Positions 1-64,000 of a stretch of 64,000 nucleotides of DNA are shown here, piece by piece. Made by a program: the position numbers and the translations under genes. The notes under the pieces were generated by a model that was not told the origin of the DNA, did not search any database, and saw only the letters and a list, made by a program, of their open reading frames with translations. Numbering within the stretch: position 1 is the first letter of the stretch; each line of letters starts with the position of its first letter. This DNA comes from a virus (lineage: Duplodnaviria; Heunggongvirae; Uroviricota; Caudoviricetes; Demerecviridae), in IMG/VR virus record IMGVR_UViG_2974620381_000001, positions 48,928 to 112,927 of that record; one strand, given 5' to 3'.

Positions 1-1191
1 ATCTTTCTCTAACTGAACGACTTCTGGGTAAGTATACAGCTTTTCACGAGCTTTATTCAGATTATGAGTTAACTGGTACTGAGCTTCTTTTAAACGATCA
101 ATAGAAATAGGTACACCACGATCCTCAACACGTTGCAAGAATACGCAACCAGGCATCAAAACATCATAGTACAGACTGCAAAGTTTTTCATTCTTCTCAA
201 TTTTTGGTAAGAAGAAGTTGTGCAAACGTATGGTGGCATCTGTATCTTTCGCAGCGTAAGGCCACATAATATCAAACGGAATTAAATCATAGGTGAAATC
301 TTCTTTCTTGATTTTATGTGCTTTGCAGTAATCATCTTTGAACTTATCTAGTTCGAAGTCATAGTCACCCATATCGGTATACTTCATTGCTAGAGATTTC
401 AAGCCATGAGTACCACGACGTTCATCCAGAACATAATGCTGCAGCATAGTATCATGGAGCCTACGTTCTTTATGTGCTTTATCAAAAGTAAGTCCCAGAT
501 GGTACTTATAAAAGTGCATATCAAACTTCAGGTTGTGAAAAACAATAATGTGATTTTCACTATCCAGAATTTTCTGGAGATAATATACTGCAACCTCTGT
601 AAGACAATCAGAATCGATATATACACCCTGATACTCTTGGTGAGACATAGAAACACCGAGCAGATAACCATCTCGACAGTATAGTGCTGAGGTTTCGGAG
701 TCGAATGCGACAGGTCCGATAACCATATTATACACCATCTTGATATACTCTTCCGCCTCATCCGGGTCAGTAATAGGACGGTAATCACCAGCTTTTGCAA
801 TCTTCTCACGACCATTGATAATATCGTGGATATTCTCTACTGTTGCATCAAAAACTGGTTTCATTTCAGGCTTAAAGTGTAACTGGGCTGGGCTGATACT
901 CGCAATCCAGTTAGCATATCCATTATACTCTACACGTTTACCAGTATAGTCACCAATGCCTTTCTTACCTGCGAAATACAGGAAAGGTTCAGCACCTACT
1001 AGTATAACAAAATCATAATCATTCGGATCAAATGGGTTTTCTGGTGTTCCAATAGTAATGTGCTTTTTAAGCAAACGACCAGATAACTTCTCGTTACACA
1101 TATGGAATACATCAACTTCCTCGCCGTATAGCTGGAAATGTTTATCGTAACGAGTGTTATTTAGAGCTTTATCAACTACTGCGATTTTCAA
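1..1191 (-). CDS. DNA polymerase (family A), N-terminal 3'-5' exonuclease half; gene continues beyond window start
   Basis: Minus-strand reading frame open from 1191 to window edge; TTG start (complement 1189-1191) 7 nt after GAGGAG; translation MKIAVVDKALNN... contains DnaQ-like exo motifs FDSET, HNLKFD, YAAKDT typical of PolA 3'-5' exo domain. Confidence 0.85.
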   Translation of the reverse strand, partial: MKIAVVDKALNNTRYDKHFQLYGEEVDVFHMCNEKLSGRLLKKHITIGTPENPFDPNDYDFVILVGAEPFLYFAGKKGIGDYTGKRVEYNGYANWIASISPAQLHFKPEMKPVFDATVENIHDIINGREKIAKAGDYRPITDPDEAEEYIKMVYNMVIGPVAFDSETSALYCRDGYLLGVSMSHQEYQGVYIDSDCLTEVAVYYLQKILDSENHIIVFHNLKFDMHFYKYHLGLTFDKAHKERRLHDTMLQHYVLDERRGTHGLKSLAMKYTDMGDYDFELDKFKDDYCKAHKIKKEDFTYDLIPFDIMWPYAAKDTDATIRLHNFFLPKIEKNEKLCSLYYDVLMPGCVFLQRVEDRGVPISIDRLKEAQYQLTHNLNKAREKLYTYPEVVQLEKD

Positions 1192-1253
1192 ATTTAATCT
1201 CCTCTTGGTAAGTAAGTATAACTTCAGTGTTTCTTCTCTAACTTACCAATATA

Positions 1254-2144
1254 TTATACCAAATCTTTAAGCGATTCAGCAACTAAAATTTCAATACGTT
1301 TTGCTAACATATCAATTTCATCTTTGTTTAAATCACCTGGATCTTTGCCTTCAGGCAGGAGAAAGTTAGCAACTACAGGTGTTAAACGCGTTTTTGTACG
1401 AATTAGCTTAGCCAATGCTTGTGCAGCTTTATTACCAGAAGCATCATTATCTAGTAAGATAACAACAACTTTTACACCAGCAATAATATAAGGACTGAAC
1501 TTATCTGCAATGTTATCCGAAGTAAACTGATGTGTACCAAAGCAGCAAGAAGCATAGTCTATACCATTATCCTCTAGGTTCAGCATATCAAAGATACCTT
1601 CAACTAGAATAAGAACTGGAGTATTATATCGTACAGGGAAAATCGGTGGTGAAACTTGTTTTGGTTTTACTAAGTATTTAGGAGGGGCAGAACTGTTTAT
1701 AGAACGACCCAAAAATAGGATATTGCGTCCAACAGCATCTGTGATTGGGAATACAATTCTGCCTTCCCAGTCTGCTTGGTGTTGGAAAGCAAAATATTTC
1801 TTCAAGGTCTTAGAACTTATACCTCGGAAATCACCTTCGAAAAGGTAAGCAGATTCAGGAATTGCAAGATTCGTAGATCCATTCCTAATCTCTGAAATCT
1901 TTTTGCGTACTTGCGATAGCCTTGGGGACTGTCGGTACTGAGTCTCATTAAAATAATGGTAAATGCTCGGTATACCTTTACCGAAGCCACAACTCAAGCA
2001 GTGCATAATACCTGTTTCAGGATCAATACGCAAACTTGGGTGTTTATCGTCATGATCTGGATTGAGACAACAGATGAGGATGTCCCCACCTGTGTCTTTA
2101 TATTCAATGCCTTTCAGATCAAGTAGTTCTGTTATTCTACTCAT
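1254..2144 (-). CDS. DNA primase (DnaG-like: CHC2 zinc finger + TOPRIM)
   Basis: 296 aa; N-terminal CxxH...CLSCGFGKG zinc-binding motif; TOPRIM acidic motifs (VEGIFD, ILLDNDASG). Confidence 0.8.
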   Translation of the reverse strand: MSRITELLDLKGIEYKDTGGDILICCLNPDHDDKHPSLRIDPETGIMHCLSCGFGKGIPSIYHYFNETQYRQSPRLSQVRKKISEIRNGSTNLAIPESAYLFEGDFRGISSKTLKKYFAFQHQADWEGRIVFPITDAVGRNILFLGRSINSSAPPKYLVKPKQVSPPIFPVRYNTPVLILVEGIFDMLNLEDNGIDYASCCFGTHQFTSDNIADKFSPYIIAGVKVVVILLDNDASGNKAAQALAKLIRTKTRLTPVVANFLLPEGKDPGDLNKDEIDMLAKRIEILVAESLKDLV

Positions 2145-3613
2145 ATATCGCTGGCCTGTTCACCTGTTGAATTTTCAGTTTTGTCTTTCTTAGCACGTTT
2201 AGGTTGAGCCGGCTTATCCTTCTCAATAGGGATAACGAACTCAGCTTCCATTTGAGATATATCTTCCATTGCTAGGTTAGTTGTATTATCCATTCGCAGA
2301 GTTTCCCAGTTCATCTTAGGCATAAACTTCACGCTATCAGAAGAACGAGTCTTAACGAAGTCAAACATAATAGCACCTTGACCATTATCAGCTTTTGCAG
2401 CGTTAAGATTAGCAGCCATGTCAGCGGAATCAAGAATCCCCTTTGACATACGTGTTCTACCATCTTGATCGATCTGGTAAGGAGCTACACCAGCCACGTT
2501 ATGTTTCTGGCAGATAGATTTGAAAGACGAGCTAACAACCATCTGTTCTTTCCAGTCATACATATCAATGGTTTTAGAATCTGGAAGTCGGGTTTGGTTA
2601 ATATAGTCCAGTAAAGCTACTGTAACTTTATCACCATATCTAGCAACTAATTTATTTAATTCTACGTCAACTGTTGTAATGGACAGTTCAGGGTCATAAA
2701 CAATAATCATAGGAGTATGTAGCTCATACCCTTCTATTAGCTTACTTTCCATATCGTAGAAATCACTCATCTTAGCCATTGTGTACTGTTTAACAAAGTT
2801 ATCGAAAAGCTCTTCACCACCGTTAAACATCCTAGCTCTAGTTCTGGCTAATCTCAGCAGAGCTGCACCTTCTAGAGTATTATTACGCATTGCTAGTGCG
2901 GATACACCAGCTAACATGGCTAGATTACGTCTAAATACTTCATGTTCTTTCATCTCAATTGAGAAGTATGGAGCAATATCTCCATTCAAATATTGCTGAA
3001 CCTGTATGTTTGAACAGATAATGGATTTACCAGTACCACGCCAACCACCAAGCAGTAACGTTTCTGTGCGAGCTAAACCAATTTGAGCGTCGAACTCATT
3101 ACAAATACCAAGAGCGATTAAGTTCAGTTTGGTATCTTCTTCTCTCTGGAAAATACGCATGTTATCTGCGTTGAATACTTTTCCAGTATTCGTTACTTTC
3201 TCTTCTAATTTTAAGTGAAGGGAGGCAACTCGGTTGAGAATTTCTCCCTGATCCAGCATTGTTAAATCTTGAAGCACGTCTGTTTCTAGAAGCTTCAGGA
3301 ATAAATCCTGTGTATACTCGGCCTCTAGGACTTCAAGTGCCTGTTCCATGCTCACTTCTGGAATTTGAGTGTTAGCTAAGACGACTAGAGCTTGAGAAAG
3401 GCGGGCGTTCCTATTAGCTTCAAGCATAAGTGCGTCAATGGACGGCATTGTGTTATATTTTTTATAATAATTCTGGACGGCTTGGTAAATTGAGGAGAAA
3501 GCGTCATTAAAATGATCTTTATGCAGTTTTGAGAATGTTTCCAATGCTATTTGCTTCTGTTCGGAAGCTAGAAGCATCTTCAACACTACAGCTTGCACGT
3601 TAAACAAGGTCAT
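2141..3613 (-). CDS. replicative DNA helicase (DnaB-like)
   Basis: Walker A GGWRGTGKS; start moved to internal ATG (complement 3611-3613) preceded by AAGGAG; stop overlaps primase start (ATGA). Confidence 0.8.
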   Translation of the reverse strand: MTLFNVQAVVLKMLLASEQKQIALETFSKLHKDHFNDAFSSIYQAVQNYYKKYNTMPSIDALMLEANRNARLSQALVVLANTQIPEVSMEQALEVLEAEYTQDLFLKLLETDVLQDLTMLDQGEILNRVASLHLKLEEKVTNTGKVFNADNMRIFQREEDTKLNLIALGICNEFDAQIGLARTETLLLGGWRGTGKSIICSNIQVQQYLNGDIAPYFSIEMKEHEVFRRNLAMLAGVSALAMRNNTLEGAALLRLARTRARMFNGGEELFDNFVKQYTMAKMSDFYDMESKLIEGYELHTPMIIVYDPELSITTVDVELNKLVARYGDKVTVALLDYINQTRLPDSKTIDMYDWKEQMVVSSSFKSICQKHNVAGVAPYQIDQDGRTRMSKGILDSADMAANLNAAKADNGQGAIMFDFVKTRSSDSVKFMPKMNWETLRMDNTTNLAMEDISQMEAEFVIPIEKDKPAQPKRAKKDKTENSTGEQASDI

Positions 3614-3695
3614 TCTCCTTTGCACGCTTTCGTGCCTTCTAAATGCAAAAAGGGGAAGGAGCATAGCCCCCTCCCCTTAGGTTTAATTTACCAGA

Positions 3696-4463
3696 TTATT
3701 CAGCAGCCGCAGCTTTTGCATCCAGTTTAGCACGCTTAGCGGCACCATCATAGTCCTTAGCAACCAGACCACGACGAGACAGCATAGATTTAACACCGCG
3801 CTCAGATTTACCAGTTTTCTCAGCGATCTCAGCAACAGTCATGTTAACCAGATCCAGACCTTCTAACAGATCTTCACGAGTTTTAGCACTTGAGGTCTCC
3901 TGTACCGGCATAGCAGCGATACGACCTTCACGAAGCAGGCTCAGAGCTTTACCACGGATCTGCTTGATATTACGACCGAAGTGAGCAGCGATAGCTTCAA
4001 TAGTAGCACCAGCAACAACCTGATTAACAAAATCAGTTTCTTCATCCGGAGTGAAGGAACGAACAGCAGCAGCTTTTTCGGTTGGTTTAACAGAAGCGGT
4101 CATTTCCAGACTCAGGATCTTACCCTGTACCTGTTTAGCACCGAACTGACCACCAGCTACAGCAGCAGCGATTTCAGCATAGGTATACTGACCAGCATGA
4201 GCGTTTAGGAAATCAACCAGTTCAGCTTCCTGCTCAGGAGTCCACGGGGATTTCTGTACTTCGTTAGCTTTCTGTACTTCAAAACCTTCTTTACGCAGTT
4301 TAGAGCCAACAGAGCGAGCAGTAACATCTTTGCCAGTTTCAGCAGCCAGTTCAGCGGCGATAGCAGCTACTTGTTCTTGAGAGATTACAGAAACACCCAG
4401 AGCAGTGGCTTTTGCTTTCAGAGACTCGGTTACACCTTCTACGTTCCAGTTCAGTTTAGACAT
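3696..4463 (-). CDS. Ala-rich putative dsDNA-binding protein (possibly D5-like, ~29 kDa)
   Basis: 255 aa, three repeated K/R-rich helix-like motifs (SKLRKEGF, GKALSLLREG, KSMLSRRGL); size and position next to helicase/ligase fit T5 D5-type protein; function not provable from sequence. Confidence 0.45.
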   Translation of the reverse strand: MSKLNWNVEGVTESLKAKATALGVSVISQEQVAAIAAELAAETGKDVTARSVGSKLRKEGFEVQKANEVQKSPWTPEQEAELVDFLNAHAGQYTYAEIAAAVAGGQFGAKQVQGKILSLEMTASVKPTEKAAAVRSFTPDEETDFVNQVVAGATIEAIAAHFGRNIKQIRGKALSLLREGRIAAMPVQETSSAKTREDLLEGLDLVNMTVAEIAEKTGKSERGVKSMLSRRGLVAKDYDGAAKRAKLDAKAAAAE

Positions 4464-5238
4464 TATTATTTTTCTCCAATAGTTCTTTAATCGACAGGAT
4501 TTCTATCCCATTCGTTTCGGCTTTCTTATAAGATGAGGAAGAACGCTTCGATTCATCCTCACAGATTAGGTATTTGACGTCTTTGGTAACGGATTTCTTA
4601 ACCGTATATCCTAGACCTTCTAAATAGTTTGTTGCATCCGTTCGATTTGCAAAATCTTGCAAAGATCCGGTAATACATACCGCGATTCCATTTGGCTGGG
4701 CAACTAATTCATCTGTAATGATGACGTCAGCTTTAGTGCCCTTAATACCAGTTGAAAATTTCCACGGTAGTTCAATAACATCCTTGCCTTGTGGGGAATT
4801 TAGCCAGGCTTTGTAATTTTCTCCAGCCTTGCCGTCAGCCTTCACATTGTGAAAGCTAGTGCAATTTTGGGATAATTTCTTTGCTGCAACCTCTCCAATT
4901 AGAGGGATTCCTAAAGAACCGAGAACTGAACCAAAGTCAATGTCTCCGCGAACTTTAGTATTTAATTCGCTAATTAACTTAGCGGCAACCTTGCTACCCA
5001 CGGCTCTAACCAAATCTTCTTCGGTTAGGTAAAATAGTTCTGAAATCTTCGTCAGCTCCAGCTTCTCAATAGTTTTTGGGCCAAAGCCCTTTAACTTCAT
5101 TTTTGAACAGAAGTTCTCAATTAACTTACTTGATTGCGCTGGACAGTTGGACTTACTCCGACAGAATAATTGTCCGTTGACAAGATCTAGCTTAGAACCA
5201 CAAGAGGGACATTGTGTTGGAATTTCGATTTTCATCAA
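4456..5238 (-). CDS. NAD-dependent DNA ligase, subunit B (C4 zinc finger + HhH + BRCT-like C-terminal half)
   Basis: 260 aa; CPSCGSKL...C zinc finger, helix-hairpin-helix GFGPKTIEKL / LGIPLIG motifs; separate gene from adenylation half. Confidence 0.75.
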   Translation of the reverse strand: MMKIEIPTQCPSCGSKLDLVNGQLFCRSKSNCPAQSSKLIENFCSKMKLKGFGPKTIEKLELTKISELFYLTEEDLVRAVGSKVAAKLISELNTKVRGDIDFGSVLGSLGIPLIGEVAAKKLSQNCTSFHNVKADGKAGENYKAWLNSPQGKDVIELPWKFSTGIKGTKADVIITDELVAQPNGIAVCITGSLQDFANRTDATNYLEGLGYTVKKSVTKDVKYLICEDESKRSSSSYKKAETNGIEILSIKELLEKNNNV

Positions 5239-5265
5239 ATTTCTTCCTTATCAATTTATATAAAT

Positions 5266-5293
5266 ATTATAGCAAGTATTTAAGCATTTAGCA
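5266..5293 (-). promoter_or_regulatory. T5-type promoter (minus strand) for ligase subunit B, inside the gap between the two ligase genes
   Basis: Reverse complement reads TTGCTA-16-TATAAT. Confidence 0.55.
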
Positions 5294-5437
5294 ACTACAA
5301 TTTTAACTAACTTTGCTTACCCTCGCCATAACTTTCTATCCCTCAACTGAATGATAATAGTATATACCTAAGCGGCGAAAATGTCAATAACCACTTTATA
5401 ATTCCGATATGGTAGATGGGTAGCAAAGGGTTATGTA

Positions 5438-6409
5438 TTAATCGTATACTCGCTCTACTATACACGGGATTACACCACCAGCACGAATCACTCGAATCTG
5501 GCAACCGATCTCTAGATCAAGAGAGTTAATATAATCAACGTTATTAAGAGTCGCTTTAACAATTGTAGCATCATCAATAATTACCGGTTCGAAATAACCA
5601 ACTGGAGTTACTTTACCAGAAGCCCCTACCTGCCATTCAACTTTAGTAAGAGTTGTAATCTCGCCTTCTTCATCCTCTTTAATAGCGAATGCTCCACGAG
5701 GGAATTTATTAGTCCAGCCTTCCCGGAAGAATTTGTTGTTGTCATTAATACGAACAACTTTACCATCCGTCGGAATCCATTTAAAGAGGGAACGTACATT
5801 AACAACTGTTAAGAAGTTCTCATTCTCTAGCCAAAGCATATCTTTTAAATATGCTTCTGTAATACCTACAGATTCAGCAGAACACTGAATACCATATGCA
5901 ACGAAGATTAAACCACCTTCCCCGATACGCTGTACGAAATCATCACTATCTTTGAGGTTAATAGCACCAGAGGCAAAGTTACGTTTATTTTCTACTTCTT
6001 TTGTAATTAGAACTTCACCAGTGATTTGAGTAGGTACTTTTTGGGAAATCTTTTTAGGGATATTCAGCAATCTTACGTTGCTTGTGACATCATTCCCTAG
6101 AATACCATTACCACGAGTTAGTGCTTGAACAAATTCTCCATTAATATATAACAGAGAAATCGCACAACCATCTAACTTATCAGTTTCTACCTGACCTAAT
6201 GGGTTAAATGGAGGTTTATCCCCACGATTATAATAAACTTTCTGTAAAGAATACATACGATACAGATGTGGAATATCACCCCTAGGCCCGATCTCTTCTT
6301 CTAACGGAAATCTTTTAATCAGACGATCATATTCTTCGTCAGAGATTAAAGACATTCCCTGGTAATATGCTTCTTGGCAACGTTTAATAAAGTCTTTTAC
6401 ATTAGTCAT
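5438..6409 (-). CDS. NAD-dependent DNA ligase, subunit A (adenylation/OB half)
   Basis: 323 aa; KxDG adenylation motif (DKLDGCAIS), NAD-ligase N-terminal Ia-like region (CQEAYYQG). Confidence 0.75.
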   Translation of the reverse strand: MTNVKDFIKRCQEAYYQGMSLISDEEYDRLIKRFPLEEEIGPRGDIPHLYRMYSLQKVYYNRGDKPPFNPLGQVETDKLDGCAISLLYINGEFVQALTRGNGILGNDVTSNVRLLNIPKKISQKVPTQITGEVLITKEVENKRNFASGAINLKDSDDFVQRIGEGGLIFVAYGIQCSAESVGITEAYLKDMLWLENENFLTVVNVRSLFKWIPTDGKVVRINDNNKFFREGWTNKFPRGAFAIKEDEEGEITTLTKVEWQVGASGKVTPVGYFEPVIIDDATIVKATLNNVDYINSLDLEIGCQIRVIRAGGVIPCIVERVYD

Positions 6410-6424
6410 TTATTTATATCTCTC

Positions 6425-6470
6425 ATTAATTTATATAAATATTATATAACAAAACTGAGTTGAAAGCAAA
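6425..6470 (-). promoter_or_regulatory. T5-type promoter (minus strand) for ligase subunit A
   Basis: Reverse complement reads TTTGCTTTCAACTCAGTTTTGTTATATAATATTTAT. Confidence 0.5.
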
Positions 6471-6496
6471 TACATTTATAAAGAAAAAGCCAAGAA

Positions 6497-6805
6497 CTAG
6501 GCATTCTTGGCTTTGAGTTCTTCAGCTCGTTTCTGTACTTCATGTAAAACCTCAGATTCACTAAGAATCTGTGTAAACGCGTAGAAAAGCTGTGATGTTG
6601 TTTCTAGGGTGTAAGGAAAAGAGAAGCCAGATTTCGTTGGAAACCATTCATCATTAATATCAAGAAGCCAGTAACGAATACCCATGTATAGATTCCCACG
6701 AAATTCAGATACTGTTAATCTTACTTGTTCTCCCTCCTTCTCCCAAAGTATGATGGACTGGTCATCAACGTGTCCTTCATAGTTTTGATTTACCTGTTCG
6801 CTCAT
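6497..6805 (-). CDS. hypothetical protein
   Basis: 102-aa ORF in minus-strand gene array. Confidence 0.45.
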   Translation of the reverse strand: MSEQVNQNYEGHVDDQSIILWEKEGEQVRLTVSEFRGNLYMGIRYWLLDINDEWFPTKSGFSFPYTLETTSQLFYAFTQILSESEVLHEVQKRAEELKAKNA

Positions 6806-6855
6806 TTACATATCCCAAATACACAAAAAGCCCCATATAGGGGCTAATTGGTTTC

Positions 6856-7152
6856 TTATCGGCCTACTGGAGAAGCACGATCTAACTCTGATTGGAGGCT
6901 AGTCACACGACGGACTTTCTCAACAGGAATAAAACGGAAGCTATCATTAGTACGAGAGAAGACAAGGATCTCATCATCTTTCGCTTTACGAATACGTTCA
7001 CGTTTAATACGCTCAGCCAGATATTTATCTTGGGCTGGATCAAATTCCATTGTACCCTGAAGGTACGTGGTTCCTTTCTGACGAAGTTTCTCGTAATGAA
7101 GATAAAACTCACCAAATTTTTCGCACTGTGCAATAATTTCAGCTTTAGTCAT
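6856..7152 (-). CDS. hypothetical protein
   Basis: 98-aa ORF; co-oriented with neighbours. Confidence 0.45.
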   Translation of the reverse strand: MTKAEIIAQCEKFGEFYLHYEKLRQKGTTYLQGTMEFDPAQDKYLAERIKRERIRKAKDDEILVFSRTNDSFRFIPVEKVRRVTSLQSELDRASPVGR

Positions 7153-7189
7153 AGCTATAGTTCCTTTTGTTGGTGGATTTATCTAAATA

Positions 7190-7600
7190 TTACTTAGTAA
7201 TAGCTCGGATTGCTTCTGCCAGATGAGCAGCCGCTTTACCGGTCAGTTTGTCGATAATTGCATCATCCAGAAAATCTGGTGCTAAGCCAGCGTCAGAGAA
7301 TGCTGCGCGAAGGTCGGCATGGGCTTGAGCTTTGGAGGTACGAGAACCACCAGAAGCTTTTTCTCCAGTAGATGCGCTAGATTTAGAAGTAGAACCAGCA
7401 GCTTTCTTAATATACAAACCTGCTTTAGTCAGCTTCATACGAAAACCGTTCGGAGTTACACCGTTTTTCTGGGCAATTTCGCTAACAATTTCCATGCTAA
7501 CACCCGGACGTTCATCCTCTGGGAATTGCTCCATACGAGCAACGTATTCGGAAGACATTTTTTCGAACAGTTCATCAGTCCACTGAGTTGGAGTAGTCAT
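7190..7600 (-). CDS. hypothetical protein (S/A-rich linker)
   Basis: 136-aa ORF; T5-type promoter on minus strand at ~7625-7665. Confidence 0.5.
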   Translation of the reverse strand: MTTPTQWTDELFEKMSSEYVARMEQFPEDERPGVSMEIVSEIAQKNGVTPNGFRMKLTKAGLYIKKAAGSTSKSSASTGEKASGGSRTSKAQAHADLRAAFSDAGLAPDFLDDAIIDKLTGKAAAHLAEAIRAITK

Positions 7601-7703
7601 ATTTTATATTTCCTTAATTAAGAATTAAACAGAATAGTTCTTTCAAACTATGAGAATATTATATCAAGAATTGTAGGATTAAGCAACTGAAATTTTTAAG
7701 TAG

Positions 7704-7979
7704 TTACTCCACCAGGCCAACAGCGAGCATATCCTCGATGCTGGCAATCTCCCAATCATCTGCAATAGCTTCGCATACTGTTAATGAAACAACCTCGCTA
7801 TATGGATAGTTACCGGCTACCCAGGTATGCTGAGTAGCTACATCCGAGTCAGCATCTAAAGTTAGTAACACTAAGCCGTTATTATCGTTATCCCAGCTTC
7901 TACGATATAGTGTTTTTACTTCCCCATCTTTAAGTAAATCAGTTAGTCTACTCACGGCGTTTTCCTTTTTCTTTATCAA
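7704..7979 (-). CDS. hypothetical protein
   Basis: 91-aa ORF, overlaps upstream gene by 32 nt. Confidence 0.4.
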   Translation of the reverse strand: MIKKKENAVSRLTDLLKDGEVKTLYRRSWDNDNNGLVLLTLDADSDVATQHTWVAGNYPYSEVVSLTVCEAIADDWEIASIEDMLAVGLVE

Positions 7980-8652
7980 GTTTCAAGGCAGCCTTAACAG
8001 CTTCGTTAATCAACGTAATAACTTCTTCACGAGTCCACTTATACCCTAGAGATTTTACATCAACCCCTAGCTTTTCCAGATGTTTAACAGAAGCCAACTC
8101 ATAATTCATATAATGAACGTTCTGTTGTTTGCCTTCTGATAGAAGCCATACACGGTAACAACCAACAGGGTTATCCATTGCTTTTTTGATTTCACCGATA
8201 CACTGGTATCCAGGAACCCAAACAAGCTCACCTACCTCAAATTCTTCTGCTACAGCATCATCAGGAATAATTGGTGGGTTCAATGGGTCTACAATATCGT
8301 TCAAACGAAGCAGAGCACCATAGCGTTCCAGAACAGATTTAACCATTGCTACAGAGCGGTAATTACGATCGGCAATCTCTTCAAAAGAATCACCAGATAG
8401 ATACTGCTCAATAACGTTGGCTAACTCAATGCCTTCAATGAGTGTGCCACGTTTCTTTTTCTTCATTTCGGCAACTTGAATCTGGCGGTCTTGCCATTCT
8501 TCAATCATCCTTTCCATAGTTGGGTTGGATGATACCCCGAGCATTTCACATGCTGCTTTCTTAGTACCACCGTTCTCCAGATGCTCTATAACCTTTTTAA
8601 AGACTTCATCAGGGATTTCATGGATATGTTTCTTTCTGCGAGAACCAGCCAT
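7948..8652 (-). CDS. HTH DNA-binding protein (putative transcription regulator)
   Basis: 234 aa; N-terminal helix-turn-helix GGTKKAACEMLGVSSNPTMERMIEEW. Confidence 0.5.
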   Translation of the reverse strand: MAGSRRKKHIHEIPDEVFKKVIEHLENGGTKKAACEMLGVSSNPTMERMIEEWQDRQIQVAEMKKKKRGTLIEGIELANVIEQYLSGDSFEEIADRNYRSVAMVKSVLERYGALLRLNDIVDPLNPPIIPDDAVAEEFEVGELVWVPGYQCIGEIKKAMDNPVGCYRVWLLSEGKQQNVHYMNYELASVKHLEKLGVDVKSLGYKWTREEVITLINEAVKAALKLDKEKGKRRE

Positions 8653-8659
8653 ATTTAAA

Positions 8660-8715
8660 CTCCTCTCTCAAATTTATGAATCTATTATACAGAAAAATTT
8701 TCCTGAAAGCAAATA
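8660..8715 (-). promoter_or_regulatory. T5-type promoter (minus strand)
   Basis: Reverse complement reads TTTGCTTTCAGGAAAATTTTTCTGTATAATAGATTC. Confidence 0.5.
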
Positions 8716-8720
8716 AATTT

Positions 8721-8963
8721 TTACGATTCCTTGAGCAAAGAAGCAAGTTCAGCATAGACTTTATCTAACTCAAAGCCGATGCGAAGAGACACGTTTGTTT
8801 TCCGTTGTTTAAGTAACCACTCGGATATGTTAGGGATGCCAGCTAATCTGTGTGGTACCACCCTACATAGCTTTTCCGAAGTGTCGTAAACAGGAATTTT
8901 ACGTTCTTTTACTGGAAACTTCCTTGTTTCCCATTTTTTATTCTTCACTGTCATTTCTAGCAC
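8721..8963 (-). CDS. hypothetical protein
   Basis: 80-aa ORF. Confidence 0.4.
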   Translation of the reverse strand: MLEMTVKNKKWETRKFPVKERKIPVYDTSEKLCRVVPHRLAGIPNISEWLLKQRKTNVSLRIGFELDKVYAELASLLKES

Positions 8964-11592
8964 CTAGCTCTGACATTGCTTCATCATGCATATGTTTTTC
9001 CTCGTCAGTCATGAACTTATAAGGAATTGGCATACACTCGATTTTACAATAGGTTCTGTACCAGTCTACAATATTTTCAGTGTTCATATCCTTACCAATA
9101 CCCATCATACCAAGATACATTCTAGCATATTTTGGGTTAGCACTCTGACCTGTTTTAAGGAAGAAGTCTTTCTTCTTACCTTTCAGAGCCTCTATGAATG
9201 GTTTAATGGTCACATTTGAACACTTCTTAATATCTTCCCAGAACATCTCGTGCATTTTATGGAAGAATGCAGCTCGATCATTCGGTTTATCCTTAATATA
9301 CTGTTCAACATGCTCAACTGTTACATCTTTAATAGACTCAAGATGATAATAACGAACAAGAAGTAGTTTAGCTTCATACGCATCCGCATGACGTGGAGCA
9401 CAATAATCCGGAGTTGAATGTAGAATAGCTTTAATTCGCTCTTCTGTGTACTCTTTACCAGCACCTTCAATAGTTCCCCAGCTTTCGCTGAAAATATCAA
9501 TAGTTGCACCCTGATCAAGCAAGTAATAACGTAAAGTACTAGTATAGTTTCTAGATTCCAACTCTCTACGACGTGCGTATAATTGCTGTGCTAACTCCAG
9601 CCAACCTTCATCAATATTATATTGTTCAGAACCTGCGGAGAATCCACTAGTGGATTTATCAATAAAATAATAGATATTTTGAGCACCACGGTCGCGCCTG
9701 ATTGCTTGGAAACGCATGTTTGGCGCTTGATTACTGGTTCTAGTAATAACAAATACATTATCGAAATAGTTAAAGTCAACACCACTCGTTACGGATGGGC
9801 TACATAATAAGCAATCAATTTGTTGATCAATTAGCTCATTAGTTGTATAATCCAGAATACGTCGAATATCCACATCTGAGGTAGAGTTTGAATGGATTTC
9901 CTTAACTAACGCACCCGTATTACGACGCAGTGCCATACCCTTCTCATTCAGCTCATCAGGACCACAATCAGATACTAGAATAGATTTCTCACCCATCTCT
10001 AGAGAAGTCTGAAGTGCAACCCAAATACTGGATTCATCAGGGAACTCATAAGCATGAGCTTTTGACAGCATCTTACGATGATGATTATAAAATGCGACAG
10101 GTTTATCAAACTCAATCAAAGAACCATATGCTTCAATTGTTTCTGCACTAATATCACCATCAGATAATATAATTATTTTCGCAGTTGCAAGAATATCCCG
10201 AAGAACCTGAATACATTCGCGACGTTGCTTAACAACCGGGGCGAATAATAGGTCATTCATTACTGCATCACATTCATCGATAAAGATTGCATCAATTTGA
10301 CCAATAAAACTCTTGAATTTATGCAAAGAGTGAATAGTTGTGGACATACGGTCAATAGCACCGCGCTTAAAATTAAGCATATCTACAGACTTATCATATT
10401 GTCCTGCACTAAATTTCTTAGCATTTGAAGATACCAGTGCTCGAGTATTGGTAATTGCTAAGAAATTACCCTTAATAACTCCCGAATCTAACCAACGCAC
10501 AACCGCCGTAGTTTTACCTGTACCTAGACTTGCTTTTACAAAAGTCATATAACCTTCTGGTGGTACAGTATTTAATTTCAAGAAGTTATCAGTCTCTAGA
10601 GAGTTAGTTTCTAGCTTTTTAAGTGGAATACCTTTTAAAACATCCGGTATATCACGTTTAGAATTATTAACAAACGCTTTCAGAGCCTGCTTACGACCGT
10701 TGTTAAAGTAGTCTTGAATATTACGACTATTATCTTTAGTTGCAATATACTCTGATAAGGCTGGGCGGATTTCTTTTTCTAGCCATGCAAAATCAACACC
10801 ATCCTCTAAAGCCCTGTGATAGAGTTTAGGAATAATACGTAGATACACTCCATCCTCAGCTTCTTCTAGTTCGCTGATAGTTTCCTCTACTTTATCAGAG
10901 GCAGCCTTTTTACCTTTAATTTGATCGAGTAAGGAGTAAAATTCCTCTTTAAACTCTCCTCTAGTTGTTTCATAGTCAACTAGATTATTAGGTAAATTTA
11001 CCTTCGAACCTTTAACAAATACCAGACGTGAAGCACCCTCCGCCTTAAACGGATCGACTATACCATCAGTAAATAAAGGATCAGCAAAGTAATGGAGCTG
11101 TACGGAAGAGTAATAAGCTAAGTCGGCAATATCAAAGCCATACTTTTGTCTACTACTTTCGTTGATAGATGTAAATAAGAACTTGATTTGACCCTGAGTT
11201 ACTTTAACATTAGATTCTAGTATTAAGTGCATTCGGATACCTGGTTTTAGGCCAGCCGAAGATGATGCATGAGCGATAAACCCTGCATCAAGAGGAAACA
11301 TATCCTCACTAATACTATTTAACATTCTAATAATATGTCGAGCCATGCCAACAAGATCAAACTTGTTACAACCACCTGTATCTACAATACCATCCACGTC
11401 CATTGCAATTATATGACTTGGGTTAGATACATTAAAGTTGCCCTTCTTACGTCGCACATTATTTTTAGGTGCAAGACATCGACCTCGTACCGCAACGATA
11501 TGAGGGTCAGACGTTAAACGTCTCATAAGAGGGAGCATTTCTACTAGGGTTTGAGGATCAACTTCATCAATTACATCAAACTTGAAGGGCAT
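8938..11592 (-). CDS. SF2 helicase with N-terminal primase-polymerase-like region; putative replication origin-binding protein
   Basis: Walker A SLGTGKTTAV, Walker B/DExx FIDECD, N-terminal AMDVDG acidic motif; in-frame ORF extends upstream to 11925 but first ~110 codons atypical, so start set at MPFKFDV (complement 11590-11592). Confidence 0.6.
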   Translation of the reverse strand: MPFKFDVIDEVDPQTLVEMLPLMRRLTSDPHIVAVRGRCLAPKNNVRRKKGNFNVSNPSHIIAMDVDGIVDTGGCNKFDLVGMARHIIRMLNSISEDMFPLDAGFIAHASSSAGLKPGIRMHLILESNVKVTQGQIKFLFTSINESSRQKYGFDIADLAYYSSVQLHYFADPLFTDGIVDPFKAEGASRLVFVKGSKVNLPNNLVDYETTRGEFKEEFYSLLDQIKGKKAASDKVEETISELEEAEDGVYLRIIPKLYHRALEDGVDFAWLEKEIRPALSEYIATKDNSRNIQDYFNNGRKQALKAFVNNSKRDIPDVLKGIPLKKLETNSLETDNFLKLNTVPPEGYMTFVKASLGTGKTTAVVRWLDSGVIKGNFLAITNTRALVSSNAKKFSAGQYDKSVDMLNFKRGAIDRMSTTIHSLHKFKSFIGQIDAIFIDECDAVMNDLLFAPVVKQRRECIQVLRDILATAKIIILSDGDISAETIEAYGSLIEFDKPVAFYNHHRKMLSKAHAYEFPDESSIWVALQTSLEMGEKSILVSDCGPDELNEKGMALRRNTGALVKEIHSNSTSDVDIRRILDYTTNELIDQQIDCLLCSPSVTSGVDFNYFDNVFVITRTSNQAPNMRFQAIRRDRGAQNIYYFIDKSTSGFSAGSEQYNIDEGWLELAQQLYARRRELESRNYTSTLRYYLLDQGATIDIFSESWGTIEGAGKEYTEERIKAILHSTPDYCAPRHADAYEAKLLLVRYYHLESIKDVTVEHVEQYIKDKPNDRAAFFHKMHEMFWEDIKKCSNVTIKPFIEALKGKKKDFFLKTGQSANPKYARMYLGMMGIGKDMNTENIVDWYRTYCKIECMPIPYKFMTDEEKHMHDEAMSELGARNDSEE

Positions 11593-12194
11593 TGAAGCTG
11601 GTTTACCTTCAGGATGCTTTGAGGAAAATCTTTTAGCAAAAAGATAGTCTTCTGCTTTAACTTCTCGCCAATTGCCTGTGGCTAAATCGCGATGAAATCC
11701 TGCATGACCTTGTAGGATTGAAAACACAACAATACTCCTGTGTTGGAAATGAAATAAGTTTTCTTTAGGACTATTCAGAAAGAATAGAACAACTGTTACT
11801 GTCAATTTCTCAACAATTAATCGCAAATACTGAAGGGGGGTGGCAACTTCCCCTTTCACGCTACACTGCCGCTTCACTATACCGCACAAATCCTTGAGGA
11901 TGGCCGCTAAGCCAGATTTGCTCACCTAATGCTTCATGTACTAGCTCATACTAGATGTAGTATACCTTACGTCATCACTTCTCAGAGTTTTTCACTCTTC
12001 CCGTCTCACTTCACAACCACCTCACACTAGGTTGCTTCGAGGCCTTACCAGGGTTCCTACGGGATGTAGATCGCTAAGTATTCTATTAACTATTTGTTTA
12101 AAAACTAACACGTAACAGTTAAAACAACCCTTAATGGGGCAGCCTAACTGTTCCGTATCGCGGATTGTAAACAAGAAAAATTAGCAAAATCAAT

Positions 12195-12250
12195 TTTTAC
12201 TAATGTCTCTCAATTCAATATAAATATTATACCAAGATTTTGGGCATCAT
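12195..12250 (-). promoter_or_regulatory. T5-type promoter (minus strand) ~270-600 nt upstream of the SF2 helicase gene
   Basis: Reverse complement reads TTGCATGATGCCCAAAATCTTGGTATAATATTTAT. Confidence 0.5.
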
Positions 12251-12330
12251 GCAAGTAAAATTTTCCGGATGGTGCTATCATTGGTCTTGAGTACGGATAA
12301 AACCGAGCCAAAATGACTCGGTTATGTGGA

Positions 12331-12528
12331 TTAGACACTTAAAATACTTCTAATCTCTTCTATATACTTATCTACTTTTTTAGCATCTACTTTACTTAGT
12401 TTTCCTATATCAAAACTAGAATCAGTAAACATTCTAGCTATCTCTATCTCTAGAGACTTACTAATTTTCCCTGTAGTATTCCACTTAGAAATCTTACCTT
12501 TTATTTTCCAAAATTCCTTATTCATCAT
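12331..12528 (-). CDS. hypothetical protein
   Basis: 65-aa ORF. Confidence 0.35.
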   Translation of the reverse strand: MMNKEFWKIKGKISKWNTTGKISKSLEIEIARMFTDSSFDIGKLSKVDAKKVDKYIEEIRSILSV

Positions 12529-12910
12529 TTAATCCCGGAACATAAATCCCAACACGATTTAATTGTTCTTTAGCTTCTGTGAGAGTATCTGGAGTGTACT
12601 CCCAAATATCACCTTCCACCTGTAAAAGATGGGGCGAACAACCATCATCAGGCACACGACATATGGCCAAACCACGTGGATGGAACAAAGAGAAATTTAG
12701 TGCAACAATTAAACCCATAGCAGACAACTCATTCCAATCCAATTCCCATTCCCTAGCGTAGCCTGATAGGAAAACACCAATACAGGGATCGTCTATTTGC
12801 TGCTCCGGAAAAGTGAAGGAGGCTTGTCTTACCCCCAACCAACGTTGTAGCAGCTTCTCCGCACGCTTCACCAAACTAGGATCAATCTGACGCCAGTATA
12901 CTTGTTCCAT
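12518..12910 (-). CDS. hypothetical protein (paralog of 12920-13348)
   Basis: 130 aa; shares PCIG...MGL[IV][VF]ALN...PGL motifs with the adjacent gene. Confidence 0.5.
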   Translation of the reverse strand: MEQVYWRQIDPSLVKRAEKLLQRWLGVRQASFTFPEQQIDDPCIGVFLSGYAREWELDWNELSAMGLIVALNFSLFHPRGLAICRVPDDGCSPHLLQVEGDIWEYTPDTLTEAKEQLNRVGIYVPGLNDE

Positions 12911-12919
12911 TATGCCTCC

Positions 12920-13348
12920 TTAGGCAGTTAAACCTGGAATTTGATAACCAAAACGGCGAAGTTTTTGGATACCATCATTTACTTCTTCCGGTGAGTAAGA
13001 CCAACCATAACGTTCATTAACCTGAAAACCAGGAGATTCACTAGTTTTATAGTTAACAACGAGGCGATGCTTAGCAGGCATAAACAGCTTATAGTTTAAC
13101 GCAAAAACTAAGCCCATTTCATCTAACTCTTTCCAGCCGACAATTTCTTCAAGACCATCCTCTACCTGCACAATTAAACCAATACAGGGAGCCTCATCAA
13201 TATCATCTTTAAAAGCAAAGGAGATTTCGTTATTCTCACACCATATTTTCAAAGAGTTAATAGCCTCATTATACAGGCTGGCTGGGAGAGTACGCCAAAA
13301 GTTAACCAAAATTGGGTTAGCTTCTTTAGAGAGTACATTATTGAACAT
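12920..13348 (-). CDS. hypothetical protein (paralog of 12518-12910)
   Basis: 142 aa; tandem duplicate. Confidence 0.5.
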   Translation of the reverse strand: MFNNVLSKEANPILVNFWRTLPASLYNEAINSLKIWCENNEISFAFKDDIDEAPCIGLIVQVEDGLEEIVGWKELDEMGLVFALNYKLFMPAKHRLVVNYKTSESPGFQVNERYGWSYSPEEVNDGIQKLRRFGYQIPGLTA

Positions 13349-13350
13349 AT

Positions 13351-13857
13351 TTACACCTTAAATTGTTGTAAGGATTTACACATTTCAAGATCTGGGCTAA
13401 ATTCTAGCATATAGCTAACAGCTTTTAAATCTTGAAGATTTATCCCAGTCCTACCGTTGACTATAACTGTTGGATACTGATACATCATAGCACCCGCATC
13501 ATCAAGTACACACCAATGTTTGAGCTTATACTTTTCAACGAAACGAAGAACAGAATTACCCCTAGATAATCCACCTCCAGTAAAATCCGTTGTACCAAGA
13601 AAACGATCGATAAGACCTAATCTGGTCATAATCTGAACGTTCTCCATCTCATTTCTAACAGAGAACCAAGATGATACTCCAACAATCATTATCGGAGAAG
13701 GATGAATAAAGTCCTGAAAAGCTTTGAGAAGCGGTTTGAAAACCCAGTCACTTCCAAAGAAAATCTTTTCATCGTCAGGTGCATGGTGGTGGGAGATGCT
13801 CGAATTGAGCACCCCATCAATGTCTAGAAAAATAATCGGAGTATTACTTATTTCCAC
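13351..13857 (-). CDS. HAD-superfamily phosphatase
   Basis: 168 aa; HAD motif I IIFLDIDGVLN at N-terminus. Confidence 0.55.
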   Translation of the reverse strand: MEISNTPIIFLDIDGVLNSSISHHHAPDDEKIFFGSDWVFKPLLKAFQDFIHPSPIMIVGVSSWFSVRNEMENVQIMTRLGLIDRFLGTTDFTGGGLSRGNSVLRFVEKYKLKHWCVLDDAGAMMYQYPTVIVNGRTGINLQDLKAVSYMLEFSPDLEMCKSLQQFKV

Positions 13858-14026
13858 TTTTGTCCCTTTCTAAGAACGTATCATACTCAACCGTATCAAC
13901 ATATATGACACCATAGTCATCGGATTTATAGTCCATTTCCCACAGCTCACAGCGATAGCACCAACTACCGTCCGCCCATACAAATATATCATCGGGGTGT
14001 GTATATACAGATTTAACTATGGACAT
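13844..14026 (-). CDS. hypothetical protein
   Basis: 60-aa ORF. Confidence 0.35.
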   Translation of the reverse strand: MSIVKSVYTHPDDIFVWADGSWCYRCELWEMDYKSDDYGVIYVDTVEYDTFLERDKSGNK

Positions 14027-14841
14027 ATTTGTTTCCCCGGCATATAAGGCCTACCCTCTAGATGAGCTTCTACACGAGCAATAAAATCAGGGTCACTGAA
14101 GGCATCTACAGCCCCTTTACTCCAGTAAGGGATACCACGTTCTTCCAACTGGTACATCTCACTACGAGTCATGCCTTGATAGCCCGGTTCCGCTGCTAGG
14201 GCACTATCATAGTAGTTAACAACCATTAGCTTGGCAGCAGTACGGTTAAGAATAGGAAATAGTTCCCAGTAGAAGTTAATTACTTGGTTAGAGCAACCAA
14301 CCACAATGATCATATCTTGACTGGTAATACCATCAAAAACATTGTACATTTCTGCATACTCTGGAGCATGTTCCCCAAAGAAGATTACATTAGGTTTAAC
14401 CCATTTATAATCATCTGGGTCAATAGAATTGTACCCTACATCAATAACTCGTTTATTGCTACTATTGTAGCTGTCAGCTACAACAACCTCTTTTAAATAT
14501 CCGTGAATGTGCAGAATGTCACTATGTGAAACGCCAGCACGCTCAATAAGGTCATCAACGTTGGTAGTCAAATTTACTACCTGACCGGGGTATTGTTTAT
14601 ACCACTCACCAATACGAAGATGCGCAAGATTGGGTTCAACAGTTTTTAGCTCTTCACGTCGCTTGTTGTAAAACATATGGGTTTTATGATAAAAATTACC
14701 ACGAAAGGCATGAATATTACATACTTCTTCTAGATCATAATCATCCCACAATGCTTTACCACTAGCAGTATCAGTACGAAAGGCTCGTACACCACTTTCA
14801 ACGCTCAAACCCGCACCGCTAATAATAATTAATCTACGCAT
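14017..14841 (-). CDS. Sir2-family (sirtuin-like) NAD-dependent protein
   Basis: 274 aa; GAGLSVESGVRAFR (GAGIS-ESGIP-FR), TNVDDL (TQNID-L), HG and FFGE motifs of sirtuin catalytic core; no obvious Zn tetrad. Confidence 0.65.
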   Translation of the reverse strand: MRRLIIISGAGLSVESGVRAFRTDTASGKALWDDYDLEEVCNIHAFRGNFYHKTHMFYNKRREELKTVEPNLAHLRIGEWYKQYPGQVVNLTTNVDDLIERAGVSHSDILHIHGYLKEVVVADSYNSSNKRVIDVGYNSIDPDDYKWVKPNVIFFGEHAPEYAEMYNVFDGITSQDMIIVVGCSNQVINFYWELFPILNRTAAKLMVVNYYDSALAAEPGYQGMTRSEMYQLEERGIPYWSKGAVDAFSDPDFIARVEAHLEGRPYMPGKQICP

Positions 14842-15055
14842 TTTTCACCTGTTCTCTGAAGTTTTGCCCAATACTGTCTAATAACTCAGCTAATTCTTTA
14901 TTGCCTTTCTCCATTAAGGTATTAGCAATAACTTCTAGCATAGTAGCGCAGGATTCAACACCATTCTTATAGCCAGTTTCCCAATGCTGCATTAATGCGT
15001 TTTCCAAAGCGGAGTTTAAACCCTTATCTGGTAGCATCGGCTTCGAGAATACCAT
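14834..15055 (-). CDS. hypothetical protein
   Basis: 73-aa ORF. Confidence 0.4.
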   Translation of the reverse strand: MVFSKPMLPDKGLNSALENALMQHWETGYKNGVESCATMLEVIANTLMEKGNKELAELLDSIGQNFREQVKNA

Positions 15056-15248
15056 AAAGTTTCTCCTCTAATTCCATAACACGATTTTCATAAGAAGCAC
15101 GCAACTTTTCAATTGCCAGCGCACGCACCGTAACCTCATTAGAATTAATAGCTAATTGGGCCAGATCTTCTGTTTCCATACGTCCGTTGTAAATTAAGCG
15201 ATATTTAAGGTGTTTCACATTCTTAGTCATTATTAAACTCCACTGCAA
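15024..15248 (-). CDS. hypothetical protein
   Basis: 74-aa ORF. Confidence 0.4.
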   Translation of the reverse strand: MQWSLIMTKNVKHLKYRLIYNGRMETEDLAQLAINSNEVTVRALAIEKLRASYENRVMELEEKLYGILEADATR

Positions 15249-15603
15249 CGGTTTCTAGGTCTTCGTCAGAAAAACTAGAGTATATATCTTTAAGATACTG
15301 TTTAATACTCCAAGTAATATCTTCGTACCCATTGGGGCTACGTTGGTATACTTTTAACACTCTATTATACACAAATTCAAGATTACATTTTACTTCATCT
15401 CTGTCTTCATCAAACAAGCAATATGGGTTATAAGGCGATACATCTAGATTTGTTCCCACCCAATCGCCAATAATGGTAGGGTATGCAACACCCTCTATAT
15501 GCGAGTAATCACCTGTGGCAGCAAAGACAGCCTCAGCAATATCATCCACACCCAGATGGAAATCACCACATGTAGATTCAACTATATAGGGCTTTAATTC
15601 CAT
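15223..15603 (-). CDS. hypothetical protein
   Basis: 126-aa ORF; T5-type promoter on minus strand at ~15615-15660. Confidence 0.45.
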   Translation of the reverse strand: MELKPYIVESTCGDFHLGVDDIAEAVFAATGDYSHIEGVAYPTIIGDWVGTNLDVSPYNPYCLFDEDRDEVKCNLEFVYNRVLKVYQRSPNGYEDITWSIKQYLKDIYSSFSDEDLETVAVEFNND

Positions 15604-15702
15604 ATCTTTCTCCTCTCAAATTTATAAATCTATTATATATAAATTTTTGGCTGAAAGCAAATAAAATAAAAGCCAGGTCGACTAGCAACCCGGCTGATTA
15701 GC

Positions 15703-17577
15703 TTACTTAGCTCGAATATCCTGATGCTTCACTCTACCCATCACCTCGTGCTGTTTGCCAGGGTTAAATGGACGAGCACCCGGATTTCCAAGATACCCAC
15801 AAACTCGACGAGTTACTTCAAGAGTTTCGGGGTCATGGTTACCACAGATAGGGCACTTAAACCCATCTTCGGATGCTATTGTTTCGCCTAAGAATCCACA
15901 TTTACCACAAGAATCCACTGGAGTATTAATACCGAAGTAATGAACTTTACTAGCAGCATAATTAATAACCCATTCCAGTGCATCTGGGAATCGTTTCATA
16001 TCTGGTAGTTCTACATAGGAAATGCACCCACCAGAAGCAATAGGCGTAAAGTTAGATTCATAATCAAATTTCACATTGGGAGCAACCTTACGTTCTACAT
16101 CAAGGTGGTGCGAGTTAGTGTAGTATCCTTTAGACAGAATATCTTCATGCTCAGGGAAATATTCGCGGTCTAGACGACAAAAACGGTCACATAGGGATTC
16201 TGATGGTGTAGCATACAGGCTATAACCTAACTTAGTTTCTTCCTTCTTCTGATCGACTCTATCCCGCATGTACTGCAATACACGCTGAACAAACTTGATG
16301 CAGGTCTCGGACATTGTGTCTACATCTTTGCCAAACATGAACTGTAGCATTTCATGGCAACCAATATACCCTAGAGATACAGAAGCACGGTTATAGAAAT
16401 GATCGAATACATATTCATCAGGTCCTAAGCGTAATCCAAAGGCTCCTGACATATAGAGGATGGGCGCGGCTTTAGCTTGAATGTATTTTAAGCGATCAAC
16501 TCTCCACTCCAATGCTTTTAACGCTGTATCCACACGTAGCTCAAGCAAATCAAAGAATAGATCAATATTCCCTTCAGCTTCGATAGCAATTCTAGGCAAG
16601 TTTACAGAAACAACACCTAAGTTATTACGACCTGCAGTTTCACCATCTTCTGTAGCAGCTAGGAATGAACGGCAGCCCATAGAAACTTTGTAGTCTCCAG
16701 TAACTTCTACAACTTTGTCATAGCTGATATAATCTGGATACATACGTTCAGCAGTACATTTCATAGCTAACTTCTTGATGTCATAATTAACATCTCCTGG
16801 TTTCATATTTACTCCATCACGAAGTACAAATACCAGTTTCGGGAAGATAGCTGTACGTTTATTGATACCTAAACCATCCATACGTACTTTCAGTATTGCT
16901 TTCTGTACTAGACGAGCTTCCCAAGAAGTTCCTAGACCAAAACCAAAGGTAATAAATGGACTCTGGCCATTAGAGTTGAACATCGTATTGATCTCATACT
17001 CTAGACCCTGACAAGCATCATAGACTTCTTTTTCAGTCATCTCCGTAGCCATTACGGATGCTTTGGCCTCATCCTTAGTCCAACGTTTTGCAAACGCATG
17101 ATTTTTGTCATAGGATTTACGAACATAAGGGGCTAATACTTCATCTAATCGGTCTACAGAAGTACCACCATACTGATGGGAGCTAACCTGAGTGATAATC
17201 TGAGCAGTAATAGCCGCCGCAGTAGTGATAGAGTTTGGAGTGCTAATTTCAGCATTACCAACCTTCATACCATTCTTCAACATATCTTCCAGAGCTACCA
17301 GGCAACAGTTAGTCATGCCTAATGCAGCATAATCAGCATCATGGAAATGAATATCTCCAATCATATGAGCATTTCGAATCTGAATTGGCATTTCTTCTAG
17401 AATTAGATACTTACTCAATTCACCTGCAAGCATATCCCTTTGTGTAGGGAAACGTTCTGAGGGTTTATTAGCATTATTGAACAGCAGCTCTTCATCTGCT
17501 GACCCTTCGATAATCTCTTTGCAGTTTCTAATTAACGCCTGCATTTCTTTATATTTTAGTTCTTCATTACGATTCAT
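15703..17577 (-). CDS. nrdD: anaerobic ribonucleoside-triphosphate reductase (class III RNR)
   Basis: 624 aa; C-terminal glycyl-radical motif RVCGYLG, Zn-ribbon CGKCGF...CPICG; consensus sigma70 promoter TTGACA-17-TATAAT on minus strand at 17607-17635. Confidence 0.9.
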   Translation of the reverse strand: MNRNEELKYKEMQALIRNCKEIIEGSADEELLFNNANKPSERFPTQRDMLAGELSKYLILEEMPIQIRNAHMIGDIHFHDADYAALGMTNCCLVALEDMLKNGMKVGNAEISTPNSITTAAAITAQIITQVSSHQYGGTSVDRLDEVLAPYVRKSYDKNHAFAKRWTKDEAKASVMATEMTEKEVYDACQGLEYEINTMFNSNGQSPFITFGFGLGTSWEARLVQKAILKVRMDGLGINKRTAIFPKLVFVLRDGVNMKPGDVNYDIKKLAMKCTAERMYPDYISYDKVVEVTGDYKVSMGCRSFLAATEDGETAGRNNLGVVSVNLPRIAIEAEGNIDLFFDLLELRVDTALKALEWRVDRLKYIQAKAAPILYMSGAFGLRLGPDEYVFDHFYNRASVSLGYIGCHEMLQFMFGKDVDTMSETCIKFVQRVLQYMRDRVDQKKEETKLGYSLYATPSESLCDRFCRLDREYFPEHEDILSKGYYTNSHHLDVERKVAPNVKFDYESNFTPIASGGCISYVELPDMKRFPDALEWVINYAASKVHYFGINTPVDSCGKCGFLGETIASEDGFKCPICGNHDPETLEVTRRVCGYLGNPGARPFNPGKQHEVMGRVKHQDIRAK

Positions 17578-17606
17578 TACACCCTCCTTCTCTAACTAAG
17601 ACTACT

Positions 17607-17635
17607 ATTATAACTCATTCGAGGGCGGATGTCAA
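17607..17635 (-). promoter_or_regulatory. consensus sigma70 promoter TTGACA-17-TATAAT for nrdD
   Basis: Perfect hexamers on minus strand 30-60 nt upstream of nrdD start. Confidence 0.65.
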
Positions 17636-17827
17636 CAATATTTTACTATAAAGTTCTGTAACATGATCTGAGTCAAAAAATTTTATTTGCCAATCTCTAT
17701 TAAAAATTGTATAATCACGCACTCGTGCACGCGATATAAAATGATTATCTAGTATCACACATCTCACGTTAAAAGCAAGCAAATTTTTTATTTAAATGCA
17801 ATATCATAGGCTTATTTAAAATTGTAG

Positions 17828-17856
17828 TTGCTTTTTACTGTATATATTGGTATAAT
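17828..17856 (+). promoter_or_regulatory. T5-type early promoter (TTGCTT-17-TATAAT) upstream of phoH
   Basis: Exact -35/-10 with 17-bp spacer and TATAATAtATT extended -10; a second copy TTGCCA-17-TATAAT at ~17675-17703. Confidence 0.65.
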
Positions 17857-17929
17857 ATATTTGTAAGTTGATAAACAAGATCTTTTTGTTGATCCTCTGT
17901 TAGCGAAGTACACTATAGGAGTGTTATTT

Positions 17930-18682
17930 ATGGGAAAAGCACGTCAAAAAAGAGAGAACCGCAATGGTTCAAGAAAGCGTGGCAACAAATATGAGAATAA
18001 CGTAATTCAGGCTGATTTTTCTAATGATTACGCTAACCCAGTTGCTAAATCCCTAGTAGGTAAAAACCGCGAGCAAAAATCATATATCAATATGATCAAG
18101 AACAACACAGTGACTGTGGGTATCGGTGAGCCAGGTACTGGTAAAACCTTTATTCCGTCCGTTCTTGCAGCTCAGGAACTCGTAGACATTCACTCAGATA
18201 TTGAGCAAGTGATTCTCGTACGTCCTAATGAACCTCTAGGTAAGTCTCTTGGTATGCTTCCTGGTGATCTAGCGGAAAAGCTAGAGCCTTGGTTGGAGCC
18301 AATAGCTGATGGTATGAAATGGGCCATTGGTGATCATGCATATAAAGGATATGTCGAACGTCAGAAAATTAAATTTTTGGCTGTCGAACATGCTCGTGGC
18401 AGAACTTTCAACAACTCCTATGTAATTGTCGATGAAGCTCAGAATATTTCCGTTGAGGCAATGATTTGTCTCCTAACCCGTGTAGGACAAGACTGCCGTT
18501 TAATTATCTGCGGAGATATAGCTCAGAAAGACATTAAAGGTGACTCAGGTCTAGCACTCCTTATGGAAGTCTATGAGAAATACGAAAATGCCCCATTCTC
18601 AATGATTGAATTGATTGATAATGTTCGTTCTGTTGAGTCTAAAGCATTCTATGATATTTTTAAAGACATGGGGAAGGTGTAA
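17930..18682 (+). CDS. phoH: PhoH-like ATPase
   Basis: Walker A GEPGTGKT, Walker B VIVDEAQN; start moved to ATG 17930 after TAGGAG. Confidence 0.85.
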   Translation: MGKARQKRENRNGSRKRGNKYENNVIQADFSNDYANPVAKSLVGKNREQKSYINMIKNNTVTVGIGEPGTGKTFIPSVLAAQELVDIHSDIEQVILVRPNEPLGKSLGMLPGDLAEKLEPWLEPIADGMKWAIGDHAYKGYVERQKIKFLAVEHARGRTFNNSYVIVDEAQNISVEAMICLLTRVGQDCRLIICGDIAQKDIKGDSGLALLMEVYEKYENAPFSMIELIDNVRSVESKAFYDIFKDMGKV

Positions 18683-18683
18683 T

Positions 18684-18905
18684 ATGGGAAACGTCGTTCA
18701 TCTGAGCCGTAAAACTAAAATACATCGTACCTCACTGAGTGCTGCTAATATGATTACACGTAAGGAAGGGGAAGAAAGTCCTAAGACAACCCTAGCGTGG
18801 AAAATTGTAACCTCAAACCCAAATAAACCATTCAATTATAACGAGCTGAGCACCTCCATAGATATTCTATTAAAAGAAGTAGCTAAAGCTAAAGTAATTG
18901 AATAA
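18684..18905 (+). CDS. hypothetical protein
   Basis: 73 aa; ATG 4 nt after phoH stop with AAGGTG SD. Confidence 0.45.
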   Translation: MGNVVHLSRKTKIHRTSLSAANMITRKEGEESPKTTLAWKIVTSNPNKPFNYNELSTSIDILLKEVAKAKVIE

Positions 18906-19046
18906 GCTAAAAAGCTAGACTGGTAATATACAGGCCTGGGTATGAAAATACTCGGGCCTTTTCTATCAGAAAATTTTATTTGCCTAATGACCGATAATAA
19001 AGTAGAATATTCCTTAAATCCTGATAACTATAAAAAGGAAAGCCAA

Positions 19047-21377
19047 ATGAGCCATCGCATTGAAAAAGTAATTAAACGTGACGGTACTATAGAAGACTTT
19101 GCTCCTGAAAAACTCAATGGTTGGGCAGAGTATGGTTGCAAAACAGTTGATGTAAGTTGGTCAGCCATTACTATGGCTGCTCAAAAAACTCTACCTAAAG
19201 GGGTTGTAGATTCCGACACTCTGATGGACGCATTAATTAAAGCTGCTGAAAGTCTTATCAAAGATAACCCAGCATACGATGTGCCAGCAAAGGAATTACG
19301 TCTTGCGCAAATGCGTAAGCGCCTTTATGACTCTTTCGAACCACCTTCTCTACGCTTCTTCCATGACCACATGGTTAGCGTAGGTGCATGGGAAGACATG
19401 AGTGCATGGATTACCGATGAGCAATTTGAAGCTCTGAATCAGGTTATCGACCATGATCGTGACCGTCTTTTTACTAGTGGTGGGCTGAAGCAGTTCTTTG
19501 ATAAGTATTCCCGTCGTAACATAGCCACTGGTGAAATTTACGAAACCCCGCAGTTTGCCTACATGGGTATGGCAATGGCGATGTTATCTCAACCTAACTG
19601 GACAATTCTAGATGCAATCGACCTCTACAACGCAATGTCGCTCCACAAAATCAACGTTCCTACGCCGCCACTGGTTGGTCTGCGCTCTAGTGACCGTGGA
19701 TTTGCTAGTTGCTGCCTCGTGGATTCCACTGACACGTTGGATTCAATCGACACCGCCGAGCACATCGTCTTCAAAATGGTCGCAGCCAGAGCGGGAATCG
19801 GGTATCATCTTGAAAGCCGATCAATTGCTGATCCGGTGCGAAATGGGGCATTCCCGCATTCCGGAAAACTGCCATATTATCGACACATTGACCGCTCAGT
19901 AAAGGCCAATACTCAGCAAACTCGTGGTGGTTCTGCTACAGTGTCTTATCCATACTTCGACCCTGAAATCATTCAATTGATGCAGGTTAAGCAACAACGT
20001 GCTACAGATGAGAATAAAATCGATAAGATGGATTATTCTCTGAGCTTCAACAATCTTTTGTTAAAACGTTATCTGAAAAATGAAGATATTACGCTAATGT
20101 CATACTTCTATGCTCCAGAAGTTCATGAAGCGTTTTATAGTGATGACGAGGCTAAATTTGAAGAAATCTATGTGGCAGCGGAGAAACGTGTGGCATCTCT
20201 TACAAAGATCGACCACGAAGGAAAAACAGTTCCAGCAGCTCCTAAAGTCTCTGCAAAAGAAATCCTAGATACTTGGCTACGTATCCGAATGGAAACAGGA
20301 CGTATGTATGCTCATCACATTGGGGAATCTAATCGTCATGGTAATTTCCTTGATCCGATCCGTATGACAAACCTTTGTGTTGAGATTACTCAGCCTACTC
20401 GCCCGTTCCATCATATCACAGAGCTGTATAAGACAAAAGAGCAGCTTGATCAAATGAAGCCGGAGGATATTGGTGAAGTATCTCTGTGTAACTTAGGTGG
20501 TGTTGTACTTGGACGCATGGAATCTCTAGCTGAGTGGGAAAAAACTTGCTACATCCTCCTGAAATTCGTTGATACAATTATTGAAATTCAGGATTATCCG
20601 TTCCCAACTATGGAATATACGGCTAAGAAACGTCGTAATGTTGGTATTGGCCTAATGAACGCAGCAGGTGCAATGGCAGCAGAAGGTCTGGCTTACGAAG
20701 GTATTGAAGCCCGTAACTGGATTCACCGTGAGGCTGAAAAACTGTCCTACTTCCTGCATAAAGCCTCTGTACGCCTAGCTAAAGAACAGGGTGCATGTGA
20801 GTGGTTTGATCGTACTAAACCATCTAAAGGAATTCTAGTAACCGACACGTACAAGAAAACTGTTGATGAACTGGTATCCGTAGGCCTAGAAATGGATTGG
20901 GAGTCTCTACGTGCAGATATTCTGAAATATGGTATGCGTAACTCTGTTCTGACTGCTCAGATGCCGGGAGAAAGTTCCTCTGTTCTGCTAGGAGTTACTA
21001 ACTCTATTGAACCACCTCGTAAGATTGTATCTATCAAGGGTAGTGCAGTAAATAAAGTAATTGCAATTGCTCCAGGTGCAACCGATTGGGAAACGTTAAT
21101 GAGCTATAAATTGGCTTATGATGTAGATCGTATCGAGTGGATCAAATGGGTAGCAACTATGCAGAAATTCTTCAGCCAGTCTATCAGTACTAATATGTAC
21201 TACGACTACACCAAGTTTGAGAATGAAATTATTCCTGGCCCAGTAGTAGTTCGTGATTTCATGACTGCTGTTAAGTATGGGTGGAAGACTTTCTACTACG
21301 CAAACTTCAACACCGCAAATGGTGGGGGTGCTGGAGAAGAAGCAGCCGGTTGTGCATCAGGCGGTTGTACTATTTAA
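19047..21377 (+). CDS. nrdA: ribonucleoside-diphosphate reductase alpha subunit (class Ia)
   Basis: 776 aa; ATP-cone VIKRDG, active-site NLCVEI, C-terminal CASGGC redox tail; start at ATG 19047 after AAAGGAAAG. Confidence 0.9.
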   Translation: MSHRIEKVIKRDGTIEDFAPEKLNGWAEYGCKTVDVSWSAITMAAQKTLPKGVVDSDTLMDALIKAAESLIKDNPAYDVPAKELRLAQMRKRLYDSFEPPSLRFFHDHMVSVGAWEDMSAWITDEQFEALNQVIDHDRDRLFTSGGLKQFFDKYSRRNIATGEIYETPQFAYMGMAMAMLSQPNWTILDAIDLYNAMSLHKINVPTPPLVGLRSSDRGFASCCLVDSTDTLDSIDTAEHIVFKMVAARAGIGYHLESRSIADPVRNGAFPHSGKLPYYRHIDRSVKANTQQTRGGSATVSYPYFDPEIIQLMQVKQQRATDENKIDKMDYSLSFNNLLLKRYLKNEDITLMSYFYAPEVHEAFYSDDEAKFEEIYVAAEKRVASLTKIDHEGKTVPAAPKVSAKEILDTWLRIRMETGRMYAHHIGESNRHGNFLDPIRMTNLCVEITQPTRPFHHITELYKTKEQLDQMKPEDIGEVSLCNLGGVVLGRMESLAEWEKTCYILLKFVDTIIEIQDYPFPTMEYTAKKRRNVGIGLMNAAGAMAAEGLAYEGIEARNWIHREAEKLSYFLHKASVRLAKEQGACEWFDRTKPSKGILVTDTYKKTVDELVSVGLEMDWESLRADILKYGMRNSVLTAQMPGESSSVLLGVTNSIEPPRKIVSIKGSAVNKVIAIAPGATDWETLMSYKLAYDVDRIEWIKWVATMQKFFSQSISTNMYYDYTKFENEIIPGPVVVRDFMTAVKYGWKTFYYANFNTANGGGAGEEAAGCASGGCTI

Positions 21378-21388
21378 TAAAAACAAGG

Positions 21389-21420
21389 AGATCTTCGGGT
21401 CTCCTTTTTCTTTGAAATTT
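21389..21420 (+). terminator. rho-independent terminator after nrdA
   Basis: AGGAGA...TCTCCT hairpin followed by TTTTCTTTG. Confidence 0.5.
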
Positions 21421-21423
21421 TAC

Positions 21424-21452
21424 TTGCTAATCGCTACCAGATTTGCTATAAT
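21424..21452 (+). promoter_or_regulatory. T5-type promoter upstream of nrdB
   Basis: TTGCTA-17-TATAAT. Confidence 0.6.
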
Positions 21453-21483
21453 ATTCCTGAAATAGTGAGAAAGAGGAAAATCA

Positions 21484-22629
21484 ATGACTACTTTACTAAA
21501 CCTGAATTGGGATCATACTAACGCTGACCTTTTCCTGGGAGATTCTCTAGGTATCGCAGATTATGTACGTGTAGCACATCCAGAACTAGAACGTCTGGCA
21601 CTTCTGCAACGCTCTCAATTTTGGACTGAAACTGAAATCAGTCTGGAAGCAGATAAGAAACAATGGCCTAATCTCCCGCGTGAAATTCAGGAAATTACAC
21701 TCCTGAACTTAGCATGGCAGACTCAAACTGATTCCTTTATCAGTCGTGCCCCTGAAGCAGCTATTATGCCGCTTGTAAGTCGTCCAGAATTGGAAGGTAT
21801 GCTCAAACAGTGGAGCTATTTTGAAGACCTGCATAGTCGTGCTTATAGCAATATTATTCGTAATGTTCTGACTGATCCAGCAGAATTTATTGATTCTGTA
21901 ACCAAAAACCAAGAAGCATTCGCACGAATCGCTGATTCTGTTGAACTATTCGATGAACTGTACCAGTTAGGTCAGTATTTCATCGCAGTACGCGATCATC
22001 GTGGCGACAATACATATCCAGAAACTGAGTTCCCTGAAGTTAAACGTGAAACTCAGGCTAAACTATTAGACGCTTACTTTGCTATCTATGGTCTGGAAGC
22101 AATGCAGTTTTACGCATCCTTTGCATGTACCTTTGCATTAGCAGAGAACGATATTCTGCAAGGTATTGCTAAAAATCTGCAATTAATCGCTAAAGATGAA
22201 GCTCTGCACACTCAGATGTCTAAAGCAATCATCCAGATTATGTTCCAGCAGTTTGACAAAGATCTGGTAGATGAAGCAGTGGCTAAAGCACCAGCACAGC
22301 TCCTGAAAACTCTGAAAACTGAAATTGAATGGGGTCATTTCATTTTCAAAGGTCGTAGTCTGATTGGCTTGAATGCAGAACTTCTAGAAGAATATCTGTA
22401 CTTTGTGGGGCGTAATGCATTTATGCACATCGGTGTAGAATGGCCTAGTCACTTACCAGTAATCACCAAAAACCCTATTCCATGGATCATGAACTGGTTG
22501 GATACTACTTCTCTACAGCCTGCTCCGCAAGAAATCCAGATTGGTGCAGCTTACCGTGTAGGTCAGGTAACTGAGACCTCTGCTGATACTCTGAAAGATC
22601 TAGGTAATGAATTTGGAGATTTCTTATGA
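21484..22629 (+). CDS. nrdB: ribonucleoside-diphosphate reductase beta subunit
   Basis: 381 aa; ferritin-like di-iron/tyrosyl radical fold (E..H motifs, FACTFALAE). Confidence 0.9.
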   Translation: MTTLLNLNWDHTNADLFLGDSLGIADYVRVAHPELERLALLQRSQFWTETEISLEADKKQWPNLPREIQEITLLNLAWQTQTDSFISRAPEAAIMPLVSRPELEGMLKQWSYFEDLHSRAYSNIIRNVLTDPAEFIDSVTKNQEAFARIADSVELFDELYQLGQYFIAVRDHRGDNTYPETEFPEVKRETQAKLLDAYFAIYGLEAMQFYASFACTFALAENDILQGIAKNLQLIAKDEALHTQMSKAIIQIMFQQFDKDLVDEAVAKAPAQLLKTLKTEIEWGHFIFKGRSLIGLNAELLEEYLYFVGRNAFMHIGVEWPSHLPVITKNPIPWIMNWLDTTSLQPAPQEIQIGAAYRVGQVTETSADTLKDLGNEFGDFL

Positions 22630-23159
22630 TTACAGCAATGTATGCAGTTGGGCCGAATGGGGAGTTCGGCCTCCGAGGTAAACTTCCCTGGGGCTCCTTC
22701 AAAGAAGAACTAGATGCTTTCTATTCTCAACTGGACGTGTTGAATCCAGATAACATCATCATTGGTGCGGGTACTTATTTAGCTCTTCCATACGCCGTTA
22801 GAGAACGTATGATTGGAGCTTCTGACCTATTTATTCGTGCTGATCGTCCACTGCCAGACGATATTACACATGATATTTACACTCCCATATCAATGATAGG
22901 TGATACATTACCTACTTTTCTAAAAGATCAGCAAACAGTAGTTCTAGGTGGAGCTAATCTTCTTCTAGAAATGTACCAACATGGGCATATTGAAAGTGCT
23001 TTTGTATCCACAATCTTTAGTGATCAAAAACTAGAGGCAGATGTACATCTGGATAATACGATTCTAGATTACAACTATGAATCTACTCGCTTAGTTTATG
23101 CAACCGGCGCAAACAGTGATAACAGCCTGAGATTTGTACAGGAATTGGTTACTTATTAA
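22626..23159 (+). CDS. frd: dihydrofolate reductase
   Basis: 177 aa; MITAMYAVGPNGEFG...LPW N-terminal DHFR signature; overlaps nrdB stop (ATGA). Confidence 0.8.
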   Translation: MITAMYAVGPNGEFGLRGKLPWGSFKEELDAFYSQLDVLNPDNIIIGAGTYLALPYAVRERMIGASDLFIRADRPLPDDITHDIYTPISMIGDTLPTFLKDQQTVVLGGANLLLEMYQHGHIESAFVSTIFSDQKLEADVHLDNTILDYNYESTRLVYATGANSDNSLRFVQELVTY

Positions 23160-23998
23160 TGCAACAATATTTAAAAATTCTAACAGATGTAATTTTACTA
23201 GGTGAACCACGTAACGATCGTACAGGAACAGGCACAGTTTCGATTTTTGATTCCTATGCTAAGTTCGACCTACGTGAGGGATTCCCGGCTGTAACTACTA
23301 AACGCCTGGCCTGGAAATCAGTAGTAGGAGAACTCTTATGGTTCTTGTCTGGTTCCACAAACCTCCATGATCTACGTGTATTCACATTTGGTCGTGACGA
23401 AGGACAGTGGACCATCTGGACTCCAAATTATGAAGACCAAGCTATAAGTATGGGGTATGATAAGGGTAATCTAGGACCAGTATATGGTAAACAGTGGCGC
23501 AACTTTGGTGGGAGAGATCAGATTATAGAACTTATTGAAGGACTCAAGAATAATCCTCATGGCCGCAGACATCTAGTTTCTGCATGGAACGTAGCTGAAC
23601 TTGATAAAATGGCATTACCACCATGTCACTACGGCTTCCAGTGCTATGTAAGTAACGATGGATACCTAGATCTTAAATGGACCCAACGTTCTGTAGATTG
23701 TTTCCTCGGTTTACCTTTCAATATTGCTAGTTATGCTTTATTAACGCACATATTAGCAAAACTGACAGGATTAAAACCTCGCTACCTTATCTTTAGTGGC
23801 GGTGATACTCATATCTATAATGACCATATGGAACAGGTAGAAGAACAGGTAAAACGTAAACCTCGTTCTTTACCAACTCTAGTAATGCCAGAATTTGTAG
23901 ATCTCTACGATTTACTGGAGAATAATACTGCAGCTTGGTCATTCCATTTAGAGGGGTACGATCCTCACCCAGCTCTTAAAGCTAAGATGTCTTCTTAA
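23159..23998 (+). CDS. thyA: thymidylate synthase
   Basis: 279 aa; catalytic PPCH motif (ALPPCHYGFQCYV), R..R..W; followed by hairpin terminator 24006-24030. Confidence 0.9.
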   Translation: MQQYLKILTDVILLGEPRNDRTGTGTVSIFDSYAKFDLREGFPAVTTKRLAWKSVVGELLWFLSGSTNLHDLRVFTFGRDEGQWTIWTPNYEDQAISMGYDKGNLGPVYGKQWRNFGGRDQIIELIEGLKNNPHGRRHLVSAWNVAELDKMALPPCHYGFQCYVSNDGYLDLKWTQRSVDCFLGLPFNIASYALLTHILAKLTGLKPRYLIFSGGDTHIYNDHMEQVEEQVKRKPRSLPTLVMPEFVDLYDLLENNTAAWSFHLEGYDPHPALKAKMSS

Positions 23999-24005
23999 CT
24001 CAAAT

Positions 24006-24035
24006 AGCCCTTCGGGGCTATTATATTTGAAATTG
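24006..24035 (+). terminator. rho-independent terminator after thyA
   Basis: AGCCC-TTCG-GGGCT followed by ATTATATTT. Confidence 0.55.
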
Positions 24036-24098
24036 TATTTGCTTATTAAGTACAATTTCAAATATAATATACTCAATAAGTACAAAAAGGATAATAAA

Positions 24099-24482
24099 AT
24101 GAGTAAAGAAATTGAATTAGAACAAGCCCTTCTGAGTTACTCCAATTACTTGCAGAGTGATAAAGAAACTATTACTAAGGAACAGGTATTATTAATACTA
24201 GACTCTATCACTTCTAAATTCAGGACTTTAGAAGACTACTACTCTGTAGGCAATGGAGATGAGAAGGTAGAGTTACGTCTAAATCTTCTAGAAGATATGG
24301 GTTGGGACGAGGGAGATCAATTAGGATATTTAGGTATATCTACAGAAATTCTAGAAAATACAGAGCATGAAAATATACTTGAAGTAAAGAGCAGAAGTGC
24401 TATTCGATATAATACTTATGGTACAGGTATTACAGGAATAAAAGCATTACTTAGTATAGACATAGGATGGTTAGATGAGTAA
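24099..24482 (+). CDS. hypothetical protein
   Basis: 127 aa; start moved to MSKEIELEQ (ATG 24099) after AAAAGGA; track start lies inside AT-rich leader. Confidence 0.45.
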   Translation: MSKEIELEQALLSYSNYLQSDKETITKEQVLLILDSITSKFRTLEDYYSVGNGDEKVELRLNLLEDMGWDEGDQLGYLGISTEILENTEHENILEVKSRSAIRYNTYGTGITGIKALLSIDIGWLDE

Positions 24483-25023
24483 AAAGTTACCTAGCCAAGA
24501 AAGATTAAAAGAAATACTAATCTATGATCCAGATACTGGTATATTTACTAATAAGGTAAGTCGTGGTAGGGGAGGAAAAGCAGGTTCGCCAGCTGGATAC
24601 CTAAGAAAAGACGGCTATATAACTATTAAGATAGATAAAATAGATTATTTAGCGCATAGGTTAGCCTTTCTATACATGACAGGATCAATACCTGATTTAA
24701 TAGACCACAAAAATAGAATTAGGTCAGATAATAGGTGGATAAATCTAAGAGAAGCTACAAGCCAGTCTAATAACAGAAATTGTACCGCATCGAGTAAATC
24801 TGGATATCTAGGTGTACACTGGAACAAACAACTACAGAAATGGCAAGTACAGGTGATTGATAATAATGGTAAAAATATTTACGGGGGTGTTTTTGACTAC
24901 TTAGACCTAGAAAGTGCGGTCATAAAGGCTAATGAACTAAGAAAAACACTTCATGGTAACGAAGCAGTTATAGAAGATTTCTATACCAACTATTACCCAC
25001 CAATAGAGGAACTTAATAAGTGA
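24475..25023 (+). CDS. HNH homing endonuclease
   Basis: 182 aa; IDHKNRIRSDNRWINLREAT HNH motif; sits between thyA and rnh. Confidence 0.7.
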   Translation: MSKKLPSQERLKEILIYDPDTGIFTNKVSRGRGGKAGSPAGYLRKDGYITIKIDKIDYLAHRLAFLYMTGSIPDLIDHKNRIRSDNRWINLREATSQSNNRNCTASSKSGYLGVHWNKQLQKWQVQVIDNNGKNIYGGVFDYLDLESAVIKANELRKTLHGNEAVIEDFYTNYYPPIEELNK

Positions 25024-25496
25024 GCGTTTTCCACATTTACACAGATGGTGCTTGTAAGTCTAACCCAGGTCCAGGTGCTTGGGGTTTTATTGTCTATGAT
25101 GATAACGACGATCGTTTAGGTTCTAAATCTGGATATAGTCCTAAAACTACAAATAATGAGATGGAACTCACGGCTATTGTAGAGGCTCTACGTTGGTCAG
25201 TTAAAAAAGATAATAGACCAATTGTTATCTATACTGATTCTGCTTATTGCAAAAATGGTATGGAAAGTTGGATGTTTTCTTGGCAAAGGAAAGGCTGGAA
25301 GAAAGCAGATGGTGAAGTCCCTCTTAATCTAGAACTTTGGCAGGAAGCATTTAAATTAACACAGCAGTATATCAACTTTCACAATACTAATCCTACCTTT
25401 ATTAAGGTTAAAGGACATTCTGGTATTAGTGGTAATGAAGCTGTAGATGCATTGTGTAACACAGTTATTACTGAAGCTGAAATGGCCGAGATGTGA
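25020..25496 (+). CDS. rnhA: ribonuclease H
   Basis: 158 aa; IYTDGAC...E...D...GHSG..GNE.D RNase HI catalytic residues. Confidence 0.85.
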   Translation: MSVFHIYTDGACKSNPGPGAWGFIVYDDNDDRLGSKSGYSPKTTNNEMELTAIVEALRWSVKKDNRPIVIYTDSAYCKNGMESWMFSWQRKGWKKADGEVPLNLELWQEAFKLTQQYINFHNTNPTFIKVKGHSGISGNEAVDALCNTVITEAEMAEM

Positions 25497-25516
25497 TAAA
25501 TAAATTAAAAATCTTC

Positions 25517-25545
25517 TTGCTTAAAGCCCTCTAATTTAGTATAAT
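25517..25545 (+). promoter_or_regulatory. T5-type promoter
   Basis: TTGCTT-17-TATAAT. Confidence 0.6.
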
Positions 25546-25572
25546 ATTCGTATTGAAAGTGGGGAGGGCTTT

Positions 25573-25851
25573 ATGCGAATTTATAACTCAAATTCATTAG
25601 GATTTAAACCGTTGAGAAAACGTGCACAATCACCTCGTCAAATAAGAAAGGCTAATATTGGTGAGCCAGAAACACGTCTTCCACCTCCTCCAGAACAACG
25701 TTTAGTTTATCTGGATGAAGAGTTAGCTGAACGCGAAAGAAAAGCTCAAGAAGAGATTGAGCGTAAGAAAATGTGTACTGCTCCAGCGTATAATAAAGGA
25801 GCGTATCAATATGTTTCCGATGCAGAACAAGCCAAGATGGTTGGTAGATAA
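25573..25851 (+). CDS. hypothetical protein
   Basis: 92-aa ORF downstream of T5-type promoter 25517-25545. Confidence 0.45.
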   Translation: MRIYNSNSLGFKPLRKRAQSPRQIRKANIGEPETRLPPPPEQRLVYLDEELAERERKAQEEIERKKMCTAPAYNKGAYQYVSDAEQAKMVGR

Positions 25852-25867
25852 TTTTTAAAAAATTCAT

Positions 25868-25896
25868 TTGCTAAACTCTTCAAATTACCGTATAAT
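25868..25896 (+). promoter_or_regulatory. T5-type promoter
   Basis: TTGCTA-17-TATAAT. Confidence 0.6.
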
Positions 25897-25934
25897 ATAC
25901 TTCATAAATTGATAAACAAAAAGGAAAACAAATA

Positions 25935-26450
25935 ATGGCTAAGCAGAAAAACGCAAAAACTCAAGCAGCTACTACAGTTAAAACTTTCCCTCAGACTGAG
26001 GCTAACCGCAAAGCTCGTCTGGAACGCCACCTGCGCAAGCACCCTACTGATGCTCAAGCTGCACAGGCACTGAATCGTCCGGCTCCGATTCGTCAAAAGC
26101 CGAAGGCTAAGAACGCAACTCGTTCTGTAGCCCGCCTTGTGACCTATGTACAGGGTTACGGTCACAAATCTGTTCCAGTAGCACTGAGTTTCAATGCTGG
26201 AGCAGAATTGTTCCCTCGTAATGGCATGGCCATGAAAGATTACGAGAAAGCAGTTAACCAGAAACGCAAACCAACGGCAGATGTATTGCGTGATACTCGT
26301 GGACAGTTTGGTTCTGTTAAGCCAAATATCTTCGGTGTAGAGTATAGCAAAGATAACGTTCGTGCTCTGTGTTACGGTGTAGGCATTAAGTTCACGGGTG
26401 ATTCTGCTCGTAAATCTGCTAAACCAGCTCGCAAGCGTAAAGCGAAGTAA
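25935..26450 (+). CDS. basic (K/R-rich) hypothetical protein, possibly nucleic-acid binding
   Basis: 171 aa; highly basic; promoter 25868-25896; terminator hairpin 26459-26476. Confidence 0.5.
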   Translation: MAKQKNAKTQAATTVKTFPQTEANRKARLERHLRKHPTDAQAAQALNRPAPIRQKPKAKNATRSVARLVTYVQGYGHKSVPVALSFNAGAELFPRNGMAMKDYEKAVNQKRKPTADVLRDTRGQFGSVKPNIFGVEYSKDNVRALCYGVGIKFTGDSARKSAKPARKRKAK

Positions 26451-26513
26451 TAGATAAATAGGGGCAGAAGCCCCTACAATCTACTAATTCTCTAACTAAT
26501 CAAGGATATTTTT

Positions 26514-26729
26514 ATGTTCTCTAAGAAACCACGTTCTGTTACTGAAATCGTTGCTTCCTTTACCACTATCACTGATGAGCTTCAAGCTCGTATTGAGGCT
26601 GATCAAAAAATTGCTGCGGATATTCAGAAACAGCAGGAAGAACTCGCTTTAAAGTTGGCTGAAACCAACAAGAGTGAAAAATCTGCCCAAACTATTATGG
26701 AAAATATCCTTAAACTGCTGGGCAAGTGA
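26514..26729 (+). CDS. hypothetical protein (coiled-coil)
   Basis: 71 aa; terminator 26738-26765. Confidence 0.45.
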   Translation: MFSKKPRSVTEIVASFTTITDELQARIEADQKIAADIQKQQEELALKLAETNKSEKSAQTIMENILKLLGK

Positions 26730-26737
26730 TTTAAATC

Positions 26738-26765
26738 AGGGGGCGAAAGCCCCTCTTATTTGGAG
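26738..26765 (+). terminator. rho-independent terminator
   Basis: GGGGGC-GAAA-GCCCCT then CTTATTTGG. Confidence 0.5.
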
Positions 26766-26770
26766 AAACT

Positions 26771-27007
26771 ATGCGTAATTTTGTAGCAAAGAATGATTTT
26801 AACCGTGCTAGCACCCATAAGTCAGCTAGGGATTATACACGACTTTCTAGTCATGAGGTAATGGATGCCTGTTATGAAGAGCTGGAAGGTAGCTGGAATG
26901 AATGGCCCGACTTCTCTATGGAAGAGAACTGGGATGTCAGTGAGGATATGCTTCCTGGTTTTAAAGACCCCAAGAAGTGGGAGTCTATTAAAGAGACAGC
27001 TCTTTAA
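26771..27007 (+). CDS. hypothetical protein
   Basis: 78-aa ORF. Confidence 0.4.
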   Translation: MRNFVAKNDFNRASTHKSARDYTRLSSHEVMDACYEELEGSWNEWPDFSMEENWDVSEDMLPGFKDPKKWESIKETAL

Positions 27008-27035
27008 TAGTTTTCTACACAATAAAGGATAAGTT

Positions 27036-27737
27036 ATGAAAGTAAAACCATTTGGTATGCTAGATATTGAATCTCTAGGAACTCCAGGAGATTGTGGTAC
27101 TACTCATATCGCAATGCCTTCTTTCGCTTTTGTGGCTATGCATGGGATTGACAAAGACCCTGACTTAGTATTTGTTACTTTGGATGTGCAGGATCAGCTT
27201 AATTCTGGTGCCAAAGTTACAGCATCTACTCTAGCATTCTGGATGGATCAAGCTAAAAATAGCCCCTCTGCTATTCACATAATGGAAGCTATGAAGGAAC
27301 GTAATCCAAAACTGATTGCCTTCCAAAATGGTAAACATCACTGTACTAATAAGCTCGGCTCTAACTATGCTGCCTTCTCTATGGCTCAAAATATTATGGA
27401 GTTGGCTCTAGGCGAAAATGCTTTGTATTATGGCAATGGCCCAGAGTTTGATATGACTATCTACTCTGCAAACACGTTCCATGCTGGAACCAATGAAGAG
27501 GTAGTCCCGTGGAAATTCTGGAATTTGGGTAATGTTCGATCTCTTCGTAATCTCTGGATGCAAGCTGGATACAGTTATAAGGCTCTAGAGACCGAAGCTA
27601 TTAGCTGGGCAATAGCTAAAATGGAGAGGATGGACACTATTCGTTATGGGATCTATCCGGTTAAGCATGATCCTGCATTTGATGCCTTAGTTGAAAGCTA
27701 TTGTGTTGCAGCTATGATCGAAAAAATGAAAATTTGA
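27036..27737 (+). CDS. 3'-5' exonuclease, DEDDh family (putative)
   Basis: 233 aa; Exo I-like FGMLDIESLG and Exo III-like KHDPAFDA motifs. Confidence 0.5.
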   Translation: MKVKPFGMLDIESLGTPGDCGTTHIAMPSFAFVAMHGIDKDPDLVFVTLDVQDQLNSGAKVTASTLAFWMDQAKNSPSAIHIMEAMKERNPKLIAFQNGKHHCTNKLGSNYAAFSMAQNIMELALGENALYYGNGPEFDMTIYSANTFHAGTNEEVVPWKFWNLGNVRSLRNLWMQAGYSYKALETEAISWAIAKMERMDTIRYGIYPVKHDPAFDALVESYCVAAMIEKMKI

Positions 27738-27738
27738 T

Positions 27739-27767
27739 TTGCTTCCGGCCCCAAAATTCTGTATAAT
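27739..27767 (+). promoter_or_regulatory. T5-type promoter
   Basis: TTGCTT-17-TATAAT. Confidence 0.6.
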
Positions 27768-27807
27768 ATATTCATAAATTTGAGAAAACAATAAAAGGAA
27801 AACAAAT

Positions 27808-27990
27808 ATGCCAGTATCTAAAAATGTTCGTAAAAATGGTAAGAAAGCTACTCGTAATCTGGGTATCCGTCGTATGGCTGAACGTCAATCAGGTGTCCAG
27901 AAAATCTTTGATCTGCTAAATCGTGCTAATCCTAAAATTGATAACAGTAACGATACTGTTCTGCGCACTCTGCTGGCAATTGGTCTGTAA
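27808..27990 (+). CDS. hypothetical protein
   Basis: 60-aa ORF after T5-type promoter 27739-27767. Confidence 0.4.
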   Translation: MPVSKNVRKNGKKATRNLGIRRMAERQSGVQKIFDLLNRANPKIDNSNDTVLRTLLAIGL

Positions 27991-28043
27991 TAGACCAACT
28001 TTAAACAAATTCAAATCTCAAACTTCATATAAGGAAGCAAATA

Positions 28044-28682
28044 ATGACTACTCGTATCTCTAAAACTCGCGCTCTGGCAACTATCAAATCTCTGGAAGCT
28101 AAAATCCGTAAAGCTACTGAACAACAGCTTCTGATCGCTGTTGGTGAAGGTAAGGATAAAAATAAGGTTGTAGTTGGCGCTGCAATCGAAGTAGACGATC
28201 TATCTGCTCGTATTAAGGCAGATTTCCAGTCTCTGCTGGATATGATGTCCCAGCGTGATCGTATCAAAGCTGCTCTGATTAAGAGCAATGCGGAAACAAT
28301 CGTTGAGATTGGCTCTCGTAAGATGACTGTTGCGGAAGCAATTGAAGCTAAGCGTTCTATGGAACTTAAAGCTCAACTGCTGGCTAACATGCGTAAGCAG
28401 TTCCATGCTGCTACGGTTAAGTTTAACACGCAGAAAGCACAGTTTGATGCTAAATATGAGCGTTTGCAGGATAGCATGGCTACCCGCGATAAGAAAACTT
28501 CCGAAGATGAAGTTAAAATGCAGCTCAACCTGCTGGAACTCAAGAATACTCCATTCTTGATTGATCCGCTGGAACTGGAGAAGCTGATTAAGCAGCATGA
28601 CGAGGAATATCAGGACTTTGCAACAAATGTTGACTTTGTTCTGTCCGAGTCTAACGCCTCTACCTTCATTGAAGTAGAGTAA
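28044..28682 (+). CDS. hypothetical coiled-coil protein
   Basis: 212-aa ORF. Confidence 0.5.
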   Translation: MTTRISKTRALATIKSLEAKIRKATEQQLLIAVGEGKDKNKVVVGAAIEVDDLSARIKADFQSLLDMMSQRDRIKAALIKSNAETIVEIGSRKMTVAEAIEAKRSMELKAQLLANMRKQFHAATVKFNTQKAQFDAKYERLQDSMATRDKKTSEDEVKMQLNLLELKNTPFLIDPLELEKLIKQHDEEYQDFATNVDFVLSESNASTFIEVE

Positions 28683-29065
28683 TAATTTAAAAGCTAGTAA
28701 ATCGGTAGACGAAAGCCCAAGCATCTTACCTCGCAGCAGCGGTTGAAATACGAGGTTAAATAAGACCGCTGACCATACTATAAAGTATAATCTATTGGAG
28801 ATTATGTTTATTACATCAGACATTTAATCTGACACGTAAAAACAAAGCGTCGTTGATATTACCGACACAACTTCAAAGATCAACATTTAAGTATGAAAGC
28901 TGAAAAGTTTAAAGAACTCAAACTTCTAAACTTCTAAAGCTAAAAGATGCAAAGTATTCGTTGATGATTCAAACCCTAGATCAAAGGTACATGGCTCATA
29001 AGATATGGCCTGTGGCGCCTCTAGGCTGTTTATCGGTTTACTAGTTTCACAATTTAAAAATGTAT

Positions 29066-29094
29066 TTGCTAATTTACTAAATTATGTGTATAAT
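29066..29094 (+). promoter_or_regulatory. T5-type promoter
   Basis: TTGCTA-17-TATAAT. Confidence 0.6.
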
Positions 29095-29124
29095 ATATTT
29101 TTAAATTGATGAAACGAGGCTATT

Positions 29125-29442
29125 ATGACTTTTCATATTTTGATTGATGATGTGCGTAATCTTCACGGAATGGACATTATCATTCGAACCCCAGAAGCCG
29201 CTGTAGAGTTTCTGAATAAAACTGATACCACAGGCCATTTCGTTTATATGGATAATGACTTGGCTGTAGATGGTATGGAAGGTTATCAAATTCTTCGTTT
29301 ACTCTTAGAATTTGGGCAGAGACCAAAGAAAGTGGTACTAGTAACCTCGAACCCAGTAGCTAAGCAAAATATGCGTAATGATTTGCTTGACTTAGGGTAT
29401 AAAGAAAATCCCAATCGTGTTGAATATGATTGGCAGGAGTAA
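29125..29442 (+). CDS. hypothetical protein (CheY-like receiver-fold resemblance, weak)
   Basis: 105 aa; pattern of acidic residues (YMDNDL...GMEGYQILRLL) resembling receiver domain; promoter 29066-29094. Confidence 0.4.
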   Translation: MTFHILIDDVRNLHGMDIIIRTPEAAVEFLNKTDTTGHFVYMDNDLAVDGMEGYQILRLLLEFGQRPKKVVLVTSNPVAKQNMRNDLLDLGYKENPNRVEYDWQE

Positions 29443-29447
29443 AAAGA

Positions 29448-29897
29448 ATGAAGGCAGCTTTGCTTTTAGTAGCTGCCCTTACCTTCAGCTTTAGTAGTCA
29501 GGCATCGCACGATGCAAAAGAAATAGATTGCATTGCTAAAAATATCTATTTCGAAAGTCGTGGTGAGGGCATAAAGGGAATGACGGCGATTGCACATGTT
29601 ACTAAAAACCGTGTAAACTCCGGTAAATTCCCAGATTCCTACTGTAAAGTAGTATATCAGTCTAACCAGTTCTCTTGGGTATCTAAGAGACCAAAAGTTG
29701 ATAAAACTGATGAGGCTTGGCAAACCGCTAAGAATTTAGCTAGAGTGATATACTACGTTGATTTACCACAAGATCCTACATATGGAGCACTATACTTCCA
29801 TAGTGGTAAAGATAAACCTTACTGGACAAAGAAGTTTAAGAAAACAACTAAGATTAAGGGACATACATTTTATAAACCTGTTGTCACTAAAACTTAA
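29448..29897 (+). CDS. secreted cell-wall hydrolase, SleB-like
   Basis: N-terminal signal peptide MKAALLLVAALTFSFSSQA; IYFESRGE, AIAHVTKNRV, QFSW motifs of SleB/cell wall hydrolase family; start at ATG 29448 after GGCAGGAG. Confidence 0.55.
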   Translation: MKAALLLVAALTFSFSSQASHDAKEIDCIAKNIYFESRGEGIKGMTAIAHVTKNRVNSGKFPDSYCKVVYQSNQFSWVSKRPKVDKTDEAWQTAKNLARVIYYVDLPQDPTYGALYFHSGKDKPYWTKKFKKTTKIKGHTFYKPVVTKT

Positions 29898-29905
29898 AAA
29901 TTTAC

Positions 29906-29934
29906 TTGCTTAAATACTTAAATTTCCGTATAAT
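29906..29934 (+). promoter_or_regulatory. T5-type promoter
   Basis: TTGCTT-17-TATAAT. Confidence 0.6.
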
Positions 29935-29965
29935 ACTTCCATAAATTAATGAGAGGAAGCGAAAT

Positions 29966-30136
29966 ATGAAATCAGTTGTAATTATTGGTGTTAACACTCG
30001 CGGTATTCGTACTACGAAAACTGTTAAAACTTCTAACGTTGCTGAAATCACTACGAACCCTAAAAAGTTTGATTTCGCCAAAGTCTCAGCAGTTATGACA
30101 GAACAATCTTTTAACCAAGCGTTAGGAATGAAATAA
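29966..30136 (+). CDS. hypothetical small protein
   Basis: 56-aa ORF (below ORF-track cutoff) after T5-type promoter 29906-29934 and GAGAGGAAG SD. Confidence 0.4.
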   Translation: MKSVVIIGVNTRGIRTTKTVKTSNVAEITTNPKKFDFAKVSAVMTEQSFNQALGMK

Positions 30137-30579
30137 TGGAAGAGAATATTTTAGATGTTTTGCGTAGAGCTTTGCAGGATTCTAAGTTTAATGGTTCTGA
30201 TAAAGAAGTCGCTAAAAGCTATCAGACTATAATCGGGGATCTTCAGCGTATTGATAAAGATTTCATCACTTCTGAACAATTTGTGTCTTATCTCAAAGCT
30301 CAACTAAAAAGCATTAACCAGATGAAAGCTAAACTTCATGGTCAAGATCTTGATAGTTATAGCTTGCAGTCCGCTCAGTATGAATACATTCTAAATAAGT
30401 GGTTGCAGGAGTATCTGCCTCCTCAGTTATCTGATACTGAGATTCGTAAATACTTTGCAGAATTAGTTAAGCTAAACCCTGGAATTACAAAAGGTATGCT
30501 GATGAAAGCGATTAAGGAAGAATTTCCTGGGCGTTATGATGGTGGTACTGCTGCTCAGATTGCTGGCGAATTTAATTAA
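30136..30579 (+). CDS. hypothetical protein
   Basis: 147-aa ORF, start overlaps previous stop. Confidence 0.5.
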   Translation: MEENILDVLRRALQDSKFNGSDKEVAKSYQTIIGDLQRIDKDFITSEQFVSYLKAQLKSINQMKAKLHGQDLDSYSLQSAQYEYILNKWLQEYLPPQLSDTEIRKYFAELVKLNPGITKGMLMKAIKEEFPGRYDGGTAAQIAGEFN

Positions 30580-30587
30580 AAATTTAT

Positions 30588-30616
30588 TTGCTAAATGCTT
30601 ATAAATTCTGTATAAT
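30588..30616 (+). promoter_or_regulatory. T5-type promoter driving non-coding leader and tRNA cluster
   Basis: TTGCTA-17-TATAAT. Confidence 0.6.
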
Positions 30617-30622
30617 ATATTC

Positions 30623-30850
30623 ATAAATTAGAGAACAGCGAGCCGATTACGCTGAACTTGTCTTAATGTAAGATGCGTCGAGCACTAAGATTCGTTGAAT
30701 AGAGTCGGTGGGTTAGTTGTAAAACTAGTACACAGGGGGCGGCAATCCCGGTTAGTGGCTAGAACGTGTAAAATGAGGCGTCTGAAACCTCTCCCCTAAA
30801 CTCTTCTCTAATTTATAAATAGTGGGGTGTGGAAATCACTTATGTAGTAA
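30623..30850 (+). ncRNA. promoter-driven untranslated leader / candidate small RNA preceding the tRNA cluster
   Basis: Strong T5-type promoter 30588-30616 followed by ~230 nt without credible ORF (longest 9 codons). Confidence 0.35.
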
Positions 30851-30854
30851 CACT

Positions 30855-30926
30855 GCCGTCCTAGTATAATTGGTATTATCAAGCCGTAACTGGTGGAAGA
30901 TGTAGGTTCGAATCCTACGGTCGGTA
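30855..30926 (+). tRNA. tRNA-like element; canonical T-arm, anticodon arm not resolvable
   Basis: T-arm GTAGG-TTCGAAT-CCTAC at 30902-30918; acceptor GCCGTCC/GGTCGGT with one U-U mismatch; no encoded CCA. Confidence 0.3.
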
Positions 30927-31428
30927 AGAACTGGATAACTGATGCTTTTAACGTAAAAGCTTCCGAGGTTAGTTGCGCACTGCCTAAACCACGCGGTAGT
31001 TGGTTCCAGACTAACCAACCAGTCTGCTGAATAGTTTTATTACGATTTAACTATGTCCAGACTAAAGAAGAACTTTAGAAGGTATTCTAGGATAGTGAAG
31101 TTCTTTCTCCATATCGGAGTAGTTTTTCAGGCTATCCATAAAGTGGGAAATGCTGACATGAGAGATGTCACTAATGGTGCACAATAGCACAGGTAATTCG
31201 CGATAACTCCTGTTGAGTAGCAGCAAAAGGCGGGAAGTCATGACCCCAAGCCTAACCGAGTCCTCAATATACCGCAGGACATAACCACTAAGTCACCCTG
31301 ACTTAAACTGGAAAATAATAGACGTTACTGTATTTTGTCTTGAAATACTTAATGAGTGAGACTTATGACTCTCCCGGTATCGTCTGTATTTTTAAGAGTT
31401 TTTACGAGAGTTCTTAAAAATACTTAAA

Positions 31429-31500
31429 CGGGGTGTAGTCTAAGGGAGAGGCAGGAGTCTTCTAAATTCCTTTATGCAGGTTCGAATCCTGTCACCTCGG
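31429..31500 (+). tRNA. tRNA-Arg (anticodon TCT)
   Basis: Hand-folded cloverleaf: acceptor CGGGGTG/CACCTCG, anticodon loop CTTCTAA, T-loop TTCGAAT, encoded CCA 31501-31503. Confidence 0.7.
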
Positions 31501-31537
31501 CCAATTTTATTAACTGTAACTAAAACAAAGGAAATAT

Positions 31538-32485
31538 ATGTTTGCTACTAAAAATATGAAAGAACTGACTTCTGAGCAGAAAGTAATTCGTACTATTAAA
31601 CGTTGGGGTATTGGTGCTGTAGTTGGTTTAGCAGGTTTAATCCTAGCTCTTAATTCATATACTATTGTTTCTGATGGTACGGTTAAAACCCAAACATTCC
31701 TGGGTAAAGTAGACCCTAATCCAGTATTGCCGGGTTTCCATCTTGTAAACCCGTTTGCATCTTTCGATACTTTTAGTACAAAAGATATTGCTGTAAAATT
31801 AGATAAACTTCAGGTTCCTAGTCAGGATAAATTTAAATCCACTGTTGACCTGACTGTTATGTTGCAGTTTGATGGTTCTAAGGCACCAATTAACCGTATT
31901 AACGCAGGTACTCAGGATCAGGCGCTAGACAAGTATGTAACTGAAAAATTACTGTCTACTATTCGTGAGTTTGGTAAGTCTGTACCTAAAGCACAAGATT
32001 TGTTTGATGCTAAAATTCAGGCTCAATTGCAAACTGCAATTCAACAGGAAGTTGAAGAGTATGCACGCCCATATGGTTATACAGTTAAGCAGGTATTCCT
32101 TCAGGATATTACTTTGCCACCAGTAATCATGGAACAGGTACAGAATACCAAAGTTCGTGAAGAGCAAGTTAATGCTGCGAAAGCTGAACTGGTTCGTGTT
32201 GAACAAGAAGCACAGCAGAAGGTTAAACAAGCAGAAGCAGATCGCGAAGCTCGTAATAACCAAGCTATTGCTAACGAACGTGACGCAGATGCTAAACTAT
32301 ATGCAGCTAAGAAAGAAGCTGAAGCTAACGCCGCATTGCAACGTACCATTACTCCTGAGATGATTCGCTGGAAGCAACTGGAAGTTGAAATGATTCGTGC
32401 TCAGAAATACCAAGGTGGTGTACCTCAAACTGTGGTTGGTACTGGCTACGATGGCCAAATGATCATGGATATGCGTAATAAATAA
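31538..32485 (+). CDS. SPFH/band-7 (prohibitin/HflC-like) membrane protein
   Basis: 315 aa; N-terminal TM helix, SPFH domain, long E/Q/A-rich coiled coil; tandem terminators 32508-32545 and 32562-32600. Confidence 0.65.
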   Translation: MFATKNMKELTSEQKVIRTIKRWGIGAVVGLAGLILALNSYTIVSDGTVKTQTFLGKVDPNPVLPGFHLVNPFASFDTFSTKDIAVKLDKLQVPSQDKFKSTVDLTVMLQFDGSKAPINRINAGTQDQALDKYVTEKLLSTIREFGKSVPKAQDLFDAKIQAQLQTAIQQEVEEYARPYGYTVKQVFLQDITLPPVIMEQVQNTKVREEQVNAAKAELVRVEQEAQQKVKQAEADREARNNQAIANERDADAKLYAAKKEAEANAALQRTITPEMIRWKQLEVEMIRAQKYQGGVPQTVVGTGYDGQMIMDMRNK

Positions 32486-32507
32486 TATCCGTACGTAACA
32501 TCTGAAG

Positions 32508-32600
32508 TAAGCCCTGCGTTCCCTGGAGAGCGCAGGGCTTTTCTGTATTTAAGATAAAAGAAAAGCCCCTAAGTCTTTCGACTAGGGGCTTTATTGTTTG
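32508..32600. terminator. two tandem hairpin terminators between convergent SPFH and Q-rich genes (second one bidirectional)
   Basis: GCCCTGCG...CGCAGGGC+TTTTCTG and GCCCCTAG...CTAGGGGC flanked by T-runs on both strands. Confidence 0.6.
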
Positions 32601-32809
32601 GTTCCTTAGAACCATATACTCTTGTTACAGCAACCACCCATACGGGAGGCCAATCTTGACTGAAAATCTACTCTAGGGGGCAGGATAAGAGTAGGCTTAA
32701 AGGCAAACGGATTGAACGCCGGTATTTGCGTAAACATTGCTGGAGAGCAACAACGTGCTACAGGCATTGGGCAGCACGAAACAGATTTTCTGCAACACAT
32801 AATTTCTCC

Positions 32810-33238
32810 TTAGGAGTTATTACCACCATTTTGAGCTTTTGCAACTTGGCTTTGGCAGAAGCTATTAAACTTACCCATAAGTGATACAAGCTGTTTCCCA
32901 TCCTCTGTCTTTGCGAAGTCTTCGAAAAGGGCTAGTACTGCCTGTCCTTCCGCAGAAACCTGCGGTTGTTGGGTTTGCTGCTGAACTTGCTGCTGAACTT
33001 GCTGCTGCGGCATCTGTTGCTGCATTTGTTGAGGCATTTGCGACTGCCCGCTCATTTGCTGCACCATTTGCATAGGACTCACACTCCCAGGGTTTTGCTG
33101 GAGTTGTTGCTGCATCTGTTGCGCTTCTGCTAAACGCTGTTGCAATTGTTGTAGGTAGGGGTTATCCAGACCAGGCATGGGCTGCTGGGAGCCCATGCTT
33201 TGATTAAGTCCGTTATTTACAAAACCATATTTACTCAT
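32810..33238 (-). CDS. Gln-rich low-complexity protein
   Basis: 142 aa; >35% Q; GGGGAGGA SD right after upstream stop; GC-richer codon usage than flanks. Confidence 0.5.
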   Translation of the reverse strand: MSKYGFVNNGLNQSMGSQQPMPGLDNPYLQQLQQRLAEAQQMQQQLQQNPGSVSPMQMVQQMSGQSQMPQQMQQQMPQQQVQQQVQQQTQQPQVSAEGQAVLALFEDFAKTEDGKQLVSLMGKFNSFCQSQVAKAQNGGNNS

Positions 33239-33259
33239 AATGGGCTCCTCCCCTTAATA

Positions 33260-34255
33260 TTAAGCCGGCAGTTTAGCCTGCAGACCAGCCAGAGTCTGAG
33301 TGATAGCACCAAGACTTACAGCGATTTGATTAATTACCTGACCGTTAGCACCGTTACCCGCAGCGATTGCTTCACGTAGACGACATGCATCTAACTCATC
33401 CTGAATACGAGCAGTAGTTACACCAGCGATCGCAGTCTGAAGTTCACAGCAACATTCAGCGATCTGACGTTCCAGAGAGTTCTGGTTAGCACACATCTGA
33501 GCCTGAACAGCGGCAAACTGATTATTAGTTTGTAAAGTCTGCTGGAAAGCGATCTGTGCAGAATCAAACTTATCTTGTGCACGAGCTATCTGATTAGCTG
33601 CGAAAGATTGATCAATCTGGCGAGAAAGATCGAACTGACCCTGAATAACATTGCGAGTTTCCTGGCAGATCTGATTAGACAGATTAGCACCTGTACCATA
33701 GATCGTAGTTAGTACAGACTGAGTATCACGGCTCTGGTTTTGGGATGTCTGGCTAAAACCATTGTTAACTGCGCTTAAAACAGCTCCAGTACCCTGGTTA
33801 GCTTCTGTACGAGTAGTGTTAATAGCTGCTAGAATACTAGCGGTATCTTGGTTCTGAAGTACTGCATCAACTGCGGTACCATCACCAACTACACCACGTC
33901 CACCGAATCCACCGAATCCACCGAATCCGCCTGTTAGTAGAGCACCGATTAGGATAGCTCCGAATAGTCCCATACCTTCACCACCGAAAGCACCTGCGTT
34001 TGCTGGGTAACCACCCAGTAGGCCAGGGAAGCCACTAGTGAATACGTTTACTGGTTCTTGCATTTTATGTTTTCCATATTTATGACAATGTTCATCATCA
34101 TCTTCTTCTTCATCATCGTGTTCACGATGTTTCTCTTCGTAGGCTCTGACCTTCTCCCACTTTTTCTTATCTGATTCCTCGTGACGGTGCAGTTCTGCTG
34201 CAACGCTAGCGACGGTCTCAGGACTCTTAGCTACTTCTTCTGTCATTTTTGACAC
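33260..34255 (-). CDS. low-complexity protein: acidic/His N-terminus, Gly-rich hydrophobic segment (GGFGGFGGFGG), Q/N/T-rich C-terminal region
   Basis: 331 aa; own sigma70-like promoter TTGACA-17-TAAAGT on minus strand (34308-34336), AGGAGGTG SD. Confidence 0.55.
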   Translation of the reverse strand: MSKMTEEVAKSPETVASVAAELHRHEESDKKKWEKVRAYEEKHREHDDEEEDDDEHCHKYGKHKMQEPVNVFTSGFPGLLGGYPANAGAFGGEGMGLFGAILIGALLTGGFGGFGGFGGRGVVGDGTAVDAVLQNQDTASILAAINTTRTEANQGTGAVLSAVNNGFSQTSQNQSRDTQSVLTTIYGTGANLSNQICQETRNVIQGQFDLSRQIDQSFAANQIARAQDKFDSAQIAFQQTLQTNNQFAAVQAQMCANQNSLERQIAECCCELQTAIAGVTTARIQDELDACRLREAIAAGNGANGQVINQIAVSLGAITQTLAGLQAKLPA

Positions 34256-34307
34256 CTCCTAGTATGTAGAAAATGTGTGTCTCTTTGATCACTCATCCAT
34301 AACATAT

Positions 34308-34336
34308 ACTTTATACTACTCCAGCGAAAATGTCAA
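34308..34336 (-). promoter_or_regulatory. sigma70-like promoter TTGACA-17-TAAAGT for the 331-aa low-complexity protein gene
   Basis: Hexamers on minus strand; differs from the T5 early-promoter style used elsewhere. Confidence 0.5.
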
Positions 34337-34452
34337 GGGGTCTTTAAAAATTGCCCCCGGATTTTTAGTGGGGTCACAAATTTTGGTCCTCACCACTTAT
34401 CTGCTACCCTTAAGCGCCCTATGATTTTCCTCTAAAAAGTTAAAAAATTTGA

Positions 34453-34481
34453 TTGCTTGAATGCTAAATTCTCTGTATAAT
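34453..34481 (+). promoter_or_regulatory. T5-type promoter
   Basis: TTGCTT-17-TATAAT. Confidence 0.6.
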
Positions 34482-34511
34482 ATATCTATAAATTTGAGAG
34501 AGGAACCAAAT

Positions 34512-35030
34512 ATGAATGTTGATGAGCTAACACAGCACCTCTTATCTATGGGATTTGATACTGATAAATATCATTGCTGGTTAAGTCCGGAAGGATGGCT
34601 AACAGTCCCGTTGTATGATTTCTCTGGGATGTTGAGGGGCTATCAAACTTATAATCCTTCTGCTCCAAAAGGTCATGGTAAGTGCCCCTTTGAAGCTAAA
34701 TACTTTACTTATTCTACCACCCAGTGTGTATGGGGACTAGAAACTCTCAATGGAGATGAAAAAGTAGTATTGATCGCTGAATCTGTATTTAAGGCAGTTG
34801 CGTTACATAACGCTGGGTATCCAGCCCTGGCAATGTTGGGTTCTTCTCCAGGAAAAGCGTTATTAAAGCAACTGAAATTACTACCTTTTAAATTGGTAGC
34901 TGTCGGAGATAATGATCCTGCGGGTGAAAAATTTGCTAGAAAATTAAACGGCTTTGTTTCTCCTGTAGATGTGGATGAGATGTCTACCGAAAACTTGAAA
35001 AATTTTCTTGCTATGAAGCTAAATTTCTAA
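34512..35030 (+). CDS. Toprim-domain protein (primase-like)
   Basis: 172 aa; VVLIAESVFKAVAL (E) ... LVAVGDNDPAGEKFARKL (DxD) Toprim motifs; start moved to ATG 34512 after GAGAGGAACC (track start is inside promoter). Confidence 0.5.
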   Translation: MNVDELTQHLLSMGFDTDKYHCWLSPEGWLTVPLYDFSGMLRGYQTYNPSAPKGHGKCPFEAKYFTYSTTQCVWGLETLNGDEKVVLIAESVFKAVALHNAGYPALAMLGSSPGKALLKQLKLLPFKLVAVGDNDPAGEKFARKLNGFVSPVDVDEMSTENLKNFLAMKLNF

Positions 35031-35036
35031 TATAAT
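35008..35036 (+). promoter_or_regulatory. T5-type promoter driving tRNA-Ser/tRNA-Met
   Basis: TTGCTA-17-TATAAT overlapping 3' end of the Toprim gene. Confidence 0.6.
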
Positions 35037-35051
35037 ATATCTTATAAATTC

Positions 35052-35137
35052 GGAAGAATAGCATAACGGTATTGCAGCAGATTGCTAATCTGTCGGTTTG
35101 AAATATAGCCTTGTGGGTTCGATTCCCACTTCTTCCG
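35052..35137 (+). tRNA. tRNA-Ser (anticodon GCT)
   Basis: Acceptor GGAAGAA/TTCTTCC, anticodon loop TTGCTAA, long variable arm, T-loop TTCGATT, CCA encoded. Confidence 0.7.
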
Positions 35138-35146
35138 CCAGATTTT

Positions 35147-35221
35147 GGTTCTCAAGCTCATATGGTATGAGCACCCGGCTCATAACCGGAAGGTACGTAG
35201 GTTCGAATCCTCGGGGAGCCA
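35147..35221 (+). tRNA. tRNA-Met (anticodon CAT; fMet, Met or Ile2 not distinguishable)
   Basis: Acceptor GGTTCTC/GGGAGCC (2 G-U), anticodon loop CTCATAA, T-loop TTCGAAT, CCA encoded. Confidence 0.6.
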
Positions 35222-35243
35222 CCAAATTAAATAAGGACAATTA

Positions 35244-35432
35244 ATGGAATTATTCATAGTTTCTGTTAAATTTGCACAAGATAGAGAACGTTCGGACGAG
35301 TTTAAACAAGGGTACAGACTAGTAAAGGCTACATCCGAACTCCATGCTATGGACAAAGTAGTAGACTATATGTATAATGTAGAAGATGTTTACTACGTCA
35401 ATGCTTTAGAAGCCTCAAAAGTAATTGACTAA
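35244..35432 (+). CDS. hypothetical protein
   Basis: 62-aa ORF after tRNA pair. Confidence 0.4.
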   Translation: MELFIVSVKFAQDRERSDEFKQGYRLVKATSELHAMDKVVDYMYNVEDVYYVNALEASKVID

Positions 35433-35441
35433 GGAGACTAT

Positions 35442-35627
35442 ATGTCCAAGTTTCAAGAACTCAAGCAAGAGCTAGAAGAGTGTGCCTGCCCTGAGTGTAG
35501 GGGAATTGGTGAAAGTTCTGATGCAGAAGCAGGAGATACTTTTTGCAATATCTGGGTTTGCCCAAATTGCAATGGTACAGGTATTAATCCTAACTGTGGT
35601 ATTTCTCTAGATATTGAAAGAGGATAA
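35442..35627 (+). CDS. small zinc-finger protein with DnaJ-type CxxCxGxG repeats
   Basis: 61 aa; CPECRGIG and CPNCNGTG motifs. Confidence 0.45.
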   Translation: MSKFQELKQELEECACPECRGIGESSDAEAGDTFCNIWVCPNCNGTGINPNCGISLDIERG

Positions 35628-35727
35628 TACCTGTGAAACTAAAAGATTATTATATTGGTTGGTTTGTGGGACTAGTAGTAGGATTTTCACTAGGCTATAA
35701 TATGTATCAACTAATAAACTGATTACA

Positions 35728-35801
35728 CGGGGGGTGTAATCGAATTGGCATAGGTACTGGACTTAAAATTCAGGTTTTGTGGGTTCGAATCCCACCACCC
35801 C
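35728..35801 (+). tRNA. tRNA with anticodon TAA (Leu-type anticodon) but short variable arm
   Basis: Acceptor GGGGGTG/CACCCCT, anticodon stem CTGGA/TTCAG with loop CTTAAAA, T-arm GTGGG-TTCGAAT-CCCAC, CCA encoded; D-arm poorly paired. Confidence 0.5.
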
Positions 35802-35821
35802 TACCAAATTAAGGAAATAAG

Positions 35822-35989
35822 ATGTATAGACATCCACCTCCGCCAACACGTCGTTCTAGGGAAGTCATCCTTATGGAATTGACTAAAAACTTCAAGGCAA
35901 CTCTTGAAGATAGAGATCTAGGCACGGATGAAGATATTGATTTTATTTGTAGACTATTAAAGATGAAACTGGAGAAACAACATGGCTAA
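35822..35989 (+). CDS. hypothetical small protein
   Basis: 55-aa ORF with AAGGA SD, overlaps next ORF start. Confidence 0.35.
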   Translation: MYRHPPPPTRRSREVILMELTKNFKATLEDRDLGTDEDIDFICRLLKMKLEKQHG

Positions 35990-36188
35990 TCCTGAAATTA
36001 CCGCACAACGTTTCATGCTTAAAGGCATGATTGCTGAGGCAGGTATAACTCAAGAGGTTGCAGATTTTCATAAGCAATTTCTTGACATTATAACTCTAGC
36101 TAAAGAGACTGGAGAAAAAGAACATGGAGCGGCAATTATGGCTATATCTCTTATTAGTCTAGACTTGGCTGAAGAATCTGGAGTTTAG
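35982..36188 (+). CDS. hypothetical protein
   Basis: 68-aa ORF. Confidence 0.4.
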   Translation: MANPEITAQRFMLKGMIAEAGITQEVADFHKQFLDIITLAKETGEKEHGAAIMAISLISLDLAEESGV

Positions 36189-36278
36189 CTCCTCCAAACA
36201 GAATTTTTAAAAATGTACTTGCCTTTTGCTTTAAATTTCTGATATAATAGTTATATAAATTGATGAAGGAGTTAACTA

Positions 36279-36554
36279 ATGCAAAATCGTGTTATAGCAG
36301 CTGGTATTGAAAGTGCAATCTGTAAATCCTGGGAAGGCTGGGAAGGTGAGATTGAATGGCTTTATTTCTATGATGTAGAACTTCTGCCGGAAGTTAAAGC
36401 TAAATGTGTTGAAGCTGGCATGGCTCCGGATGCAAAAGCTGATATTGATATTTCAATGTCTGAACTTAAAGGTCGTGTAGTTACCGTTAGTAATGAGGGG
36501 GAAGAAGTTTTCGAACTTCCATTCTCCTTAACTGTCACTCCTAAGTTCGACTAA
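36279..36554 (+). CDS. hypothetical protein
   Basis: 91-aa ORF after promoter ~36219-36249. Confidence 0.45.
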   Translation: MQNRVIAAGIESAICKSWEGWEGEIEWLYFYDVELLPEVKAKCVEAGMAPDAKADIDISMSELKGRVVTVSNEGEEVFELPFSLTVTPKFD

Positions 36555-36590
36555 CTAATACAGCACTGAGCAAGTTCTTTAAAATTTGAC

Positions 36591-36619
36591 TTGCTCAGTG
36601 CCTTAAAACTTGGTATAAT
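36591..36619 (+). promoter_or_regulatory. T5-type promoter driving tRNA-Tyr/Glu/Trp/Phe block
   Basis: TTGCTC-17-TATAAT. Confidence 0.55.
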
Positions 36620-36685
36620 AGTTATCTAATTTGGAAACATATTTAAAAGTGTTTAAATTAGAATATTTTGAATACTTCTAAATAT

Positions 36686-36770
36686 GGGGAAATATTCTGT
36701 AAGTGGTAGCAGAGCTGACTGTAAATCAGTTGTCATTGCGACTCGGGTGGTTCGACTCCATCTTTCCCCA
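36686..36770 (+). tRNA. tRNA-Tyr (anticodon GTA)
   Basis: Acceptor GGGGAAA/TTTCCCC, anticodon loop CTGTAAA, 15-nt variable arm, T-loop TTCGACT, CCA encoded. Confidence 0.7.
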
Positions 36771-36779
36771 CCAATTTAA

Positions 36780-36853
36780 GTCCTGTTAGACAAACTGGTA
36801 AAGTCACTACCCTTTCAAGGTAGGATTTGCGGGTTCGATCCCCGCACAGGACG
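36780..36853 (+). tRNA. tRNA-Glu (anticodon TTC)
   Basis: Acceptor GTCCTGT/ACAGGAC, anticodon stem-loop CTACC-CTTTCAA-GGTAG, T-loop TTCGATC, CCA encoded. Confidence 0.75.
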
Positions 36854-36864
36854 CCAATTCCTGC

Positions 36865-36938
36865 ATTCCTAGAGTGTTACTGGACAGCATGTCGGTCTCC
36901 AAAACCGTACGGTCTAGGTTCGAGTCCTAGTAGGTTTG
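36865..36938 (+). tRNA. tRNA-Trp (anticodon CCA), acceptor stem with two U-U mismatches
   Basis: D-stem GTGT/GCAT, anticodon loop CTCCAAA, T-arm CTAGG-TTCGAGT-CCTAG, CCA encoded; acceptor ATTCCTA/TAGGTTT pairs 5/7. Confidence 0.5.
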
Positions 36939-36948
36939 CCAAAAATTT

Positions 36949-37020
36949 GCACCTTTAGCTGAGATGGATTAGCGCTTGCCTGAAGAGCTTGAGAGGTTCG
37001 TTCGATACGAACAGGGTGCA
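36949..37020 (+). tRNA. tRNA-Phe (anticodon GAA)
   Basis: Acceptor GCACCTT/AGGGTGC, anticodon loop CTGAAGA (stem has two U-U mismatches), T-arm GTTCG-TTCGATA-CGAAC, CCA encoded. Confidence 0.55.
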
Positions 37021-37039
37021 CCAAATTGAAGGAGCTGCT

Positions 37040-37304
37040 GATGCATCCTGAAAACTTCTTTATTTACTGCGCGGATAAGTCGCTGAAACGTAGAATTAAC
37101 AAAGTCTATCATTATCGTGCTAGTCAACAGCCTTATGTATATGCTTTTGATGATGATCACATTCCACTAGAACAATTATCTTGTGATTACATGATATTGA
37201 AGAACTTTGACGAGACAAAGATCTCAAGCGTTCATAATCGACAGAATCCATTAACGTGGAAATATAAGAAGAAAAAGAAAGGCATCAAATTTTTAAAAAT
37301 GTAG
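37040..37304 (+). CDS. hypothetical protein
   Basis: 88 aa; start at ATG 37040 after AAGGAG. Confidence 0.45.
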
Positions 37305-37333
37305 TTGCTTAGTTTCCAAAAGTTCTGTATAAT
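37305..37333 (+). promoter_or_regulatory. T5-type promoter
   Basis: TTGCTT-17-TATAAT. Confidence 0.6.
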
Positions 37334-37362
37334 AATTACATAAATTGAACTGGAGAAGCAAC

Positions 37363-37587
37363 ATGACAGAACAAGAGTTGAATGAACGTAAGCTGGTAAT
37401 GCTTCGCTTACTAAATATTTTCTCTGGTATGGACGGTGGAATTGACTTTGTTCATCTACGTTCCTTCGTAGAAGAAGCTGAAGGCGAATCTATCACTAAA
37501 ATCCTTAAACACATGGGATTACTTTTAGATGCTGCTAATGTGGCTACTGAATATAAACTAGAAGATCTACCGGAGCGTGTTAAATGA
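37363..37587 (+). CDS. hypothetical protein
   Basis: 74 aa; start at ATG 37363 (MTEQEL) after CTGGAGAAG; promoter 37305-37333. Confidence 0.45.
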   Translation: MTEQELNERKLVMLRLLNIFSGMDGGIDFVHLRSFVEEAEGESITKILKHMGLLLDAANVATEYKLEDLPERVK

Positions 37588-37775
37588 AACGTTTAGTTAG
37601 ATTTAAGTGTTGTGGTTCTGAACATGTTTTCACACATCTTCGTGAATTTAAAATGTGTGATTGTGGTAAATCAGGCTATGACTTAGGAGATGGGTTCTAC
37701 ACCCGTACTCTAGGGAACTTCAATGATCTAGAATTTGAAGATCTCGAAAAACAAGATAAATCGACCGTTGGCTGA
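37584..37775 (+). CDS. Cys-rich small protein (putative zinc-binding)
   Basis: 63 aa; CCGSEH...CDCGKSG. Confidence 0.4.
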   Translation: MKRLVRFKCCGSEHVFTHLREFKMCDCGKSGYDLGDGFYTRTLGNFNDLEFEDLEKQDKSTVG

Positions 37776-37834
37776 ATGGCTTAGGCGAAGGATTGCAAAT
37801 CCTTTTTATGTGAGTTCAAATCTCATGCGGTCGT
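37762..37834 (+). tRNA. tRNA-Cys (anticodon GCA)
   Basis: Acceptor CGACCGT/GCGGTCG, anticodon stem-loop AAGGA-TTGCAAA-TCCTT, T-loop TTCAAAT, CCA encoded. Confidence 0.75.
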
Positions 37835-37840
37835 CCAATT

Positions 37841-37987
37841 TGCTGAAAGAATTGTTAAATCAATTCAGGCACGCGTAGGAACACTGTCTCCGTAATTGAA
37901 AGATGAGGCACGGTTTGGAGAGGTATGCCGCTACACGCTACGGTGCTAACTCCGTCTAGGTGAAAATCCTAGTCAGCAATATAAATT
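37841..37987 (+). ncRNA. structured tRNA-like/ncRNA element
   Basis: TTGCTGA (37841-47) complementary to TCAGCAA (37976-82) flanking a T-arm-like hairpin CTAGG-TGAAAAT-CCTAG (37959-75) with non-canonical loop. Confidence 0.25.
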
Positions 37988-37989
37988 TA

Positions 37990-38069
37990 GGGTCGTTAGC
38001 CAAGCGGTTTGGCGGTGGACTGTTAATCCATGTCGAAAGACAACGTAGGTTCGAATCCTACACGGCCCG
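37990..38069 (+). tRNA. tRNA-Asn (anticodon GTT) with extended variable arm
   Basis: Acceptor GGGTCGT/ACGGCCC, anticodon loop CTGTTAA, 13-nt variable arm, T-loop TTCGAAT, CCA encoded. Confidence 0.65.
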
Positions 38070-38174
38070 CCAAATTCTGTGTAGAGTTAAGTAAACCGGT
38101 AGCCAACCAGCTATCATTGCTGATATCGAATTCAGCCACAGATACCATTTTCATTAATAACTGAGGAAACAAGC

Positions 38175-38360
38175 ATGTCCAAGAATGTAATTGCGCAGCT
38201 AGAAGTTCATCGTGATAGCACTATCAACAATATTGAAGTTGAGAAGAAATACATCGAAGAACTTAAACATGATATACTAGTAAGTCTTAATCGTCTTAAT
38301 GTACGAAAAGAGTTTCTTAAGGAACTTAATGCAGCTATTGAAAAACTCAAAGCTGAGTAA
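38175..38360 (+). CDS. hypothetical coiled-coil protein
   Basis: 61-aa ORF. Confidence 0.4.
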   Translation: MSKNVIAQLEVHRDSTINNIEVEKKYIEELKHDILVSLNRLNVRKEFLKELNAAIEKLKAE

Positions 38361-38369
38361 ATGAATTAT

Positions 38370-38443
38370 GCGACCGGGGCTGGCTTGGTAATGGTACTCC
38401 CCTGTCACGGGAGAGAATGTGGGTTCGAATCCCATCGGTCGCG
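38370..38443 (+). tRNA. tRNA-Asp (anticodon GTC)
   Basis: Acceptor GCGACCG/CGGTCGC, anticodon stem-loop CTCCC-CTGTCAC-GGGAG, T-loop TTCGAAT, CCA encoded. Confidence 0.75.
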
Positions 38444-38629
38444 CCAAACAATTAGGGTACAGAGTAGGTAAAGGTAGGGGAGGTCACATATGGTCTTTAG
38501 ACGGATATGCTCTGGGGCTTCCGACTAGAAAGCTGCTTTACCGCGCCCTAGCCACAATAATTAAGCAAATCCCTCTTTTTCACAGGAGAGGGTATTTGAA
38601 GAAATTCTTACGAGAGATTCTTCAAATAT

Positions 38630-38702
38630 ACATCCATAGCTCAATGGTTAGAGCTACCGCCTCTTAAGCGGAGGGTTCTAGGTTCAAGTCCTAGTGGGTG
38701 TA
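38630..38702 (+). tRNA. tRNA-Lys (anticodon CTT)
   Basis: Acceptor ACATCCA/TGGGTGT, D-stem GCTC/GAGC, anticodon loop CTCTTAA, T-loop TTCAAGT, CCA encoded. Confidence 0.65.
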
Positions 38703-38731
38703 CCAAACTAAACTAGTACGAGAAATACGCT

Positions 38732-39079
38732 ATGATTAATGCTAAAGAAGAGTTGTTACTTGCCCTAAAGAATACTAAGTCTGAAGTTAAGTGTATTAAG
38801 ATAGAATTCGGTTATTATGGGGACAAAGAAGTCTGGGTATTACCAGTAGGTTATACAGAAAAAGATATTGAAGATTTTCTAAATAATCTAGACTTTAAAT
38901 ATGATTCTGGTTTCGGTGGACAATTGCTTTATGGTAACGTATGGTTTACTGATGGAACTTGGTTAGAACGTGGTGAATATGATGGTTCTGAATGGTGGGA
39001 ATATAAGACTACACCAGCAATCCCTGAGGAATGCCGAACAATTAATGGTGAAGTAGATAATACTTTACGGTTAAACTAA
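38732..39079 (+). CDS. hypothetical protein
   Basis: 115-aa ORF. Confidence 0.45.
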   Translation: MINAKEELLLALKNTKSEVKCIKIEFGYYGDKEVWVLPVGYTEKDIEDFLNNLDFKYDSGFGGQLLYGNVWFTDGTWLERGEYDGSEWWEYKTTPAIPEECRTINGEVDNTLRLN

Positions 39080-39201
39080 TAAAATTTCAGTGCAGAACAC
39101 GGAGCTAGCAATTCGGAAGTGCTGACTCATGATAAGCTGCCTATGTACTTGCGAAGCGGTCGTGTCCAAGACTCGGACTCTTGCACTGAAAACAATCAAA
39201 C

Positions 39202-39322
39202 ATTCTAGCGTGGTTGATGGGGAAACCAGCTTGGCGAGGGCAGAAGCTCGTTCGATTCGAGTGAAAGAATGGTTCTCGTAAGTCCGCACAAGTGATAACA
39301 GGTTCGAGTCCTGTCTAGAATG
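39202..39322 (+). ncRNA. tRNA-like element with ~48-nt insertion (121 nt between matching acceptor strands)
   Basis: 5' ATTCTAG (39202-08) is exact complement of 3' CTAGAAT (39315-21) flanking T-arm ACAGG-TTCGAGT-CCTGT (39298-39314); D-arm TGGT/ACCA present; contains a second T-arm-like hairpin GCTCG-TTCGATT-CGAGT at 39246-62. Confidence 0.3.
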
Positions 39323-39471
39323 ACACTATAAAGTTTACTTATTATGTAGGTTCCGGTAGACCGGCGGGTCTATTCTGGCATTTAAGAGAGGTCTCGCAAG
39401 CCTCTTTGTCAGCCGTGGGGTTCATAGCCTCCAGGTGGCCTACACAATAAGTAAATTTATTAAAAATTCAT

Positions 39472-39500
39472 TTGCTATTCTGCTTAATTCTCTGTATAAT
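39472..39500 (+). promoter_or_regulatory. T5-type promoter
   Basis: TTGCTA-17-TATAAT. Confidence 0.6.
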
Positions 39501-39532
39501 ATATCTTATAAAGTGAAGAGAAGGAAAGCTAA

Positions 39533-39730
39533 ATGAAGAAAGTTTTATTACTATCTGTATTCCTACTTACTGGTTGTTTTAAATTTGACTCAACCATTAA
39601 TAAAGAGTATGAATTTGCTAAAAATTTCTGTGGCGGGGAGAGTAATATAAAGAATTTCTACATATATAGTACAATTCCTAGTACCGTTTATTGTGTAGAC
39701 GGACGAATTATTAATATTCCTCCACAATAA
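39533..39730 (+). CDS. small lipoprotein
   Basis: 65 aa; signal peptide with lipobox LLTGC; promoter 39472-39500. Confidence 0.45.
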   Translation: MKKVLLLSVFLLTGCFKFDSTINKEYEFAKNFCGGESNIKNFYIYSTIPSTVYCVDGRIINIPPQ

Positions 39731-39739
39731 AAGAATTAA

Positions 39740-39812
39740 CAGTGCGTAGCGCAGTTGGTAGCGTGGGAGCTTTGGATGCTTCGGGTCGCAGGTTCGAGTC
39801 CTGCCGCACTGA
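39740..39812 (+). tRNA. tRNA-Pro (anticodon TGG)
   Basis: Acceptor CAGTGCG/CGCACTG, anticodon loop TTTGGAT, T-loop TTCGAGT, CCA encoded. Confidence 0.75.
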
Positions 39813-39821
39813 CCAAACAAT

Positions 39822-39896
39822 TGCGGGTTAGATCTCTGGTAGAGATCACTAGTCTCATAAGCTAGAAAGAGGTAGGTTCGATTCCTGCACCCGCTT
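39822..39896 (+). tRNA. tRNA with anticodon CAT (Met or Ile2)
   Basis: D-arm GATC-TCTGGTAGA-GATC, anticodon stem-loop CTAGT-CTCATAA-GCTAG, T-loop TTCGATT, CCA encoded; terminal acceptor pair mismatched. Confidence 0.6.
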
Positions 39897-39919
39897 CCAT
39901 TTTAATAGAGGATTTCGAA

Positions 39920-40087
39920 ATGAAAGTATTTCGATTAGTAGTAAGTGACAAACGTTTAGGTAAGAATACATCAAAATCCTTACTTGCTCATTACGGTAAA
40001 AATTGGGATGAAGTAATGGTAGAGTTTAGTACTAATCACCCCTACTTAAAAGTCCACTCTATTAAAGAAGTATACAATGGTTACTAA
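39920..40087 (+). CDS. hypothetical small protein
   Basis: 55-aa ORF with GAGGA SD. Confidence 0.35.
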   Translation: MKVFRLVVSDKRLGKNTSKSLLAHYGKNWDEVMVEFSTNHPYLKVHSIKEVYNGY

Positions 40088-40088
40088 T

Positions 40089-40164
40089 AGATCGCTAGCT
40101 CAATAGGTTTAGTAGCATCCGACTTTTAATCGGAAGGTTCTGGGTTCGAGTCCCAGGCGATCTA
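40089..40164 (+). tRNA. tRNA-Lys (anticodon TTT)
   Basis: Acceptor AGATCGC/GCGATCT, anticodon stem-loop TCCGA-CTTTTAA-TCGGA, T-loop TTCGAGT, CCA encoded. Confidence 0.7.
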
Positions 40165-40185
40165 CCAATTTCAAGAAAAATGCAG

Positions 40186-40215
40186 TTGCTTAATGCTTAA
40201 TTTCTTGTTATAATA
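40186..40215 (+). promoter_or_regulatory. T5-type promoter upstream of HNH-endonuclease leader
   Basis: TTGCTT-18-TATAAT. Confidence 0.55.
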
Positions 40216-40459
40216 TTTATATAAATTGATGAGAAGAGATCCTCATCATAGTTCACTAAGGTATTAGCTCGACCTAGGACTGGCTGCCAAAAAGCACGAT
40301 CCCTACGATTCGGGAGAAGTTCTAGATTAGTCCACTAGATTCAGCGGCAACTGAATAGTGTATCGGGTTTGCGAGATGACGCGGTTCCTTCCGCTTGAAG
40401 CGAAGGTGCTGTAGTTACGCCGAGCTAATAGCCTTAGTAAACTTACAGGGGTTAACGCA

Positions 40460-40846
40460 GTGTGTACAAAAACATGTAGAGCCTGTGGGAATGAATATCC
40501 GTTAACAACCGAATATTTTTATTCGAATGGATTTACTCCTAATGGCACAAAGAAGTGGAAGCCAACATGTAAAGCATGTGAAAAAGCTGAACGAGTAGCT
40601 GGACATGAAGAATTAATTAAAGAAGTATTTCCTGTATTAGAATGTAGTATTTGTGGATATAATAGGTGTAAACAAGCCCTAGATTTCCACCATACTAATC
40701 CAGAAGAAAAGGAATACTCCATTGCAAGGTTTAGAACTTCTCGTAGAAACAGAGAAGTAGTAATAGCAGAACTTAAAAAGTGCGTACTATTATGCTCTAA
40801 CTGCCATAGAGAAGTACATGCTGGATTAATAAATTTGGGCGAATAG
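40460..40846 (+). CDS. HNH endonuclease
   Basis: 128 aa, GTG start; Cys-rich N-terminus and HNH motif DFHHTNPEEK...NCHREVH. Confidence 0.65.
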   Translation: MCTKTCRACGNEYPLTTEYFYSNGFTPNGTKKWKPTCKACEKAERVAGHEELIKEVFPVLECSICGYNRCKQALDFHHTNPEEKEYSIARFRTSRRNREVVIAELKKCVLLCSNCHREVHAGLINLGE

Positions 40847-40908
40847 TGTCAGCGGGAGCACACCAGACTTGCAATCTGGTAGGGAGGGTTCGAGTCCCTC
40901 TTTGTCCA
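40837..40908 (+). tRNA. tRNA-Ala (anticodon TGC)
   Basis: Acceptor GGGCGAA/TTTGTCC (G-U pairs), anticodon stem-loop CCAGA-CTTGCAA-TCTGG, T-loop TTCGAGT, CCA encoded. Confidence 0.7.
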
Positions 40909-40916
40909 CCAAACAT

Positions 40917-40990
40917 GCGTGATTGATGGAATTGGCATACATACCGTCCTTAGAAGTCGGGTTTTGAGGGTTCGAATCCCTTGTCACGCA
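40917..40990 (+). tRNA. tRNA with anticodon TAG (Leu-type anticodon) but short variable arm
   Basis: Acceptor GCGTGAT/GTCACGC, anticodon loop CTTAGAA (stem 4/5), T-loop TTCGAAT, CCA encoded. Confidence 0.5.
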
Positions 40991-40995
40991 CCAAA

Positions 40996-41069
40996 TTTGA
41001 TGGTCAGAGTAAATTAAACCTACTATCTCGGTTGAGCTGTTTTAATGGGTTCGAATCCCAGCGAGGCGT
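40996..41069 (+). tRNA. tRNA-like element, not foldable (possible pseudogene)
   Basis: Canonical T-arm TGGG-TTCGAAT-CCCA at 41046-41060 but no matching acceptor strand or anticodon arm; no CCA. Confidence 0.3.
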
Positions 41070-41105
41070 AACTGCCTGGCGTGATAGAGGCATCATCTTA
41101 TTATT

Positions 41106-41193
41106 GGAAGAGCAAATCGAATTGGCGACGAAAACCGCTTGGAAAGTGGCTGACTGGTAAAACGGCTTGAGAGTTCAAATCTCTCCTCTTCCG
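41106..41193 (+). tRNA. tRNA-Ser (anticodon GGA)
   Basis: Acceptor GGAAGAG/CTCTTCC, 3-bp D-stem, anticodon loop TTGGAAA, long variable arm, T-loop TTCAAAT, CCA encoded. Confidence 0.6.
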
Positions 41194-41203
41194 CCAAACA
41201 AAT

Positions 41204-41290
41204 GGAAGGTAGGGCGTAGTGGTACGCAACTAGTCTTGAAAACTAGCCCGCTGTAGTGATACGGTGATGGTTCGACTCCATTACCTTCCT
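41204..41290 (+). tRNA. tRNA-Ser (anticodon TGA)
   Basis: Acceptor GGAAGGT/ACCTTCC, D-stem GCG/CGC, anticodon stem-loop CTAGT-CTTGAAA-ACTAG, 19-nt variable arm, T-loop TTCGACT, CCA encoded. Confidence 0.7.
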
Positions 41291-41312
41291 CCAATTAACT
41301 ATAAGGAATCAT

Positions 41313-41486
41313 TATGAGCAAAACAGTTACTGTAACAATGAAGGACGGTAAAAAATTTAAAGCATGCCTTCATGAAACAGATAAGGGATGGATGGCTTAT
41401 TTGCCACACCTAGATTCCACTGGGTATGGAATGACCCAACGTGAAGCTATTGTTGATGCTTTAAATGAGGCTTCTGCTGGTTTATA
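41313..41486 (+). CDS. hypothetical small protein
   Basis: 57-aa ORF, AAGGAA SD. Confidence 0.35.
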
Positions 41487-41855
41487 AAAATTCTTGAAGT
41501 ATGCCGGAATCGGTAGACGGGGCTGCCTAAAAGGTTTATAGGGAACATCCACTCCCTGCAATATACCTCATAAAGCGGCTGAGATAAATGGTCTATCTCG
41601 TGAAGGTTCAAGTCCTTCTGCTTCTTGATATATCTATGGCTCAAAGTGTAACGGTGCTATTTGATGCTCTTAGTAAGACTTTCCCGACATGCGTTCGGGA
41701 GTAAGCTGCTAAGACTAGAGTAGAAGAGTTTCTGAGAGCCGCCACAATTGAAAATTCGTACTCGTCTTGAGCTGCGTGCAACAGGAGATAACTTGATTAG
41801 TATTCTAGAACATGCTAATTGAGGATGGTTTCGCTAACCCTGCGAGTTTTCAATT

Positions 41856-41929
41856 GTGGCTATATCATAATTGGTTAATGATCCTGATTGTGAATCAGGC
41901 CTATGTGGATTCGAATTCCACTAGCCACC
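41856..41929 (+). tRNA. tRNA-His (anticodon GTG)
   Basis: Acceptor GTGGCTA/TAGCCAC, D-stem TCAT/ATGA, anticodon stem-loop CCTGA-TTGTGAA-TCAGG, T-loop TTCGAAT, CCA encoded. Confidence 0.75.
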
Positions 41930-41957
41930 CCAGATTAACTTAAATAGGAAATAAAAT

Positions 41958-42155
41958 ATGGCTGAGTTCTGCAAACAATGCTCCATTGATATGTGGGGCA
42001 GAGATACTGGTGACTTATCTGGTTTGATTACAGAAGCTGAGGTCAAAGAAGGTTATGGTGCAGTTGTGGTTTGCGAAGGATGCGGAGTTATTCGAGTAGA
42101 TCATGAAGGCAAACGTTTAGAAGAACCGGAAAACTTAGGAGAAACAAATGAGTAA
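41958..42155 (+). CDS. hypothetical Cys-containing protein
   Basis: 65 aa; CKQC...CEGCG. Confidence 0.4.
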   Translation: MAEFCKQCSIDMWGRDTGDLSGLITEAEVKEGYGAVVVCEGCGVIRVDHEGKRLEEPENLGETNE

Positions 42156-42384
42156 TGCTTTAATTAGTGAAATTATGTTAACACGTCTTGCAGAACTGCA
42201 AACTCTTCGAGATGAATCTCAGAATAACTTATCCTACCATAAACAGATGGTAGATACTCTTACTACTCGTATTGAAACTTACGAGCGTGATATTGCAGCA
42301 TTACAAGCTCTTTTCTCTGTATCAGCACCAGATACACTAGAACAGCCTGTCGTATCTCAGCCGGTAGAAACAGCATCTAGTTAA
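42148..42384 (+). CDS. hypothetical coiled-coil protein
   Basis: 78-aa ORF overlapping previous stop. Confidence 0.4.
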   Translation: MSNALISEIMLTRLAELQTLRDESQNNLSYHKQMVDTLTTRIETYERDIAALQALFSVSAPDTLEQPVVSQPVETASS

Positions 42385-42393
42385 TAGCATTCT

Positions 42394-42466
42394 TGGGGTG
42401 TAGATCAATTGGCAGATCGTCGGCCTCTGACTCCGAAGGTTCCTGGTTCGATCCCAGGCACTCCAG
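42394..42466 (+). tRNA. tRNA-Gln (anticodon CTG)
   Basis: Acceptor TGGGGTG/CACTCCA, D-stem GATC/GATC, anticodon loop CTCTGAC, T-loop TTCGATC, CCA encoded. Confidence 0.6.
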
Positions 42467-42475
42467 CCAAACAAT

Positions 42476-42548
42476 TGGAGAGTAGTGTAACGGTTAGCAC
42501 AACGGCCTTTGACTCCGTTAATGGTAGGTTCGATTCCTCCTTCTCCAG
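42476..42548 (+). tRNA. tRNA-Gln (anticodon TTG)
   Basis: Acceptor TGGAGAG/TTCTCCA, D-stem GTGT/GCAC, anticodon loop CTTTGAC, T-loop TTCGATT, CCA encoded. Confidence 0.6.
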
Positions 42549-42558
42549 CCAAATAATA

Positions 42559-42632
42559 AGCGGTTAAGCACACGGGTTGTGTCGCAGGCCTTCCAAGCCT
42601 CGCTGAGTAGGGTTCGATTCCCTCTAGCCGCT
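42559..42632 (+). tRNA. tRNA-Gly (anticodon TCC)
   Basis: Acceptor GCGGTTA/TAGCCGC, anticodon loop CTTCCAA, T-loop TTCGATT, CCA encoded. Confidence 0.6.
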
Positions 42633-42651
42633 CCAACTTTAAGGAAACATT

Positions 42652-42903
42652 ATGCACGTTTTTGAGTTTCGTAATAAAAGTACCGATAAACGAGTTATTG
42701 TTATTGGAGAAACATACCGAGCATACGAACAAACTGACGGCTCTGTTATCCTGAATGATGAGAAAGGAGGTTTTAGCTTTTATCCAGAAGAACCTTATGA
42801 AGAGTTTCGAAAACAATTTAACCTAGACTGGAGAAAGCATTTAAACACTGTTGCTTCATCTGTAGTATTGCCAACTACCAGTACTGTACTCTCTAATGGC
42901 TGA
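42652..42903 (+). CDS. hypothetical protein
   Basis: 83-aa ORF. Confidence 0.4.
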   Translation: MHVFEFRNKSTDKRVIVIGETYRAYEQTDGSVILNDEKGGFSFYPEEPYEEFRKQFNLDWRKHLNTVASSVVLPTTSTVLSNG

Positions 42904-43060
42904 CAACCTAAAAGTCAAGATTGATAAACAAAAGAAACGTGTAGAAGTAGAGATTGGTGAAGAACGTGTAGCCTTCACCTTTGAATTTCTTCAGCAGTTG
43001 GCAATGGCAGTTATGACTGATAAGTCTCCTGTTATTGAAAAAGAAATCCCGTTAAAATAA
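42896..43060 (+). CDS. hypothetical small protein
   Basis: 54-aa ORF; ATG overlaps previous stop (ATGGCTGA). Confidence 0.35.
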   Translation: MADNLKVKIDKQKKRVEVEIGEERVAFTFEFLQQLAMAVMTDKSPVIEKEIPLK

Positions 43061-43070
43061 CGGGATCATC

Positions 43071-43141
43071 GCTCCTAAAGCATTGCTGGCGATGCAGTTG
43101 CCTTGTAAGCATCTGAACCGGGTTCGATTCCTGGTGGGAGC
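43071..43141 (+). tRNA. tRNA-Thr (anticodon TGT)
   Basis: Acceptor GCTCCTA/TGGGAGC, D-stem GCAT/ATGC, anticodon loop CTTGTAA, T-loop TTCGATT, CCA encoded. Confidence 0.7.
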
Positions 43142-43160
43142 ACCAAATTTAAAAATTCAT

Positions 43161-43189
43161 TTGCCTTCTCTCTTATTTCTTGTTATAAT
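43161..43189 (+). promoter_or_regulatory. T5-type promoter
   Basis: TTGCCT-17-TATAAT. Confidence 0.55.
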
Positions 43190-43219
43190 ATCTAATTAAA
43201 TTAATGAGAGGGAAACCAA

Positions 43220-43510
43220 ATGAAACGTTATCTTTCTATTGTATTCCAAACTGGTGGCCAAAGATATACCTATGAATTTCCATCTTCTTGGAAAATCAAA
43301 GAAGGTGATCAAGTAGTTGTGCTAACTCCGCGTGAGGGATATAAAGTAGTAACGGTTAAACAAGTATTTCCAAAAGATCATGAGCCTGCTAGAGGCATCC
43401 GATATAAGATGATTCATGGTGTGGTTCGTCAAGTACCACGAACTGAGGTAGAAGTAGGTAAGAATGGAGAAACTAAATTCCATTATACTTCTTACCTAGA
43501 TAGTGTGTGA
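43220..43510 (+). CDS. hypothetical protein
   Basis: 96 aa; promoter 43161-43189. Confidence 0.45.
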   Translation: MKRYLSIVFQTGGQRYTYEFPSSWKIKEGDQVVVLTPREGYKVVTVKQVFPKDHEPARGIRYKMIHGVVRQVPRTEVEVGKNGETKFHYTSYLDSV

Positions 43511-43525
43511 TGTAAATATTTTAAT

Positions 43526-43599
43526 GCTTCGGTAGCTTAGCGATCTAAAGCACTCGGCTGATAACCGAGAGATCGGGGGTTTAAATCCCTCCCGGAGTA
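43526..43599 (+). tRNA. tRNA-Ile (anticodon GAT)
   Basis: Acceptor GCTTCGG/CCGGAGT, D-stem GCTT/AAGC, anticodon stem-loop CTCGG-CTGATAA-CCGAG, T-loop TTTAAAT, CCA encoded. Confidence 0.7.
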
Positions 43600-43698
43600 C
43601 CAAATTTAGGAATTAAGACTATGCGTCCAGGAAAGTTTAAAAAAGCTAATTGGTCTAAAGAGTATAAAGAATACTTACTTAGTCTAGTAAAATATAGC

Positions 43699-43770
43699 AG
43701 TTAGTTGGCAGAGTGGTTATGCACCTCCTTCATACGGAGCGACTACAGTGGTTCAAATCCACTACTAACT
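43699..43770 (+). tRNA. tRNA with anticodon CAT (Met or Ile2), third CAT copy
   Basis: Acceptor AGTTAGT/ACTAACT, anticodon loop TTCATAC, T-loop TTCAAAT, CCA encoded. Confidence 0.6.
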
Positions 43771-43797
43771 ACCAAATTCTAACATCGGGGAGATCTA

Positions 43798-44166
43798 ATG
43801 AAAGCATATCAAAATCTTAAATCTGGAGTAATTAACCTTGTTCATGAAAATCAGATTATTCAGCTATACTCCGACAACGGTGAACTTAAACAGAAAGTTC
43901 TAGTTGAAGATCTAGAAGGTATTACACCACAATTCGATCCCGAAGCCTTCCGTGAAGTTAAGGTGGAAGTCGCCCCTCAAATCGAAGGTGGTCAGCACCT
44001 AAATGTCAATGTATTAAGCCGTGATCAGCTTTTGGATGCGCAGAAACATCCTGAAAAATATCCTCAGTTGACCATCCGTGTCTCTGGCTACGCTGTTCGA
44101 TTTAATGCACTGACTCGTGAACAACAGAACGACGTTATTAGTCGTACATTTACTCAGGCGATGTAA
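43798..44166 (+). CDS. autonomous glycyl-radical cofactor (GrcA/YfiD-like spare part)
   Basis: 122 aa; C-terminal [11 protein letters not shown]...[29 protein letters not shown] matches YfiD/GrcA and PFL C-terminal glycyl-radical domain. Confidence 0.7.
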
Positions 44167-44247
44167 TGGGGTTTGGATACGATTTCTCCCAGCTACGCAA
44201 GGTAGTCGAGCAAACTCCGTTTATCTCCCAAGTTTTAGGAGAAATGT

Positions 44248-44562
44248 GTGGATCGAGCATTAAGACGCCATCACCGGCAACGTGTGAAGAACAACCGCAA
44301 GAAGTATTGGACAGTCTTTCCACATGAAGAAAGCCCTAAGCGGTTAGGTATTATCACTACTACTCCTTGCATCTGTTCTTGCTGGATGTGTGGGAACCCT
44401 CGCAAATATTATAAGAATAGTAAAGCAGGTATGAAAACCTCGGAGATCAGAAAAATGGAAGCAATGATTATGGGCATCTCAAATGATGAATTTGATGGCT
44501 TTGTAGGATTCGGAGAAGGAATCAGCTCAGGCTGTTTCGAAGATGAACGCCCCGATCTGTAA
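44248..44562 (+). CDS. hypothetical Cys-rich protein
   Basis: 104 aa; CICSCWMCGNP. Confidence 0.4.
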   Translation: MDRALRRHHRQRVKNNRKKYWTVFPHEESPKRLGIITTTPCICSCWMCGNPRKYYKNSKAGMKTSEIRKMEAMIMGISNDEFDGFVGFGEGISSGCFEDERPDL

Positions 44563-44683
44563 TTAATAACAAACCCCAGCTATTGAATAAGTAGTCTGGG
44601 GTTTTTCTGTATAAAGGTACATAATATATGTATAATAAAATTCATCCACATTAGGTTAATTTAAAAGACTTAATGGAGGTAAT

Positions 44684-45031
44684 ATGAGCCGTACTTATCG
44701 TAAACAATCTGGTGATCAGTGGTGGAAGTCTAAAGAACAATTCTCCCAAGAATATTCTTTCCTCAAAGAAAATGGCTACTGGATTCGTGTTATTTATGCC
44801 AAATCCTGGGACGACATCAAAAAAGAAATGAAGGAAGCAACCATTCGTAATGAGAAAAAGGATGGTTATAACTGGAATTCTATTAGTAAGAATGTTAAGT
44901 GGCATTCTAATAAAATGGTTCGTCAAGGGAATCGTCAAGAACTCCACCGCGTGATGAAAGATCCAGAAAATTATGATTATAATCGCGATCATGACATGCG
45001 TAAACGTGGGTTATGGTGGTGCTATGACTAA
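44684..45031 (+). CDS. hypothetical protein (W/K-rich)
   Basis: 115 aa; preferred over overlapping minus-strand ORF 44651-44992 because co-oriented with the operon and preceded by GGAGGT SD. Confidence 0.45.
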   Translation: MSRTYRKQSGDQWWKSKEQFSQEYSFLKENGYWIRVIYAKSWDDIKKEMKEATIRNEKKDGYNWNSISKNVKWHSNKMVRQGNRQELHRVMKDPENYDYNRDHDMRKRGLWWCYD

Positions 45032-45048
45032 ATTCTGAAATAATTCAT

Positions 45049-45077
45049 TTGCTAAACCTCTCTTTTCTTGCTATAAT
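45049..45077 (+). promoter_or_regulatory. T5-type promoter
   Basis: TTGCTA-17-TATAAT. Confidence 0.6.
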
Positions 45078-45107
45078 ATGTTTATAAATTGATGAGAGAG
45101 GTTTGAA

Positions 45108-45389
45108 ATGAAAACTCGTCTAGACTGTGCTGTTCATGTTCTTGAACACGATGTTGAGGGAACCTGTATGTCTTACCACGAAGCAGGTCGTTTAATTAAA
45201 GAACGTGTGGCAGATGTGTGCGGATTGAAGATTACTGCTGAGGAGGCTGACGATCTTTTAGGTCAAGCACTGGAGAAAACCGAAATGTTTCTCTGCGATT
45301 CTTGTTCTTGGTGGTGTGAAGCCCACGAACGTTCTTTCAACGATTATGATGTATGTCGTGATTGTAGTGGGGAGGATGAAGATGAATAA
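45108..45389 (+). CDS. hypothetical Cys-rich protein
   Basis: 93 aa; promoter 45049-45077. Confidence 0.45.
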   Translation: MKTRLDCAVHVLEHDVEGTCMSYHEAGRLIKERVADVCGLKITAEEADDLLGQALEKTEMFLCDSCSWWCEAHERSFNDYDVCRDCSGEDEDE

Positions 45390-45681
45390 GTTTATTATTG
45401 CACTGATGATCTCCGCAGTTAGTTTCGGTTCTCTGGCATCTACCAAAGTTTCAATGAAAAATGGTAATGTTAAAGTCCAACAGAACGGCATTATTACCGA
45501 GTATGGTAAAGTTCGTGATGTTAAGGAACGTAATGGTAAAGTAGAAATATATACTAATAAAAACTTCTCTACTCCAGCCGTTACTATTAGCAAACATGGT
45601 GAAATAACCACTCAACGTACTAATAGTTCTGATTCTTTTACTTGTCGTTATGATTGCGACTTTGAAGGTGAAGATGAATAA
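45382..45681 (+). CDS. secreted hypothetical protein
   Basis: 99 aa; signal peptide MNKFIIALMISAVSFGSLAS; GGGGAGGA SD. Confidence 0.45.
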   Translation: MNKFIIALMISAVSFGSLASTKVSMKNGNVKVQQNGIITEYGKVRDVKERNGKVEIYTNKNFSTPAVTISKHGEITTQRTNSSDSFTCRYDCDFEGEDE

Positions 45682-46093
45682 TTTAGACCCTAGAATTAAA
45701 TTTGCAATTACAGAAATCCAAGATCAAATTGACGAGGACTTCACCGTTTGGTCAAGGTCTGGTAATGGAGAATATTGCCAGCTTTATAGCATGAAAATGG
45801 GTATCTCAATTGAGCTTAATATCAACCCTGAGGGTAGAGTAGAAGCTCAACCCATGTTCAGTGTTCCAGGCTTCTCTGGATTTGTTGCAGGTATAAAATT
45901 GTGTCTACCAAATAACCATCTTCATCGAGTTATTTGTCAGCTAGAAACTATTAAGCATTTCTTGCCAGAAGATAACATTAATGACTACTACCATGAAGTT
46001 GTAGCAGCTCATATGATGAAAGAAAGTAAACGTCGGAGAGAAGAACGTGAAAAGACTAAACATCAACAGCACGGTGCAGATTCCAGCAACTAA
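45674..46093 (+). CDS. hypothetical protein
   Basis: 139 aa; start ATG 45674 after GAAGGTGAAG. Confidence 0.45.
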   Translation: MNNLDPRIKFAITEIQDQIDEDFTVWSRSGNGEYCQLYSMKMGISIELNINPEGRVEAQPMFSVPGFSGFVAGIKLCLPNNHLHRVICQLETIKHFLPEDNINDYYHEVVAAHMMKESKRRREEREKTKHQQHGADSSN

Positions 46094-46343
46094 GGATGTT
46101 TTAACCTTCCTACGTAGTGAGAATACCCAGTTTTGGCATGACTATATTCAGGAAAATAAAAATAATCCAGACATAGTTGCTTTTGCCAAAAAACGTATTG
46201 GGGAATATAAAGATCCAGAGATTAAAGATGGGATGATTACTATGCAGTTATGGATAGCTATGAAAACCTTTGGACCCACTATGAGTCTAGGATTTACTCC
46301 ACTGTTTACTAATATTCTAGTCAATGAAAAGGATCTGAAATGA
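46047..46343 (+). CDS. hypothetical protein (start uncertain)
   Basis: 98-aa ORF overlapping previous gene by 47 nt. Confidence 0.35.
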   Translation: MKRLNINSTVQIPATKDVLTFLRSENTQFWHDYIQENKNNPDIVAFAKKRIGEYKDPEIKDGMITMQLWIAMKTFGPTMSLGFTPLFTNILVNEKDLK

Positions 46344-46624
46344 TTATCTCTCCATTTGCTCTTTGGTTCGTCATAGGATCTGTGGTTGCTATTTATAGCC
46401 TGGTTGATGATCTGTATATTTCTAAGAATAAAGATGTGATCTTATATGTTGTACATAAAACACGTCCATCAGACCTAGCACCTCTTGATGATAAAACGTT
46501 GCTCAGGTGTGCTAGATCTGCAATATTTATTATAGACATTCTTCTAGGCCCAACATCTGTATTTTTCTATTACCGAAAAACTCGTAATATGAAAAAATTT
46601 AAAGCAGAAATGCAGAATAATTAA
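46340..46624 (+). CDS. small membrane protein
   Basis: 94 aa, two hydrophobic segments. Confidence 0.4.
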   Translation: MIISPFALWFVIGSVVAIYSLVDDLYISKNKDVILYVVHKTRPSDLAPLDDKTLLRCARSAIFIIDILLGPTSVFFYYRKTRNMKKFKAEMQNN

Positions 46625-46734
46625 AGAACTCGCGTAGGACCGAGTTGCGTCACCTGCAACTGTTACGGATAAGGGAGTCGTGCCCCTTAGTGCGGTAAGT
46701 GGTGAGTTGGTCGCTGACCTTAACTGGAGATTAT

Positions 46735-47079
46735 ATGACTATAGTACTAATTCTTGTTACCACTTGGTTTTTAATTGGCGCTGGGTATGCAGTAGCTATA
46801 CTTAGACACTTAGATGAATACTCTGCTGAATGGTTCATTAAACACCTTCGTATAGACAACAAGGAGCACGAGTTTGAAAACGAAAAACAAAGAAAAGCAG
46901 TTGAAGAAATGACAGGCGAAGAATGCTTATTCTATATGCGTGCAATAGGATTCTTAGGGTTATTTAGTGCTGGTCCACTAGGTTTTACCATAGCTCCTTA
47001 TAAAGAAACAGTAGACGATATTAAGTTATGGAGAAATGCAGGGGTACTACGCAAAGCTAGAGAAACTAAAATTACATAA
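46735..47079 (+). CDS. membrane protein
   Basis: 114 aa; start ATG 46735 after CTGGAGA. Confidence 0.4.
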   Translation: MTIVLILVTTWFLIGAGYAVAILRHLDEYSAEWFIKHLRIDNKEHEFENEKQRKAVEEMTGEECLFYMRAIGFLGLFSAGPLGFTIAPYKETVDDIKLWRNAGVLRKARETKIT

Positions 47080-47172
47080 GATTGACACTAAGTTAGCTTA
47101 CTAGCAAAAGCAAATAATGACAAAGCCCAGCCTGCACTTTTGCGACTGGGCTATTTTTATAATAAAATTTTA

Positions 47173-47201
47173 GTTGCTTAGATGCCCAAACTTTTGTATA
47201 A
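47173..47201 (+). promoter_or_regulatory. T5-type promoter
   Basis: TTGCTT-17-TATAAT. Confidence 0.6.
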
Positions 47202-47233
47202 TATGTTTATAGATTGAGGCAAGAGGATTAAAT

Positions 47234-47932
47234 ATGAGGATTATTTCTAAGTTCGCCGATGTGTATGATTTGCAGAACAGTTTGTTCGACCCAGATCGTG
47301 TGTGGGAACGTAAAACTGAGGAGTTGCTGGTTAAAGTAACCGATGATGCAGAAAAGAACATTGTGCATACTCGCCAGGTATTTCGTGATGGTTCGCTATC
47401 TTTCCGGGGTGATTTCGAATATTTTGTAAACCCACTATTTGTTGCAGGTGAAGTTTACTGGTTACACGAGCTGTACTGCTGGCATCCAGCATTTAGCTTC
47501 AAAACGTTCAACCTAGACACTATGTTTGATAAAATGGAAGAGATGGGATTACATGCTCGCTCTTACTTAATGGATAAGAGTCGCGGAGATGTTCGTGAAA
47601 CAATGCGTGATTTGCTCGCTGAAGCAAAACCTAAAGCAGAACGTATCTTATCCGAACTGCGTGTACCTATTGCATATGTGAAAGGTATTAAAAAGAACGA
47701 TAACGATGATGTTCGTAACTTCGTGATTCAGACTAACATTCGTTTCCATCAGTCAGGTATTCCGTGGCAGGAAATTGAAAGTAACTTATACCGTTTACAC
47801 CAAGTTCTCGAACAGTATATCTTCGGTGTACTAGGAACTGGTGAGCCTGATATGATTAAAGTATCAGATAAAGACAGGTTAGCAGCGCATGGATTTGATA
47901 CAAAAACTTCTTTCAGGAATATGGCACGGTAA
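47234..47932 (+). CDS. hypothetical protein
   Basis: 232 aa; promoter 47173-47201. Confidence 0.5.
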   Translation: MRIISKFADVYDLQNSLFDPDRVWERKTEELLVKVTDDAEKNIVHTRQVFRDGSLSFRGDFEYFVNPLFVAGEVYWLHELYCWHPAFSFKTFNLDTMFDKMEEMGLHARSYLMDKSRGDVRETMRDLLAEAKPKAERILSELRVPIAYVKGIKKNDNDDVRNFVIQTNIRFHQSGIPWQEIESNLYRLHQVLEQYIFGVLGTGEPDMIKVSDKDRLAAHGFDTKTSFRNMAR

Positions 47933-48338
47933 GTGGTACATCCTGGGAGCAGGTCTAGCGATAGGCATCGGGTTCGGTGCTTATCACTTAGTAGATAAAG
48001 TGGAGACTTTAGCAGGAGATCTTGCGGTAGCTACTAAAAAGATTTCTTCTCTAGAGACTTCCCTTAATAAGGTGAAAGCTGAAAGCGAACTTCGTGAGAC
48101 TAGAATGAATCAGTATTTCACAATGAATAATATTTCGCAAGCAGATCTAGACAAAAAGATTAAGCAGTTAGATAAAGCTCTTAGTCGCCAAGATATTATA
48201 GCTGCAAAGCCTGGATTGGTAACATTAATTGCTAAAAAGCAGAGTAAAGAGTTCGAGGAAAGATTAGCGTGTTTAACTGGAAACTTGGAATACTGCTCGC
48301 AGCCACAATCACAATCACAGGCTGTGCAGAAGAAATAA
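47889..48338 (+). CDS. membrane-anchored coiled-coil protein (i-spanin-like, putative)
   Basis: 149 aa; N-terminal TM helix then periplasmic coiled coil. Confidence 0.4.
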   Translation: MDLIQKLLSGIWHGKWYILGAGLAIGIGFGAYHLVDKVETLAGDLAVATKKISSLETSLNKVKAESELRETRMNQYFTMNNISQADLDKKIKQLDKALSRQDIIAAKPGLVTLIAKKQSKEFEERLACLTGNLEYCSQPQSQSQAVQKK

Positions 48339-48622
48339 AACCAGAGCCATCCCATGAGTTAAAGCAAGCTCATGTAGACTGGCCTAAAGGACTTCAACCT
48401 TGTAGCTTTGACTTTAAGTTTGAAAAGAAATTAGCTACAAATGGAGAAGATGGCGTAGTAGTTGTTGTACCATATAAAGATTGGAATGCAAAAGCAAAAT
48501 GTGAGGAAGCAGTTTACTCTTACATTTCACGACTGACTGGTATGGTTTGCTTCTATCGCCAAGATTTACAAGAAAAACGTTGCTTAGTTTACTATCCACC
48601 AATTAACAATAGGAAAGATTAA
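48269..48622 (+). CDS. lipoprotein (o-spanin-like, putative)
   Basis: 117 aa; lipobox ITITGC; start overlaps 3' end of preceding gene. Confidence 0.4.
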   Translation: MFNWKLGILLAATITITGCAEEIKPEPSHELKQAHVDWPKGLQPCSFDFKFEKKLATNGEDGVVVVVPYKDWNAKAKCEEAVYSYISRLTGMVCFYRQDLQEKRCLVYYPPINNRKD

Positions 48623-49374
48623 TGTCAGTATTAGTCGGTTTACATGGTGAAGCTGGTTCGGGAAAAGATACCGTTGCAAAATTAATTATCGATTGGTGTA
48701 ATGACACGTATCCAACGTGTTTATCCAGTCGTTATAGTTTTGCTAAGCCCGTTTATGAACTTGCATCCGTAATCCTCGGTGTAACTCCAGAGTTTCTAGG
48801 AGAGCGCAGAGGAAAAGAGATTGACCAATGGTTTACGGTCACACAATCTCAATTGGAGCGAGCCAGAGATGTGTGGTTTAAGTACGGTATCGATAAGTTT
48901 GAAGACTTCTCGTACGTTTGGCCTATTTTTGAGGAAAAATATCTTAATCCTCAACAACTTATCTCAGAGAATAAAGAAGACGGACTTTATAGTTTATTTA
49001 TTTCTCCGAGAAAAATGTTACAGCTCGTAGGGACAGAGCTAGGAAGGCAGCTGGTGCATGAACGCATTTGGCTCATAATTCTGGAGCAATCCATCGCTAA
49101 AGACGACCCAGATGTCGCCGTAATAACAGATGTTAGATTCCCCAATGAAGGAGAGTTACTCAGAGAAACAAATCATTTAGATATGGATTCTTTGATAGTA
49201 AATGTAGTACCCGCTGAGCAGAAGTTCACTATTAAATCAGATCATCCATCTGAAAGTGGTATTCCTGCAAAATATATTACTCACGAATTAGTTAATAAAT
49301 TCGATGGTATCAATAACCTTAAACTAGAAGTTTATAACTTCTGTGACTTAGAGCTAGAACCACTAGTTGGATAA
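48622..49374 (+). CDS. deoxynucleoside monophosphate kinase
   Basis: 250 aa; N-terminal P-loop GLHGEAGSGKDT like T4 gp1 dNMP kinase. Confidence 0.6.
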   Translation: MSVLVGLHGEAGSGKDTVAKLIIDWCNDTYPTCLSSRYSFAKPVYELASVILGVTPEFLGERRGKEIDQWFTVTQSQLERARDVWFKYGIDKFEDFSYVWPIFEEKYLNPQQLISENKEDGLYSLFISPRKMLQLVGTELGRQLVHERIWLIILEQSIAKDDPDVAVITDVRFPNEGELLRETNHLDMDSLIVNVVPAEQKFTIKSDHPSESGIPAKYITHELVNKFDGINNLKLEVYNFCDLELEPLVG

Positions 49375-49386
49375 TCAAGGATCGCT

Positions 49387-49986
49387 ATGACTAATAAAAA
49401 AGAAGAAAAGACTAACCTGTTTCACTCCATTCACCAATCTAACGAGTATACCTTTTTCTTTGATGAAGAATTAGGCCCGCCAGATGAATACCGTGATTTA
49501 TCAATGGTACTTATGCAGGCAAATGAGGACGACGAAATTAATCTGATGATTAATGGTCCAGGTGGTTATGTTGATACTGCTGCACAGTTATCTAACTTAA
49601 TTGCTAATTGCCGTGGAACAGTTATAGGGCATCTGATTGGTCCTAGTGCTTCTGCTTACTGTACAATTTTCCTATCCTGTCATGGATGGGTAGTACATCC
49701 ACATGCTACGCTAATGGGACACACGTTCTCTGGTGGATTCTGTGAGAAAGGTCAAGAAATCAAGAAAGCCTATGAATCTTACAACAAGTTCGTAGAAGAT
49801 ATGATGCTAGACGTCTACTATCCGTTCTTCTCAATAGACGAAATCGACGAGATGGTAAAAGACAACAAAAATATCTATCTAGATAGCAAAGAAATCCATA
49901 AGCGTATTGAAATCTTGGCAAAATATCGGTCTGAGCAATATAATAAAGCCCAGTTACCTCAATCCAAGGAGCATAACGAAGAGTAA
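49387..49986 (+). CDS. ClpP-like serine protease
   Basis: 199 aa; INGPGG (ClpP INSPGG), candidate Ser (GPSASAY) and His (HPHATL). Confidence 0.55.
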   Translation: MTNKKEEKTNLFHSIHQSNEYTFFFDEELGPPDEYRDLSMVLMQANEDDEINLMINGPGGYVDTAAQLSNLIANCRGTVIGHLIGPSASAYCTIFLSCHGWVVHPHATLMGHTFSGGFCEKGQEIKKAYESYNKFVEDMMLDVYYPFFSIDEIDEMVKDNKNIYLDSKEIHKRIEILAKYRSEQYNKAQLPQSKEHNEE

Positions 49987-50142
49987 GTAATTTTAAGCCA
50001 GGGTTTAACGACCCTGGCTTTTCTTTTATCTAAAATTCTTCTTGACAACGACAAAATTTTATGCTCCAGAAGTGATCTTTAAAAACACATTGTAATTTTC
50101 CTCCAAAATTAGTATAATGGTACTGGTTAGAGGAGGTTACAA

Positions 50143-50799
50143 TTGGAAAAGTTCTTACAATTATTAACGGTACTGCTCCAAGAAGCGAAAGATCCAGCAT
50201 CGCTTCTTAAACGTCTGCTAACTATCTTAGTTGCTGTCATTATTTTCTTATTTGTTAGTAATACTAGCGAGGTGATGTCATTCTTAAAGACTTTCTCCAC
50301 GTCTGCGGTTCTACAAGATGTTCAAACTCAAAGGATAGATAACTTTCCTAATGTAGCTAGAGAAAAGAGCATGGTACTCTTTTCTCAAACGGGTGCGGAT
50401 GCTGTTTTTGTCGTCAAGTATAAACCCGATGCCATTAATGATTATTCTAACATTATTGCATGGGAAAGCAATGCGCAATTAGATAGGGCTGACTTGGCCG
50501 ATAAAGCGGTAAATAAAACGTCTGAGCTATATAGACGTCACTTGGAAGGCTTTAACTACGCATCGGATTTAAGTGTAAAAGTAAATAAATACATGGGGTT
50601 AAATATACCTGCGTTTAAGAACGTTACTTTTAATTACATATACACTTGTCCGTATTTCAATCTAAACAATATCTATGCTGGGTATATTGGTATTGCTTGG
50701 AAAGATAATCCTGTAGATGCAGCCGATTCTGAGAAATTTAAGGAATATTTAACAAAGCTCTGTTCACCACAACAGAGATCTTTAGGTAGATCAATATGA
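50143..50799 (+). CDS. holin (putative, class III, single TM)
   Basis: 218 aa, TTG start after GAGGAGGT; one N-terminal TM; immediately upstream of and overlapping the endolysin gene. Confidence 0.55.
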   Translation: MEKFLQLLTVLLQEAKDPASLLKRLLTILVAVIIFLFVSNTSEVMSFLKTFSTSAVLQDVQTQRIDNFPNVAREKSMVLFSQTGADAVFVVKYKPDAINDYSNIIAWESNAQLDRADLADKAVNKTSELYRRHLEGFNYASDLSVKVNKYMGLNIPAFKNVTFNYIYTCPYFNLNNIYAGYIGIAWKDNPVDAADSEKFKEYLTKLCSPQQRSLGRSI

Positions 50800-51209
50800 G
50801 TTTTAAATTTGGTAAAAATAGTGAAAAACAATTAGCTACCGTTAAGCCAGAGCTACAAAAAGTAGCTCGTAGAGCTTTAGAATTATCTCCATATGATTTC
50901 ACGATCGTACAGGGTATTCGTACAGTAGCACAAAGTGCCCAGAATATTGCTAATGGTACTTCATTTTTAAAAGATCCTAGTAAAAGCAAGCATATTACTG
51001 GGGATGCTCTTGATTTTGCTCCATACATTAATGGTAAGATTGATTGGAATGATTTAGAAGCATTTTGGGCAGTTAAAAAGGCTTTTGAACAAGCAGGTAA
51101 AGAACTAGGCATTAAACTTCGTTTTGGTGCTGATTGGAATGCTTCGGGAGACTATCACGATGAAATAAAACGTGGTACCTATGATGGCGGTCATGTCGAA
51201 CTAGTTTAA
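50796..51209 (+). CDS. endolysin, L-alanyl-D-glutamate peptidase (peptidase M15 family)
   Basis: 137 aa; Zn-ligand motifs SKHITGDALDFAP (H..D) and GGHVE. Confidence 0.75.
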   Translation: MSFKFGKNSEKQLATVKPELQKVARRALELSPYDFTIVQGIRTVAQSAQNIANGTSFLKDPSKSKHITGDALDFAPYINGKIDWNDLEAFWAVKKAFEQAGKELGIKLRFGADWNASGDYHDEIKRGTYDGGHVELV

Positions 51210-51286
51210 TTAATAACTTAGGCGGGAATATTCCCGCCTTTTTAGGCAAAGGGGGCTTTAATAATTTTTGAAGATAGGAGAAAGCC

Positions 51287-51703
51287 ATGTTTGCAGAACT
51301 ATTCACTATGATGCTGCTAGGTATCTGGAAAATAAGTCTAGTAGTATTCGTTTTAATGATAGTCTTTACTATCATTGCACTAACTACCCGAAATAGCTTA
51401 TTAATAAAGGTTATTCACGGACTAGAGTATATAATTATGGGCTCATTCGGCGTTTGTAAATGCAATTGCCATAGAGATACGAAATATTGTTGGTTATGGA
51501 TGGAACTAGAGAATCCTATATCCGTAGCTTTGGCTGTTTCATTCGGCATGATTCTTATGGCCCTTACTCTAGCATTAATACCTTTGATGTTAGCTGGGGG
51601 AGTTACAGCGTATTTCACCCTTTTCTCCCCGATACTTATGTACTCAATTTACCCAATAACTATGTATCTAGTTAGGAAAAGATTTATACATGCAGTAGAT
51701 TAA
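51287..51703 (+). CDS. membrane protein
   Basis: 138 aa, multiple TM segments. Confidence 0.45.
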   Translation: MFAELFTMMLLGIWKISLVVFVLMIVFTIIALTTRNSLLIKVIHGLEYIIMGSFGVCKCNCHRDTKYCWLWMELENPISVALAVSFGMILMALTLALIPLMLAGGVTAYFTLFSPILMYSIYPITMYLVRKRFIHAVD

Positions 51704-51778
51704 GATAAAAAAGTAGTTGACTTTTAGCCCTAGTTATTATATAATATATACATAAATTAGTTAAGAGAGGTATATATT

Positions 51779-52210
51779 ATGTCTGATCGTTTCTATACTC
51801 AAATGGCGGAACATTTTCGTATACCACATTACGAGCTAAACATTGCACTCCGTGATCATGACTCTCCTGAGTACAAAAAGCTCGAAAAGAAAGCGGAAAA
51901 ATCTATTGATACAAAGGTAGGTGCATCTATGTCTAAGGGCAAAAAGTTAACTCGTCTTGATCTTAATAAAATTTTAACTGAACTTTTGGGTACTGATATT
52001 GAAGGTGCTAAATTACCACTTCTTGTACTAGAGACTATGATTAAAAAGGTCAAAAATAAAGAATATAAGAAGGTAGAAGTCCCAGAAGGCAGATTAAAGG
52101 CTCCTTATCAGGAAGCATTAACCGAGTGTTTGGGTGTAAATCTTGATCTGAGCACCGCAACCGTAAAAACTATGAAAAACTTCTTAGAGGCCATTAATAA
52201 CTATGAGTAA
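51779..52210 (+). CDS. hypothetical protein
   Basis: 143-aa ORF after TTGACT promoter-like sequence ~51717-51755. Confidence 0.45.
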   Translation: MSDRFYTQMAEHFRIPHYELNIALRDHDSPEYKKLEKKAEKSIDTKVGASMSKGKKLTRLDLNKILTELLGTDIEGAKLPLLVLETMIKKVKNKEYKKVEVPEGRLKAPYQEALTECLGVNLDLSTATVKTMKNFLEAINNYE

Positions 52211-52493
52211 ATTAGTATATCTATTAAAAGGTTCCACTTGCAACCCGTGTAAACTTTTCGAACCAGTATTTGATAAAGTAGTCAATGAATATAATTTGGA
52301 AGTCCATAAAGAGACTGATAATACAGAATTAATGCAGAAATTTGGCGTACGCCAAGTTCCTGTAGTAGTTCTAGCGGATCGCTTACCTAATGGTCGAGTA
52401 GAAGCTAATCATATTTTGATTGGACGTCAGCTTCGTAAAGAAACTATGCACGAAGCTATTAAAAATTTCCTGGATGATAATCCAGAGGATTAA
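52203..52493 (+). CDS. thioredoxin-like protein
   Basis: 96 aa; CNPC redox motif near N-terminus in thioredoxin-fold context; terminator 52498-52530. Confidence 0.55.
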   Translation: MSKLVYLLKGSTCNPCKLFEPVFDKVVNEYNLEVHKETDNTELMQKFGVRQVPVVVLADRLPNGRVEANHILIGRQLRKETMHEAIKNFLDDNPED

Positions 52494-52497
52494 TAAA

Positions 52498-52530
52498 CCA
52501 AGCCTGATCTTAGCGGATCAGGCTTTTATT
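52498..52530 (+). terminator. rho-independent terminator after thioredoxin gene
   Basis: AGCCTGATC...GATCAGGCT + TTTTATTTT. Confidence 0.6.
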
Positions 52531-52534
52531 TTAC

Positions 52535-52563
52535 TTGCTTTTTGCTAAAAATTTTGGTATAAT
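52535..52563 (+). promoter_or_regulatory. T5-type promoter
   Basis: TTGCTT-17-TATAAT. Confidence 0.6.
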
Positions 52564-52590
52564 ATTTATATAGATTGATAGGAGGATTAA

Positions 52591-52836
52591 ATGTTAGCAG
52601 AGCAAGCAAAACGTTTAGCTAGAGTTAATAGAGCTGCTCTTCTCAAGGGCAGAAAGAAGCCGTATAGATACGTTAAAAGACGGATTCTAGCCTCTGTAGA
52701 GGCTGGGGGTTCTTTTATACAATTTAATCGTGATGAAATTAGTTATGAAGCTATAAAAGCCCTCTATAAAGATGGTTATACTCTAAAACTATCAAATAAT
52801 TATGGTACAACTATTTTAAATGTTATTTGGGAATAA
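52591..52836 (+). CDS. hypothetical protein
   Basis: 81 aa; promoter 52535-52563. Confidence 0.45.
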   Translation: MLAEQAKRLARVNRAALLKGRKKPYRYVKRRILASVEAGGSFIQFNRDEISYEAIKALYKDGYTLKLSNNYGTTILNVIWE

Positions 52837-52838
52837 TT

Positions 52839-53702
52839 ATGAAAAAAGAATTTAATGTGCATAAAACACTAGTAGTACCTGATGATGTTAACTTATTCTT
52901 TGTTGGTGATATTCATGGATGCAACGATTTACTAGAAGATGCACTACAATTAGCTGGCTATAACGGCAAGAAAGACTGCGTTGTATGCGTGGGGGATTTA
53001 ATTGATCGAGGCACGCAGAACCTACAAGTTTTAGCCAAATTCCTGTATAATCCACGCTTTATCAGTGTCCGTGGTAATCATGACCAATTTATGATTGTGG
53101 GAGATTGGACTAACTGGATGTATAACGGTGGTATGTGGGCCATGAATGAACTAGATGCAGATACCATTAAAAATATTGCTGAAGACATGGCTGAAAAAAT
53201 GCCAGTATTTCTGACTGTATTGCATCGTGGTAAAAAGTATGGTGTTGTTCATGGTGGTGTACCTTTTATGTACAAAGAATGTGGTAACGAAGTAGAAACC
53301 CCAGTATGGGATAACCTTATTGCACAAGTAGAAGCAGCTAAGGAAGACCCACATGACCATCCTGGATACCATGTTGAGCCATACTTATGGGATCGAGATG
53401 TAATCCAAGAAATAGGTTTTCACTTATCTAAAAATGGTGAAGAACACTCATATTTCCAGCGTTATGCAGGGTTTAAAGAGAAATACATGGTAGAAGTACC
53501 TCCAGTTAATGGAGTAGACTTTGTATTTCATGGGCATACTGGAGTGCCTTACCCGATTTTACACCAGAACCGTGTTTACCTAGATACTGGCGGTGTTTTC
53601 AACGGGCAGTTGACGGTTGCGCAGGTTAACGATGAAACGGGCAAAATCACCACATTTACCACAGACAAAAATGATAGCTGCGGTGTACAGAGGATCCTTT
53701 AA
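52839..53702 (+). CDS. Ser/Thr protein phosphatase (calcineurin-like metallophosphatase)
   Basis: 287 aa; GDIHGC, GDLIDRG, GNHD motifs. Confidence 0.7.
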   Translation: MKKEFNVHKTLVVPDDVNLFFVGDIHGCNDLLEDALQLAGYNGKKDCVVCVGDLIDRGTQNLQVLAKFLYNPRFISVRGNHDQFMIVGDWTNWMYNGGMWAMNELDADTIKNIAEDMAEKMPVFLTVLHRGKKYGVVHGGVPFMYKECGNEVETPVWDNLIAQVEAAKEDPHDHPGYHVEPYLWDRDVIQEIGFHLSKNGEEHSYFQRYAGFKEKYMVEVPPVNGVDFVFHGHTGVPYPILHQNRVYLDTGGVFNGQLTVAQVNDETGKITTFTTDKNDSCGVQRIL

Positions 53703-53989
53703 TGAATGATAGAATGAAAGAAGTACAAGAAGAATTACGAGCAATGCGTATTGATGCCCTTCGTTGGAGGGCATTAGTTAATGCTTTCGTCAAAGGAGAC
53801 ACCGGAGTAATATATTCTGGAATAGCAGTCAATTTTTGTTTTAATTCTCCTGCTGAAATAGAGATAGAAACAAGGCTTACTACCTACCTTAATGAGGTAG
53901 ACCTTAAGGAAGGAGAGACTCCCGAGGAGTTTAAAACTAGAGTATTAACTACCTGGGTTGATAATTTAATACAAAAAAGGAGTAAGTGA
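53702..53989 (+). CDS. hypothetical protein
   Basis: 95-aa ORF, ATGA overlap with previous. Confidence 0.4.
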   Translation: MNDRMKEVQEELRAMRIDALRWRALVNAFVKGDTGVIYSGIAVNFCFNSPAEIEIETRLTTYLNEVDLKEGETPEEFKTRVLTTWVDNLIQKRSK

Positions 53990-54579
53990 TGAAGGTTAAA
54001 TTCTGGTCAGACTTGCACTTAGACCACCCTGGAGCACTACGTTTCCGTCCGTGGTTTAAGAACATGAAAGAGCACGATGAGTATATTCTAGATACTTTGT
54101 CCAAGCATATTGGTAAACGAACAAAACTTATTTTGCTAGGAGATATTGCAGTAGGTCGTGAAGGTCTGGCCAAATTAAAGTCGGTTATCCACAATGTCCC
54201 TAATCAACTCATTATGGGTAATCATGATGCGGAGCGTCAAGGACTGAGTATTAAGGACTTAGCGGAAGTTTATGATGATATTCAGGCTCTAGGTAGACAG
54301 ACTGGAGGTGGCAAAAAGTTTTGGCTATCTCACTGCCCTTTGCATCCCAATGAACTTCGTGGTAAACTAAATATTCACGGACACGTACATACTACTTCTT
54401 TACGTGATCCACGTTATATTAATGTCTCATTTGAAATGAGTAAAACTCCAATTCCGCTAGAGGATATTGTGTCTGGTAAGTTTACTAGCTATGATAGGGT
54501 AGTTAATTGTACTACCGGCGAGGTATTACAAATAGGAGAAGACGTAGCTGCTGTATTACGTGGTGATATAAATGTCTAA
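53989..54579 (+). CDS. metallophosphoesterase
   Basis: 196 aa; D.H, GDIAVGREG, GNHD, GHVH motifs. Confidence 0.6.
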   Translation: MKVKFWSDLHLDHPGALRFRPWFKNMKEHDEYILDTLSKHIGKRTKLILLGDIAVGREGLAKLKSVIHNVPNQLIMGNHDAERQGLSIKDLAEVYDDIQALGRQTGGGKKFWLSHCPLHPNELRGKLNIHGHVHTTSLRDPRYINVSFEMSKTPIPLEDIVSGKFTSYDRVVNCTTGEVLQIGEDVAAVLRGDINV

Positions 54580-54687
54580 GTATATAGCTGAGGTTATTAT
54601 TAAACGAATCATACAGGCGATAGCAATACTTATAATCATTTGTATTGCTATTGGCACAGGATTAGGCATTTTAATTGAAAGTTTTAT

Positions 54688-54716
54688 TTGCTAAAATGCT
54701 TAAGTTTCTGTATAAT
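54688..54716 (+). promoter_or_regulatory. T5-type promoter
   Basis: TTGCTA-17-TATAAT. Confidence 0.6.
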
Positions 54717-54746
54717 TACTTTATAAATTGATGAGAAGGAATCAAA

Positions 54747-55178
54747 ATGAACAAAGTTGATAAAGCTCTAGTTTTCGCAGCAGCAGATAAGTTTGAACAA
54801 GTTAAGGCAACTTTCCGAACCCTGTTTCAGTCTTACGTACAGGATAAGTCTAATCCTATTTCTGAACGCTTGATGGTTTGGGAGTGTCATGCTTGCAATG
54901 CCCTGCTAATTGCTGATTACCGTAGTGATATAGATAAAGATCTTTGTGAAATCCTTATCCCCGAGGAAGCAGAACGTTATCAGTTAATCTCTTTCCAAGA
55001 TTTGGCGGAGCACATCATTCCTGATGATCTTTGGGACAAATATTACGGTGATCCTGAAGATGAAGGAATGACTCCAGAAGCCTGTATTGAGCTGATCTGC
55101 AAAGATCATCCTGAAATTGCAGAGAAATTTGAAAAAGTTTTTGCTTCTGAGTTCTCCGGCGTTGTTAACGATTGGTAA
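54747..55178 (+). CDS. hypothetical acidic protein
   Basis: 143 aa; promoter 54688-54716. Confidence 0.45.
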   Translation: MNKVDKALVFAAADKFEQVKATFRTLFQSYVQDKSNPISERLMVWECHACNALLIADYRSDIDKDLCEILIPEEAERYQLISFQDLAEHIIPDDLWDKYYGDPEDEGMTPEACIELICKDHPEIAEKFEKVFASEFSGVVNDW

Positions 55179-55195
55179 GTAATTAAAAAATTCAG

Positions 55196-55224
55196 TTGCT
55201 TTAAGCCTTAAAATTCTGTATAAT
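55196..55224 (+). promoter_or_regulatory. T5-type promoter
   Basis: TTGCTT-17-TATAAT. Confidence 0.6.
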
Positions 55225-55256
55225 AAGTTCATAAATTAATGAGAGAGGAAATTCTA

Positions 55257-55508
55257 ATGGAAAACATGACTAAAAACGAAATGGCTAACGTTCTGGCAAT
55301 TCTCCTCGACATGCAGGGTTTTGAGGGTCAGCTCATGAAGATGTCTATTCCGGCAATGAAAAAGATGTATGATTCTCTGAATAAGAACGCTATGGCGTTC
55401 AACCTTGCAAAACAGGAAGCACGTTTTGCTAAAGAGCATCAAGCGACTGCTGAACGTCGAGCAGCATCTTTTGAGCGTGAAGTTAAGCAACTGAAAGGTA
55501 AGAAATAA
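55257..55508 (+). CDS. hypothetical protein
   Basis: 83 aa; start ATG 55257 after GAGAGGAAA; promoter 55196-55224. Confidence 0.45.
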   Translation: MENMTKNEMANVLAILLDMQGFEGQLMKMSIPAMKKMYDSLNKNAMAFNLAKQEARFAKEHQATAERRAASFEREVKQLKGKK

Positions 55509-55672
55509 TGGAAAGAGTATCAATTTCAATACTGTCATTCCTTATAGGAATACTAATATATAATATAGTTGCTCTTAATGTACACTTAACTGAGGTAGAC
55601 AAATCTCTCCATGAGTTAAATGTAGAAATGTGTAAATTAGTCCCGGATAACGAAAAATGTAGGGGTATTTAA
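55508..55672 (+). CDS. small membrane peptide
   Basis: 54-aa hydrophobic ORF, ATGG overlap. Confidence 0.3.
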   Translation: MERVSISILSFLIGILIYNIVALNVHLTEVDKSLHELNVEMCKLVPDNEKCRGI

Positions 55673-55953
55673 TGTTAATTGAAATTCTCATTGGACTACT
55701 AGTTCTTATGACACTAGCAGCGATTGGTGGGGTTATTGGTATTGTAAGCATGCGAAAAAATATAGAGAGTATGCTTACTACTAATAGTGGACTTCACTGC
55801 CGCTTAATAGAACAAGAACAAGATATTGAACTAGCACAGAGACGCTCAGATATTCTAAAAGAAAAACTAAATAATATTGAAGCAATAGTTGGGAATAATA
55901 AATTACCTGCTAAAGTAATGCGTACACAGATAATCACGGAGATTAAAAAATGA
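55672..55953 (+). CDS. small membrane protein
   Basis: 93 aa, N-terminal TM. Confidence 0.4.
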   Translation: MLIEILIGLLVLMTLAAIGGVIGIVSMRKNIESMLTTNSGLHCRLIEQEQDIELAQRRSDILKEKLNNIEAIVGNNKLPAKVMRTQIITEIKK

Positions 55954-56195
55954 TGATGTTTATTCTAGCATTTTATATAATCGTGGTAGGGGTTCTAGTT
56001 ACTAAGTATCATACATGGGCACCAAAGAATGTAGGTAAGGTAGCACTGTTTGTTATCCCAGTTCCACTTATCATACTTTCTATGTTACTGGTGATGTTAA
56101 TAGGTAAAGTAACAAAAACCGATATTAAACGTATTGCTGATGAATTGCAACAGTCTTGTGATATGGTAGAGGATATTCTTAAAGATGAAGCTTAA
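55950..56195 (+). CDS. small membrane protein
   Basis: 81 aa, two TM. Confidence 0.4.
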   Translation: MMMFILAFYIIVVGVLVTKYHTWAPKNVGKVALFVIPVPLIILSMLLVMLIGKVTKTDIKRIADELQQSCDMVEDILKDEA

Positions 56196-56511
56196 TTTTA
56201 ATGAATTAAATACCTTACATGAGATATTACAGTTTGTGAATAATAATATTAGTATTCCAGATGATACACTAGAAGTTCTCACGGTAATCGAGAAAAAGGT
56301 AGGAATTGAGATTGAGGACTCCTGGAAACCGCTTTCTGTATTAACACCTCTTAATATGAAAGTGATAGTTAAAAATATCGATACTGGTGAAGAATGTAAG
56401 ATGATTCGTAAAGAACTAGCTGATAGTTATTCACCAAAGTCTGTAGTAATGTATCATGATGACACACCTAAGGTTCTACAGACAGCTAATTATGTATGGC
56501 GTCTCCCATGA
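56185..56511 (+). CDS. hypothetical protein
   Basis: 108-aa ORF. Confidence 0.4.
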   Translation: MKLNFNELNTLHEILQFVNNNISIPDDTLEVLTVIEKKVGIEIEDSWKPLSVLTPLNMKVIVKNIDTGEECKMIRKELADSYSPKSVVMYHDDTPKVLQTANYVWRLP

Positions 56512-56610
56512 TTGATTTAGTACCAATTACTGCGGGGCTAATAGCACTATTAGTGCTCGCAGTTTTCATTATTGTGGAGCAGGCCAAAGTAATAAGGAGA
56601 CTTAAAAACA

Positions 56611-56811
56611 ATGATAAAACGTCTTGTTTATCAGGCACCAAAGATTGTAACTGAGTATTTTGTATTACTGCCTCAGATTGTATTTCTAACAGCATTATTT
56701 AATATACTTTTTCGACATCTAGGAATAACGGAAAATATCTTCTACACTTCTGAACTACTTCCTTTTATGTACGAAGGCATCATCGTGGCAATTAACGGAG
56801 TTCGTAAATGA
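56611..56811 (+). CDS. small membrane protein
   Basis: 66 aa hydrophobic. Confidence 0.35.
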   Translation: MIKRLVYQAPKIVTEYFVLLPQIVFLTALFNILFRHLGITENIFYTSELLPFMYEGIIVAINGVRK

Positions 56812-57269
56812 CAGCACTACAACAACTACAGAATTACTGGTTTGATAACCAATTTAACGATCTCTTTATCCAGTTATTTGTCGAAACGAACGGACGCTTC
56901 AACTACCGATTCTTTAATAAGTTTCACGAAACAAAATTCTCCCATACAGAAATTAATGCAGCGATCCAAGACCTAACTGGTTCTAAAGTAATTCAGTATC
57001 GTGAAGTAGACTTTACGCCGGATTGTTTTGGGTTTGAATTGTTTAAGAAAGCGTATAAATTTGGTAAGTTTGAAGATGCTCGTCAATGGGTTCATGATTT
57101 CTGGTATAATACCGATATTGTCCCTAGTCGTGTGCTGATTCTTAACTGGATTGCTAAACAACATCCACCTAAAGCTCAATCGTCCTTCTTACCAACTGAC
57201 ACAGGAAACCTCTACCATGACAGAAAAGAAAAATCCATTGCTGGAGCAGATGAAGGAATGGGAGAGTAA
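56808..57269 (+). CDS. hypothetical protein
   Basis: 153-aa ORF. Confidence 0.45.
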   Translation: MTALQQLQNYWFDNQFNDLFIQLFVETNGRFNYRFFNKFHETKFSHTEINAAIQDLTGSKVIQYREVDFTPDCFGFELFKKAYKFGKFEDARQWVHDFWYNTDIVPSRVLILNWIAKQHPPKAQSSFLPTDTGNLYHDRKEKSIAGADEGMGE

Positions 57270-57588
57270 TATTGAATCTGGTCTAGTAGACGGAGAAGAT
57301 ATTGTTAACTCTATGCTAGAAGTAACAGTAGATAATATTAATCCTATTTTGGCCAAAGAAACCTCCGATCTTATAGGACTCTCTAGCACATTTGATTCTT
57401 TGGCTAAATTAGCTTTAGACGATGAAGAGATAACCAAAGAAGATCTCGCCTCAGCTATGAATATGGCTATTAACGCTTACATTGGTAAACGTACCGATGA
57501 ACTTGGTAAACAGATCAATAAGCGTGATACTACGCTAGGTCTTATGGAAATGGCCACTATGTTACGAAGTGGTAAACAACTTCATTAA
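57217..57588 (+). CDS. hypothetical acidic protein (start uncertain)
   Basis: 123 aa from ATG 57217; terminator hairpin 57597-57630 downstream. Confidence 0.4.
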   Translation: MTEKKNPLLEQMKEWESNIESGLVDGEDIVNSMLEVTVDNINPILAKETSDLIGLSSTFDSLAKLALDDEEITKEDLASAMNMAINAYIGKRTDELGKQINKRDTTLGLMEMATMLRSGKQLH

Positions 57589-57596
57589 TTCTAGAG

Positions 57597-57630
57597 GCCA
57601 GGACTTAATTGTTCTGGCCTTTTATGTTTT
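57597..57630 (+). terminator. rho-independent terminator
   Basis: GGCCAGGAC...GTTCTGGCC + TTTTATGTTTT. Confidence 0.55.
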
Positions 57631-57643
57631 CAAGGAACTTCAA

Positions 57644-57847
57644 ATGCAAGTATATGTCCTTACCAGAGATATAAATGAGTATAATCAGGATGGTGAGTAT
57701 TTTGTAAAAGTATTCGCTGAAAATCCAAGTAAACAACAATTATTAGATGCTGGAGTACCGGAAGACCAAGCTAAGTGTTTACTACAAGATAAAGAGTTTA
57801 CTGGAGATGCTTACGAATGTTTCTACCTTAACTGTGAGACTATTTAA
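57644..57847 (+). CDS. hypothetical small protein
   Basis: 67 aa from ATG 57644. Confidence 0.35.
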   Translation: MQVYVLTRDINEYNQDGEYFVKVFAENPSKQQLLDAGVPEDQAKCLLQDKEFTGDAYECFYLNCETI

Positions 57848-57848
57848 T

Positions 57849-58295
57849 ATGAGAGAGAAAGTAAATGAATTATTAATCGAGGAAGCTAACAACTTTCCAA
57901 TAAATAGATTCATTAAATCGGATGGATCTATTAATAGAACTAAGATTAAGCAGCTACATCCCGACTTCCAGCAAGAAGCACTAAACCTTATATTTATCAA
58001 GAAAGCCGTTGCAGCTCACGGGGCTTTCTTCGGATATGAGCGTGTAAATTATAAGACAATGCAACAGCAAGTCGAGATTTATTGTCCAGATCATGATGGT
58101 TATTACTGGCAGACTGCTAGATCTCATTTAGAAGGGCATGGTTGTCGACTGTGTGCACACAAGGTTGTGCAGCGTGTCACGGATTATGGAACTTATACCG
58201 TACCAGCATGTTACCATAAATTTGTAATTGACGATAATCATATAGTTTGGTATAATAAGTTTTCAAAGCTAAGAATGGAGATAAGTAGTGAGTAG
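57849..58295 (+). CDS. hypothetical protein with CxxH...HxxC...C..C cluster (possible Zn site)
   Basis: 148 aa from ATG 57849. Confidence 0.4.
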   Translation: MREKVNELLIEEANNFPINRFIKSDGSINRTKIKQLHPDFQQEALNLIFIKKAVAAHGAFFGYERVNYKTMQQQVEIYCPDHDGYYWQTARSHLEGHGCRLCAHKVVQRVTDYGTYTVPACYHKFVIDDNHIVWYNKFSKLRMEISSE

Positions 58296-58578
58296 CTATA
58301 TTGTATGGTCAAACCCACTAGCAGCACTTAGTAACAAACTATTTAAAACAACGTGGGGGTATAATGAGATAGACTTAGGTAGTCGTCCAATACCAAATAA
58401 ACACCCTTTAGTTCCAGAGCTGTATAGGGTAGTGATAAATGGCACAGAGTATTTGGTTGATAAATTTGACAGAAAACGTTTACTAGAGGGTATCTACGAT
58501 AATTCTACATCGATAAATGAATTAGTAGAACATGCCCAAATATATGATAAAAGCTGGATGTTAATATGGAGATCATAG
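58288..58578 (+). CDS. hypothetical protein
   Basis: 96-aa ORF. Confidence 0.4.
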   Translation: MSSYIVWSNPLAALSNKLFKTTWGYNEIDLGSRPIPNKHPLVPELYRVVINGTEYLVDKFDRKRLLEGIYDNSTSINELVEHAQIYDKSWMLIWRS

Positions 58579-58799
58579 TAATTATTTTAGCAGTTATGTT
58601 ATTTATTGTAACATTTGTATCATTTGCTATTATGCGCAGAGCTAGAGAACTAGCGGAAGATATAACAAAATTACGTGGTGAGTTGGCTGCTCTTAAATTA
58701 CAGCGTGAGGCTTTAAAGTTGTTTGTGATTCAGGGTAGCGTAGAACATACAGCAGAAGACTTCATCACGTATCTCAAACGTTACATGGGAATTAAATAA
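58566..58799 (+). CDS. small membrane protein
   Basis: 77 aa, N-terminal TM + coiled coil. Confidence 0.35.
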   Translation: MEIIVIILAVMLFIVTFVSFAIMRRARELAEDITKLRGELAALKLQREALKLFVIQGSVEHTAEDFITYLKRYMGIK

Positions 58800-58984
58800 T
58801 GGAAACTCTTTTTCTTTTAATGCTCGTAGGTTCGTTAGTAGTTATATTAGCACTTCTACTAATCTGCAATATTCTTAATAATAAGAATTTAGAGTTAAAG
58901 TGTGAGAACCAAATCCTTAATCGTGAACTTAAACAATATAACCTAGCAGCGCACAAGCTACTAGACAAATTGGAGAATAAGTAA
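58799..58984 (+). CDS. small membrane protein
   Basis: 61 aa, N-terminal TM + coiled coil. Confidence 0.35.
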   Translation: METLFLLMLVGSLVVILALLLICNILNNKNLELKCENQILNRELKQYNLAAHKLLDKLENK

Positions 58985-59589
58985 TGACTTTATATGCACA
59001 ACAACCTGTTCAAGTAGTACCAGACCATGAGTTAAATACATGGGATTATGATTTTAAAGACTTAACTGCCACTGTACAGTTCAAATCTATGAAATTAACC
59101 TTTGCACACACTGATATTAAAGCCTGTAAAGATCTTGAGCATAAATTAAAAGAAGCTCGTAAGATTTTTGGAAAAGCCCGTATCCCCGCTGATAATCTAA
59201 TTAATACATTAATCGATGCTGGTTATAAACTCGTGAAGACTGAGGTGAACCGTCCTAGTACTCCTGTGACTGTTGGAGGTTCCTGGACCAAAAGTGGTAT
59301 CGCATTTAATCCTAAAATAACGTCGGAAATGCACAATGTTCCATGTGGTGGCACTATAGAAAATAGTTCCACATATCGAGTTGGTGAAGATTATGGGCCT
59401 TCTGTACAGCTGAAACATACCCAAGAAGCTTTTGAATCTGATATGAAAAGCGTAGCGCCTGCGGATGCTGAAGGTTTTAAAAGTCCCATCTATGTTACTC
59501 ACTTTAATAATCTTAGACCTGGGAGTATAAATGATGCTATTCTTGAAGCGTTGGGAGCTGCTCTTAATGAAGATAAAAGAGGTAATTAA
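58984..59589 (+). CDS. hypothetical protein
   Basis: 201-aa ORF. Confidence 0.5.
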   Translation: MTLYAQQPVQVVPDHELNTWDYDFKDLTATVQFKSMKLTFAHTDIKACKDLEHKLKEARKIFGKARIPADNLINTLIDAGYKLVKTEVNRPSTPVTVGGSWTKSGIAFNPKITSEMHNVPCGGTIENSSTYRVGEDYGPSVQLKHTQEAFESDMKSVAPADAEGFKSPIYVTHFNNLRPGSINDAILEALGAALNEDKRGN

Positions 59590-59936
59590 TGATACTTGGT
59601 AAAACAAAAATAACTTCTGCTGGTGACGATTTAATTACTCTTAGTCTTTACTATAAAGATGAAAATGTAGAAATAGAAACACTAGAGTATATTCTAATAA
59701 CTACTAATAAGCCCAAAATAGGAGAGTTATTTGATATAATATCTAGAGTCTCTGCTAGGGAAGATGTTCCAAGTATAACACCAAAGAATATAGCTCACTT
59801 AGCACAACAACTAGGAATCCTGTGGTATAAAGTAGATCTTCCAGCTAAAGAAAGAACCAAAGGAACCTTTGCAGAGGTTGCAAGAAAACCTAAGACAGAA
59901 AATAAAGAAACAGGGGAGCAAGCGTCTGATATATGA
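59589..59936 (+). CDS. hypothetical protein carrying helicase-like C-terminal tail ...ETGEQASDI
   Basis: 115 aa; last 8 residues identical to C-terminus of the DnaB-like helicase (2141-3613). Confidence 0.5.
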   Translation: MILGKTKITSAGDDLITLSLYYKDENVEIETLEYILITTNKPKIGELFDIISRVSAREDVPSITPKNIAHLAQQLGILWYKVDLPAKERTKGTFAEVARKPKTENKETGEQASDI

Positions 59937-60646
59937 TTAAAGAAGCCGAAAAATTAAAACGTCTCATTCAGTTAGCGCGTGGTGCTACACAAAAGAGCCT
60001 TTCTCAGCTAACTGATGAAGAAAAATATGCAGTAATGTTTTTAGGAGATCATTATCCTGCTAAGTGGGATAAAGGTAAGATCAAATATGATCGTGATGCA
60101 AAACGAGTAGTTTGGTCAGGCTCATATGTGGAGGTGAATAAAGCGTTGAAAGCTTTAGATCCTGAAGCAAAGGGTTTCTCTTCTAATGCTATTCATATTC
60201 TAATCGATGAAGATCTCCCAAGATTTAAGGAAGCATCATTTAAAGAAGCATTAGCTAGCGAAGATCTTATCCCTTTCAAACATGGCAAATATGCCCACCT
60301 TCCTCCACTAGAAAAAGAGAAACCAACTCTAGTTAAAGATGAAGTTTATCGTGGGATTGGCACGATGTTAGCGAGTTTGACTGTAGCTCTCCATAAAGAT
60401 CTAGAGTTAACGCCCTTAGAAAATGCTGTGCATTTCATGTGTCATAAATACGAAGATACATTTAAAGAGCTATGTAAGTCGCTAGGAATGCCAAGTTACA
60501 CGATATTAAACTACGCTCCTGAGTATACTAGAGCAGCTCGCGGAACTATGGATTACGATGATACAGGATCCACTGCTTCCTATTTAGCAACTTATATCTA
60601 CTTCGCATCCTTAGGTATCAAACTCAAATCCAAGAAGGAGGAATAA
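59933..60646 (+). CDS. hypothetical protein
   Basis: 237-aa ORF; last gene before the 1.7-kb repeat region. Confidence 0.5.
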   Translation: MIKEAEKLKRLIQLARGATQKSLSQLTDEEKYAVMFLGDHYPAKWDKGKIKYDRDAKRVVWSGSYVEVNKALKALDPEAKGFSSNAIHILIDEDLPRFKEASFKEALASEDLIPFKHGKYAHLPPLEKEKPTLVKDEVYRGIGTMLASLTVALHKDLELTPLENAVHFMCHKYEDTFKELCKSLGMPSYTILNYAPEYTRAARGTMDYDDTGSTASYLATYIYFASLGIKLKSKKEE

Positions 60647-60696
60647 AAGTTAACAAAAAGTTCTTGCATTCTCATACCCAAACATGTTATAATAAT

Positions 60697-60866
60697 CTCA
60701 TAGATTAACAACTACTCTAGTTGATTAACTCTAGGGGCGATGATTATTACACGAATGTCTCGTATAGCTTGCGGCCTAGCAACAGCGGTATGACGGCATG
60801 AGTACTCACGTAATTAATCACGCGCCCCCAGGAGAGACTCTCATGAAATTGGGGGTCTCTTTTTCT
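60697..60866 (+). ncRNA. candidate small RNA (promoter-to-terminator unit, ~170 nt, no ORF)
   Basis: Promoter TTGCAT-18-TATAAT (60664-60693); downstream GC hairpin (CCCCCAGGAGAGAC...GGGGGTCTCT) plus TTTTTCTTTAT at 60815-60866. Confidence 0.4.
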
Positions 60867-61020
60867 TTATATTATTTAAATATTTTTAATGGCAATATCT
60901 GTGTTCAAGATGATACACCTGTTGCCGTTCATCTGCTAGGATGGCACAACACTTTCTTCTAGACTCCTAAGTTTCTAGGAATAGTTGAGCACAAATTCTA
61001 GAGATCACACTAAAATATTC

Positions 61021-61757
61021 ATCGGATTTGCACATATTCTAGGGCAGTTTTCTTCTCATATTATATTCTTTAGGCCGGTTTTCCTATATAGGGCGGTTTT
61101 AGGGAGGGCGGTTATTTCTAGAAGACATTTTTCGAAAACACATTTCCAGAAATTACTGTCGGATTTGCACACTGATATTCTAGAAATTTATGGTCGGATT
61201 TGCACAAACGCCTAAGTTTTTAGGAACTCTTACTCTCCTGAAAATAGCAGCATTATTTCGGGCCGAAGGCCCATGATTGCCTGAGTTTTTAGAGCCACAG
61301 AAATTTTCACTTGTCAAGCTATTTTGCCCCATTTTGCTAATAAAATTTTACTTTATCTGCACCTATCCCAAATCTTCCCAAATTATCTCAACTCTTCCCC
61401 AAAATCCCCGCAAATCAGGTGCTCCGCACCAAACATGCGCCCCATCCTTCTAGCCCCCAAATTTCTCTCGCTCTCTCATCTTCTCCTCAAACCCACACAA
61501 TCACACACCCTCCAATCGAAGTCACAAAAATCTTGTCGGATTCGCACAAATAAACTCATGTCGGATCTGCTCATACTCTAGCTAATTCCACAGGATTGAT
61601 GCGCAGCATCGGATTGCTGGAGTTTTTAGGAAAATTCATTGTCGGATTTGCACACTATAAAAATTTTTCGGGTCGGATTTGCACACTACCAAAAATTGTC
61701 GGATTCGCACATACATGCCCGCACGTAACACCCGTGGAGCAATGTCGGATTTGCACA
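61021..61757. repeat. nine dispersed 14-bp iterons GTCGGATTTGCACA (two with 1-2 mismatches)
   Basis: Copies at 61021, 61158, 61193, 61535, 61560 (degenerate), 61641, 61672, 61698, 61744; all same orientation. Confidence 0.8.
61360..61530 (+). other. G-poor polypyrimidine (C/T/A) tract of ~170 nt
   Basis: Plus strand contains almost no G between 61360 and 61530 (ccc/ctc/tcc runs). Confidence 0.7.
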
Positions 61758-61789
61758 AAAGCGCAGGGCAATTGCCCTGCGCTAAATAC

Positions 61790-61990
61790 GAATGATAATA
61801 AGAATCATTCTCATTTAAAAAGCGGAATGAGAATGATAATAATTCGCATTTAGAAAGTGAAATGAGAATCAATCTCATTTAAGAAAGGGAATGAGAACTA
61901 TTCAAAAAGTGAAATGATTATCGGTTAGATAGTGGAATGTGAATGATAATAATTCGCATCTAAGAATGGAAGTGAGAAACACTGTTATTT
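61790..61990. repeat. array of GRAATGAGAA(T) repeats with internal palindromes
   Basis: At least six copies (cGGAATGAGAATg, tGAAATGAGAATc, gGGAATGAGAACt, tGAAATGATTATc, tGGAATGTGAATg, GGAAGTGAGAAAc); perfect palindrome AAATGAGAAT-c-ATTCTCATTT at 62298-62318. Confidence 0.7.
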
Positions 61991-61993
61991 AAG

Positions 61994-62086
61994 TTATCCA
62001 CAGACTTATCAACAGCACGATTTGATTTGACAGAATCCTAGCCATTTTGAAGCGTTATTAACAGACTTATCCACAGCTTATCCTAC
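61994..62086 (+). promoter_or_regulatory. DnaA-box cluster (2 perfect TTATCCACA + 3 one-mismatch variants) embedded in 18-bp direct repeat ACAGACTTATC[CA]ACAGC
   Basis: TTATCCACA at 61994-62002 and 62067-62075; TTATCAACA 62007-62015; TTATTAACA ~62055; TTATCCTAC 62078-62086. Confidence 0.65.
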
Positions 62087-62359
62087 TGTATAAATATACA
62101 GTATTCCTATGCAGTGAATAATTCTAATATACCGCTAAAACGTCCTGAATCGCATTCTAACGCGTTTAATTTTGGTGGGGATACTAAAACAAGGGCAAAA
62201 TTGGAGGAGGCTTAAAAATTAGTTAGCCCGCTAACGATCACACAAGGCGACACGTAACACCCTAATCATTAGCAGGCTAACCATCGCGAGCGCGGTCAAA
62301 TGAGAATCATTCTCATTTGAGAATTGGGGGCACTCCCTGGTAGTTGCGCCCCGTGATTA

Positions 62360-62554
62360 TTAGTCTGGTAGTCGATGCGTGATTTTTTCCTCCTCCCCGT
62401 AGGAATCCACCAAATGCTGATAATAACCATCGTGATCATAAATCACTTTATCATACTCGCCACGCTCGACCGCTTGCCGGTTTTCCGGCGTATCGGGCAC
62501 ATAAAAAACGTCAACCATTGTGGTAGTTTTGGTTACAACAATTTTATTGCTCAT
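62360..62554 (-). CDS. hypothetical protein
   Basis: 64-aa ORF, first gene after the repeat region, opposite orientation to early genes. Confidence 0.4.
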   Translation of the reverse strand: MSNKIVVTKTTTMVDVFYVPDTPENRQAVERGEYDKVIYDHDGYYQHLVDSYGEEEKITHRLPD

Positions 62555-62570
62555 AATAACCCCCGTTATT

Positions 62571-62732
62571 AATTATTTGCGTAAATATACGCTTGCCAAT
62601 AGTCCAGCTAGAAAGCCCGCCGGTACACCAAATGAAGCCACACCGGGAACACTAGCACCATGAGCATATAAAGCCCAGCAAATTACATAAGGCAACAACG
62701 GAAACATGCCAGCTATTAAAAACTTTTTCATT
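62571..62732 (-). CDS. small membrane peptide
   Basis: 53-aa hydrophobic ORF with GGTGG SD. Confidence 0.3.
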
Positions 62733-63087
62733 GCGCCACCTTTCGAAACGCTGTTTCAATACTATCCGCAGTGGATTGAATATACGCGCCTTTCATTATC
62801 AGGCGCTCGGTGCATATCTTGCGGAAAATATTAATAAAATCATCTTCATTTTCTGCAATTAACGCTTCACCCATGACCTGAATATCACAAGATGCGAAAG
62901 TCAAAAATTGAAACGCTAGTTCACGGGCAACGACCGCATTGATTTTATAATGCGCGTTGCCTTCATAAATATTAATAACGCCCTTATAAGCTGGGGAAAG
63001 CTGGTTTAAATAGTTTGCTAATAATGCCGGACGGCAATTAGCAACAAAGCGATTGCCTTCATAAATTATCATTTGCATAGCTCCCAA
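62728..63087 (-). CDS. hypothetical protein
   Basis: 119-aa ORF; start ATG overlaps stop of an upstream 39-aa hydrophobic ORF (63077-63196). Confidence 0.45.
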   Translation of the reverse strand: MGAMQMIIYEGNRFVANCRPALLANYLNQLSPAYKGVINIYEGNAHYKINAVVARELAFQFLTFASCDIQVMGEALIAENEDDFINIFRKICTERLIMKGAYIQSTADSIETAFRKVAQ

Positions 63088-63726
63088 ATAGTTCCGCCGA
63101 TGATCATTAGCTGACTAATAATTATCAGAATAAAACCAATTGAAGGCAGGACGCCCCAAAAACGAAAAGCCGTTTTAATTTGCTGAATCATTTGACAGCC
63201 TCCCGATTAGATAGCCAGATAAAAGCATAAAAATCCCCAGTAAAAGGGGATCATTCTTAAATAGGGTGGCGGTAAAACCGCCCACCATTGCAAGGAGAAT
63301 AACAATAACGCTTTTCATAGTACCCCACGAAACGCAGCGTAAAAGGTGGCAAAATGTTTAACCGTTTCAGCGATCACGTTGCCACGCTTATCAAATTTCT
63401 TTTCTGTAACACGGAAGGCGTTTTTATTCCGCGCTACATAATTCGATTTTACAATCAGGACGCTCAAACGTGTTTACATCCACCAGCTTAAAGCCTTTCG
63501 AACGAGCAAGAGAAACGTTGCGGATCATTTTTATTCTCCTTTACTAGTCATGCAGCCCAGCAGATAAGAAAAAACGGCGATACCCGCGCCGACAATAACG
63601 GCGTGAACACCGAAAGCTATTGCAAACAACGATAAAATAGCGCCCAAGATACCCGCTAAAATAGCTCTAAAAATAACCATTTTCATCCTCCTAGTTAGCG
63701 GGGCGAAAATAACGCCCCGTTATTAA

Positions 63727-63958
63727 TTACATTAAAACAATTTTAGCGGCTTGTTTTTTGGTGCAATGTTCCGCCTTCAGGGTATCCAGCAAAAAGCCAG
63801 CCGTTTGCTGATCGATTTTATCGGCGTTATACAATTCTTGGATGGTATTATAAGTTTTAGCAATGCCGTATTCTTGCACCATTTCGTGAATAATAACGCG
63901 ATTAGATACCCAGCCTTGAGCGGTAAACAGATGACTAGCAGAAGAATAAGCAACCATT
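63727..63958 (-). CDS. hypothetical protein
   Basis: 77 aa from ATG after GGAGGC SD (track start further upstream). Confidence 0.4.
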
Positions 63959-64000
63959 TTAAGCCTCCAAATTTTTGGGAAAATTTTCAACCGCCCTCAA

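Follow-up and report, generated by a model that had tools for sequence, protein, structure and literature searches.

The window (the whole stretch of 64,000 nucleotides that was analysed) contained nine copies of the 14-mer GTCGGATTTGCACA at positions 61021-61757, all on the + strand and with 0-2 mismatches in a motif search of the window. These copies are the direct repeat D (DRD) of phage T5, and together they straddle the edge of the long terminal repeat of the phage genome. The array is a locus-specific, same-orientation, non-random set of short repeats of the iteron type. Its copies are probably binding sites for a sequence-specific protein encoded by the phage itself. The candidate binders that need a cis site are the origin-binding helicase, A2, and the small terminase subunit.

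The window came from a T5-like phage and was 100% identical to Phage NBSal005 (Tequintavirus, Demerecviridae), in the reverse of the T5 reference orientation. The array region matched 456 T5-like phage records. In the identical NBSal005 GenBank record no CDS was annotated between window positions 60646 and 62360, and the ORFs at the array were short and overlapped each other, in agreement with the original prediction that the repeats have no coding context. Inside the array, neither a significant Rfam match for a structured RNA nor a tRNA (ARAGORN) was found. GC skew tracked gene orientation and was uninformative on the direction of replication. Along the + strand, the early genes were followed by a strong extended -10 promoter with a structured 170-nt RNA and a terminator (60664-60873), three iterons outside the terminal repeat, and a conserved boundary block. 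Then came a G-poor stretch of 240 bp, six iterons inside the repeat, a homologue of the T5 7.9% nick site, an AT-rich block of 200 bp, and two pairs of DnaA boxes, after which the pre-early genes began.

At a threshold of ≤2 mismatches the window held 10 matches to the motif against 0.23 expected, and 0 of 100 shuffles reached 10. Exact copies started at 61158, 61193, 61641, 61672, and 61744. One-mismatch copies were located at 61021 (beginning ATCGG) and at 61535 and 61698 (both with the ATTCGCAC variant), and the copy at 61560 had two mismatches. An independent repeat finder returned the same nine-copy family, with the extended register AAWTnnnTGTCGGATTTGCACAYW. Start-to-start spacings in window order were 137/35/342/25/81/31/26/46 bp, and the spacing within the clusters was irregular (25 to 46 bp). 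A CRISPR array was rejected, as the original prediction had already done, since 14-bp repeats lying 25 to 342 bp apart (start to start) differ from regular repeats of 24-48 bp with spacers of similar length. In the non-redundant genome (110,218 bp, unique DNA plus one terminal repeat), the motif at ≤2 mismatches was confined to three places, namely the nine-copy array, window position 59322, and a pair of copies 15 bp apart in the D13/exo2 gene. It was thus not a common k-mer of this genome. No copy was found on the opposite strand of the same 110,218 bp at ≤2 mismatches. The isolated copy (GTCGGAAATGCACA, 59322-59335, + strand) lay inside ORF 58984-59589 and corresponded to T5 direct repeat D copy 10.

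In the T5 numbering, the copies outside the terminal repeat were copy 9 (ATCGGATTTGCACA, 61021-61034), copy 8 (61158-61171), and copy 7 (61193-61206), which ended 85 bp before the repeat boundary. Among 24 T5-like sequences, copy 9 was the least conserved (0.51), and copies 8 and 7 showed values of 0.985 and 1.0, respectively. The first inside copy was copy 6 (61535-61548; GTCGGATTCGCACA, containing TTCGCAC), 243 bp from the boundary. Copy 5 (61560-61573) was degenerate in the window (GTCGGATCTGCTCA) and an exact motif match in T5. It was followed by copy 4 (61641-61654), copy 3 (61672-61685), copy 2 (61698-61711, again GTCGGATTCGCACA), and copy 1 (61744-61757). Copy 1 occupied part of the spacer within the 7.9% nick site, 3 nt ahead of GCGCAGGG.

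The nine iterons paired one-to-one with 'direct repeat D copy 1-9' of T5 (AY587007.1), which are annotated at 9672, 9718, 9744, 9775, 9856, 9881, 10225, 10260, and 10397. On the T5 top strand the repeat reads TGTGCAAATCCGAC, i.e. GTCGGATTTGCACA on the other strand. The spacings were 46/26/31/81/25/344/35/137 in T5 and 46/26/31/81/25/342/35/137 in the window. T5 also annotates copy 10 in ORF019 (equivalent to window 59322) and copies 11 and 12 in exo2/D13. The motif, the nine copies with their spacing, the arrangement of six inside and three outside, and a T5-like genome with A1, A2, and long terminal repeats all place the array in the T5 DRD family. As its spacings and motif are those of T5 DRD, the nine-repeat feature is already known, being annotated in the T5 record and discussed in the injection-stop literature. 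The original prediction had not recognised the repeats as DRD of the classical injection-stop region. In Davison 2020 (bioRxiv 10.1101/866236), which credits earlier sequencing work, the 'nine DRD repeats' form one of the three major classes of repeat in Repeat Region 3. In the same preprint, Repeat Region 3 (left terminal repeat) is held to contain the injection stop signal. The most recent model explicitly gives the DRD repeats no role.

Window 61292-64000 was identical to positions 1-2709 of the NBSal005 record, so that position 1 of the record is window 61292, where the 10.8-kb terminal repeat begins. The left terminal repeat of T5 ends at the homologous base, 10139. From these two alignments it follows that the terminal repeat ends in the gap between the clusters, namely between copies 7 and 6, so that three copies belong to unique DNA and six to the repeat. 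The two clusters of the original prediction thus lie on opposite sides of the physical terminal-repeat end, a point that it had missed. Such a position is as compatible with functions at the DNA end or in DNA entry as with replication.

The boundary block (61250-61340) was the most conserved part of the region, with an identity of 0.94-1.0 among T5-likes. It contained the boundary between 61291 and 61292 (preceded by CCTGAGTTTTTA and followed by GAGCCACAG), the hairpin GGGCCGAAGGCCC, and TTGTCAAGC. A TTGTCAA near the boundary recurred in the Vibrio phage Ceto, a My1-like phage, and a Klebsiella phage. The block is the physical genome end and the presumed terminase cut site. Seven independent T5-like contig ends began 244-246 bp before the first inside copy. 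Between the clusters, the first ~240 bp of the terminal repeat (61300-61530, + strand) formed a G-poor, C/A-rich stretch with a GC skew of about -0.65, and a similar G-poor stretch was seen in Ceto, PM135, and the My1-like phage.

Downstream, the array ran into the homologue of the T5 'major single-stranded nick 1, 7.9%' (61724-61783, + strand). This site consisted of CGTAAC, 31 nt, and GCGCAGGG, and lay inside the perfect palindrome AGCGCAGGGCAA/TTGCCCTGCGCT. The 7.9% nick marks the classical end of the first-step-transfer DNA. An iteron next to GCGCAGG was also observed in the Klebsiella phage, Ceto, a pVp-1-like phage, L174, and PM135. As a determinant of the nick site the iteron was ruled out, because YGTAAY-N29-31-GCGC(A/G)GG is common to the three remaining major T5 nick sites, whose spacers are unrelated. 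The AT-rich block (61790-61990, GC 29-30%) separated the iterons from the DnaA boxes and could act as an unwinding element. It consisted of repeats and GAGAAT...ATTCTC palindromes, known in T5 as direct repeat C and palindromes E to I; these palindromes look like Fur boxes. The two DnaA-box pairs, 3 bp apart (61993-62077, + strand), were TTATCCACA/TTATCAACA and TTATTAACA/TTATCCACA. They are the T5 inverted repeats D' and C', a candidate injection stop signal (Davison 2020, bioRxiv 10.1101/866236).

Among 38 IMG/VR loci flanking A2, the array was nearly always present and on the same strand as A2, and most T5-like loci with full context carried an extra copy 1.7-2.6 kb upstream of it. Within the T5-likes footprinting gave a modest contrast, with motif columns scoring 0.91 and the remaining columns 0.83, since conservation extends over the entire non-coding region. 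A motif search of relatives, which the original prediction had named as its check, found arrays with the TTTGCAC core in Klebsiella, Pectobacterium, and Vibrio phages. This core was invariant in the arrays of the T5-likes, the Klebsiella phage, Pectobacterium DU_PP_V, the My1-like phage, and three Vibrio-phage lineages. All of them kept the orientation relative to A2 and the placement upstream of the DnaA boxes, and the surrounding non-coding DNA was unalignable. Retention of core, orientation, and position amid unalignable DNA indicates selection on a binding site.

The consensus was RTCGG-ATTTGCAC-W in the enteric and Pectobacterium phages and TAGA/TCAA-WTTTGCAC-CTA in the Vibrio phages. Spacings of 27 and 15-17 bp recurred across lineages, and the ATTCGCAC variant recurred in many of them. 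The array straddled the repeat boundary in all four lineages for which both repeat copies were available, with three copies outside and six inside in the T5-likes, six and five in the Klebsiella phage, three and six in the My1-like phage, and three and about eight in Ceto. Proteus phage PM135 showed the nick-adjacent copy only, together with a few reversed core-like sequences, and no clear array. The D13 pair was absent from the D13 homologue of Ceto and is thus not a conserved internal site. A scan of all viral contigs for three successive ATTTGCAC gave an unrelated mix with many giant-virus contigs.

The phylogenetic profile did not discriminate among the binders, as A2 and the helicase are family-wide, also in the Proteus phages without a clear array, and T5-likes and Ceto at least have the small terminase subunit in common. 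Pfam searches with A2, the small terminase subunit, and the neighbouring ORFs assigned none of them to a family. We tentatively favour a reading in which the array consists of origin iterons bound by the phage UL9-like helicase, which is possible rather than probable. The original prediction had proposed a binding-site array for a replication initiator or a partition protein. Its initiator half is plausible in view of the AT-rich block, the DnaA boxes, the UL9-like helicase, and a strand bias in recombineering.

The helicase is a 928-aa 'replication origin binding protein' of the UL9-like SF2 type (8938-11724, - strand; PHROG 'replication origin binding'). Pfam Herpes_ori_bp (PF02399) matched its residues 389-533. 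Its AlphaFold2 model (pLDDT 87) had HSV-1 UL9 as the top four PDB fold matches, with E values of 1e-15 to 5e-14, and other SF2 helicases matched the model at E 4e-10 or weaker. Sequence homology with UL9 was limited to helicase subdomain 1A. The gene was also found in Proteus phages without a clear array. UL9 recognises GTTCGCAC, GCTCGCAC, and GTTCTCAC (PMC12543377). The iteron core ATTTGCAC and its variant ATTCGCAC agreed with the UL9 boxes at 6-7 of 8 positions, a statistically weak likeness, and TTCGCAC of the UL9 boxes was exact in the copies at 61535 and 61698.

The layout was also origin-like. All nine direct repeats were on the + strand, an AT-rich region (GC 29%) and paired consensus DnaA boxes were adjacent, and a strong promoter was nearby. 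The strand bias in recombineering suggests mainly unidirectional T5 replication from one genome end, in a report whose text does not give the direction (PMC10055335). Replication that runs predominantly in one direction from one end agrees better with an origin close to the terminal repeat than with a central bidirectional origin.

If the array is an origin, the UL9-like helicase would bind the DRD iterons, the 200-bp AT-rich block would be the unwinding region, and the paired DnaA boxes would provide an input for host DnaA. Each concatemer unit would carry this origin once. Virion DNA would have a complete copy at one end and, at the other, a copy without the three outside repeats. The D13 pair and the copy in ORF 58984-59589 could be secondary sites; multiple T5 origins have been reported. 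A fuller version of this proposal, which we regard as more speculative, makes DRD the recognition sites of the helicase and the principal Demerecviridae origin, placed at the junction of terminal repeat and unique DNA and with a chemistry akin to that of the herpesvirus oriS. If true, the 'injection stop' region would also serve as an origin, or would in fact be one.

Several observations count against an origin. About 50 kb separate the helicase gene from the array, which differs from the arrangement in plasmid iteron origins. The annotation at the array contained no adjacent initiator gene, and the repeat finder gave irregular spacing and no regular helical period of ~22 bp. The likeness to the UL9 boxes is weak, PM135 has the helicase without a clear array, and the D13 pair is missing in Ceto. 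Electron microscopy, as cited in Davison 2020 (bioRxiv 10.1101/866236), places T5 origins near the genome centre. An origin also gives no reason for the array to straddle the repeat boundary or to start at the 7.9% nick. Both features fit DNA-entry or packaging roles at least as well.

A role in DNA entry would involve A2. An A2 dimer, together with A1, would bind the iterons and either release the stop block or ratchet the DNA inward for second-step transfer. The iterons are the first DNA past the first-step stop, copy 1 abuts the 7.9% nick and is kept there in several lineages, and the single orientation of all copies suits a directional process. The array runs on into unique DNA, a continuation that exists only in the left-end context. 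A2 itself is essential for second-step transfer and binds DNA without a known target, and its mechanism is still called unknown in a 2026 preprint. Like the iteron core, the central basic region of A2 (VRSKL...RK.H.V) is conserved throughout the family. The AlphaFold2 model of A2 was all-helical with a weak likeness to tri-helical HTH, Myb, and homeodomain folds, but these fold matches were non-significant (best E 0.88), and A2 as a sequence-specific binder is putative. A dimer would moreover be better suited to the neighbouring GAGAAT palindromes than to asymmetric direct repeats, the iterons would still be outside the cytoplasm at the injection pause, and PM135 has A2 but no clear array. We consider binding by A2 rather unlikely.

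Packaging offers a further explanation, to which we give a similarly low probability. Here the small terminase subunit would bind the clusters that flank the cut producing the right edge of the terminal repeat. The subunit is present, with 46% identity between T5-likes and Ceto. The repeats flank the presumed cut site in the T5-like, Klebsiella, My1-like, and Ceto lineages, i.e. in every lineage with resolved repeats. The T5-like contig ends described above and the high conservation of the boundary block point in the same direction. However, this block alone (hairpin, GAGTTTTTA followed by G across the boundary, TTGTCAA) could be the entire recognition site. The cut lies 85 and 243 bp from the closest iterons. 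At its left edge the repeat is without iterons and showed a conserved ATGAGA...TCTCAT palindrome alone. The arrangement may reflect inheritance and not a functional requirement, and binding by terminase leaves the in-gene copies unexplained.

It is improbable that the iterons are medium- or low-affinity boxes for host DnaA that extend the consensus DnaA-box pairs, acting in a DnaA-based injection stop (Davison's model) or in a DnaA-dependent origin. The core TTTGCAC does equal positions 2-8 of the DnaA-box consensus TTWTNCACA. Most copies match this consensus at 8 of 9 positions, as does ATTTGCACA of the window, and one DU_PP_V copy (TTTTGCACA) matches at 9 of 9. True DnaA boxes lie about 240 bp away, and a core kept from enteric to Vibrio phages is what one would naturally expect if the binder were a conserved host protein. 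Against this, position 5, which is 'N' for DnaA, is always G in the iterons. Position 4 is the most invariant position of the DnaA box, whereas the ATTCGCAC variant repeatedly breaks it by a T to C change in many lineages. The 5' half GTCGG is conserved in the enteric lineages and is of no use to DnaA. The iterons are spaced 15 to 46 bp, in contrast to the 2-bp spacing of oriC DnaA arrays.

A plasmid-type partition or handcuffing site, or functionless duplicated DNA, is very improbable: clustered direct repeats do look like parC or incA arrays, and UL9-type and Rep proteins tether DNA according to the title of PMC13458718, but the phage is virulent, no par or rep gene is nearby, there is no plasmid similarity, and family-wide conservation of the core rules out neutral DNA. 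The partition half of the original prediction is accordingly unlikely. A plasmid origin was rejected after a megablast search of 60800-62400 against 72,556 plasmids gave no match. A parS/parC site was rejected on the lack of plasmid similarity and of annotated parA/parB-type genes nearby and on the virulence of the phage.

The region bears on three problems of T5 biology, namely the stop and restart of injection, the start of replication, and the cutting of the 10-kb terminal repeats. To the known DRD repeats this analysis adds the position of the boundary, the core and orientation kept across the family, the straddling of the genome end, and the likeness of the core to the UL9 box. The comparative picture sharpens a 'complicated repeat region' into a testable hypothesis on three candidate binders.

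Among known systems, P1 oriR/incA, F, RK2 oriV, and lambda ori resemble the array in having short repeats of the same orientation in more than one cluster, near DnaA boxes and an AT-rich stretch. The phage array differs from them in having no adjacent initiator gene, in its irregular spacing, and in being interrupted by the genome end, and its origin activity is putative. With HSV-1 oriS the phage shares an encoded UL9-type helicase, and box I (GTTCGCAC) can be compared with the iteron core ATT(T/C)GCAC. oriS has two or three boxes inverted around an AT spacer, in contrast to the nine direct repeats of the phage. The UL9 box GTTCGCAC is read by the C-terminal domain (RVKNL motif), and the correspondence of a DNA-binding domain in the phage helicase is putative.

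Short repeats flank the terminase cut in the hexamer clusters of P1 pac, in pacL/pacR of SPP1, and in the R sites of lambda cosB. The phage array is like these three in that short repeats form a cluster on each side of the genome-end cut. It is unlike them in its larger distances to the cut (85 and 243 bp) and in its extra copies far from the ends, with terminase binding putative. As in oriC arrays, the core matches the DnaA consensus (at 8 of 9 positions), and the array adjoins true DnaA boxes, whereas the invariant G at 'N', the tolerated T4 to C change, the GTCGG extension, and the spacing are different. Differences from T5 were point differences only, e.g. in copy 5, with the ATTCGCAC variant falling in different copies, and the placement relative to the terminal-repeat end, the 7.9% nick, and the DnaA boxes was like that of T5.

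The sequence that ended exactly at the genome terminus, the terminal-repeat boundary lying between iteron copies 7 and 6 (T5 direct repeat D 14-mers), was GATTGCCTGAGTTTTTA/G, with the slash at the boundary. It belonged to a small repeat family, CCTRAGTTTTTAG, with copies at window 61206-61223, 61275-61292, and 61612-61629, and also at 60963-60981. Besides the copy at the terminus, two of these adjoined iterons: one followed copy 7 directly, and the other lay 12 nt before copy 4. A GGCGGTAATGAGACTnnTTCTCAT palindrome lay ~20 bp from the end at the other edge of the terminal repeat and was conserved between a T5-like phage (NBSal005, L004, 10780-10822) and the Vibrio phage Ceto (L044, 8260-8301). 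This palindrome, a relative of the GAGAAT palindromes next to the iterons, may serve both phages as an end-recognition element. Over its terminal ~240 bp (window 61300-61530), the terminal repeat was strongly strand-asymmetric, with a GC skew of about −0.65; therefore, the G-rich strand is the one with its 3′ end at the genome terminus. Ceto, the Proteus phage PM135, and a My1-like phage showed similar strand asymmetry.

All four annotated major nick sites of T5 (AY587007 positions 9661, 22250, 39660, and 78651) shared a two-part pattern on the strand that is nicked: YGTAAY, followed after 29-31 nt by GCGC(A/G)GG. The homologue of the 7.9% nick was located at window 61724-61768 as CGTAAC-N31-GCGCAGGG. 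A second, unannotated copy of the pattern was observed at window 62253-62295, with CGTAAC at 62253, GCGCGG at 62290, and the same 31-nt spacing; it may represent a minor nick site. Outside the window, two near-perfect iterons lay 15 bp apart and oriented as in the array within the coiled-coil coding region of the replication/recombination gene D13/exo2 (NBSal005 record 42252-42280, T5 79019-79048). This pair was situated at ~65% of the genome, ~370 bp away from the nick annotated at 64.7%, and the Ceto homologue of the gene contained no such pair.

At window 60664-60873, just beyond the outer iterons, a predicted RNA of ~170 nt is driven by a strong extended −10 promoter (TTGCAT, 18 nt, TGtTATAAT); this RNA was highly structured (MFE −60.7 kcal/mol, z = −6.0), ended in an intrinsic terminator, and had neither an Rfam nor a tRNA match. 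T5, Ceto, and PM135 showed a strong promoter and then GC-rich self-complementary sequence at the same place, as read by eye rather than folded. The origin binding protein (window 8938-11724, minus strand) comprised an N-terminal domain of ~385 residues followed by the UL9-like helicase core, and ‘DNA primase C’ is the name that some database records give to the entire protein. In this phage, the expected position of its gene showed no evident ATG start.

The GAGAAT...ATTCTC palindromes at window 61790-61990 and 62296-62322 correspond to T5 direct repeat C and palindromes E to I, and they resembled the Fur box consensus, GATAATGATAATCATTATC. At ≤5 mismatches, four Fur-box-like sites fell within these 550 bp versus five in the other 63 kb of the window, and the top match, at window 61794, had three mismatches (0.03 expected). 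FhuA, T5's own entry route, is a Fur-regulated receptor. The same GAGAAT palindromes followed the iterons in the Klebsiella phage, the Pectobacterium phage DU_PP_V, and the My1-like phage. Where the enteric phages carry the Fur-box-like palindromes, Ceto carried ~10 tandem 8-bp units (L046, 6325-6404) resembling the MetJ met-box consensus, AGACGTCT. The comparison suggests that, at this one position, abundant host repressors that differ from host to host may have been recruited by the phages.

Follow-up and report, generated by a model that had tools for sequence, protein, structure and literature searches.

A C-rich, G-poor and helically phased tract at the terminal-repeat boundary of a T5-like phage, with a possible role in forming or packaging the right chromosome end

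Between two clusters of direct repeats in the genome of a T5-like phage, one DNA strand is strikingly poor in G over about 170 nt. Is this asymmetry real, which of its properties are kept among related phages, and what might such a tract do at this place in the chromosome? We addressed these questions in a 64,000-nt stretch of the IMG/VR record IMGVR_UViG_2974620381_000001 (positions 48,928 to 112,927), referred to here as the window. The features of the locus are as follows, in window coordinates.

60830-60872, plus strand: strong intrinsic terminator with a 14-bp stem and a T-run, about 470 nt upstream of the tract and annotated in HdH2 too
61013-61208, plus strand: left cluster of DRD repeats, three copies of GTCGGATTTGCACA, outside the terminal repeat (repeat family D1)
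61246-61345, plus strand: most conserved block of the non-coding region, straddling the repeat boundary, with 97-99% column identity
61292, no strand: inner boundary of the 10,822-bp direct terminal repeat, which runs rightward in window orientation
61338-61530, plus strand: G-poor, C-rich tract (6% G, 38-42% C) with two sub-zones, 61319-61418 and 61438-61534
61367-61405, plus strand: motifs CCCAAATCTTCCCAAAT and CTCAACTCTTCCCCAAAAT, each combining a C-run with an A-tract and listed in the T5 annotation (AY587007) as "direct repeat A copies 3' and 2'"
61418-61440, no strand: central G-containing island, made up of the palindrome GGTGC-TCC-GCACC (61418-61430) and GCGC (61437-61440)
61527-61759, plus strand: right cluster of DRD repeats, six copies, within the terminal repeat; named "direct repeat D copies 6-1" in T5
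61760-61783, no strand: perfect 24-bp palindrome AGCGCAGGGCAATTGCCCTGCGCT, homologue of the major single-strand interruption of T5 (7.9% / 99.6-99.7%)
61994-62075, plus strand: paired DnaA boxes, TTATCCACA (61994-62002), TTATCAACA (62006-62014), TTATTAACA (62055-62063) and TTATCCACA (62067-62075)

Composition, coding potential and structure of the tract

Recounting the letters of the window confirmed that the strand bias of the C-rich, G-poor tract is real. The segment 61360-61530 (171 nt) contains 50 A, 72 C, 11 G and 38 T, and its G content of 6.4% compares with 19.9% for the whole window. The lowest GC skew of all 64,000 positions belongs to the 171-nt interval at 61347 (-0.76, with 10 G and 72 C; z about -4.8), followed by a runner-up at -0.59, and the C count of the tract is likewise the maximum for intervals of this length. 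The binomial probability of 72 or more C in 61360-61530 is 6e-12; that of 11 or fewer G is 7e-7, which becomes about 0.04 once multiplied by 64,000 positions. The initial annotation had described the tract as G-free polypyrimidine DNA, almost devoid of G and of extreme strand asymmetry. The asymmetry and the G depletion stand, and the skew ranks first in the window, but the segment is neither free of G nor polypyrimidine: pyrimidines make up 64% and A 29%, and the longest pure pyrimidine run is 10 nt, against 17 nt elsewhere in the window.

The skewed zone is bipartite and slightly larger than 61360-61530. Within each of the two sub-zones no 30-nt interval holds more than two G, and the central palindrome together with the adjacent GCGC separates them. 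The longest G-free runs of the tract, 50 nt (61360-61409) and 47 nt (61471-61517), rank third and sixth in the window, and its overall G+C content is about 48%. A 171-nt interval at 12357 matches the tract in G-poverty; it corresponds to an AT-rich 65-aa minus-strand ORF in which C is not enriched, and is a different kind of thing from the C-rich tract.

An 85-codon ORF (61324-61581, plus strand) runs across the whole tract, at odds with the initial statement that no frame could encode a normal protein. The frame is open because, with so little G, TAG and TGA stops are missing. In 6 of 11 relatives, however, the ORF region has a length that three does not divide, and two relatives carry a stop at codon 14; the frame is thus broken among relatives, and the tract is therefore non-coding, as the initial annotation had concluded. 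The minus-strand ORF annotated as 44 aa in HdH2 comprises only 25 aa in this phage. An Rfam scan of 60400-62600 gave no credible match (best E-values 0.18 and 0.97). RNA folding predicts an almost unstructured transcript of the tract (MFE -20 kcal/mol for 241 nt), with the central palindrome as the sole stable hairpin.

These properties raise the possibility of a Rho loading (rut) site, at which plus-strand readthrough from the early operon would be halted before it enters the pre-early genes in antisense. The C/G ratio of about 6.5-7 over more than 170 nt is the highest in the window, and an untranslated, almost unstructured RNA with 42% C and 6% G would suit Rho. It is also composition rather than sequence that is kept, with C-runs every ~10 nt, and the upstream genes lie on the same strand and are aimed at the tract in every lineage examined. 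Yet a sequence scan found no promoter-like site between the terminator at 60830-60872 and the GCGC hairpin, so that, behind this terminator, little RNA would be expected at the tract. A generic rut site would moreover leave the CCCCAAAT motif, the central palindrome and the association with the repeat boundary and the iterons unexplained, and we regard Rho loading as quite unlikely.

The tract is built of C-run plus A-tract motifs (CCCCAAAT-like) that lie on one strand and are spaced at approximately multiples of 10 bp. Four C3+A3+ motifs occur in 239 nt where 0.07 are expected, with spacings of 10, 20, 40 and 57. When the 64 kb were scanned for phasing, the 193-nt interval starting at 61296-61304 came first for both C and A/T, and the peak period was 9.75-10.0 for C and for A/T in all six lineages tested. 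TRF reports a weak, degenerate tandem repeat of period 10 at 61366-61399. The static curvature predicted by a wedge model is only moderately raised: the 150-bp end-to-end ratio falls on the 13th percentile, and the 15 highest curvature peaks all lie outside the tract.

H-DNA, which had been suggested for this locus, requires a long homopurine/homopyrimidine mirror repeat. The tract contains 10-nt pyrimidine runs at most where about 15 bp or more are needed, it is interspersed with A, and its best mirror repeat, TCTCTCGCTCTCT (13 nt, 61464-61476), is broken by G; H-DNA was rejected on these grounds. A canonical G-quadruplex or i-motif is not supported either, as neither this phage nor T5 has four G3+ runs with loops of <=7 or <=12; such a motif occurs only in Sugarland (loops <=7) and My1 (loops <=12). 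In the G4Hunter analysis, the tract has the most negative 193-nt mean in 64 kb (-0.84, about 7 sd), and no 25-nt interval elsewhere reaches an absolute score of 1.5. The 31-nt segment 61434-61464, the only one of its kind in the 64 kb, scores -1.58, but its runs are too few to fold canonically.

Position and conservation at the terminal-repeat boundary

Position 1 of the record equals record position 110219, that is, 61292 in the window, and the two repeat copies show 0 mismatches over 10,822 bp. Judging from this match, the virion DNA physically ends on its right side at 61292. The homologous base is the end of both independent T5 records, and the boundaries of T5 (10219), MM-1 and My1 map onto the same position. 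The first base of the tract lies 46 nt into the repeat, next to the right end of the virion DNA, and the tract corresponds to roughly 9,980-10,173 of T5, whose reference annotation extends the injection stop signal (iss) to 10149, equivalent to 61362. Coding sequences converge on the region, plus-strand ones from the left and minus-strand ones from the right, and the T5 layout is the same. The opposite repeat boundary has no such repeat field and is coding until about 110 bp before the cut and again from about 40 bp after it. The cut-site sequences at the two repeat ends, GAGCCACAGAAA and GGGCCACTGGAC, match at 8 of 12 positions (p about 0.05 by a rough estimate).

The GCGC major nick lies about 230 nt beyond the tract, at A/GCGC on the plus strand (approximately 61760/61761), and the 469-nt terminal fragment of the nicked strand (61292-61760) carries the tract. 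The GCGC at 61437-61440, within the tract, is the tetranucleotide of the T5 nick site and lies on the nicked strand. On the minus strand, the AGCGCAGGGCAATTGCCCTGCGCT hairpin is followed by TTTT and appears as a terminator in the annotation of HdH2. Annotated repeat ends in relatives scatter over window equivalents from 61292 to about 61761. Repeat lengths derived from read pile-ups in T5-like phages often end at the conserved nick and are probably about 470 bp too short.

This geometry, with the nick near 61760 on the plus strand and the end at 61292, would allow single-stranded or non-B DNA at the chromosome end. The landing site for single-strand binding raised in the initial annotation is conceivable too, since the tract is carried on the 469-nt fragment. 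Displacement of the 469-nt fragment would leave a G-rich 3' overhang that may fold, for example as a G-quadruplex, resist RecBCD entry, or prime invasion of the other repeat and thus lead to a circle or concatemer. The extreme G4Hunter values, the canonical motif of Sugarland, and the several sequencing-based repeat ends that fall exactly at the nick, as though a terminal piece had been lost, are in line with this idea. However, the canonical quadruplex motif is absent from this phage and T5, C-runs vary among close relatives, and a 469-bp duplex is not expected to melt spontaneously. Nickless T5 mutants are viable, which also speaks against such a structure, and we consider it highly unlikely.

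As initially noted, the tract sits between iteron clusters, with three GTCGGATTTGCACA copies to its left and six to its right. All nine share one orientation, and their start-to-start gap over the tract is 342 nt. Nine direct repeats and four DnaA boxes inside about 1 kb might suggest an iteron/DnaA-box replication origin with the tract as spacer. The spacing of the DRD repeats is nevertheless irregular (25-137 nt, plus the gap over the tract), and the tract, given its G+C content, is not an AT-rich unwinding element. T5 origins have been placed near the genome centre by electron microscopy, according to Davison (2020, bioRxiv 10.1101/866236). Overall, an origin at this site seems highly unlikely.

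The comparison with T5-family homologs suggested in the initial annotation showed that the tract is kept in all T5 relatives examined. NBSal005 (Tequintavirus) matches the window at 100% identity, and the 1.7-kb region aligns over its full length with T5-type phages at 87-92% identity, with a mean column identity of 93% in a four-way alignment. Column identity falls to 72-91% in the middle of the tract, and individual C-runs differ between close relatives and are not conserved one-for-one. Even so, G stays at 6.2-8.8% in the tract of 11 relatives though 97 of 193 columns vary. The central stem is also kept among relatives, with a TAAA loop in Epseptimavirus and a CTC loop in L046. It is the composition of the tract and its ~10-bp phasing, rather than its sequence, that are kept across relatives.

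The conserved block is recognisable beyond the relatives in which the tract sequence aligns. In BLAST comparisons of the non-coding region with Klebsiella phages (Sugarlandvirus), only 61286-61384 matches, and the core of the block, TTTTCACTTGTCAAGCTATTTTGCCCC, is recognisable in Sugarland, My1 and the Proteus, Aeromonas and Vibrio relatives. Phages of Klebsiella, Pectobacterium, Proteus, Aeromonas and Vibrio, representing five further genera, carry a C-rich, G-poor tract of unalignable sequence in the same slot. The order of elements, namely block, C-rich/G-poor tract, iterons, GCGCAGG, AATGAGAAT-type repeats and DnaA boxes, recurs in Sugarland, My1, Vibrio Rocket24, Proteus phage 2 and Aeromonas AhSzq-1, and the tract arrangement is common to at least six genus-level lineages. 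A scan of IMG/VR with the 15-mer TTTTTAGAGCCACAG returned 71 loci, of which only 15 were T5-like, all of them isolate genomes; the others were chance matches.

Conservation of this kind bears on the possibility that the tract has no function of its own and that its skew results from tandem duplication of a short asymmetric motif or from mutational bias. Part of the tract is indeed a degenerate 10-nt tandem repeat. Of the minor alleles, a share of 0.15 goes to G in the tract, the same as in the left flank (0.15), against 0.26 in the right flank; a test of this substitution spectrum for selection against G, tract versus flanks, was not significant and was underpowered. On the other hand, the slot and the strand of the tract are the same in lineages in which its sequence is unalignable and the A1 protein is only 32-42% identical, and deamination bias would raise A or T, not C. 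A tract without a function of its own is, in our judgement, very unlikely.

Possible roles at the right chromosome end

Given its position, the tract could serve the two-step DNA transfer of T5, either as the DNA that lies in the tail or portal at the ~8% pause (a wide iss) or as the site at which A1/A2 restart transfer. The T5 iss annotation takes in most of the tract, the region is conserved in all examined phages carrying A1/A2, and Davison's model puts the A1/A2 target just right of iss. Against this, the tract lies about 370-600 bp past the estimated shear point, T5 9618, and past the 7.9% nick, and the favoured iss candidates, a DnaA-box inverted repeat and the DRE repeats at T5 9332-9600, are at least 370 bp away from it (shear point and candidates from Davison, 2020, bioRxiv 10.1101/866236). 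The paired DnaA boxes form the core of the injection stop signal proposed in the same work. We judge a role of the tract in the transfer itself to be unlikely. FhuA-triggered ejection in vitro is not known to stop permanently at 8%, which speaks against a virion-internal brake.

Our preferred reading, which we put forward tentatively, is that the tract provides directional, bendable architectural DNA for a complex that forms or packages the right genome end. A nucleoprotein complex would assemble at the inner boundary of the T5-type terminal repeat, with the tract as its directional, helically phased spacer, and the terminase would most likely cut the right chromosome end there and begin packaging from that end. 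Since T5 DNA enters the cell left end first, packaging presumably starts with the right end. The alternating phased C/G and A/T blocks would make about 200 bp next to the cut anisotropically bendable; alternatively, they could line up short sites head to tail along one face of the helix. In either form, proteins on the two DRD clusters might be brought together around the cut site, by analogy with the bend between the terminase-binding repeats of lambda cosB, P1 pac and SPP1 pac, and the tract would be the first ~240 bp threaded into the head.

In favour of the packaging reading are the position at the boundary, the conserved block, the phasing, the flanking DRD clusters and the inequality of the two repeat boundaries. 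Several observations weigh against it. Duplex bending alone needs no one-strand C-runs, and the bias requires the extra assumption of a directional array. The predicted static curvature is unremarkable, and the annotated repeat ends of relatives are scattered. The right-end array of T7, the region holding the T7 packaging signal, lacks a comparable skew by composition count. The literature searched contained nothing specific on a role for the tract, on T5 terminase binding or cutting, on a pac site or on transcript maps. The more defined proposal that the block and the phased array together are a cis signal for right-end formation or packaging (a T5 "pac"), or else the site of the two-step transfer restart, is possible but doubtful. 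If it is true, the "iss" repeat field would harbour a directional DNA signal common to the family and separate from the DnaA-box elements on which attention has centred. This signal would fill the first ~240 bp of the repeat from its boundary and lie on the nicked strand's short terminal fragment.

Significance and comparison with known systems

From the shared elements, the tract belongs to the untranslated Repeat Region 3/iss of the T5 family, at the right end of the left terminal repeat. Davison (2020, bioRxiv 10.1101/866236) cites Heusterspreute et al. (1987) and Wang et al. (2005) for this T5 region. The order of DRD repeats, GCGC nick palindrome, DRE-type repeats and DnaA boxes is the same in T5 and in this phage; the T5 "direct repeat A copies 2' and 3'" lie inside the tract, and we found no structural difference. 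The region is known; the searched literature covers its repeats and palindromes, without the strand asymmetry, the ~10-bp phasing or a role for the tract, and a search of the text of Davison (2020) for "C-rich", "G-rich" and "purine" found none of these terms. According to papers from 2023-2026, experimental work on the T5 repeat field is still lacking.

The stop and restart of T5 injection and the origin of the 10-kb terminal repeats have been questions since the 1960s, and our analysis solves neither injection stop/restart nor repeat generation. It does split the repeat field by evolutionary behaviour into a near-invariant block straddling the end, a strand-specific tract conserved in composition and phase, the iterons and the nick palindrome. 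The order of these parts is kept from coliphages to Vibrio phages, which makes them small, concrete targets for T5 genome editing.

Among known systems, rut sites such as lambda tR1 rutA/rutB resemble the tract in being C-rich, G-poor, unstructured, untranslated and at least 80 nt long. The tract differs from them by the upstream terminator, with no promoter-like site after it in our scan, by its conserved motif and palindrome, and by its link to a genome end instead of an operon end. The left array of T7 (CCTAAAG repeats, T7 161-345; 10.8% G and 30.8% C) is, like the tract, subterminal, non-coding, G-poor and C+A-rich, and its short direct repeats likewise run along the strand that has its 5' end at the nearby terminus. 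In T7, however, the array flanks a 160-bp repeat on the outside, at the end injected first, whereas in the T5 family the tract sits just within a 10-kb repeat, at the end injected last; the two share no sequence similarity, and the right array of T7 is unskewed.

Terminase sites in which repeats surround a bend and a cut include lambda cosB (R3-I1-R2-R1 by cosN), P1 pac, which has 4+3 hexamer repeats on either side of the cut, and SPP1 pacL/pacC/pacR. The central region of the T5-type site is much longer than in these systems (342 nt start-to-start) and carries an extreme C bias on one strand, which those sites are not known to show, and no IHF consensus was obvious by eye in the tract region. 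Like the cosB and pac sites, however, the T5-type tract adjoins a chromosome end; two clusters of one direct repeat, putative protein-binding elements, flank the few hundred bp that contain the cut, and the DNA between them is phased and may be bendable.

Composition and coding potential of the tract

The G-poor, C-rich stretch at window 61338-61530 (the tract) is a genuine and statistically extreme compositional feature, which the initial annotation described inaccurately as a G-free polypyrimidine tract. The base counts of 61360-61530 are A50 C72 G11 T38, i.e., 6.4% G versus a window average of 19.9%. The 171-nt interval starting at 61347 shows the most negative GC skew in 64 kb (-0.76, z ~ -4.8; next best -0.59) and also the highest C count, and binomial probabilities are 7e-7 for G<=11 and 6e-12 for C>=72. 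Therefore, the G depletion is real and far beyond chance, but 11 G are present; its two longest stretches without G, 50 and 47 nt, rank only third and sixth in the window. The tract is not polypyrimidine either, with 64% pyrimidine, 29% A, and a longest pyrimidine run of 10 nt (17 nt elsewhere in the window), which leaves the suggested H-DNA unsupported. Only one other 171-nt interval, at 12357, is equally G-poor, and it represents a different kind of sequence because it is an AT-rich 65-codon minus-strand ORF without C enrichment. Close to it, a seemingly non-coding, G+C-rich stretch at 11780-12140, which overlaps the 5' end of a 995-codon minus-strand ORF and reaches ~200 nt beyond it, may be structured; 11477-11640 and 12310 are among the window's strongest predicted DNA curvature.

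Without G, only one of the three stop codons can be formed, and an 85-codon ORF (61324-61581, plus strand) spans the tract. However, its frame is not kept among 11 relatives: six have a length not divisible by three, and two carry a stop at codon 14. A 44-aa minus-strand ORF annotated in phage HdH2 shrinks to just 25 aa in the window phage. Judged by these comparisons, the tract is non-coding; the initial annotation thus reached the right conclusion, but for the wrong reason.

Position of the tract at the chromosome end

The 1.7 kb around the tract are 100% identical to Phage NBSal005 (Demerecviridae, Tequintavirus; record 109577-111277, with record position 48928 as window position 1 and the same plus strand) and share 85-93% identity with numerous T5-like phages of Salmonella and Escherichia. 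Records in the conventional T5-map orientation match at ~8.5-10.8 kb on their minus strand; the window is thus the T5 map read backwards. The NBSal005 record carries a direct terminal repeat of 10,822 bp (1-10822 = 110219-121040, zero mismatches). The elements around the tract, including nine copies of GTCGGATTTGCACA (T5 'direct repeat D', DRD) in the same orientation, are listed below.

Elements around the tract (window coordinates)
60830-60872, plus strand: strong intrinsic terminator
61013-61208: left DRD cluster, three copies, outside the terminal repeat
61292: inner boundary of the terminal repeat, from the 10,822-bp exact repeat
61418-61430: palindrome GGTGC-TCC-GCACC, part of the island dividing the skewed zone
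61437-61440: GCGC, part of the same island
61527-61759: right DRD cluster, six copies, right of the tract
61760-61783: 24-bp palindrome AGCGCAGGGCAATTGCCCTGCGCT, directly after the sixth right-hand DRD copy
Right of this palindrome: AATGAGAAT/ATTCTCATT repeats
61994-62075: DnaA boxes, two pairs

Position 61292 aligns with T5 10219, which NC_005859 annotates as the end of the left terminal repeat. Both independently determined T5 genomes, NC_005859 and AY587007, have the homologue of 61292 as their last base (...AAATTTCTGTGGCTC and ...CTGTGGATC), and the boundary is therefore the physical right end of virion DNA. The tract starts 46 nt inside it. As had been noted from the sequence, the tract lies between iteron clusters; start-to-start, the two DRD clusters are 342 nt apart, and both boundary and tract fall within this gap. 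The skewed zone itself is bipartite (61319-61418 and 61438-61534). Immediately right of this most G-poor stretch, C reaches its window minimum in 61783-61995 (13 C in the 171 nt at 61783; GC skew +0.49 at 61824), a stretch made up of nested inverted repeats and AATGAGAAT/ATTCTCATT-type repeats. A function of the tract as origin spacer has in our view only a slim chance.

Four GGGCGGTT-like motifs (agggcagtttt, aggccggtttt, agggcggtttt, agggcggttat) lie just outside the repeat at 61043-61117, and the related GGGCGGTAATGAGA lies ~35-50 nt inside the other repeat end (10780-10800 of sequence L004). The start of the terminal repeat, GAGCCACAGAAA (61292-61303), and its end, GGGCCACTGGAC (L004 10811-10822), are identical at 8 of 12 positions with a common GCCAC core; the two ends may share a motif, or the match may be due to chance (rough estimate p ~0.05).

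The palindrome AGCGCAGGGCAATTGCCCTGCGCT is homologous to the 'major single-chain interruption' of T5 (7.9% / 99.6-99.7% of the map), which affects the map minus strand, i.e., the window plus strand. The 469-nt terminal fragment of the nicked strand is 61292-61760, and the tract lies on it as its C-rich strand. The G-rich 3' strand could take a single-strand or telomere-like role once this fragment is displaced. On the strand complementary to the tract, the G4Hunter 193-nt mean is the most extreme in 64 kb, and the only 25-nt interval with |score| >=1.5 is found there; a canonical four-run G-quadruplex motif is absent from the window phage and T5, and the G-runs differ among close relatives. 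We consider this role the most improbable of those discussed here.

Annotated repeat ends of relatives correspond to four kinds of window position.

Annotated repeat ends (window positions)
61292: T5 NC_005859, MM-1, My1 equivalent
61310-61334: Kenya-K15, Kenya-K38, atrejo record start, S.Hadar contig end
~61495: pork27, saus176N
At or just past the GCGC nick: T5 st0 at 9749; Sugarland (PhageTerm), exactly AA|GCGC; Rocket24, just past the nick, ~35 nt beyond GCGCAGG

The sites behind the last class are window 61760-61783 and, in individual sequences, L013 1857, L087 (Rocket24) 10544, and L007 2749-2750. The 9,743-bp BF23 repeat determined by PhageTerm (PMC10644984) probably also belongs here. 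Since classical maps place a nick at 99.5-99.7% and both T5 records run ~470 bp past it, these 'ends' are most simply read as artefacts of a nick mimicking a terminus, and the repeat lengths of several T5-like phages have probably been under-called.

The tract is already present on the T5 map, in 'Repeat Region 3'. The reference annotation places an 'injection stop signal' at 9140-10149 (~window 62369-61362), and within the tract, CTCAACTCTTCCCCAAAAT and CTCAAATCTTCCCAAAT are listed in AY587007 as 'direct repeat A copies 2' and 3''. A role in the restart of two-step transfer is conceivable but unlikely. According to papers of 2023 and 2026, functional studies of the T5 repeat field are lacking, and the accessible literature does not mention a strand bias or role of the tract. 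It thus belongs to a region of T5-type phages that is known and annotated but functionally unexplained. What is new is the description of the conserved strand bias and 10-bp phasing, together with the exact relation to chromosome end and nick.

Genes to the left lie on the plus and those to the right on the minus strand, so transcription converges on this region. The GCGC palindrome precedes TTTT on the minus strand, and the HdH2 annotation lists it as a terminator. Given the flanking terminators and the absence of a promoter-like plus-strand site between 60872 and the tract, the region from 60872 to ~61760 looks insulated from both sides. This apparent insulation weakens the proposal that the tract is a rut site, although its composition would be ideal for Rho loading and plus-strand RNA is predicted to be nearly unstructured except for the central hairpin (-20 kcal/mol for 241 nt); we regard a rut site as rather improbable. 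A candidate small RNA gene lies at 60664-60872 (plus strand), with an extended -10 promoter (TTGCAT, 18 nt, TGtTATAAT), a very stable ~175-nt body (MFE -63.2 kcal/mol, z -6.9), and a strong intrinsic terminator at its end. It has no Rfam match and is full length in HdH2 and Kenya-K38 only; its promoter part occurs in more relatives and none of it at the T5 locus. The window also carries 25 tRNA genes, all on the plus strand (30855-43771), as expected for the T5-type tRNA region.

Conservation and helical phasing

Across 16 Markadamsvirinae sequences, identity is 97-99% in the block spanning the boundary (61246-61345), only 72-91% in the tract middle (61346-61485), and 93-96% at the right end (61486-61545). 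Among 11 phages, 97 of 193 tract columns vary, yet G remains at 6.2-8.8% in each; a direct test gave no significant sign that substitutions to G are avoided. The BLAST match of Klebsiella phage Sugarland, of a different genus, is limited to 61286-61384; even so, the block is followed in this phage by ~120 nt of C-runs spaced exactly 10 nt (200 nt after the motif: G 12%, C 40%). In Pectobacterium phage My1, of another subfamily, the annotated repeat boundary is followed at once by the block (TTTTTCATTTGTCAATCCTTTTGCCCCC) and then by ~270 nt with 7% G and 34% C. In Vibrio phage Rocket24, with an A1 protein identity of 32%, two iteron groups flank GTCAA...GCCCAAATCCCCAAAATC, whose composition is 9 G and 32 C per 100 nt. 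The order of block, C-rich/G-poor tract, iterons, GCGCAGG, AATGAGAAT-type repeats, and DnaA boxes is retained in Proteus phage 2 and Aeromonas phage AhSzq-1. By sequence comparison, six genus-level lineages thus carry the bias at the same position and on the same strand despite non-aligning tract sequences. That the tract has no function at all seems to us very unlikely. In more distant relatives, the same strand also bears further G-poor arrays of short direct repeats, which are much longer and lie elsewhere in the repeat field, for example ATTCCCCACCATTCTATT units in Proteus phage 2 (L092 4760-5260) and CTTCTAGCCATCTAGA units in Rocket24 (L087 10544-10640) and AhSzq-1 (L093 rc 3540-3760).

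The tract is built of units joining a C-run to an A-tract (CCCAAAT, CCCCAAAAT, CCCCCAAATTT). The C3+A3+ motif occurs four times in 239 nt versus 0.07 expected, with spacings of 10, 20, 40, and 57 nt, and 61366-61399 is a period-10 repeat according to TRF. The Fourier peak lies at period 9.75-10.0 for C and for A/T (shuffle p 0.002-0.044) in each of six sequences, namely the window, T5, an Epseptimavirus, Sugarland, My1, and Rocket24. Scanning 64 kb, 193-nt intervals starting at 61296-61304, right at the chromosome end, rank first in both periodicity measures. Since the static curvature predicted by a wedge model is only moderately raised, helical phasing or anisotropic flexibility describes the signal better than a strong fixed bend does.

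A possible architectural role

We tentatively propose that the tract may be directional, helically phased architectural DNA of a complex assembling at the repeat boundary. This reading is based on the location of the tract next to the end, a nearly invariant block at the cut, the flanking clusters of one repeat, the phasing, and the family-wide arrangement; a comparable repeat field is absent from the other terminal-repeat boundary. The complex would most plausibly make the right chromosome end and start packaging it; as the left end is the first to be injected, the right end would be the first to be packaged. The DRD repeats would bind a phage protein, and the tract might let the two DRD clusters come together around the cut, by analogy with lambda cosB, P1 pac, and SPP1 pac, where repeat clusters are brought together around a cut.

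Follow-up and report, generated by a model that had tools for sequence, protein, structure and literature searches.

Bacteriophage T5 transfers its DNA in two steps, as has been known since the 1960s, and the A2 protein, alone or with A1, is needed for the restart of transfer. The signal that stops the first step was reportedly mapped in 1987 to a repeat-rich region, T5 Repeat Region 3, the presumed injection stop signal (iss); the literature on this region includes papers by Heusterspreute in 1987, Wang in 2005 and Davison in 2015 and 2020. The T5 GenBank record (AY587007) annotates copies 1–4 of direct repeat C (DRC) and palindromes E–I at this location, in a region whose named repeats also include DRE1/2 and palindromes D and J. 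The preprint of Davison (2020) presents the region as the probable iss, notes that it is conserved and has no known function, reports DnaA boxes within it, and gives a calculated T5 shear point at coordinate 9618, which falls inside the array of repeats and palindromes. In the model proposed there, pre-existing host DNA-binding proteins recognize conserved DnaA boxes to bring about the stop, and the repeat/palindrome array is explicitly given no role. Across the literature the iss region is treated as a cis-acting DNA-transfer element and not as a transcriptional operator, and papers of 2023 and 2026 state that the stop mechanism is still not understood and that experiments on the site are lacking. 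No protein is named for the T5 array in the literature that we surveyed, to which the 1987, 2005 and 2015 papers do not belong.

Two kinds of host site are also relevant here. Footprinted operators of Fur, the ferric uptake regulator and a dimeric host repressor, show overlapping sites phased by 6 bp, and sometimes by 3 bp (Chen et al., 2007), and the long operator of the aerobactin gene iucA is an extended Fur operator, at least as it is represented in that paper (Escolar et al., 2000, via Chen et al., 2007). LexA SOS boxes of gamma-proteobacteria have the form CTGT-N8-ACAG. Below we compare a non-coding repeat region of a T5-like phage with these systems; we consider it somewhat probable (roughly 0.55) that its array, which we take to be a T5-type iss-region array, recruits host Fur.

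The NBSal005 counterpart of T5 Repeat Region 3

We analyzed a stretch of 64,000 nt, referred to below as the window, whose sequence agrees at 100% identity with that of the T5-like phage NBSal005 (Tequintavirus); the non-coding repeat region within it has matches in 457 phage records. Position 1 of record MN994504.1 (GAGCCACAGAAATTTTCAC...) corresponds to window position 61292, and the annotated genes appear a second time 110,218 bases away, marking the terminal repeat; this offset, together with BLAST matches to relatives, fixed the orientation of NBSal005 relative to T5. The non-coding stretch, 1.7 kb long (approximately 60650–62360), occupies the inner end of the long direct terminal repeat, with pre-early ORFs on its flanks, the location at which an iss region is expected. 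Genes converge on it from both sides, with plus-strand genes stopping at 60646 and minus-strand genes at 62360. Its features are as follows, with the strand given where a feature has one.

61013–61759, plus strand: nine copies of GTCGGATTTGCACA (repeat family D1), homologous to T5 “direct repeat D” (DRD)
61292: inner boundary of the direct terminal repeat, which extends rightward from there; start of MN994504.1
61760–61783: perfect GC-rich palindrome AGCGCAGGGCAA/TTGCCCTGCGCT (repeat I17), homologous by alignment to T5 palindrome J
61787–61819: Fur-like cluster 1, with TGATAATAAGAATCATTCTCA at 61793–61813 (22.0 bits) and overlapping matches at −6 and +6 bases
61828–61854: Fur-like cluster 2, with TGAGAATGATAATAATTCGCA (18.8 bits) and TGATAATAATTCGCATTTAGA (15.2 bits), 6 bases apart
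61857–61906: two weaker units, the near-palindrome AAATGAGAATCAATCTCATTT at 61860–61880 (11.2 bits) and the half-site unit AATGAGAACTATTC at 61886–61906 (9.2 bits)
61938–61958: Fur-like site TGTGAATGATAATAATTCGCA (15.7 bits), aligned with T5 DRC copy 1/palindrome E
61967–61993: degenerate unit TGGAAGTGAGAAACACTGTTATTTAAG, adjoining the DnaA boxes
61994–62075, plus strand: two pairs of DnaA-type boxes, TTATCCACA at 61994 with TTATCAACA at 62006, and TTATTAACA at 62055 with TTATCCACA at 62067
62084–62103: LexA (SOS) box-like palindrome TACTGTATAAATATACAGTA, 19/20 to consensus, homologous to T5 palindrome D
62222–62281, minus strand: long hairpin followed by a T-run (repeat I11; RNA fold), aligned with T5 9194–9213
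62296–62320: isolated perfect 12+1+12 palindrome TCAAATGAGAATcATTCTCATTTGA (repeat I20), with two overlapping Fur-like sites (15.0 and 12.8 bits)
62360–62554, minus strand: last ORF of the pre-early operon (64 aa; start 62554, stop 62360), which heads into the repeat region

Alignment of this region with T5 9150–9700 gave a mean column identity of 84%, with the annotated features in the same order: palindrome D, inverted repeats D′ and C′ (the homologues of the DnaA-type box pairs), DRC with palindromes E–I, palindrome J and DRD copy 1 are all colinear. Fur-like cluster 1 aligned with DRC copy 4/palindrome I and cluster 2 with DRC copy 3/palindromes G and H. In both phages the array is found 500–700 bp inside the boundary, within the inner end of that terminal repeat which is first to enter the cell. 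To judge from this alignment, the array is almost certainly the NBSal005 copy of the T5-type iss-region repeat/palindrome array, and the repeats and palindromes themselves were thus already described, from T5. The hairpin at 62222–62281 occupies the position of T5 palindrome C and its terminator, and is likely the terminator of the pre-early operon, rightward in T5 orientation. The phages differ in the number and arrangement of units, and T5 itself lacks an isolated palindrome after its last pre-early ORF, whereas NBSal005 and most relatives have one; since T5 carries out two-step transfer without it, this palindrome at least is not essential for the stop.

Several further correspondences emerged. 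The core GTGAGAAACACT of the degenerate unit is also present in Proteus phage PM135, and T5 palindrome J (features 9650–9668) overlaps the annotated 7.9% single-strand nick. The DRD copies, annotated as 1–9 in T5, straddle the terminal-repeat boundary; the consensus sequences of CRP, sigma-54, Fis and IHF sites fitted the DRD repeat poorly. When the region was considered as an iteron-type origin, DnaA boxes and nine DRD repeats were found, with irregular DRD spacing (25–342 bp); T5 origins lie near the genome center according to electron microscopy cited by Davison (2020).

The genes next to the array are T5-type pre-early genes, as had been proposed in a preliminary description of this DNA. 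For the three ORFs neighboring the array, PHROG families offered “unknown function” only (phrog_6973, of the function-unknown class, for ORF 62360–62554), no Pfam family was found for these three or for A2, and we did not find homology between the flanking unique gene and T5 ORF018.

Fur-like units and the adjoining LexA and DnaA boxes

A repeat search returned a 29-nt family of six copies (61793, 61828, 61857, 61938, 61967 and 62295) and an 81-nt direct repeat (61803–61883 and 61913–61993). The region had earlier been credited with at least six GRAATGAGAA units; three of these are exact (61824, 61859 and 61888, the only exact copies in the 64-kb window and all inside the interval claimed for them), and six are reached only when one mismatch and both strands are allowed, with the additional matches at 61934 and 61969 on the plus strand and 61808–61817 on the minus strand. 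Over the whole window the short motifs are not above chance (18 found versus 12.4 ± 3.6 expected in one count, 39 versus 32.8 in another), and window-wide counts of AATGAGAAT and of one-mismatch GRAATGAGAA, showing no enrichment over shuffles, were set aside as evidence. However, 8 of the 18 matches are concentrated in 61808–62319, and only this clustering and the longer units are informative, not the number of motifs in the window.

We scored the longer units with a symmetric 21-mer Fur matrix made from 17 sites in Escherichia coli K-12 Fur-regulated promoters, taking for each promoter the best consensus-like site and not footprint coordinates; in leave-one-out scoring these 17 sites had a median of 14.2 bits. 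Five window matches reached at least 14 bits, all of them within 61793–62315 (22.0, 18.8, 15.7, 15.2 and 15.0 bits), a count that overstates its statistical weight because the repeat copies are not independent. No match of at least 14 bits was found in positions 1–60600, none of 2000 column-permuted matrices attained the observed maximum score, and none of 5000 Markov-1 random sequences held two or more matches of at least 14 bits. Four of the five window sites that match TGATAATNATTATCA at 12/14 or better also fall in the repeat region.

Like clustered Fur operators (Chen et al., 2007), the array consists of overlapping sites offset by 6 bp (61787/61793/61799, 61828/61834, 61857/61863 and 62295/62301) and extending over tens to hundreds of base pairs, and its scores fall in the range of genuine sites or higher. 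Genuine Fur sites at gpmA, entC, ryhB, fecI and fhuA also include variants such as TTCTCATT and TGAGAAT, and fhuA, which encodes the T5 receptor, has a promoter Fur site with AATCATTCTC-N-TTTA in common with the phage unit. The resemblance is statistically strong, and the array units match the Fur operator at the level of genuine sites. A Zur box was considered and rejected: in a comparison by hand, only the outer AAATG...CATTT of the Zur consensus fits, while the inner 7-1-7 element scores 6/14 for Zur versus 12/14 for Fur.

Unlike clustered Fur operators, the array does not lie at a promoter, has no downstream gene and is found on the genome of a virulent phage, where its sites are predicted from sequence alone. 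We found no overlap with a repressed promoter; a promoter scan of 60600–62600 yielded only weak promoter-like matches of 9/12, 10 in all (5.4 ± 2.1 expected). We therefore do not class the array as a classical Fur-regulated operator, and suggest instead that it may bind Fur. The case for Fur is weakened because the array is not at a promoter, the site of action of all characterized Fur operators, because the units carry conserved flanks (CAC/CGC-TTTTT-AAATG) that fall outside the Fur core, and because a phage protein recognizing AATGAGA half-sites could explain both the array and a related palindrome beside the outer genome terminus. To our knowledge, T5 has not been reported to grow poorly on fur or lexA mutants.

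The LexA-like box at 62084–62103 belongs to the flank of the array and not to its repeats. Nothing else in the window matches at 15/20 or better, and an 18–19/20 box is present in each of the 21 T5-like loci for which sufficient sequence was available. T5 palindrome D (9330–9349) resembles the SOS boxes in matching their 20-bp consensus at 19/20 and in being kept in all relatives examined, and differs from them in not lying over a known promoter. The DnaA boxes of the model of Davison (2020) are present in NBSal005 at 61994–62075. Fur or LexA matches are not mentioned in that paper, from which those of 1987, 2005 and 2015 may differ; as predicted sites, the Fur-box and LexA-box matches of the iss region appear to be new here.

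Co-occurrence of the three site types across Demerecviridae

Each of the 24 distinct T5-like loci whose sequence spans the array carries 4–8 Fur-like matches of at least 14 bits. Variant sites remain Fur-like or approach the consensus (e.g., TGTAAATGATAATCATTATCA, 23.2 bits, and TGATATTGATAATCATTCTCA, 20.7 bits). Across 82 distinct phage sites, a comparison biased by the choice of sites by score, positions 3–4, which carry little Fur information, are variable, while the AAT/ATT triplets, which carry the most, are near-invariant. At the position of the isolated palindrome a Fur-like site is present in 18 of 21 T5-like loci and absent in T5.

In more distant relatives, from Klebsiella, Proteus and Vibrio, a Fur site is found 110–300 bp from the LexA box and DnaA pairs, while the A2 proteins of these phages are only 37–66% identical. 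Vibrio phages KIT04 and Ceto have kept the isolated palindrome, which forms a significant local match between NBSal005 and the Vibrio phages (29 nt, 93%); further significant matches comprise similar array palindrome units and the LexA/DnaA block, and none was found in the approximately 190 nt between the isolated palindrome and the LexA box. These comparisons show that Fur-like, LexA-like and DnaA-like sites co-occur across Demerecviridae, in phages of Escherichia, Salmonella, Klebsiella, Proteus and Vibrio.

Candidate roles of the array

The preliminary description had read the palindrome AAATGAGAAT-c-ATTCTCATTT as the operator of a dimeric regulator that controls the adjacent pre-early genes. 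We found this palindrome where it was said to be, at 62298–62318, and found that the 10+1+10 symmetry extends to a perfect 12+1+12 (TCAAATGAGAAT c ATTCTCATTTGA, 62296–62320). The symmetry fits a dimer, the palindromes have strong Fur-site scores, and Fur-like boxes resemble −10 hexamers; the promoter scan returned the 10 weak matches given above. The placement, however, was mistaken: rather than directly upstream of the ORF that begins at 62554, the palindrome lies 3′ of it, approximately 40 nt downstream of its stop codon at 62360, and this ORF is not the first minus-strand gene but the last of its operon. Because genes converge from both sides and nothing lies downstream to be controlled, the array does not serve the adjacent ORFs as a transcriptional operator. 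Nor did the proposed search for the palindrome ahead of other genes turn up a good copy anywhere in the 64-kb window: none matches at 15/20 or better, and the sole other match, at 50363, is weak. The part of NBSal005 that corresponds to the pre-early promoter region annotated in T5 (approximately 4340–6730 of the NBSal005 record) is likewise without a copy, having only LexA-like and DnaA boxes. We regard control of adjacent genes by the palindrome as scarcely credible.

For the isolated palindrome alone, its position in the 3′ untranslated stretch, between the stop codon at 62360 and the terminator hairpin at 62222–62281, is what one would expect if it acted not as a DNA site but as an RNA hairpin of the pre-early mRNA, lending it stability or marking a processing site, and it is predicted to be one of three consecutive hairpins (fold z-score −6.5 versus shuffled sequences). 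As an intrinsic terminator it was rejected, its stem being A/U-rich and followed by GACCGCGC; the terminator-like hairpin is that at 62222–62281. A role as RNA is nevertheless very improbable, given that the same sequence family forms the array beyond the terminator, that orthologues drop the perfect symmetry and keep the Fur-type bases (e.g., TGGTAATAATAATCATTCTCA, and AAATGAGAATGATTATCATTT in KIT04), and that no Rfam match below E = 0.1 was found in 60600–62600. A structural explanation for the whole array, in which cruciforms, bends or A-tracts physically stall the DNA as it passes along the tail or membrane channel and a sequence-specific protein plays no part, would suit a region so dense in palindromes and T/A-tracts; secondary structures have been raised in the literature as one possibility, and DNA bending in the spacer is noted by Davison (2020). 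Full transfer into FhuA proteoliposomes takes place in vitro, however, so the DNA alone does not stop transfer, and many half-sites and imperfect palindromes retain specific bases that structure alone would not require, which leaves this explanation quite improbable.

An alternative that we consider unlikely, but which deserves more weight, is that the palindromes and half-sites are bound or cut by a phage protein, either an A2 dimer with or without A1 or a terminase or end-binding factor, and that the likeness to Fur sites is incidental. The A2 gene lies in this terminal repeat, its product belongs to a PHROG family described as “DNA binding protein,” and Davison (2020) portrays A2 as a DNA-binding dimer and proposes that A1/A2 cleave one palindrome. 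Moreover, a related element (GATGAGAATGAGTCTCATTACCGCC), 17–40 nt in from the outer boundary of the repeat, shows conservation that reaches to the Vibrio phages, and the conserved flanks of the units beyond the Fur core would also suit such a protein. On the other hand, Salmonella and Vibrio phages with only 37–44% identity in A2 have nearly the same motif, which a conserved host factor fits better than a diverging phage protein, and variants drift toward the Fur consensus and not around a private motif. The adjoining boxes are of host type (LexA and DnaA), A2 has no recognizable fold family in Pfam or in a PDB sequence search, and the injection stop needs no phage protein synthesis, whereas restart does.

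Returning to host Fur as the protein recruited by the array, we tentatively propose, as a possibility that we hold to be less likely than not, that the iss region is a conserved landing pad whose array would be bound by Fur, its palindrome D by LexA and its DnaA boxes by DnaA, and in which the bound complex would hold or insulate the first-step DNA until A1 and A2 act. We did not find this idea in the literature searched. After entry of the first 8% of the genome, pre-existing host Fur dimers would coat the array cooperatively and LexA and DnaA would occupy the adjacent boxes, so that a nucleoprotein complex would form where first-step DNA meets second-step DNA. One can speculate that this complex, along with the three hairpins/terminators, keeps the DNA end in place or marks it while the pause lasts, that it may stop RNA polymerase from running into, and pulling on, DNA that is still outside, and that A1 and A2 then lift the block. 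A role in the stop is weakened by the consideration that proteins on the cytoplasmic side do not obviously halt DNA entry.

If the repeats are Fur boxes, the long-open question of how T5-like phages stop DNA transfer would become testable with standard tools. If the landing-pad proposal were true, the repeats would be where Fur binds within the long-sought stop signal, and a virulent phage would be making unusual use of host transcription-factor sites, for a purpose beyond transcriptional control.

Structure of the repeat array and its T5 counterpart

The 2 kb surrounding the array of repeats and palindromes at ~61790–61993 was 100% identical to Phage NBSal005 (MN994504.1, Tequintavirus, Demerecviridae), and 457 phage records matched this region, nearly all of them T5-like phages of Salmonella and Escherichia. 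The NBSal005 record (window position = record position − 48,927), which is reverse-complemented relative to the usual T5 map, contains two copies of a terminal repeat of ~10.8 kb, with annotated genes recurring at a 110,218-base offset. Because record position 1 corresponds to window 61292, the terminal repeat begins there, and the window's copy borders unique sequence in the manner of the left terminal repeat of T5 (minus-strand matches in relatives fall at ~8.5–10.5 kb). Plus-strand genes end at 60646 and a minus-strand ORF ends at 62360, and convergent genes therefore flank a 1.7-kb non-coding region, within which we located the following features:

61013–61759: homologue of T5 direct repeat D (DRD), GTCGGATTTGCACA, nine copies, three outside and six inside the terminal repeat
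61760–61783: GC-rich perfect palindrome, homologue of T5 palindrome J
61994, 62006, 62055 and 62067: DnaA boxes, identified from the sequence and a box scan

The boundary at 61292 coincides exactly with the end of a copy (61275–61292) of a three-copy repeat, GATTGCCTGAGTTTTTAG (61275, 61206, 61612), of which the copies at 61275 and 61612 come after small GC hairpins. This position may be connected with where the repeat end is generated, in a record whose termini were possibly not determined experimentally. Within the non-coding region, three TAGGGCGGTTTT-like repeats also occur at 61040–61100, in unique sequence just beyond the terminal repeat.

A preliminary description had reported at least six GRAATGAGAA units here, a number we recovered only by allowing one mismatch and both strands: the window contains three exact copies, all within 61824–61897, and 61790–61990 contains one-mismatch copies, two on the plus strand and one on the minus strand. 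Short-motif counts across the window showed no excess over chance; what stood out was the clustering and the longer units, namely a 29-nt family (6 copies) and an 81-nt direct repeat. The isolated perfect palindrome, which lies apart from the array, was confirmed and is longer than claimed (12+1+12, 62296–62320). It had been placed upstream of an ORF, which was wrong, since that ORF (62360–62554) is on the minus strand and the palindrome sits ~40 nt past its stop codon. It is flanked by a GC hairpin and a long T-run hairpin at 62222–62281, which looks like the terminator of the pre-early operon. Folding of the minus strand at 62205–62365, which follows the last pre-early ORF as its 3′ untranslated sequence, predicted three consecutive hairpins (GC-rich, palindrome, long terminator-like; −67.6 kcal/mol, z-score −6.5 versus shuffles).

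At the homologous place, the T5 annotation (AY587007) lists palindrome C (terminator), palindrome D, inverted repeats D′ and C′, copies 1–4 of direct repeat C (DRC), palindromes E to J, the major 7.9% nick and nine copies of DRD. Aligned with T5 9150–9700, the window displayed 84% column identity, with all annotated features in the same order, from which we concluded that the array is the T5 DRC and palindrome E–I array; it is almost certainly a T5-type array of the injection stop signal (iss) region. T5 lacks the isolated palindrome that NBSal005 carries. The DRD copies are irregularly spaced (25–342 bp). On the minus strand a TTTT comes after palindrome J, which thus resembles one more intrinsic terminator oriented towards the pre-early operon. 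In T5 the palindrome overlaps the single-strand nick annotated at 7.9%, at a distance of 10 nt from the first Fur-like site.

This part of T5, Repeat Region 3, is highly conserved among 25 T5-like phages, lies just left of the calculated first-step DNA shear point (T5 coordinate 9618) and is the probable iss (Davison preprint); coordinate 9618 falls inside the array. The preprint stresses the DnaA boxes and holds that one cannot guess what the many repeats and palindromes do, and papers from 2023 and 2026 note a lack of experiments on the sites concerned and a mechanism still poorly understood. The array is an already described feature, real and conserved.

Similarity to Fur, LexA and DnaA sites

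Matching to the consensus TGATAATNATTATCA at 12 or more of 14 positions gave five sites in 64 kb, four of them in the array region. We then built a symmetric 21-mer Fur matrix from 17 sites in E. coli K-12 Fur-regulated promoters (fhuA, nohD, fepA-fes, fepD-entS, fepB-entC, fur, gpmA, tonB, cirA, exbB, fecA, fecI, ryhB, bfd, mntH and yoeA; genes picked from Chen et al., 2007), which recovered the classical consensus and gave leave-one-out scores of 5.0–18.3 bits for the training sites (median 14.2). Across the whole window, five hits reached at least 14 bits, all within 61793–62315 (22.0, 18.8, 15.7, 15.2 and 15.0), and positions 1–60600 contained none at this threshold. The observed maximum was attained by none of 2000 column-permuted matrices, and none of 5000 Markov-1 sequences of the region's composition had more than one hit at or above 14 bits. 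The hits form overlapping sets with a 6-bp offset, the signature of footprinted Fur operators (Chen et al., 2007), and the Fur site of the fhuA promoter (fhuA encodes the T5 receptor) has AATCATTCTC-N-TTTA in common with the phage unit. Judged by sequence, the array units are strongly and specifically similar to Fur operators.

Two further Fur-like sites lie beyond the window. One, GGATGAGAATGAGTCTCATTACCGCC (18.8 bits; NBSal005 record 10784–10807), belongs to the family of the isolated palindrome and is 17–40 nt inward from the terminal repeat's outer boundary, beside the physical end of the genome; Vibrio phages KIT04 and Ceto retain its core, AGTCTCATTACCGCC, which Proteus phage PM135 matches less closely. 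T5 has a diverged version of this outer element and no isolated inner palindrome, a hint that the two may work as a pair. The other is a strong site within the 3′ end of dmp (5′-deoxyribonucleotidase), ~200 bp from the genome end (record 10584–10610; perfect 7-1-7 match TGATAATGATTATCA), and is conserved in T5 (227–253) and a Klebsiella phage (160–186).

Palindrome D, TACTGTATAAATATACAGTA (62084–62103), matched the LexA (SOS) box consensus at 19 of 20 positions, and nothing else in the window reached 15/20; equivalents of palindrome D matched at 18–19 positions in 21/21 T5-like loci with enough sequence, most differences being in the central spacer. A second, weaker LexA-like copy occurs close to the pre-early promoters, where the DnaA-box module is duplicated in inverted orientation (NBSal005 record 4608; T5 6135). 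Each DRD copy includes ATTTGCACA, an 8/9 match to the relaxed DnaA box TTWTNCACA, and the weak DnaA sites of the whole non-coding region may therefore far outnumber the eight counted before.

Conservation in near and distant relatives

Two pattern scans of IMG/VR provided 25 distinct T5-like segments, one too short to score. Each of the 24 scored loci had 4–8 array hits of at least 14 bits. The isolated site after the last pre-early ORF occurred in 18 of the 21 loci whose upstream sequence was long enough, and its variants remained Fur-like or were nearer consensus (TGATATTGATAATCATTCTCA, 20.7 bits; TGGTAATAATAATCATTCTCA, 22.3 bits), as was one array site variant (TGTAAATGATAATCATTATCA, 23.2 bits). 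Among 82 distinct phage sites, a comparison that is illustrative only because the sites were selected by score, variation fell at positions of low information for Fur, and the AAT/ATT triplets were nearly invariant.

With A2, a protein needed to restart DNA transfer, as a marker, we retrieved four distantly related phages (Klebsiella phage AmPh_EK80, Vibrio phages KIT04 and Ceto, and Proteus phage PM135), whose A2 displayed 37–66% identity to that of NBSal005. Past the pre-early genes, all four carried a Fur-like site and, 110–300 bp from it, a LexA-like box accompanied by pairs of DnaA boxes; the three kinds of site recur together across Demerecviridae. When NBSal005 was compared with the Vibrio phages, significant local matches covered the isolated palindrome (29 nt, 93%), similar array palindrome units and the LexA/DnaA block, while the ~190 nt between the isolated palindrome and the LexA box gave no significant match, which argues that the boxes themselves are under selection.

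Candidate proteins at the probable injection stop signal

We put the probability that Fur binds the array in a manner relevant to the phage at roughly 0.55. Host Fur dimers present before infection would bind cooperatively to the array after its arrival in the cytoplasm, beside LexA and DnaA, which would accord with a stop that needs no phage protein synthesis. More speculatively, such a complex, together with the three successive hairpins or terminators (and palindrome J with its minus-strand TTTT), might anchor or insulate the end of the first-step DNA, for example by preventing RNA polymerase from advancing into DNA still outside the cell and pulling it in, until the action of A1 and A2. 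That a Fur, LexA and DnaA complex is itself the stop signal we consider less likely than not. T5 manages without the isolated palindrome.

The proposal that the array is an operator for a dimeric regulator holds insofar as the sequence fits a Fur operator; control of the adjacent pre-early genes was rejected on strand and position, the site lying 3′ of the ORF in a convergent gene context. The AATGAGA half-sites could instead be recognized by a phage protein, A2 or A1/A2, an explanation that fits the cleavage idea of the Davison preprint and stays alive because a related element adjoins the outer terminus; a conserved gamma-proteobacterial host factor would nonetheless explain the constancy of the motif better than a phage protein diverged to ~40% identity. 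Action through DNA structure alone is unlikely because transfer is complete in vitro, and a role as an RNA hairpin is conceivable solely for the isolated copy.

Our literature search found no paper pairing T5-like phages with Fur or LexA sites, although earlier priority is possible; neither "Fur" nor "LexA" occurs in the text of the Davison preprint, which does not mention palindrome D as a LexA box. What the analysis adds is a concrete and testable suggestion as to which proteins recognize the injection-stop region of T5.
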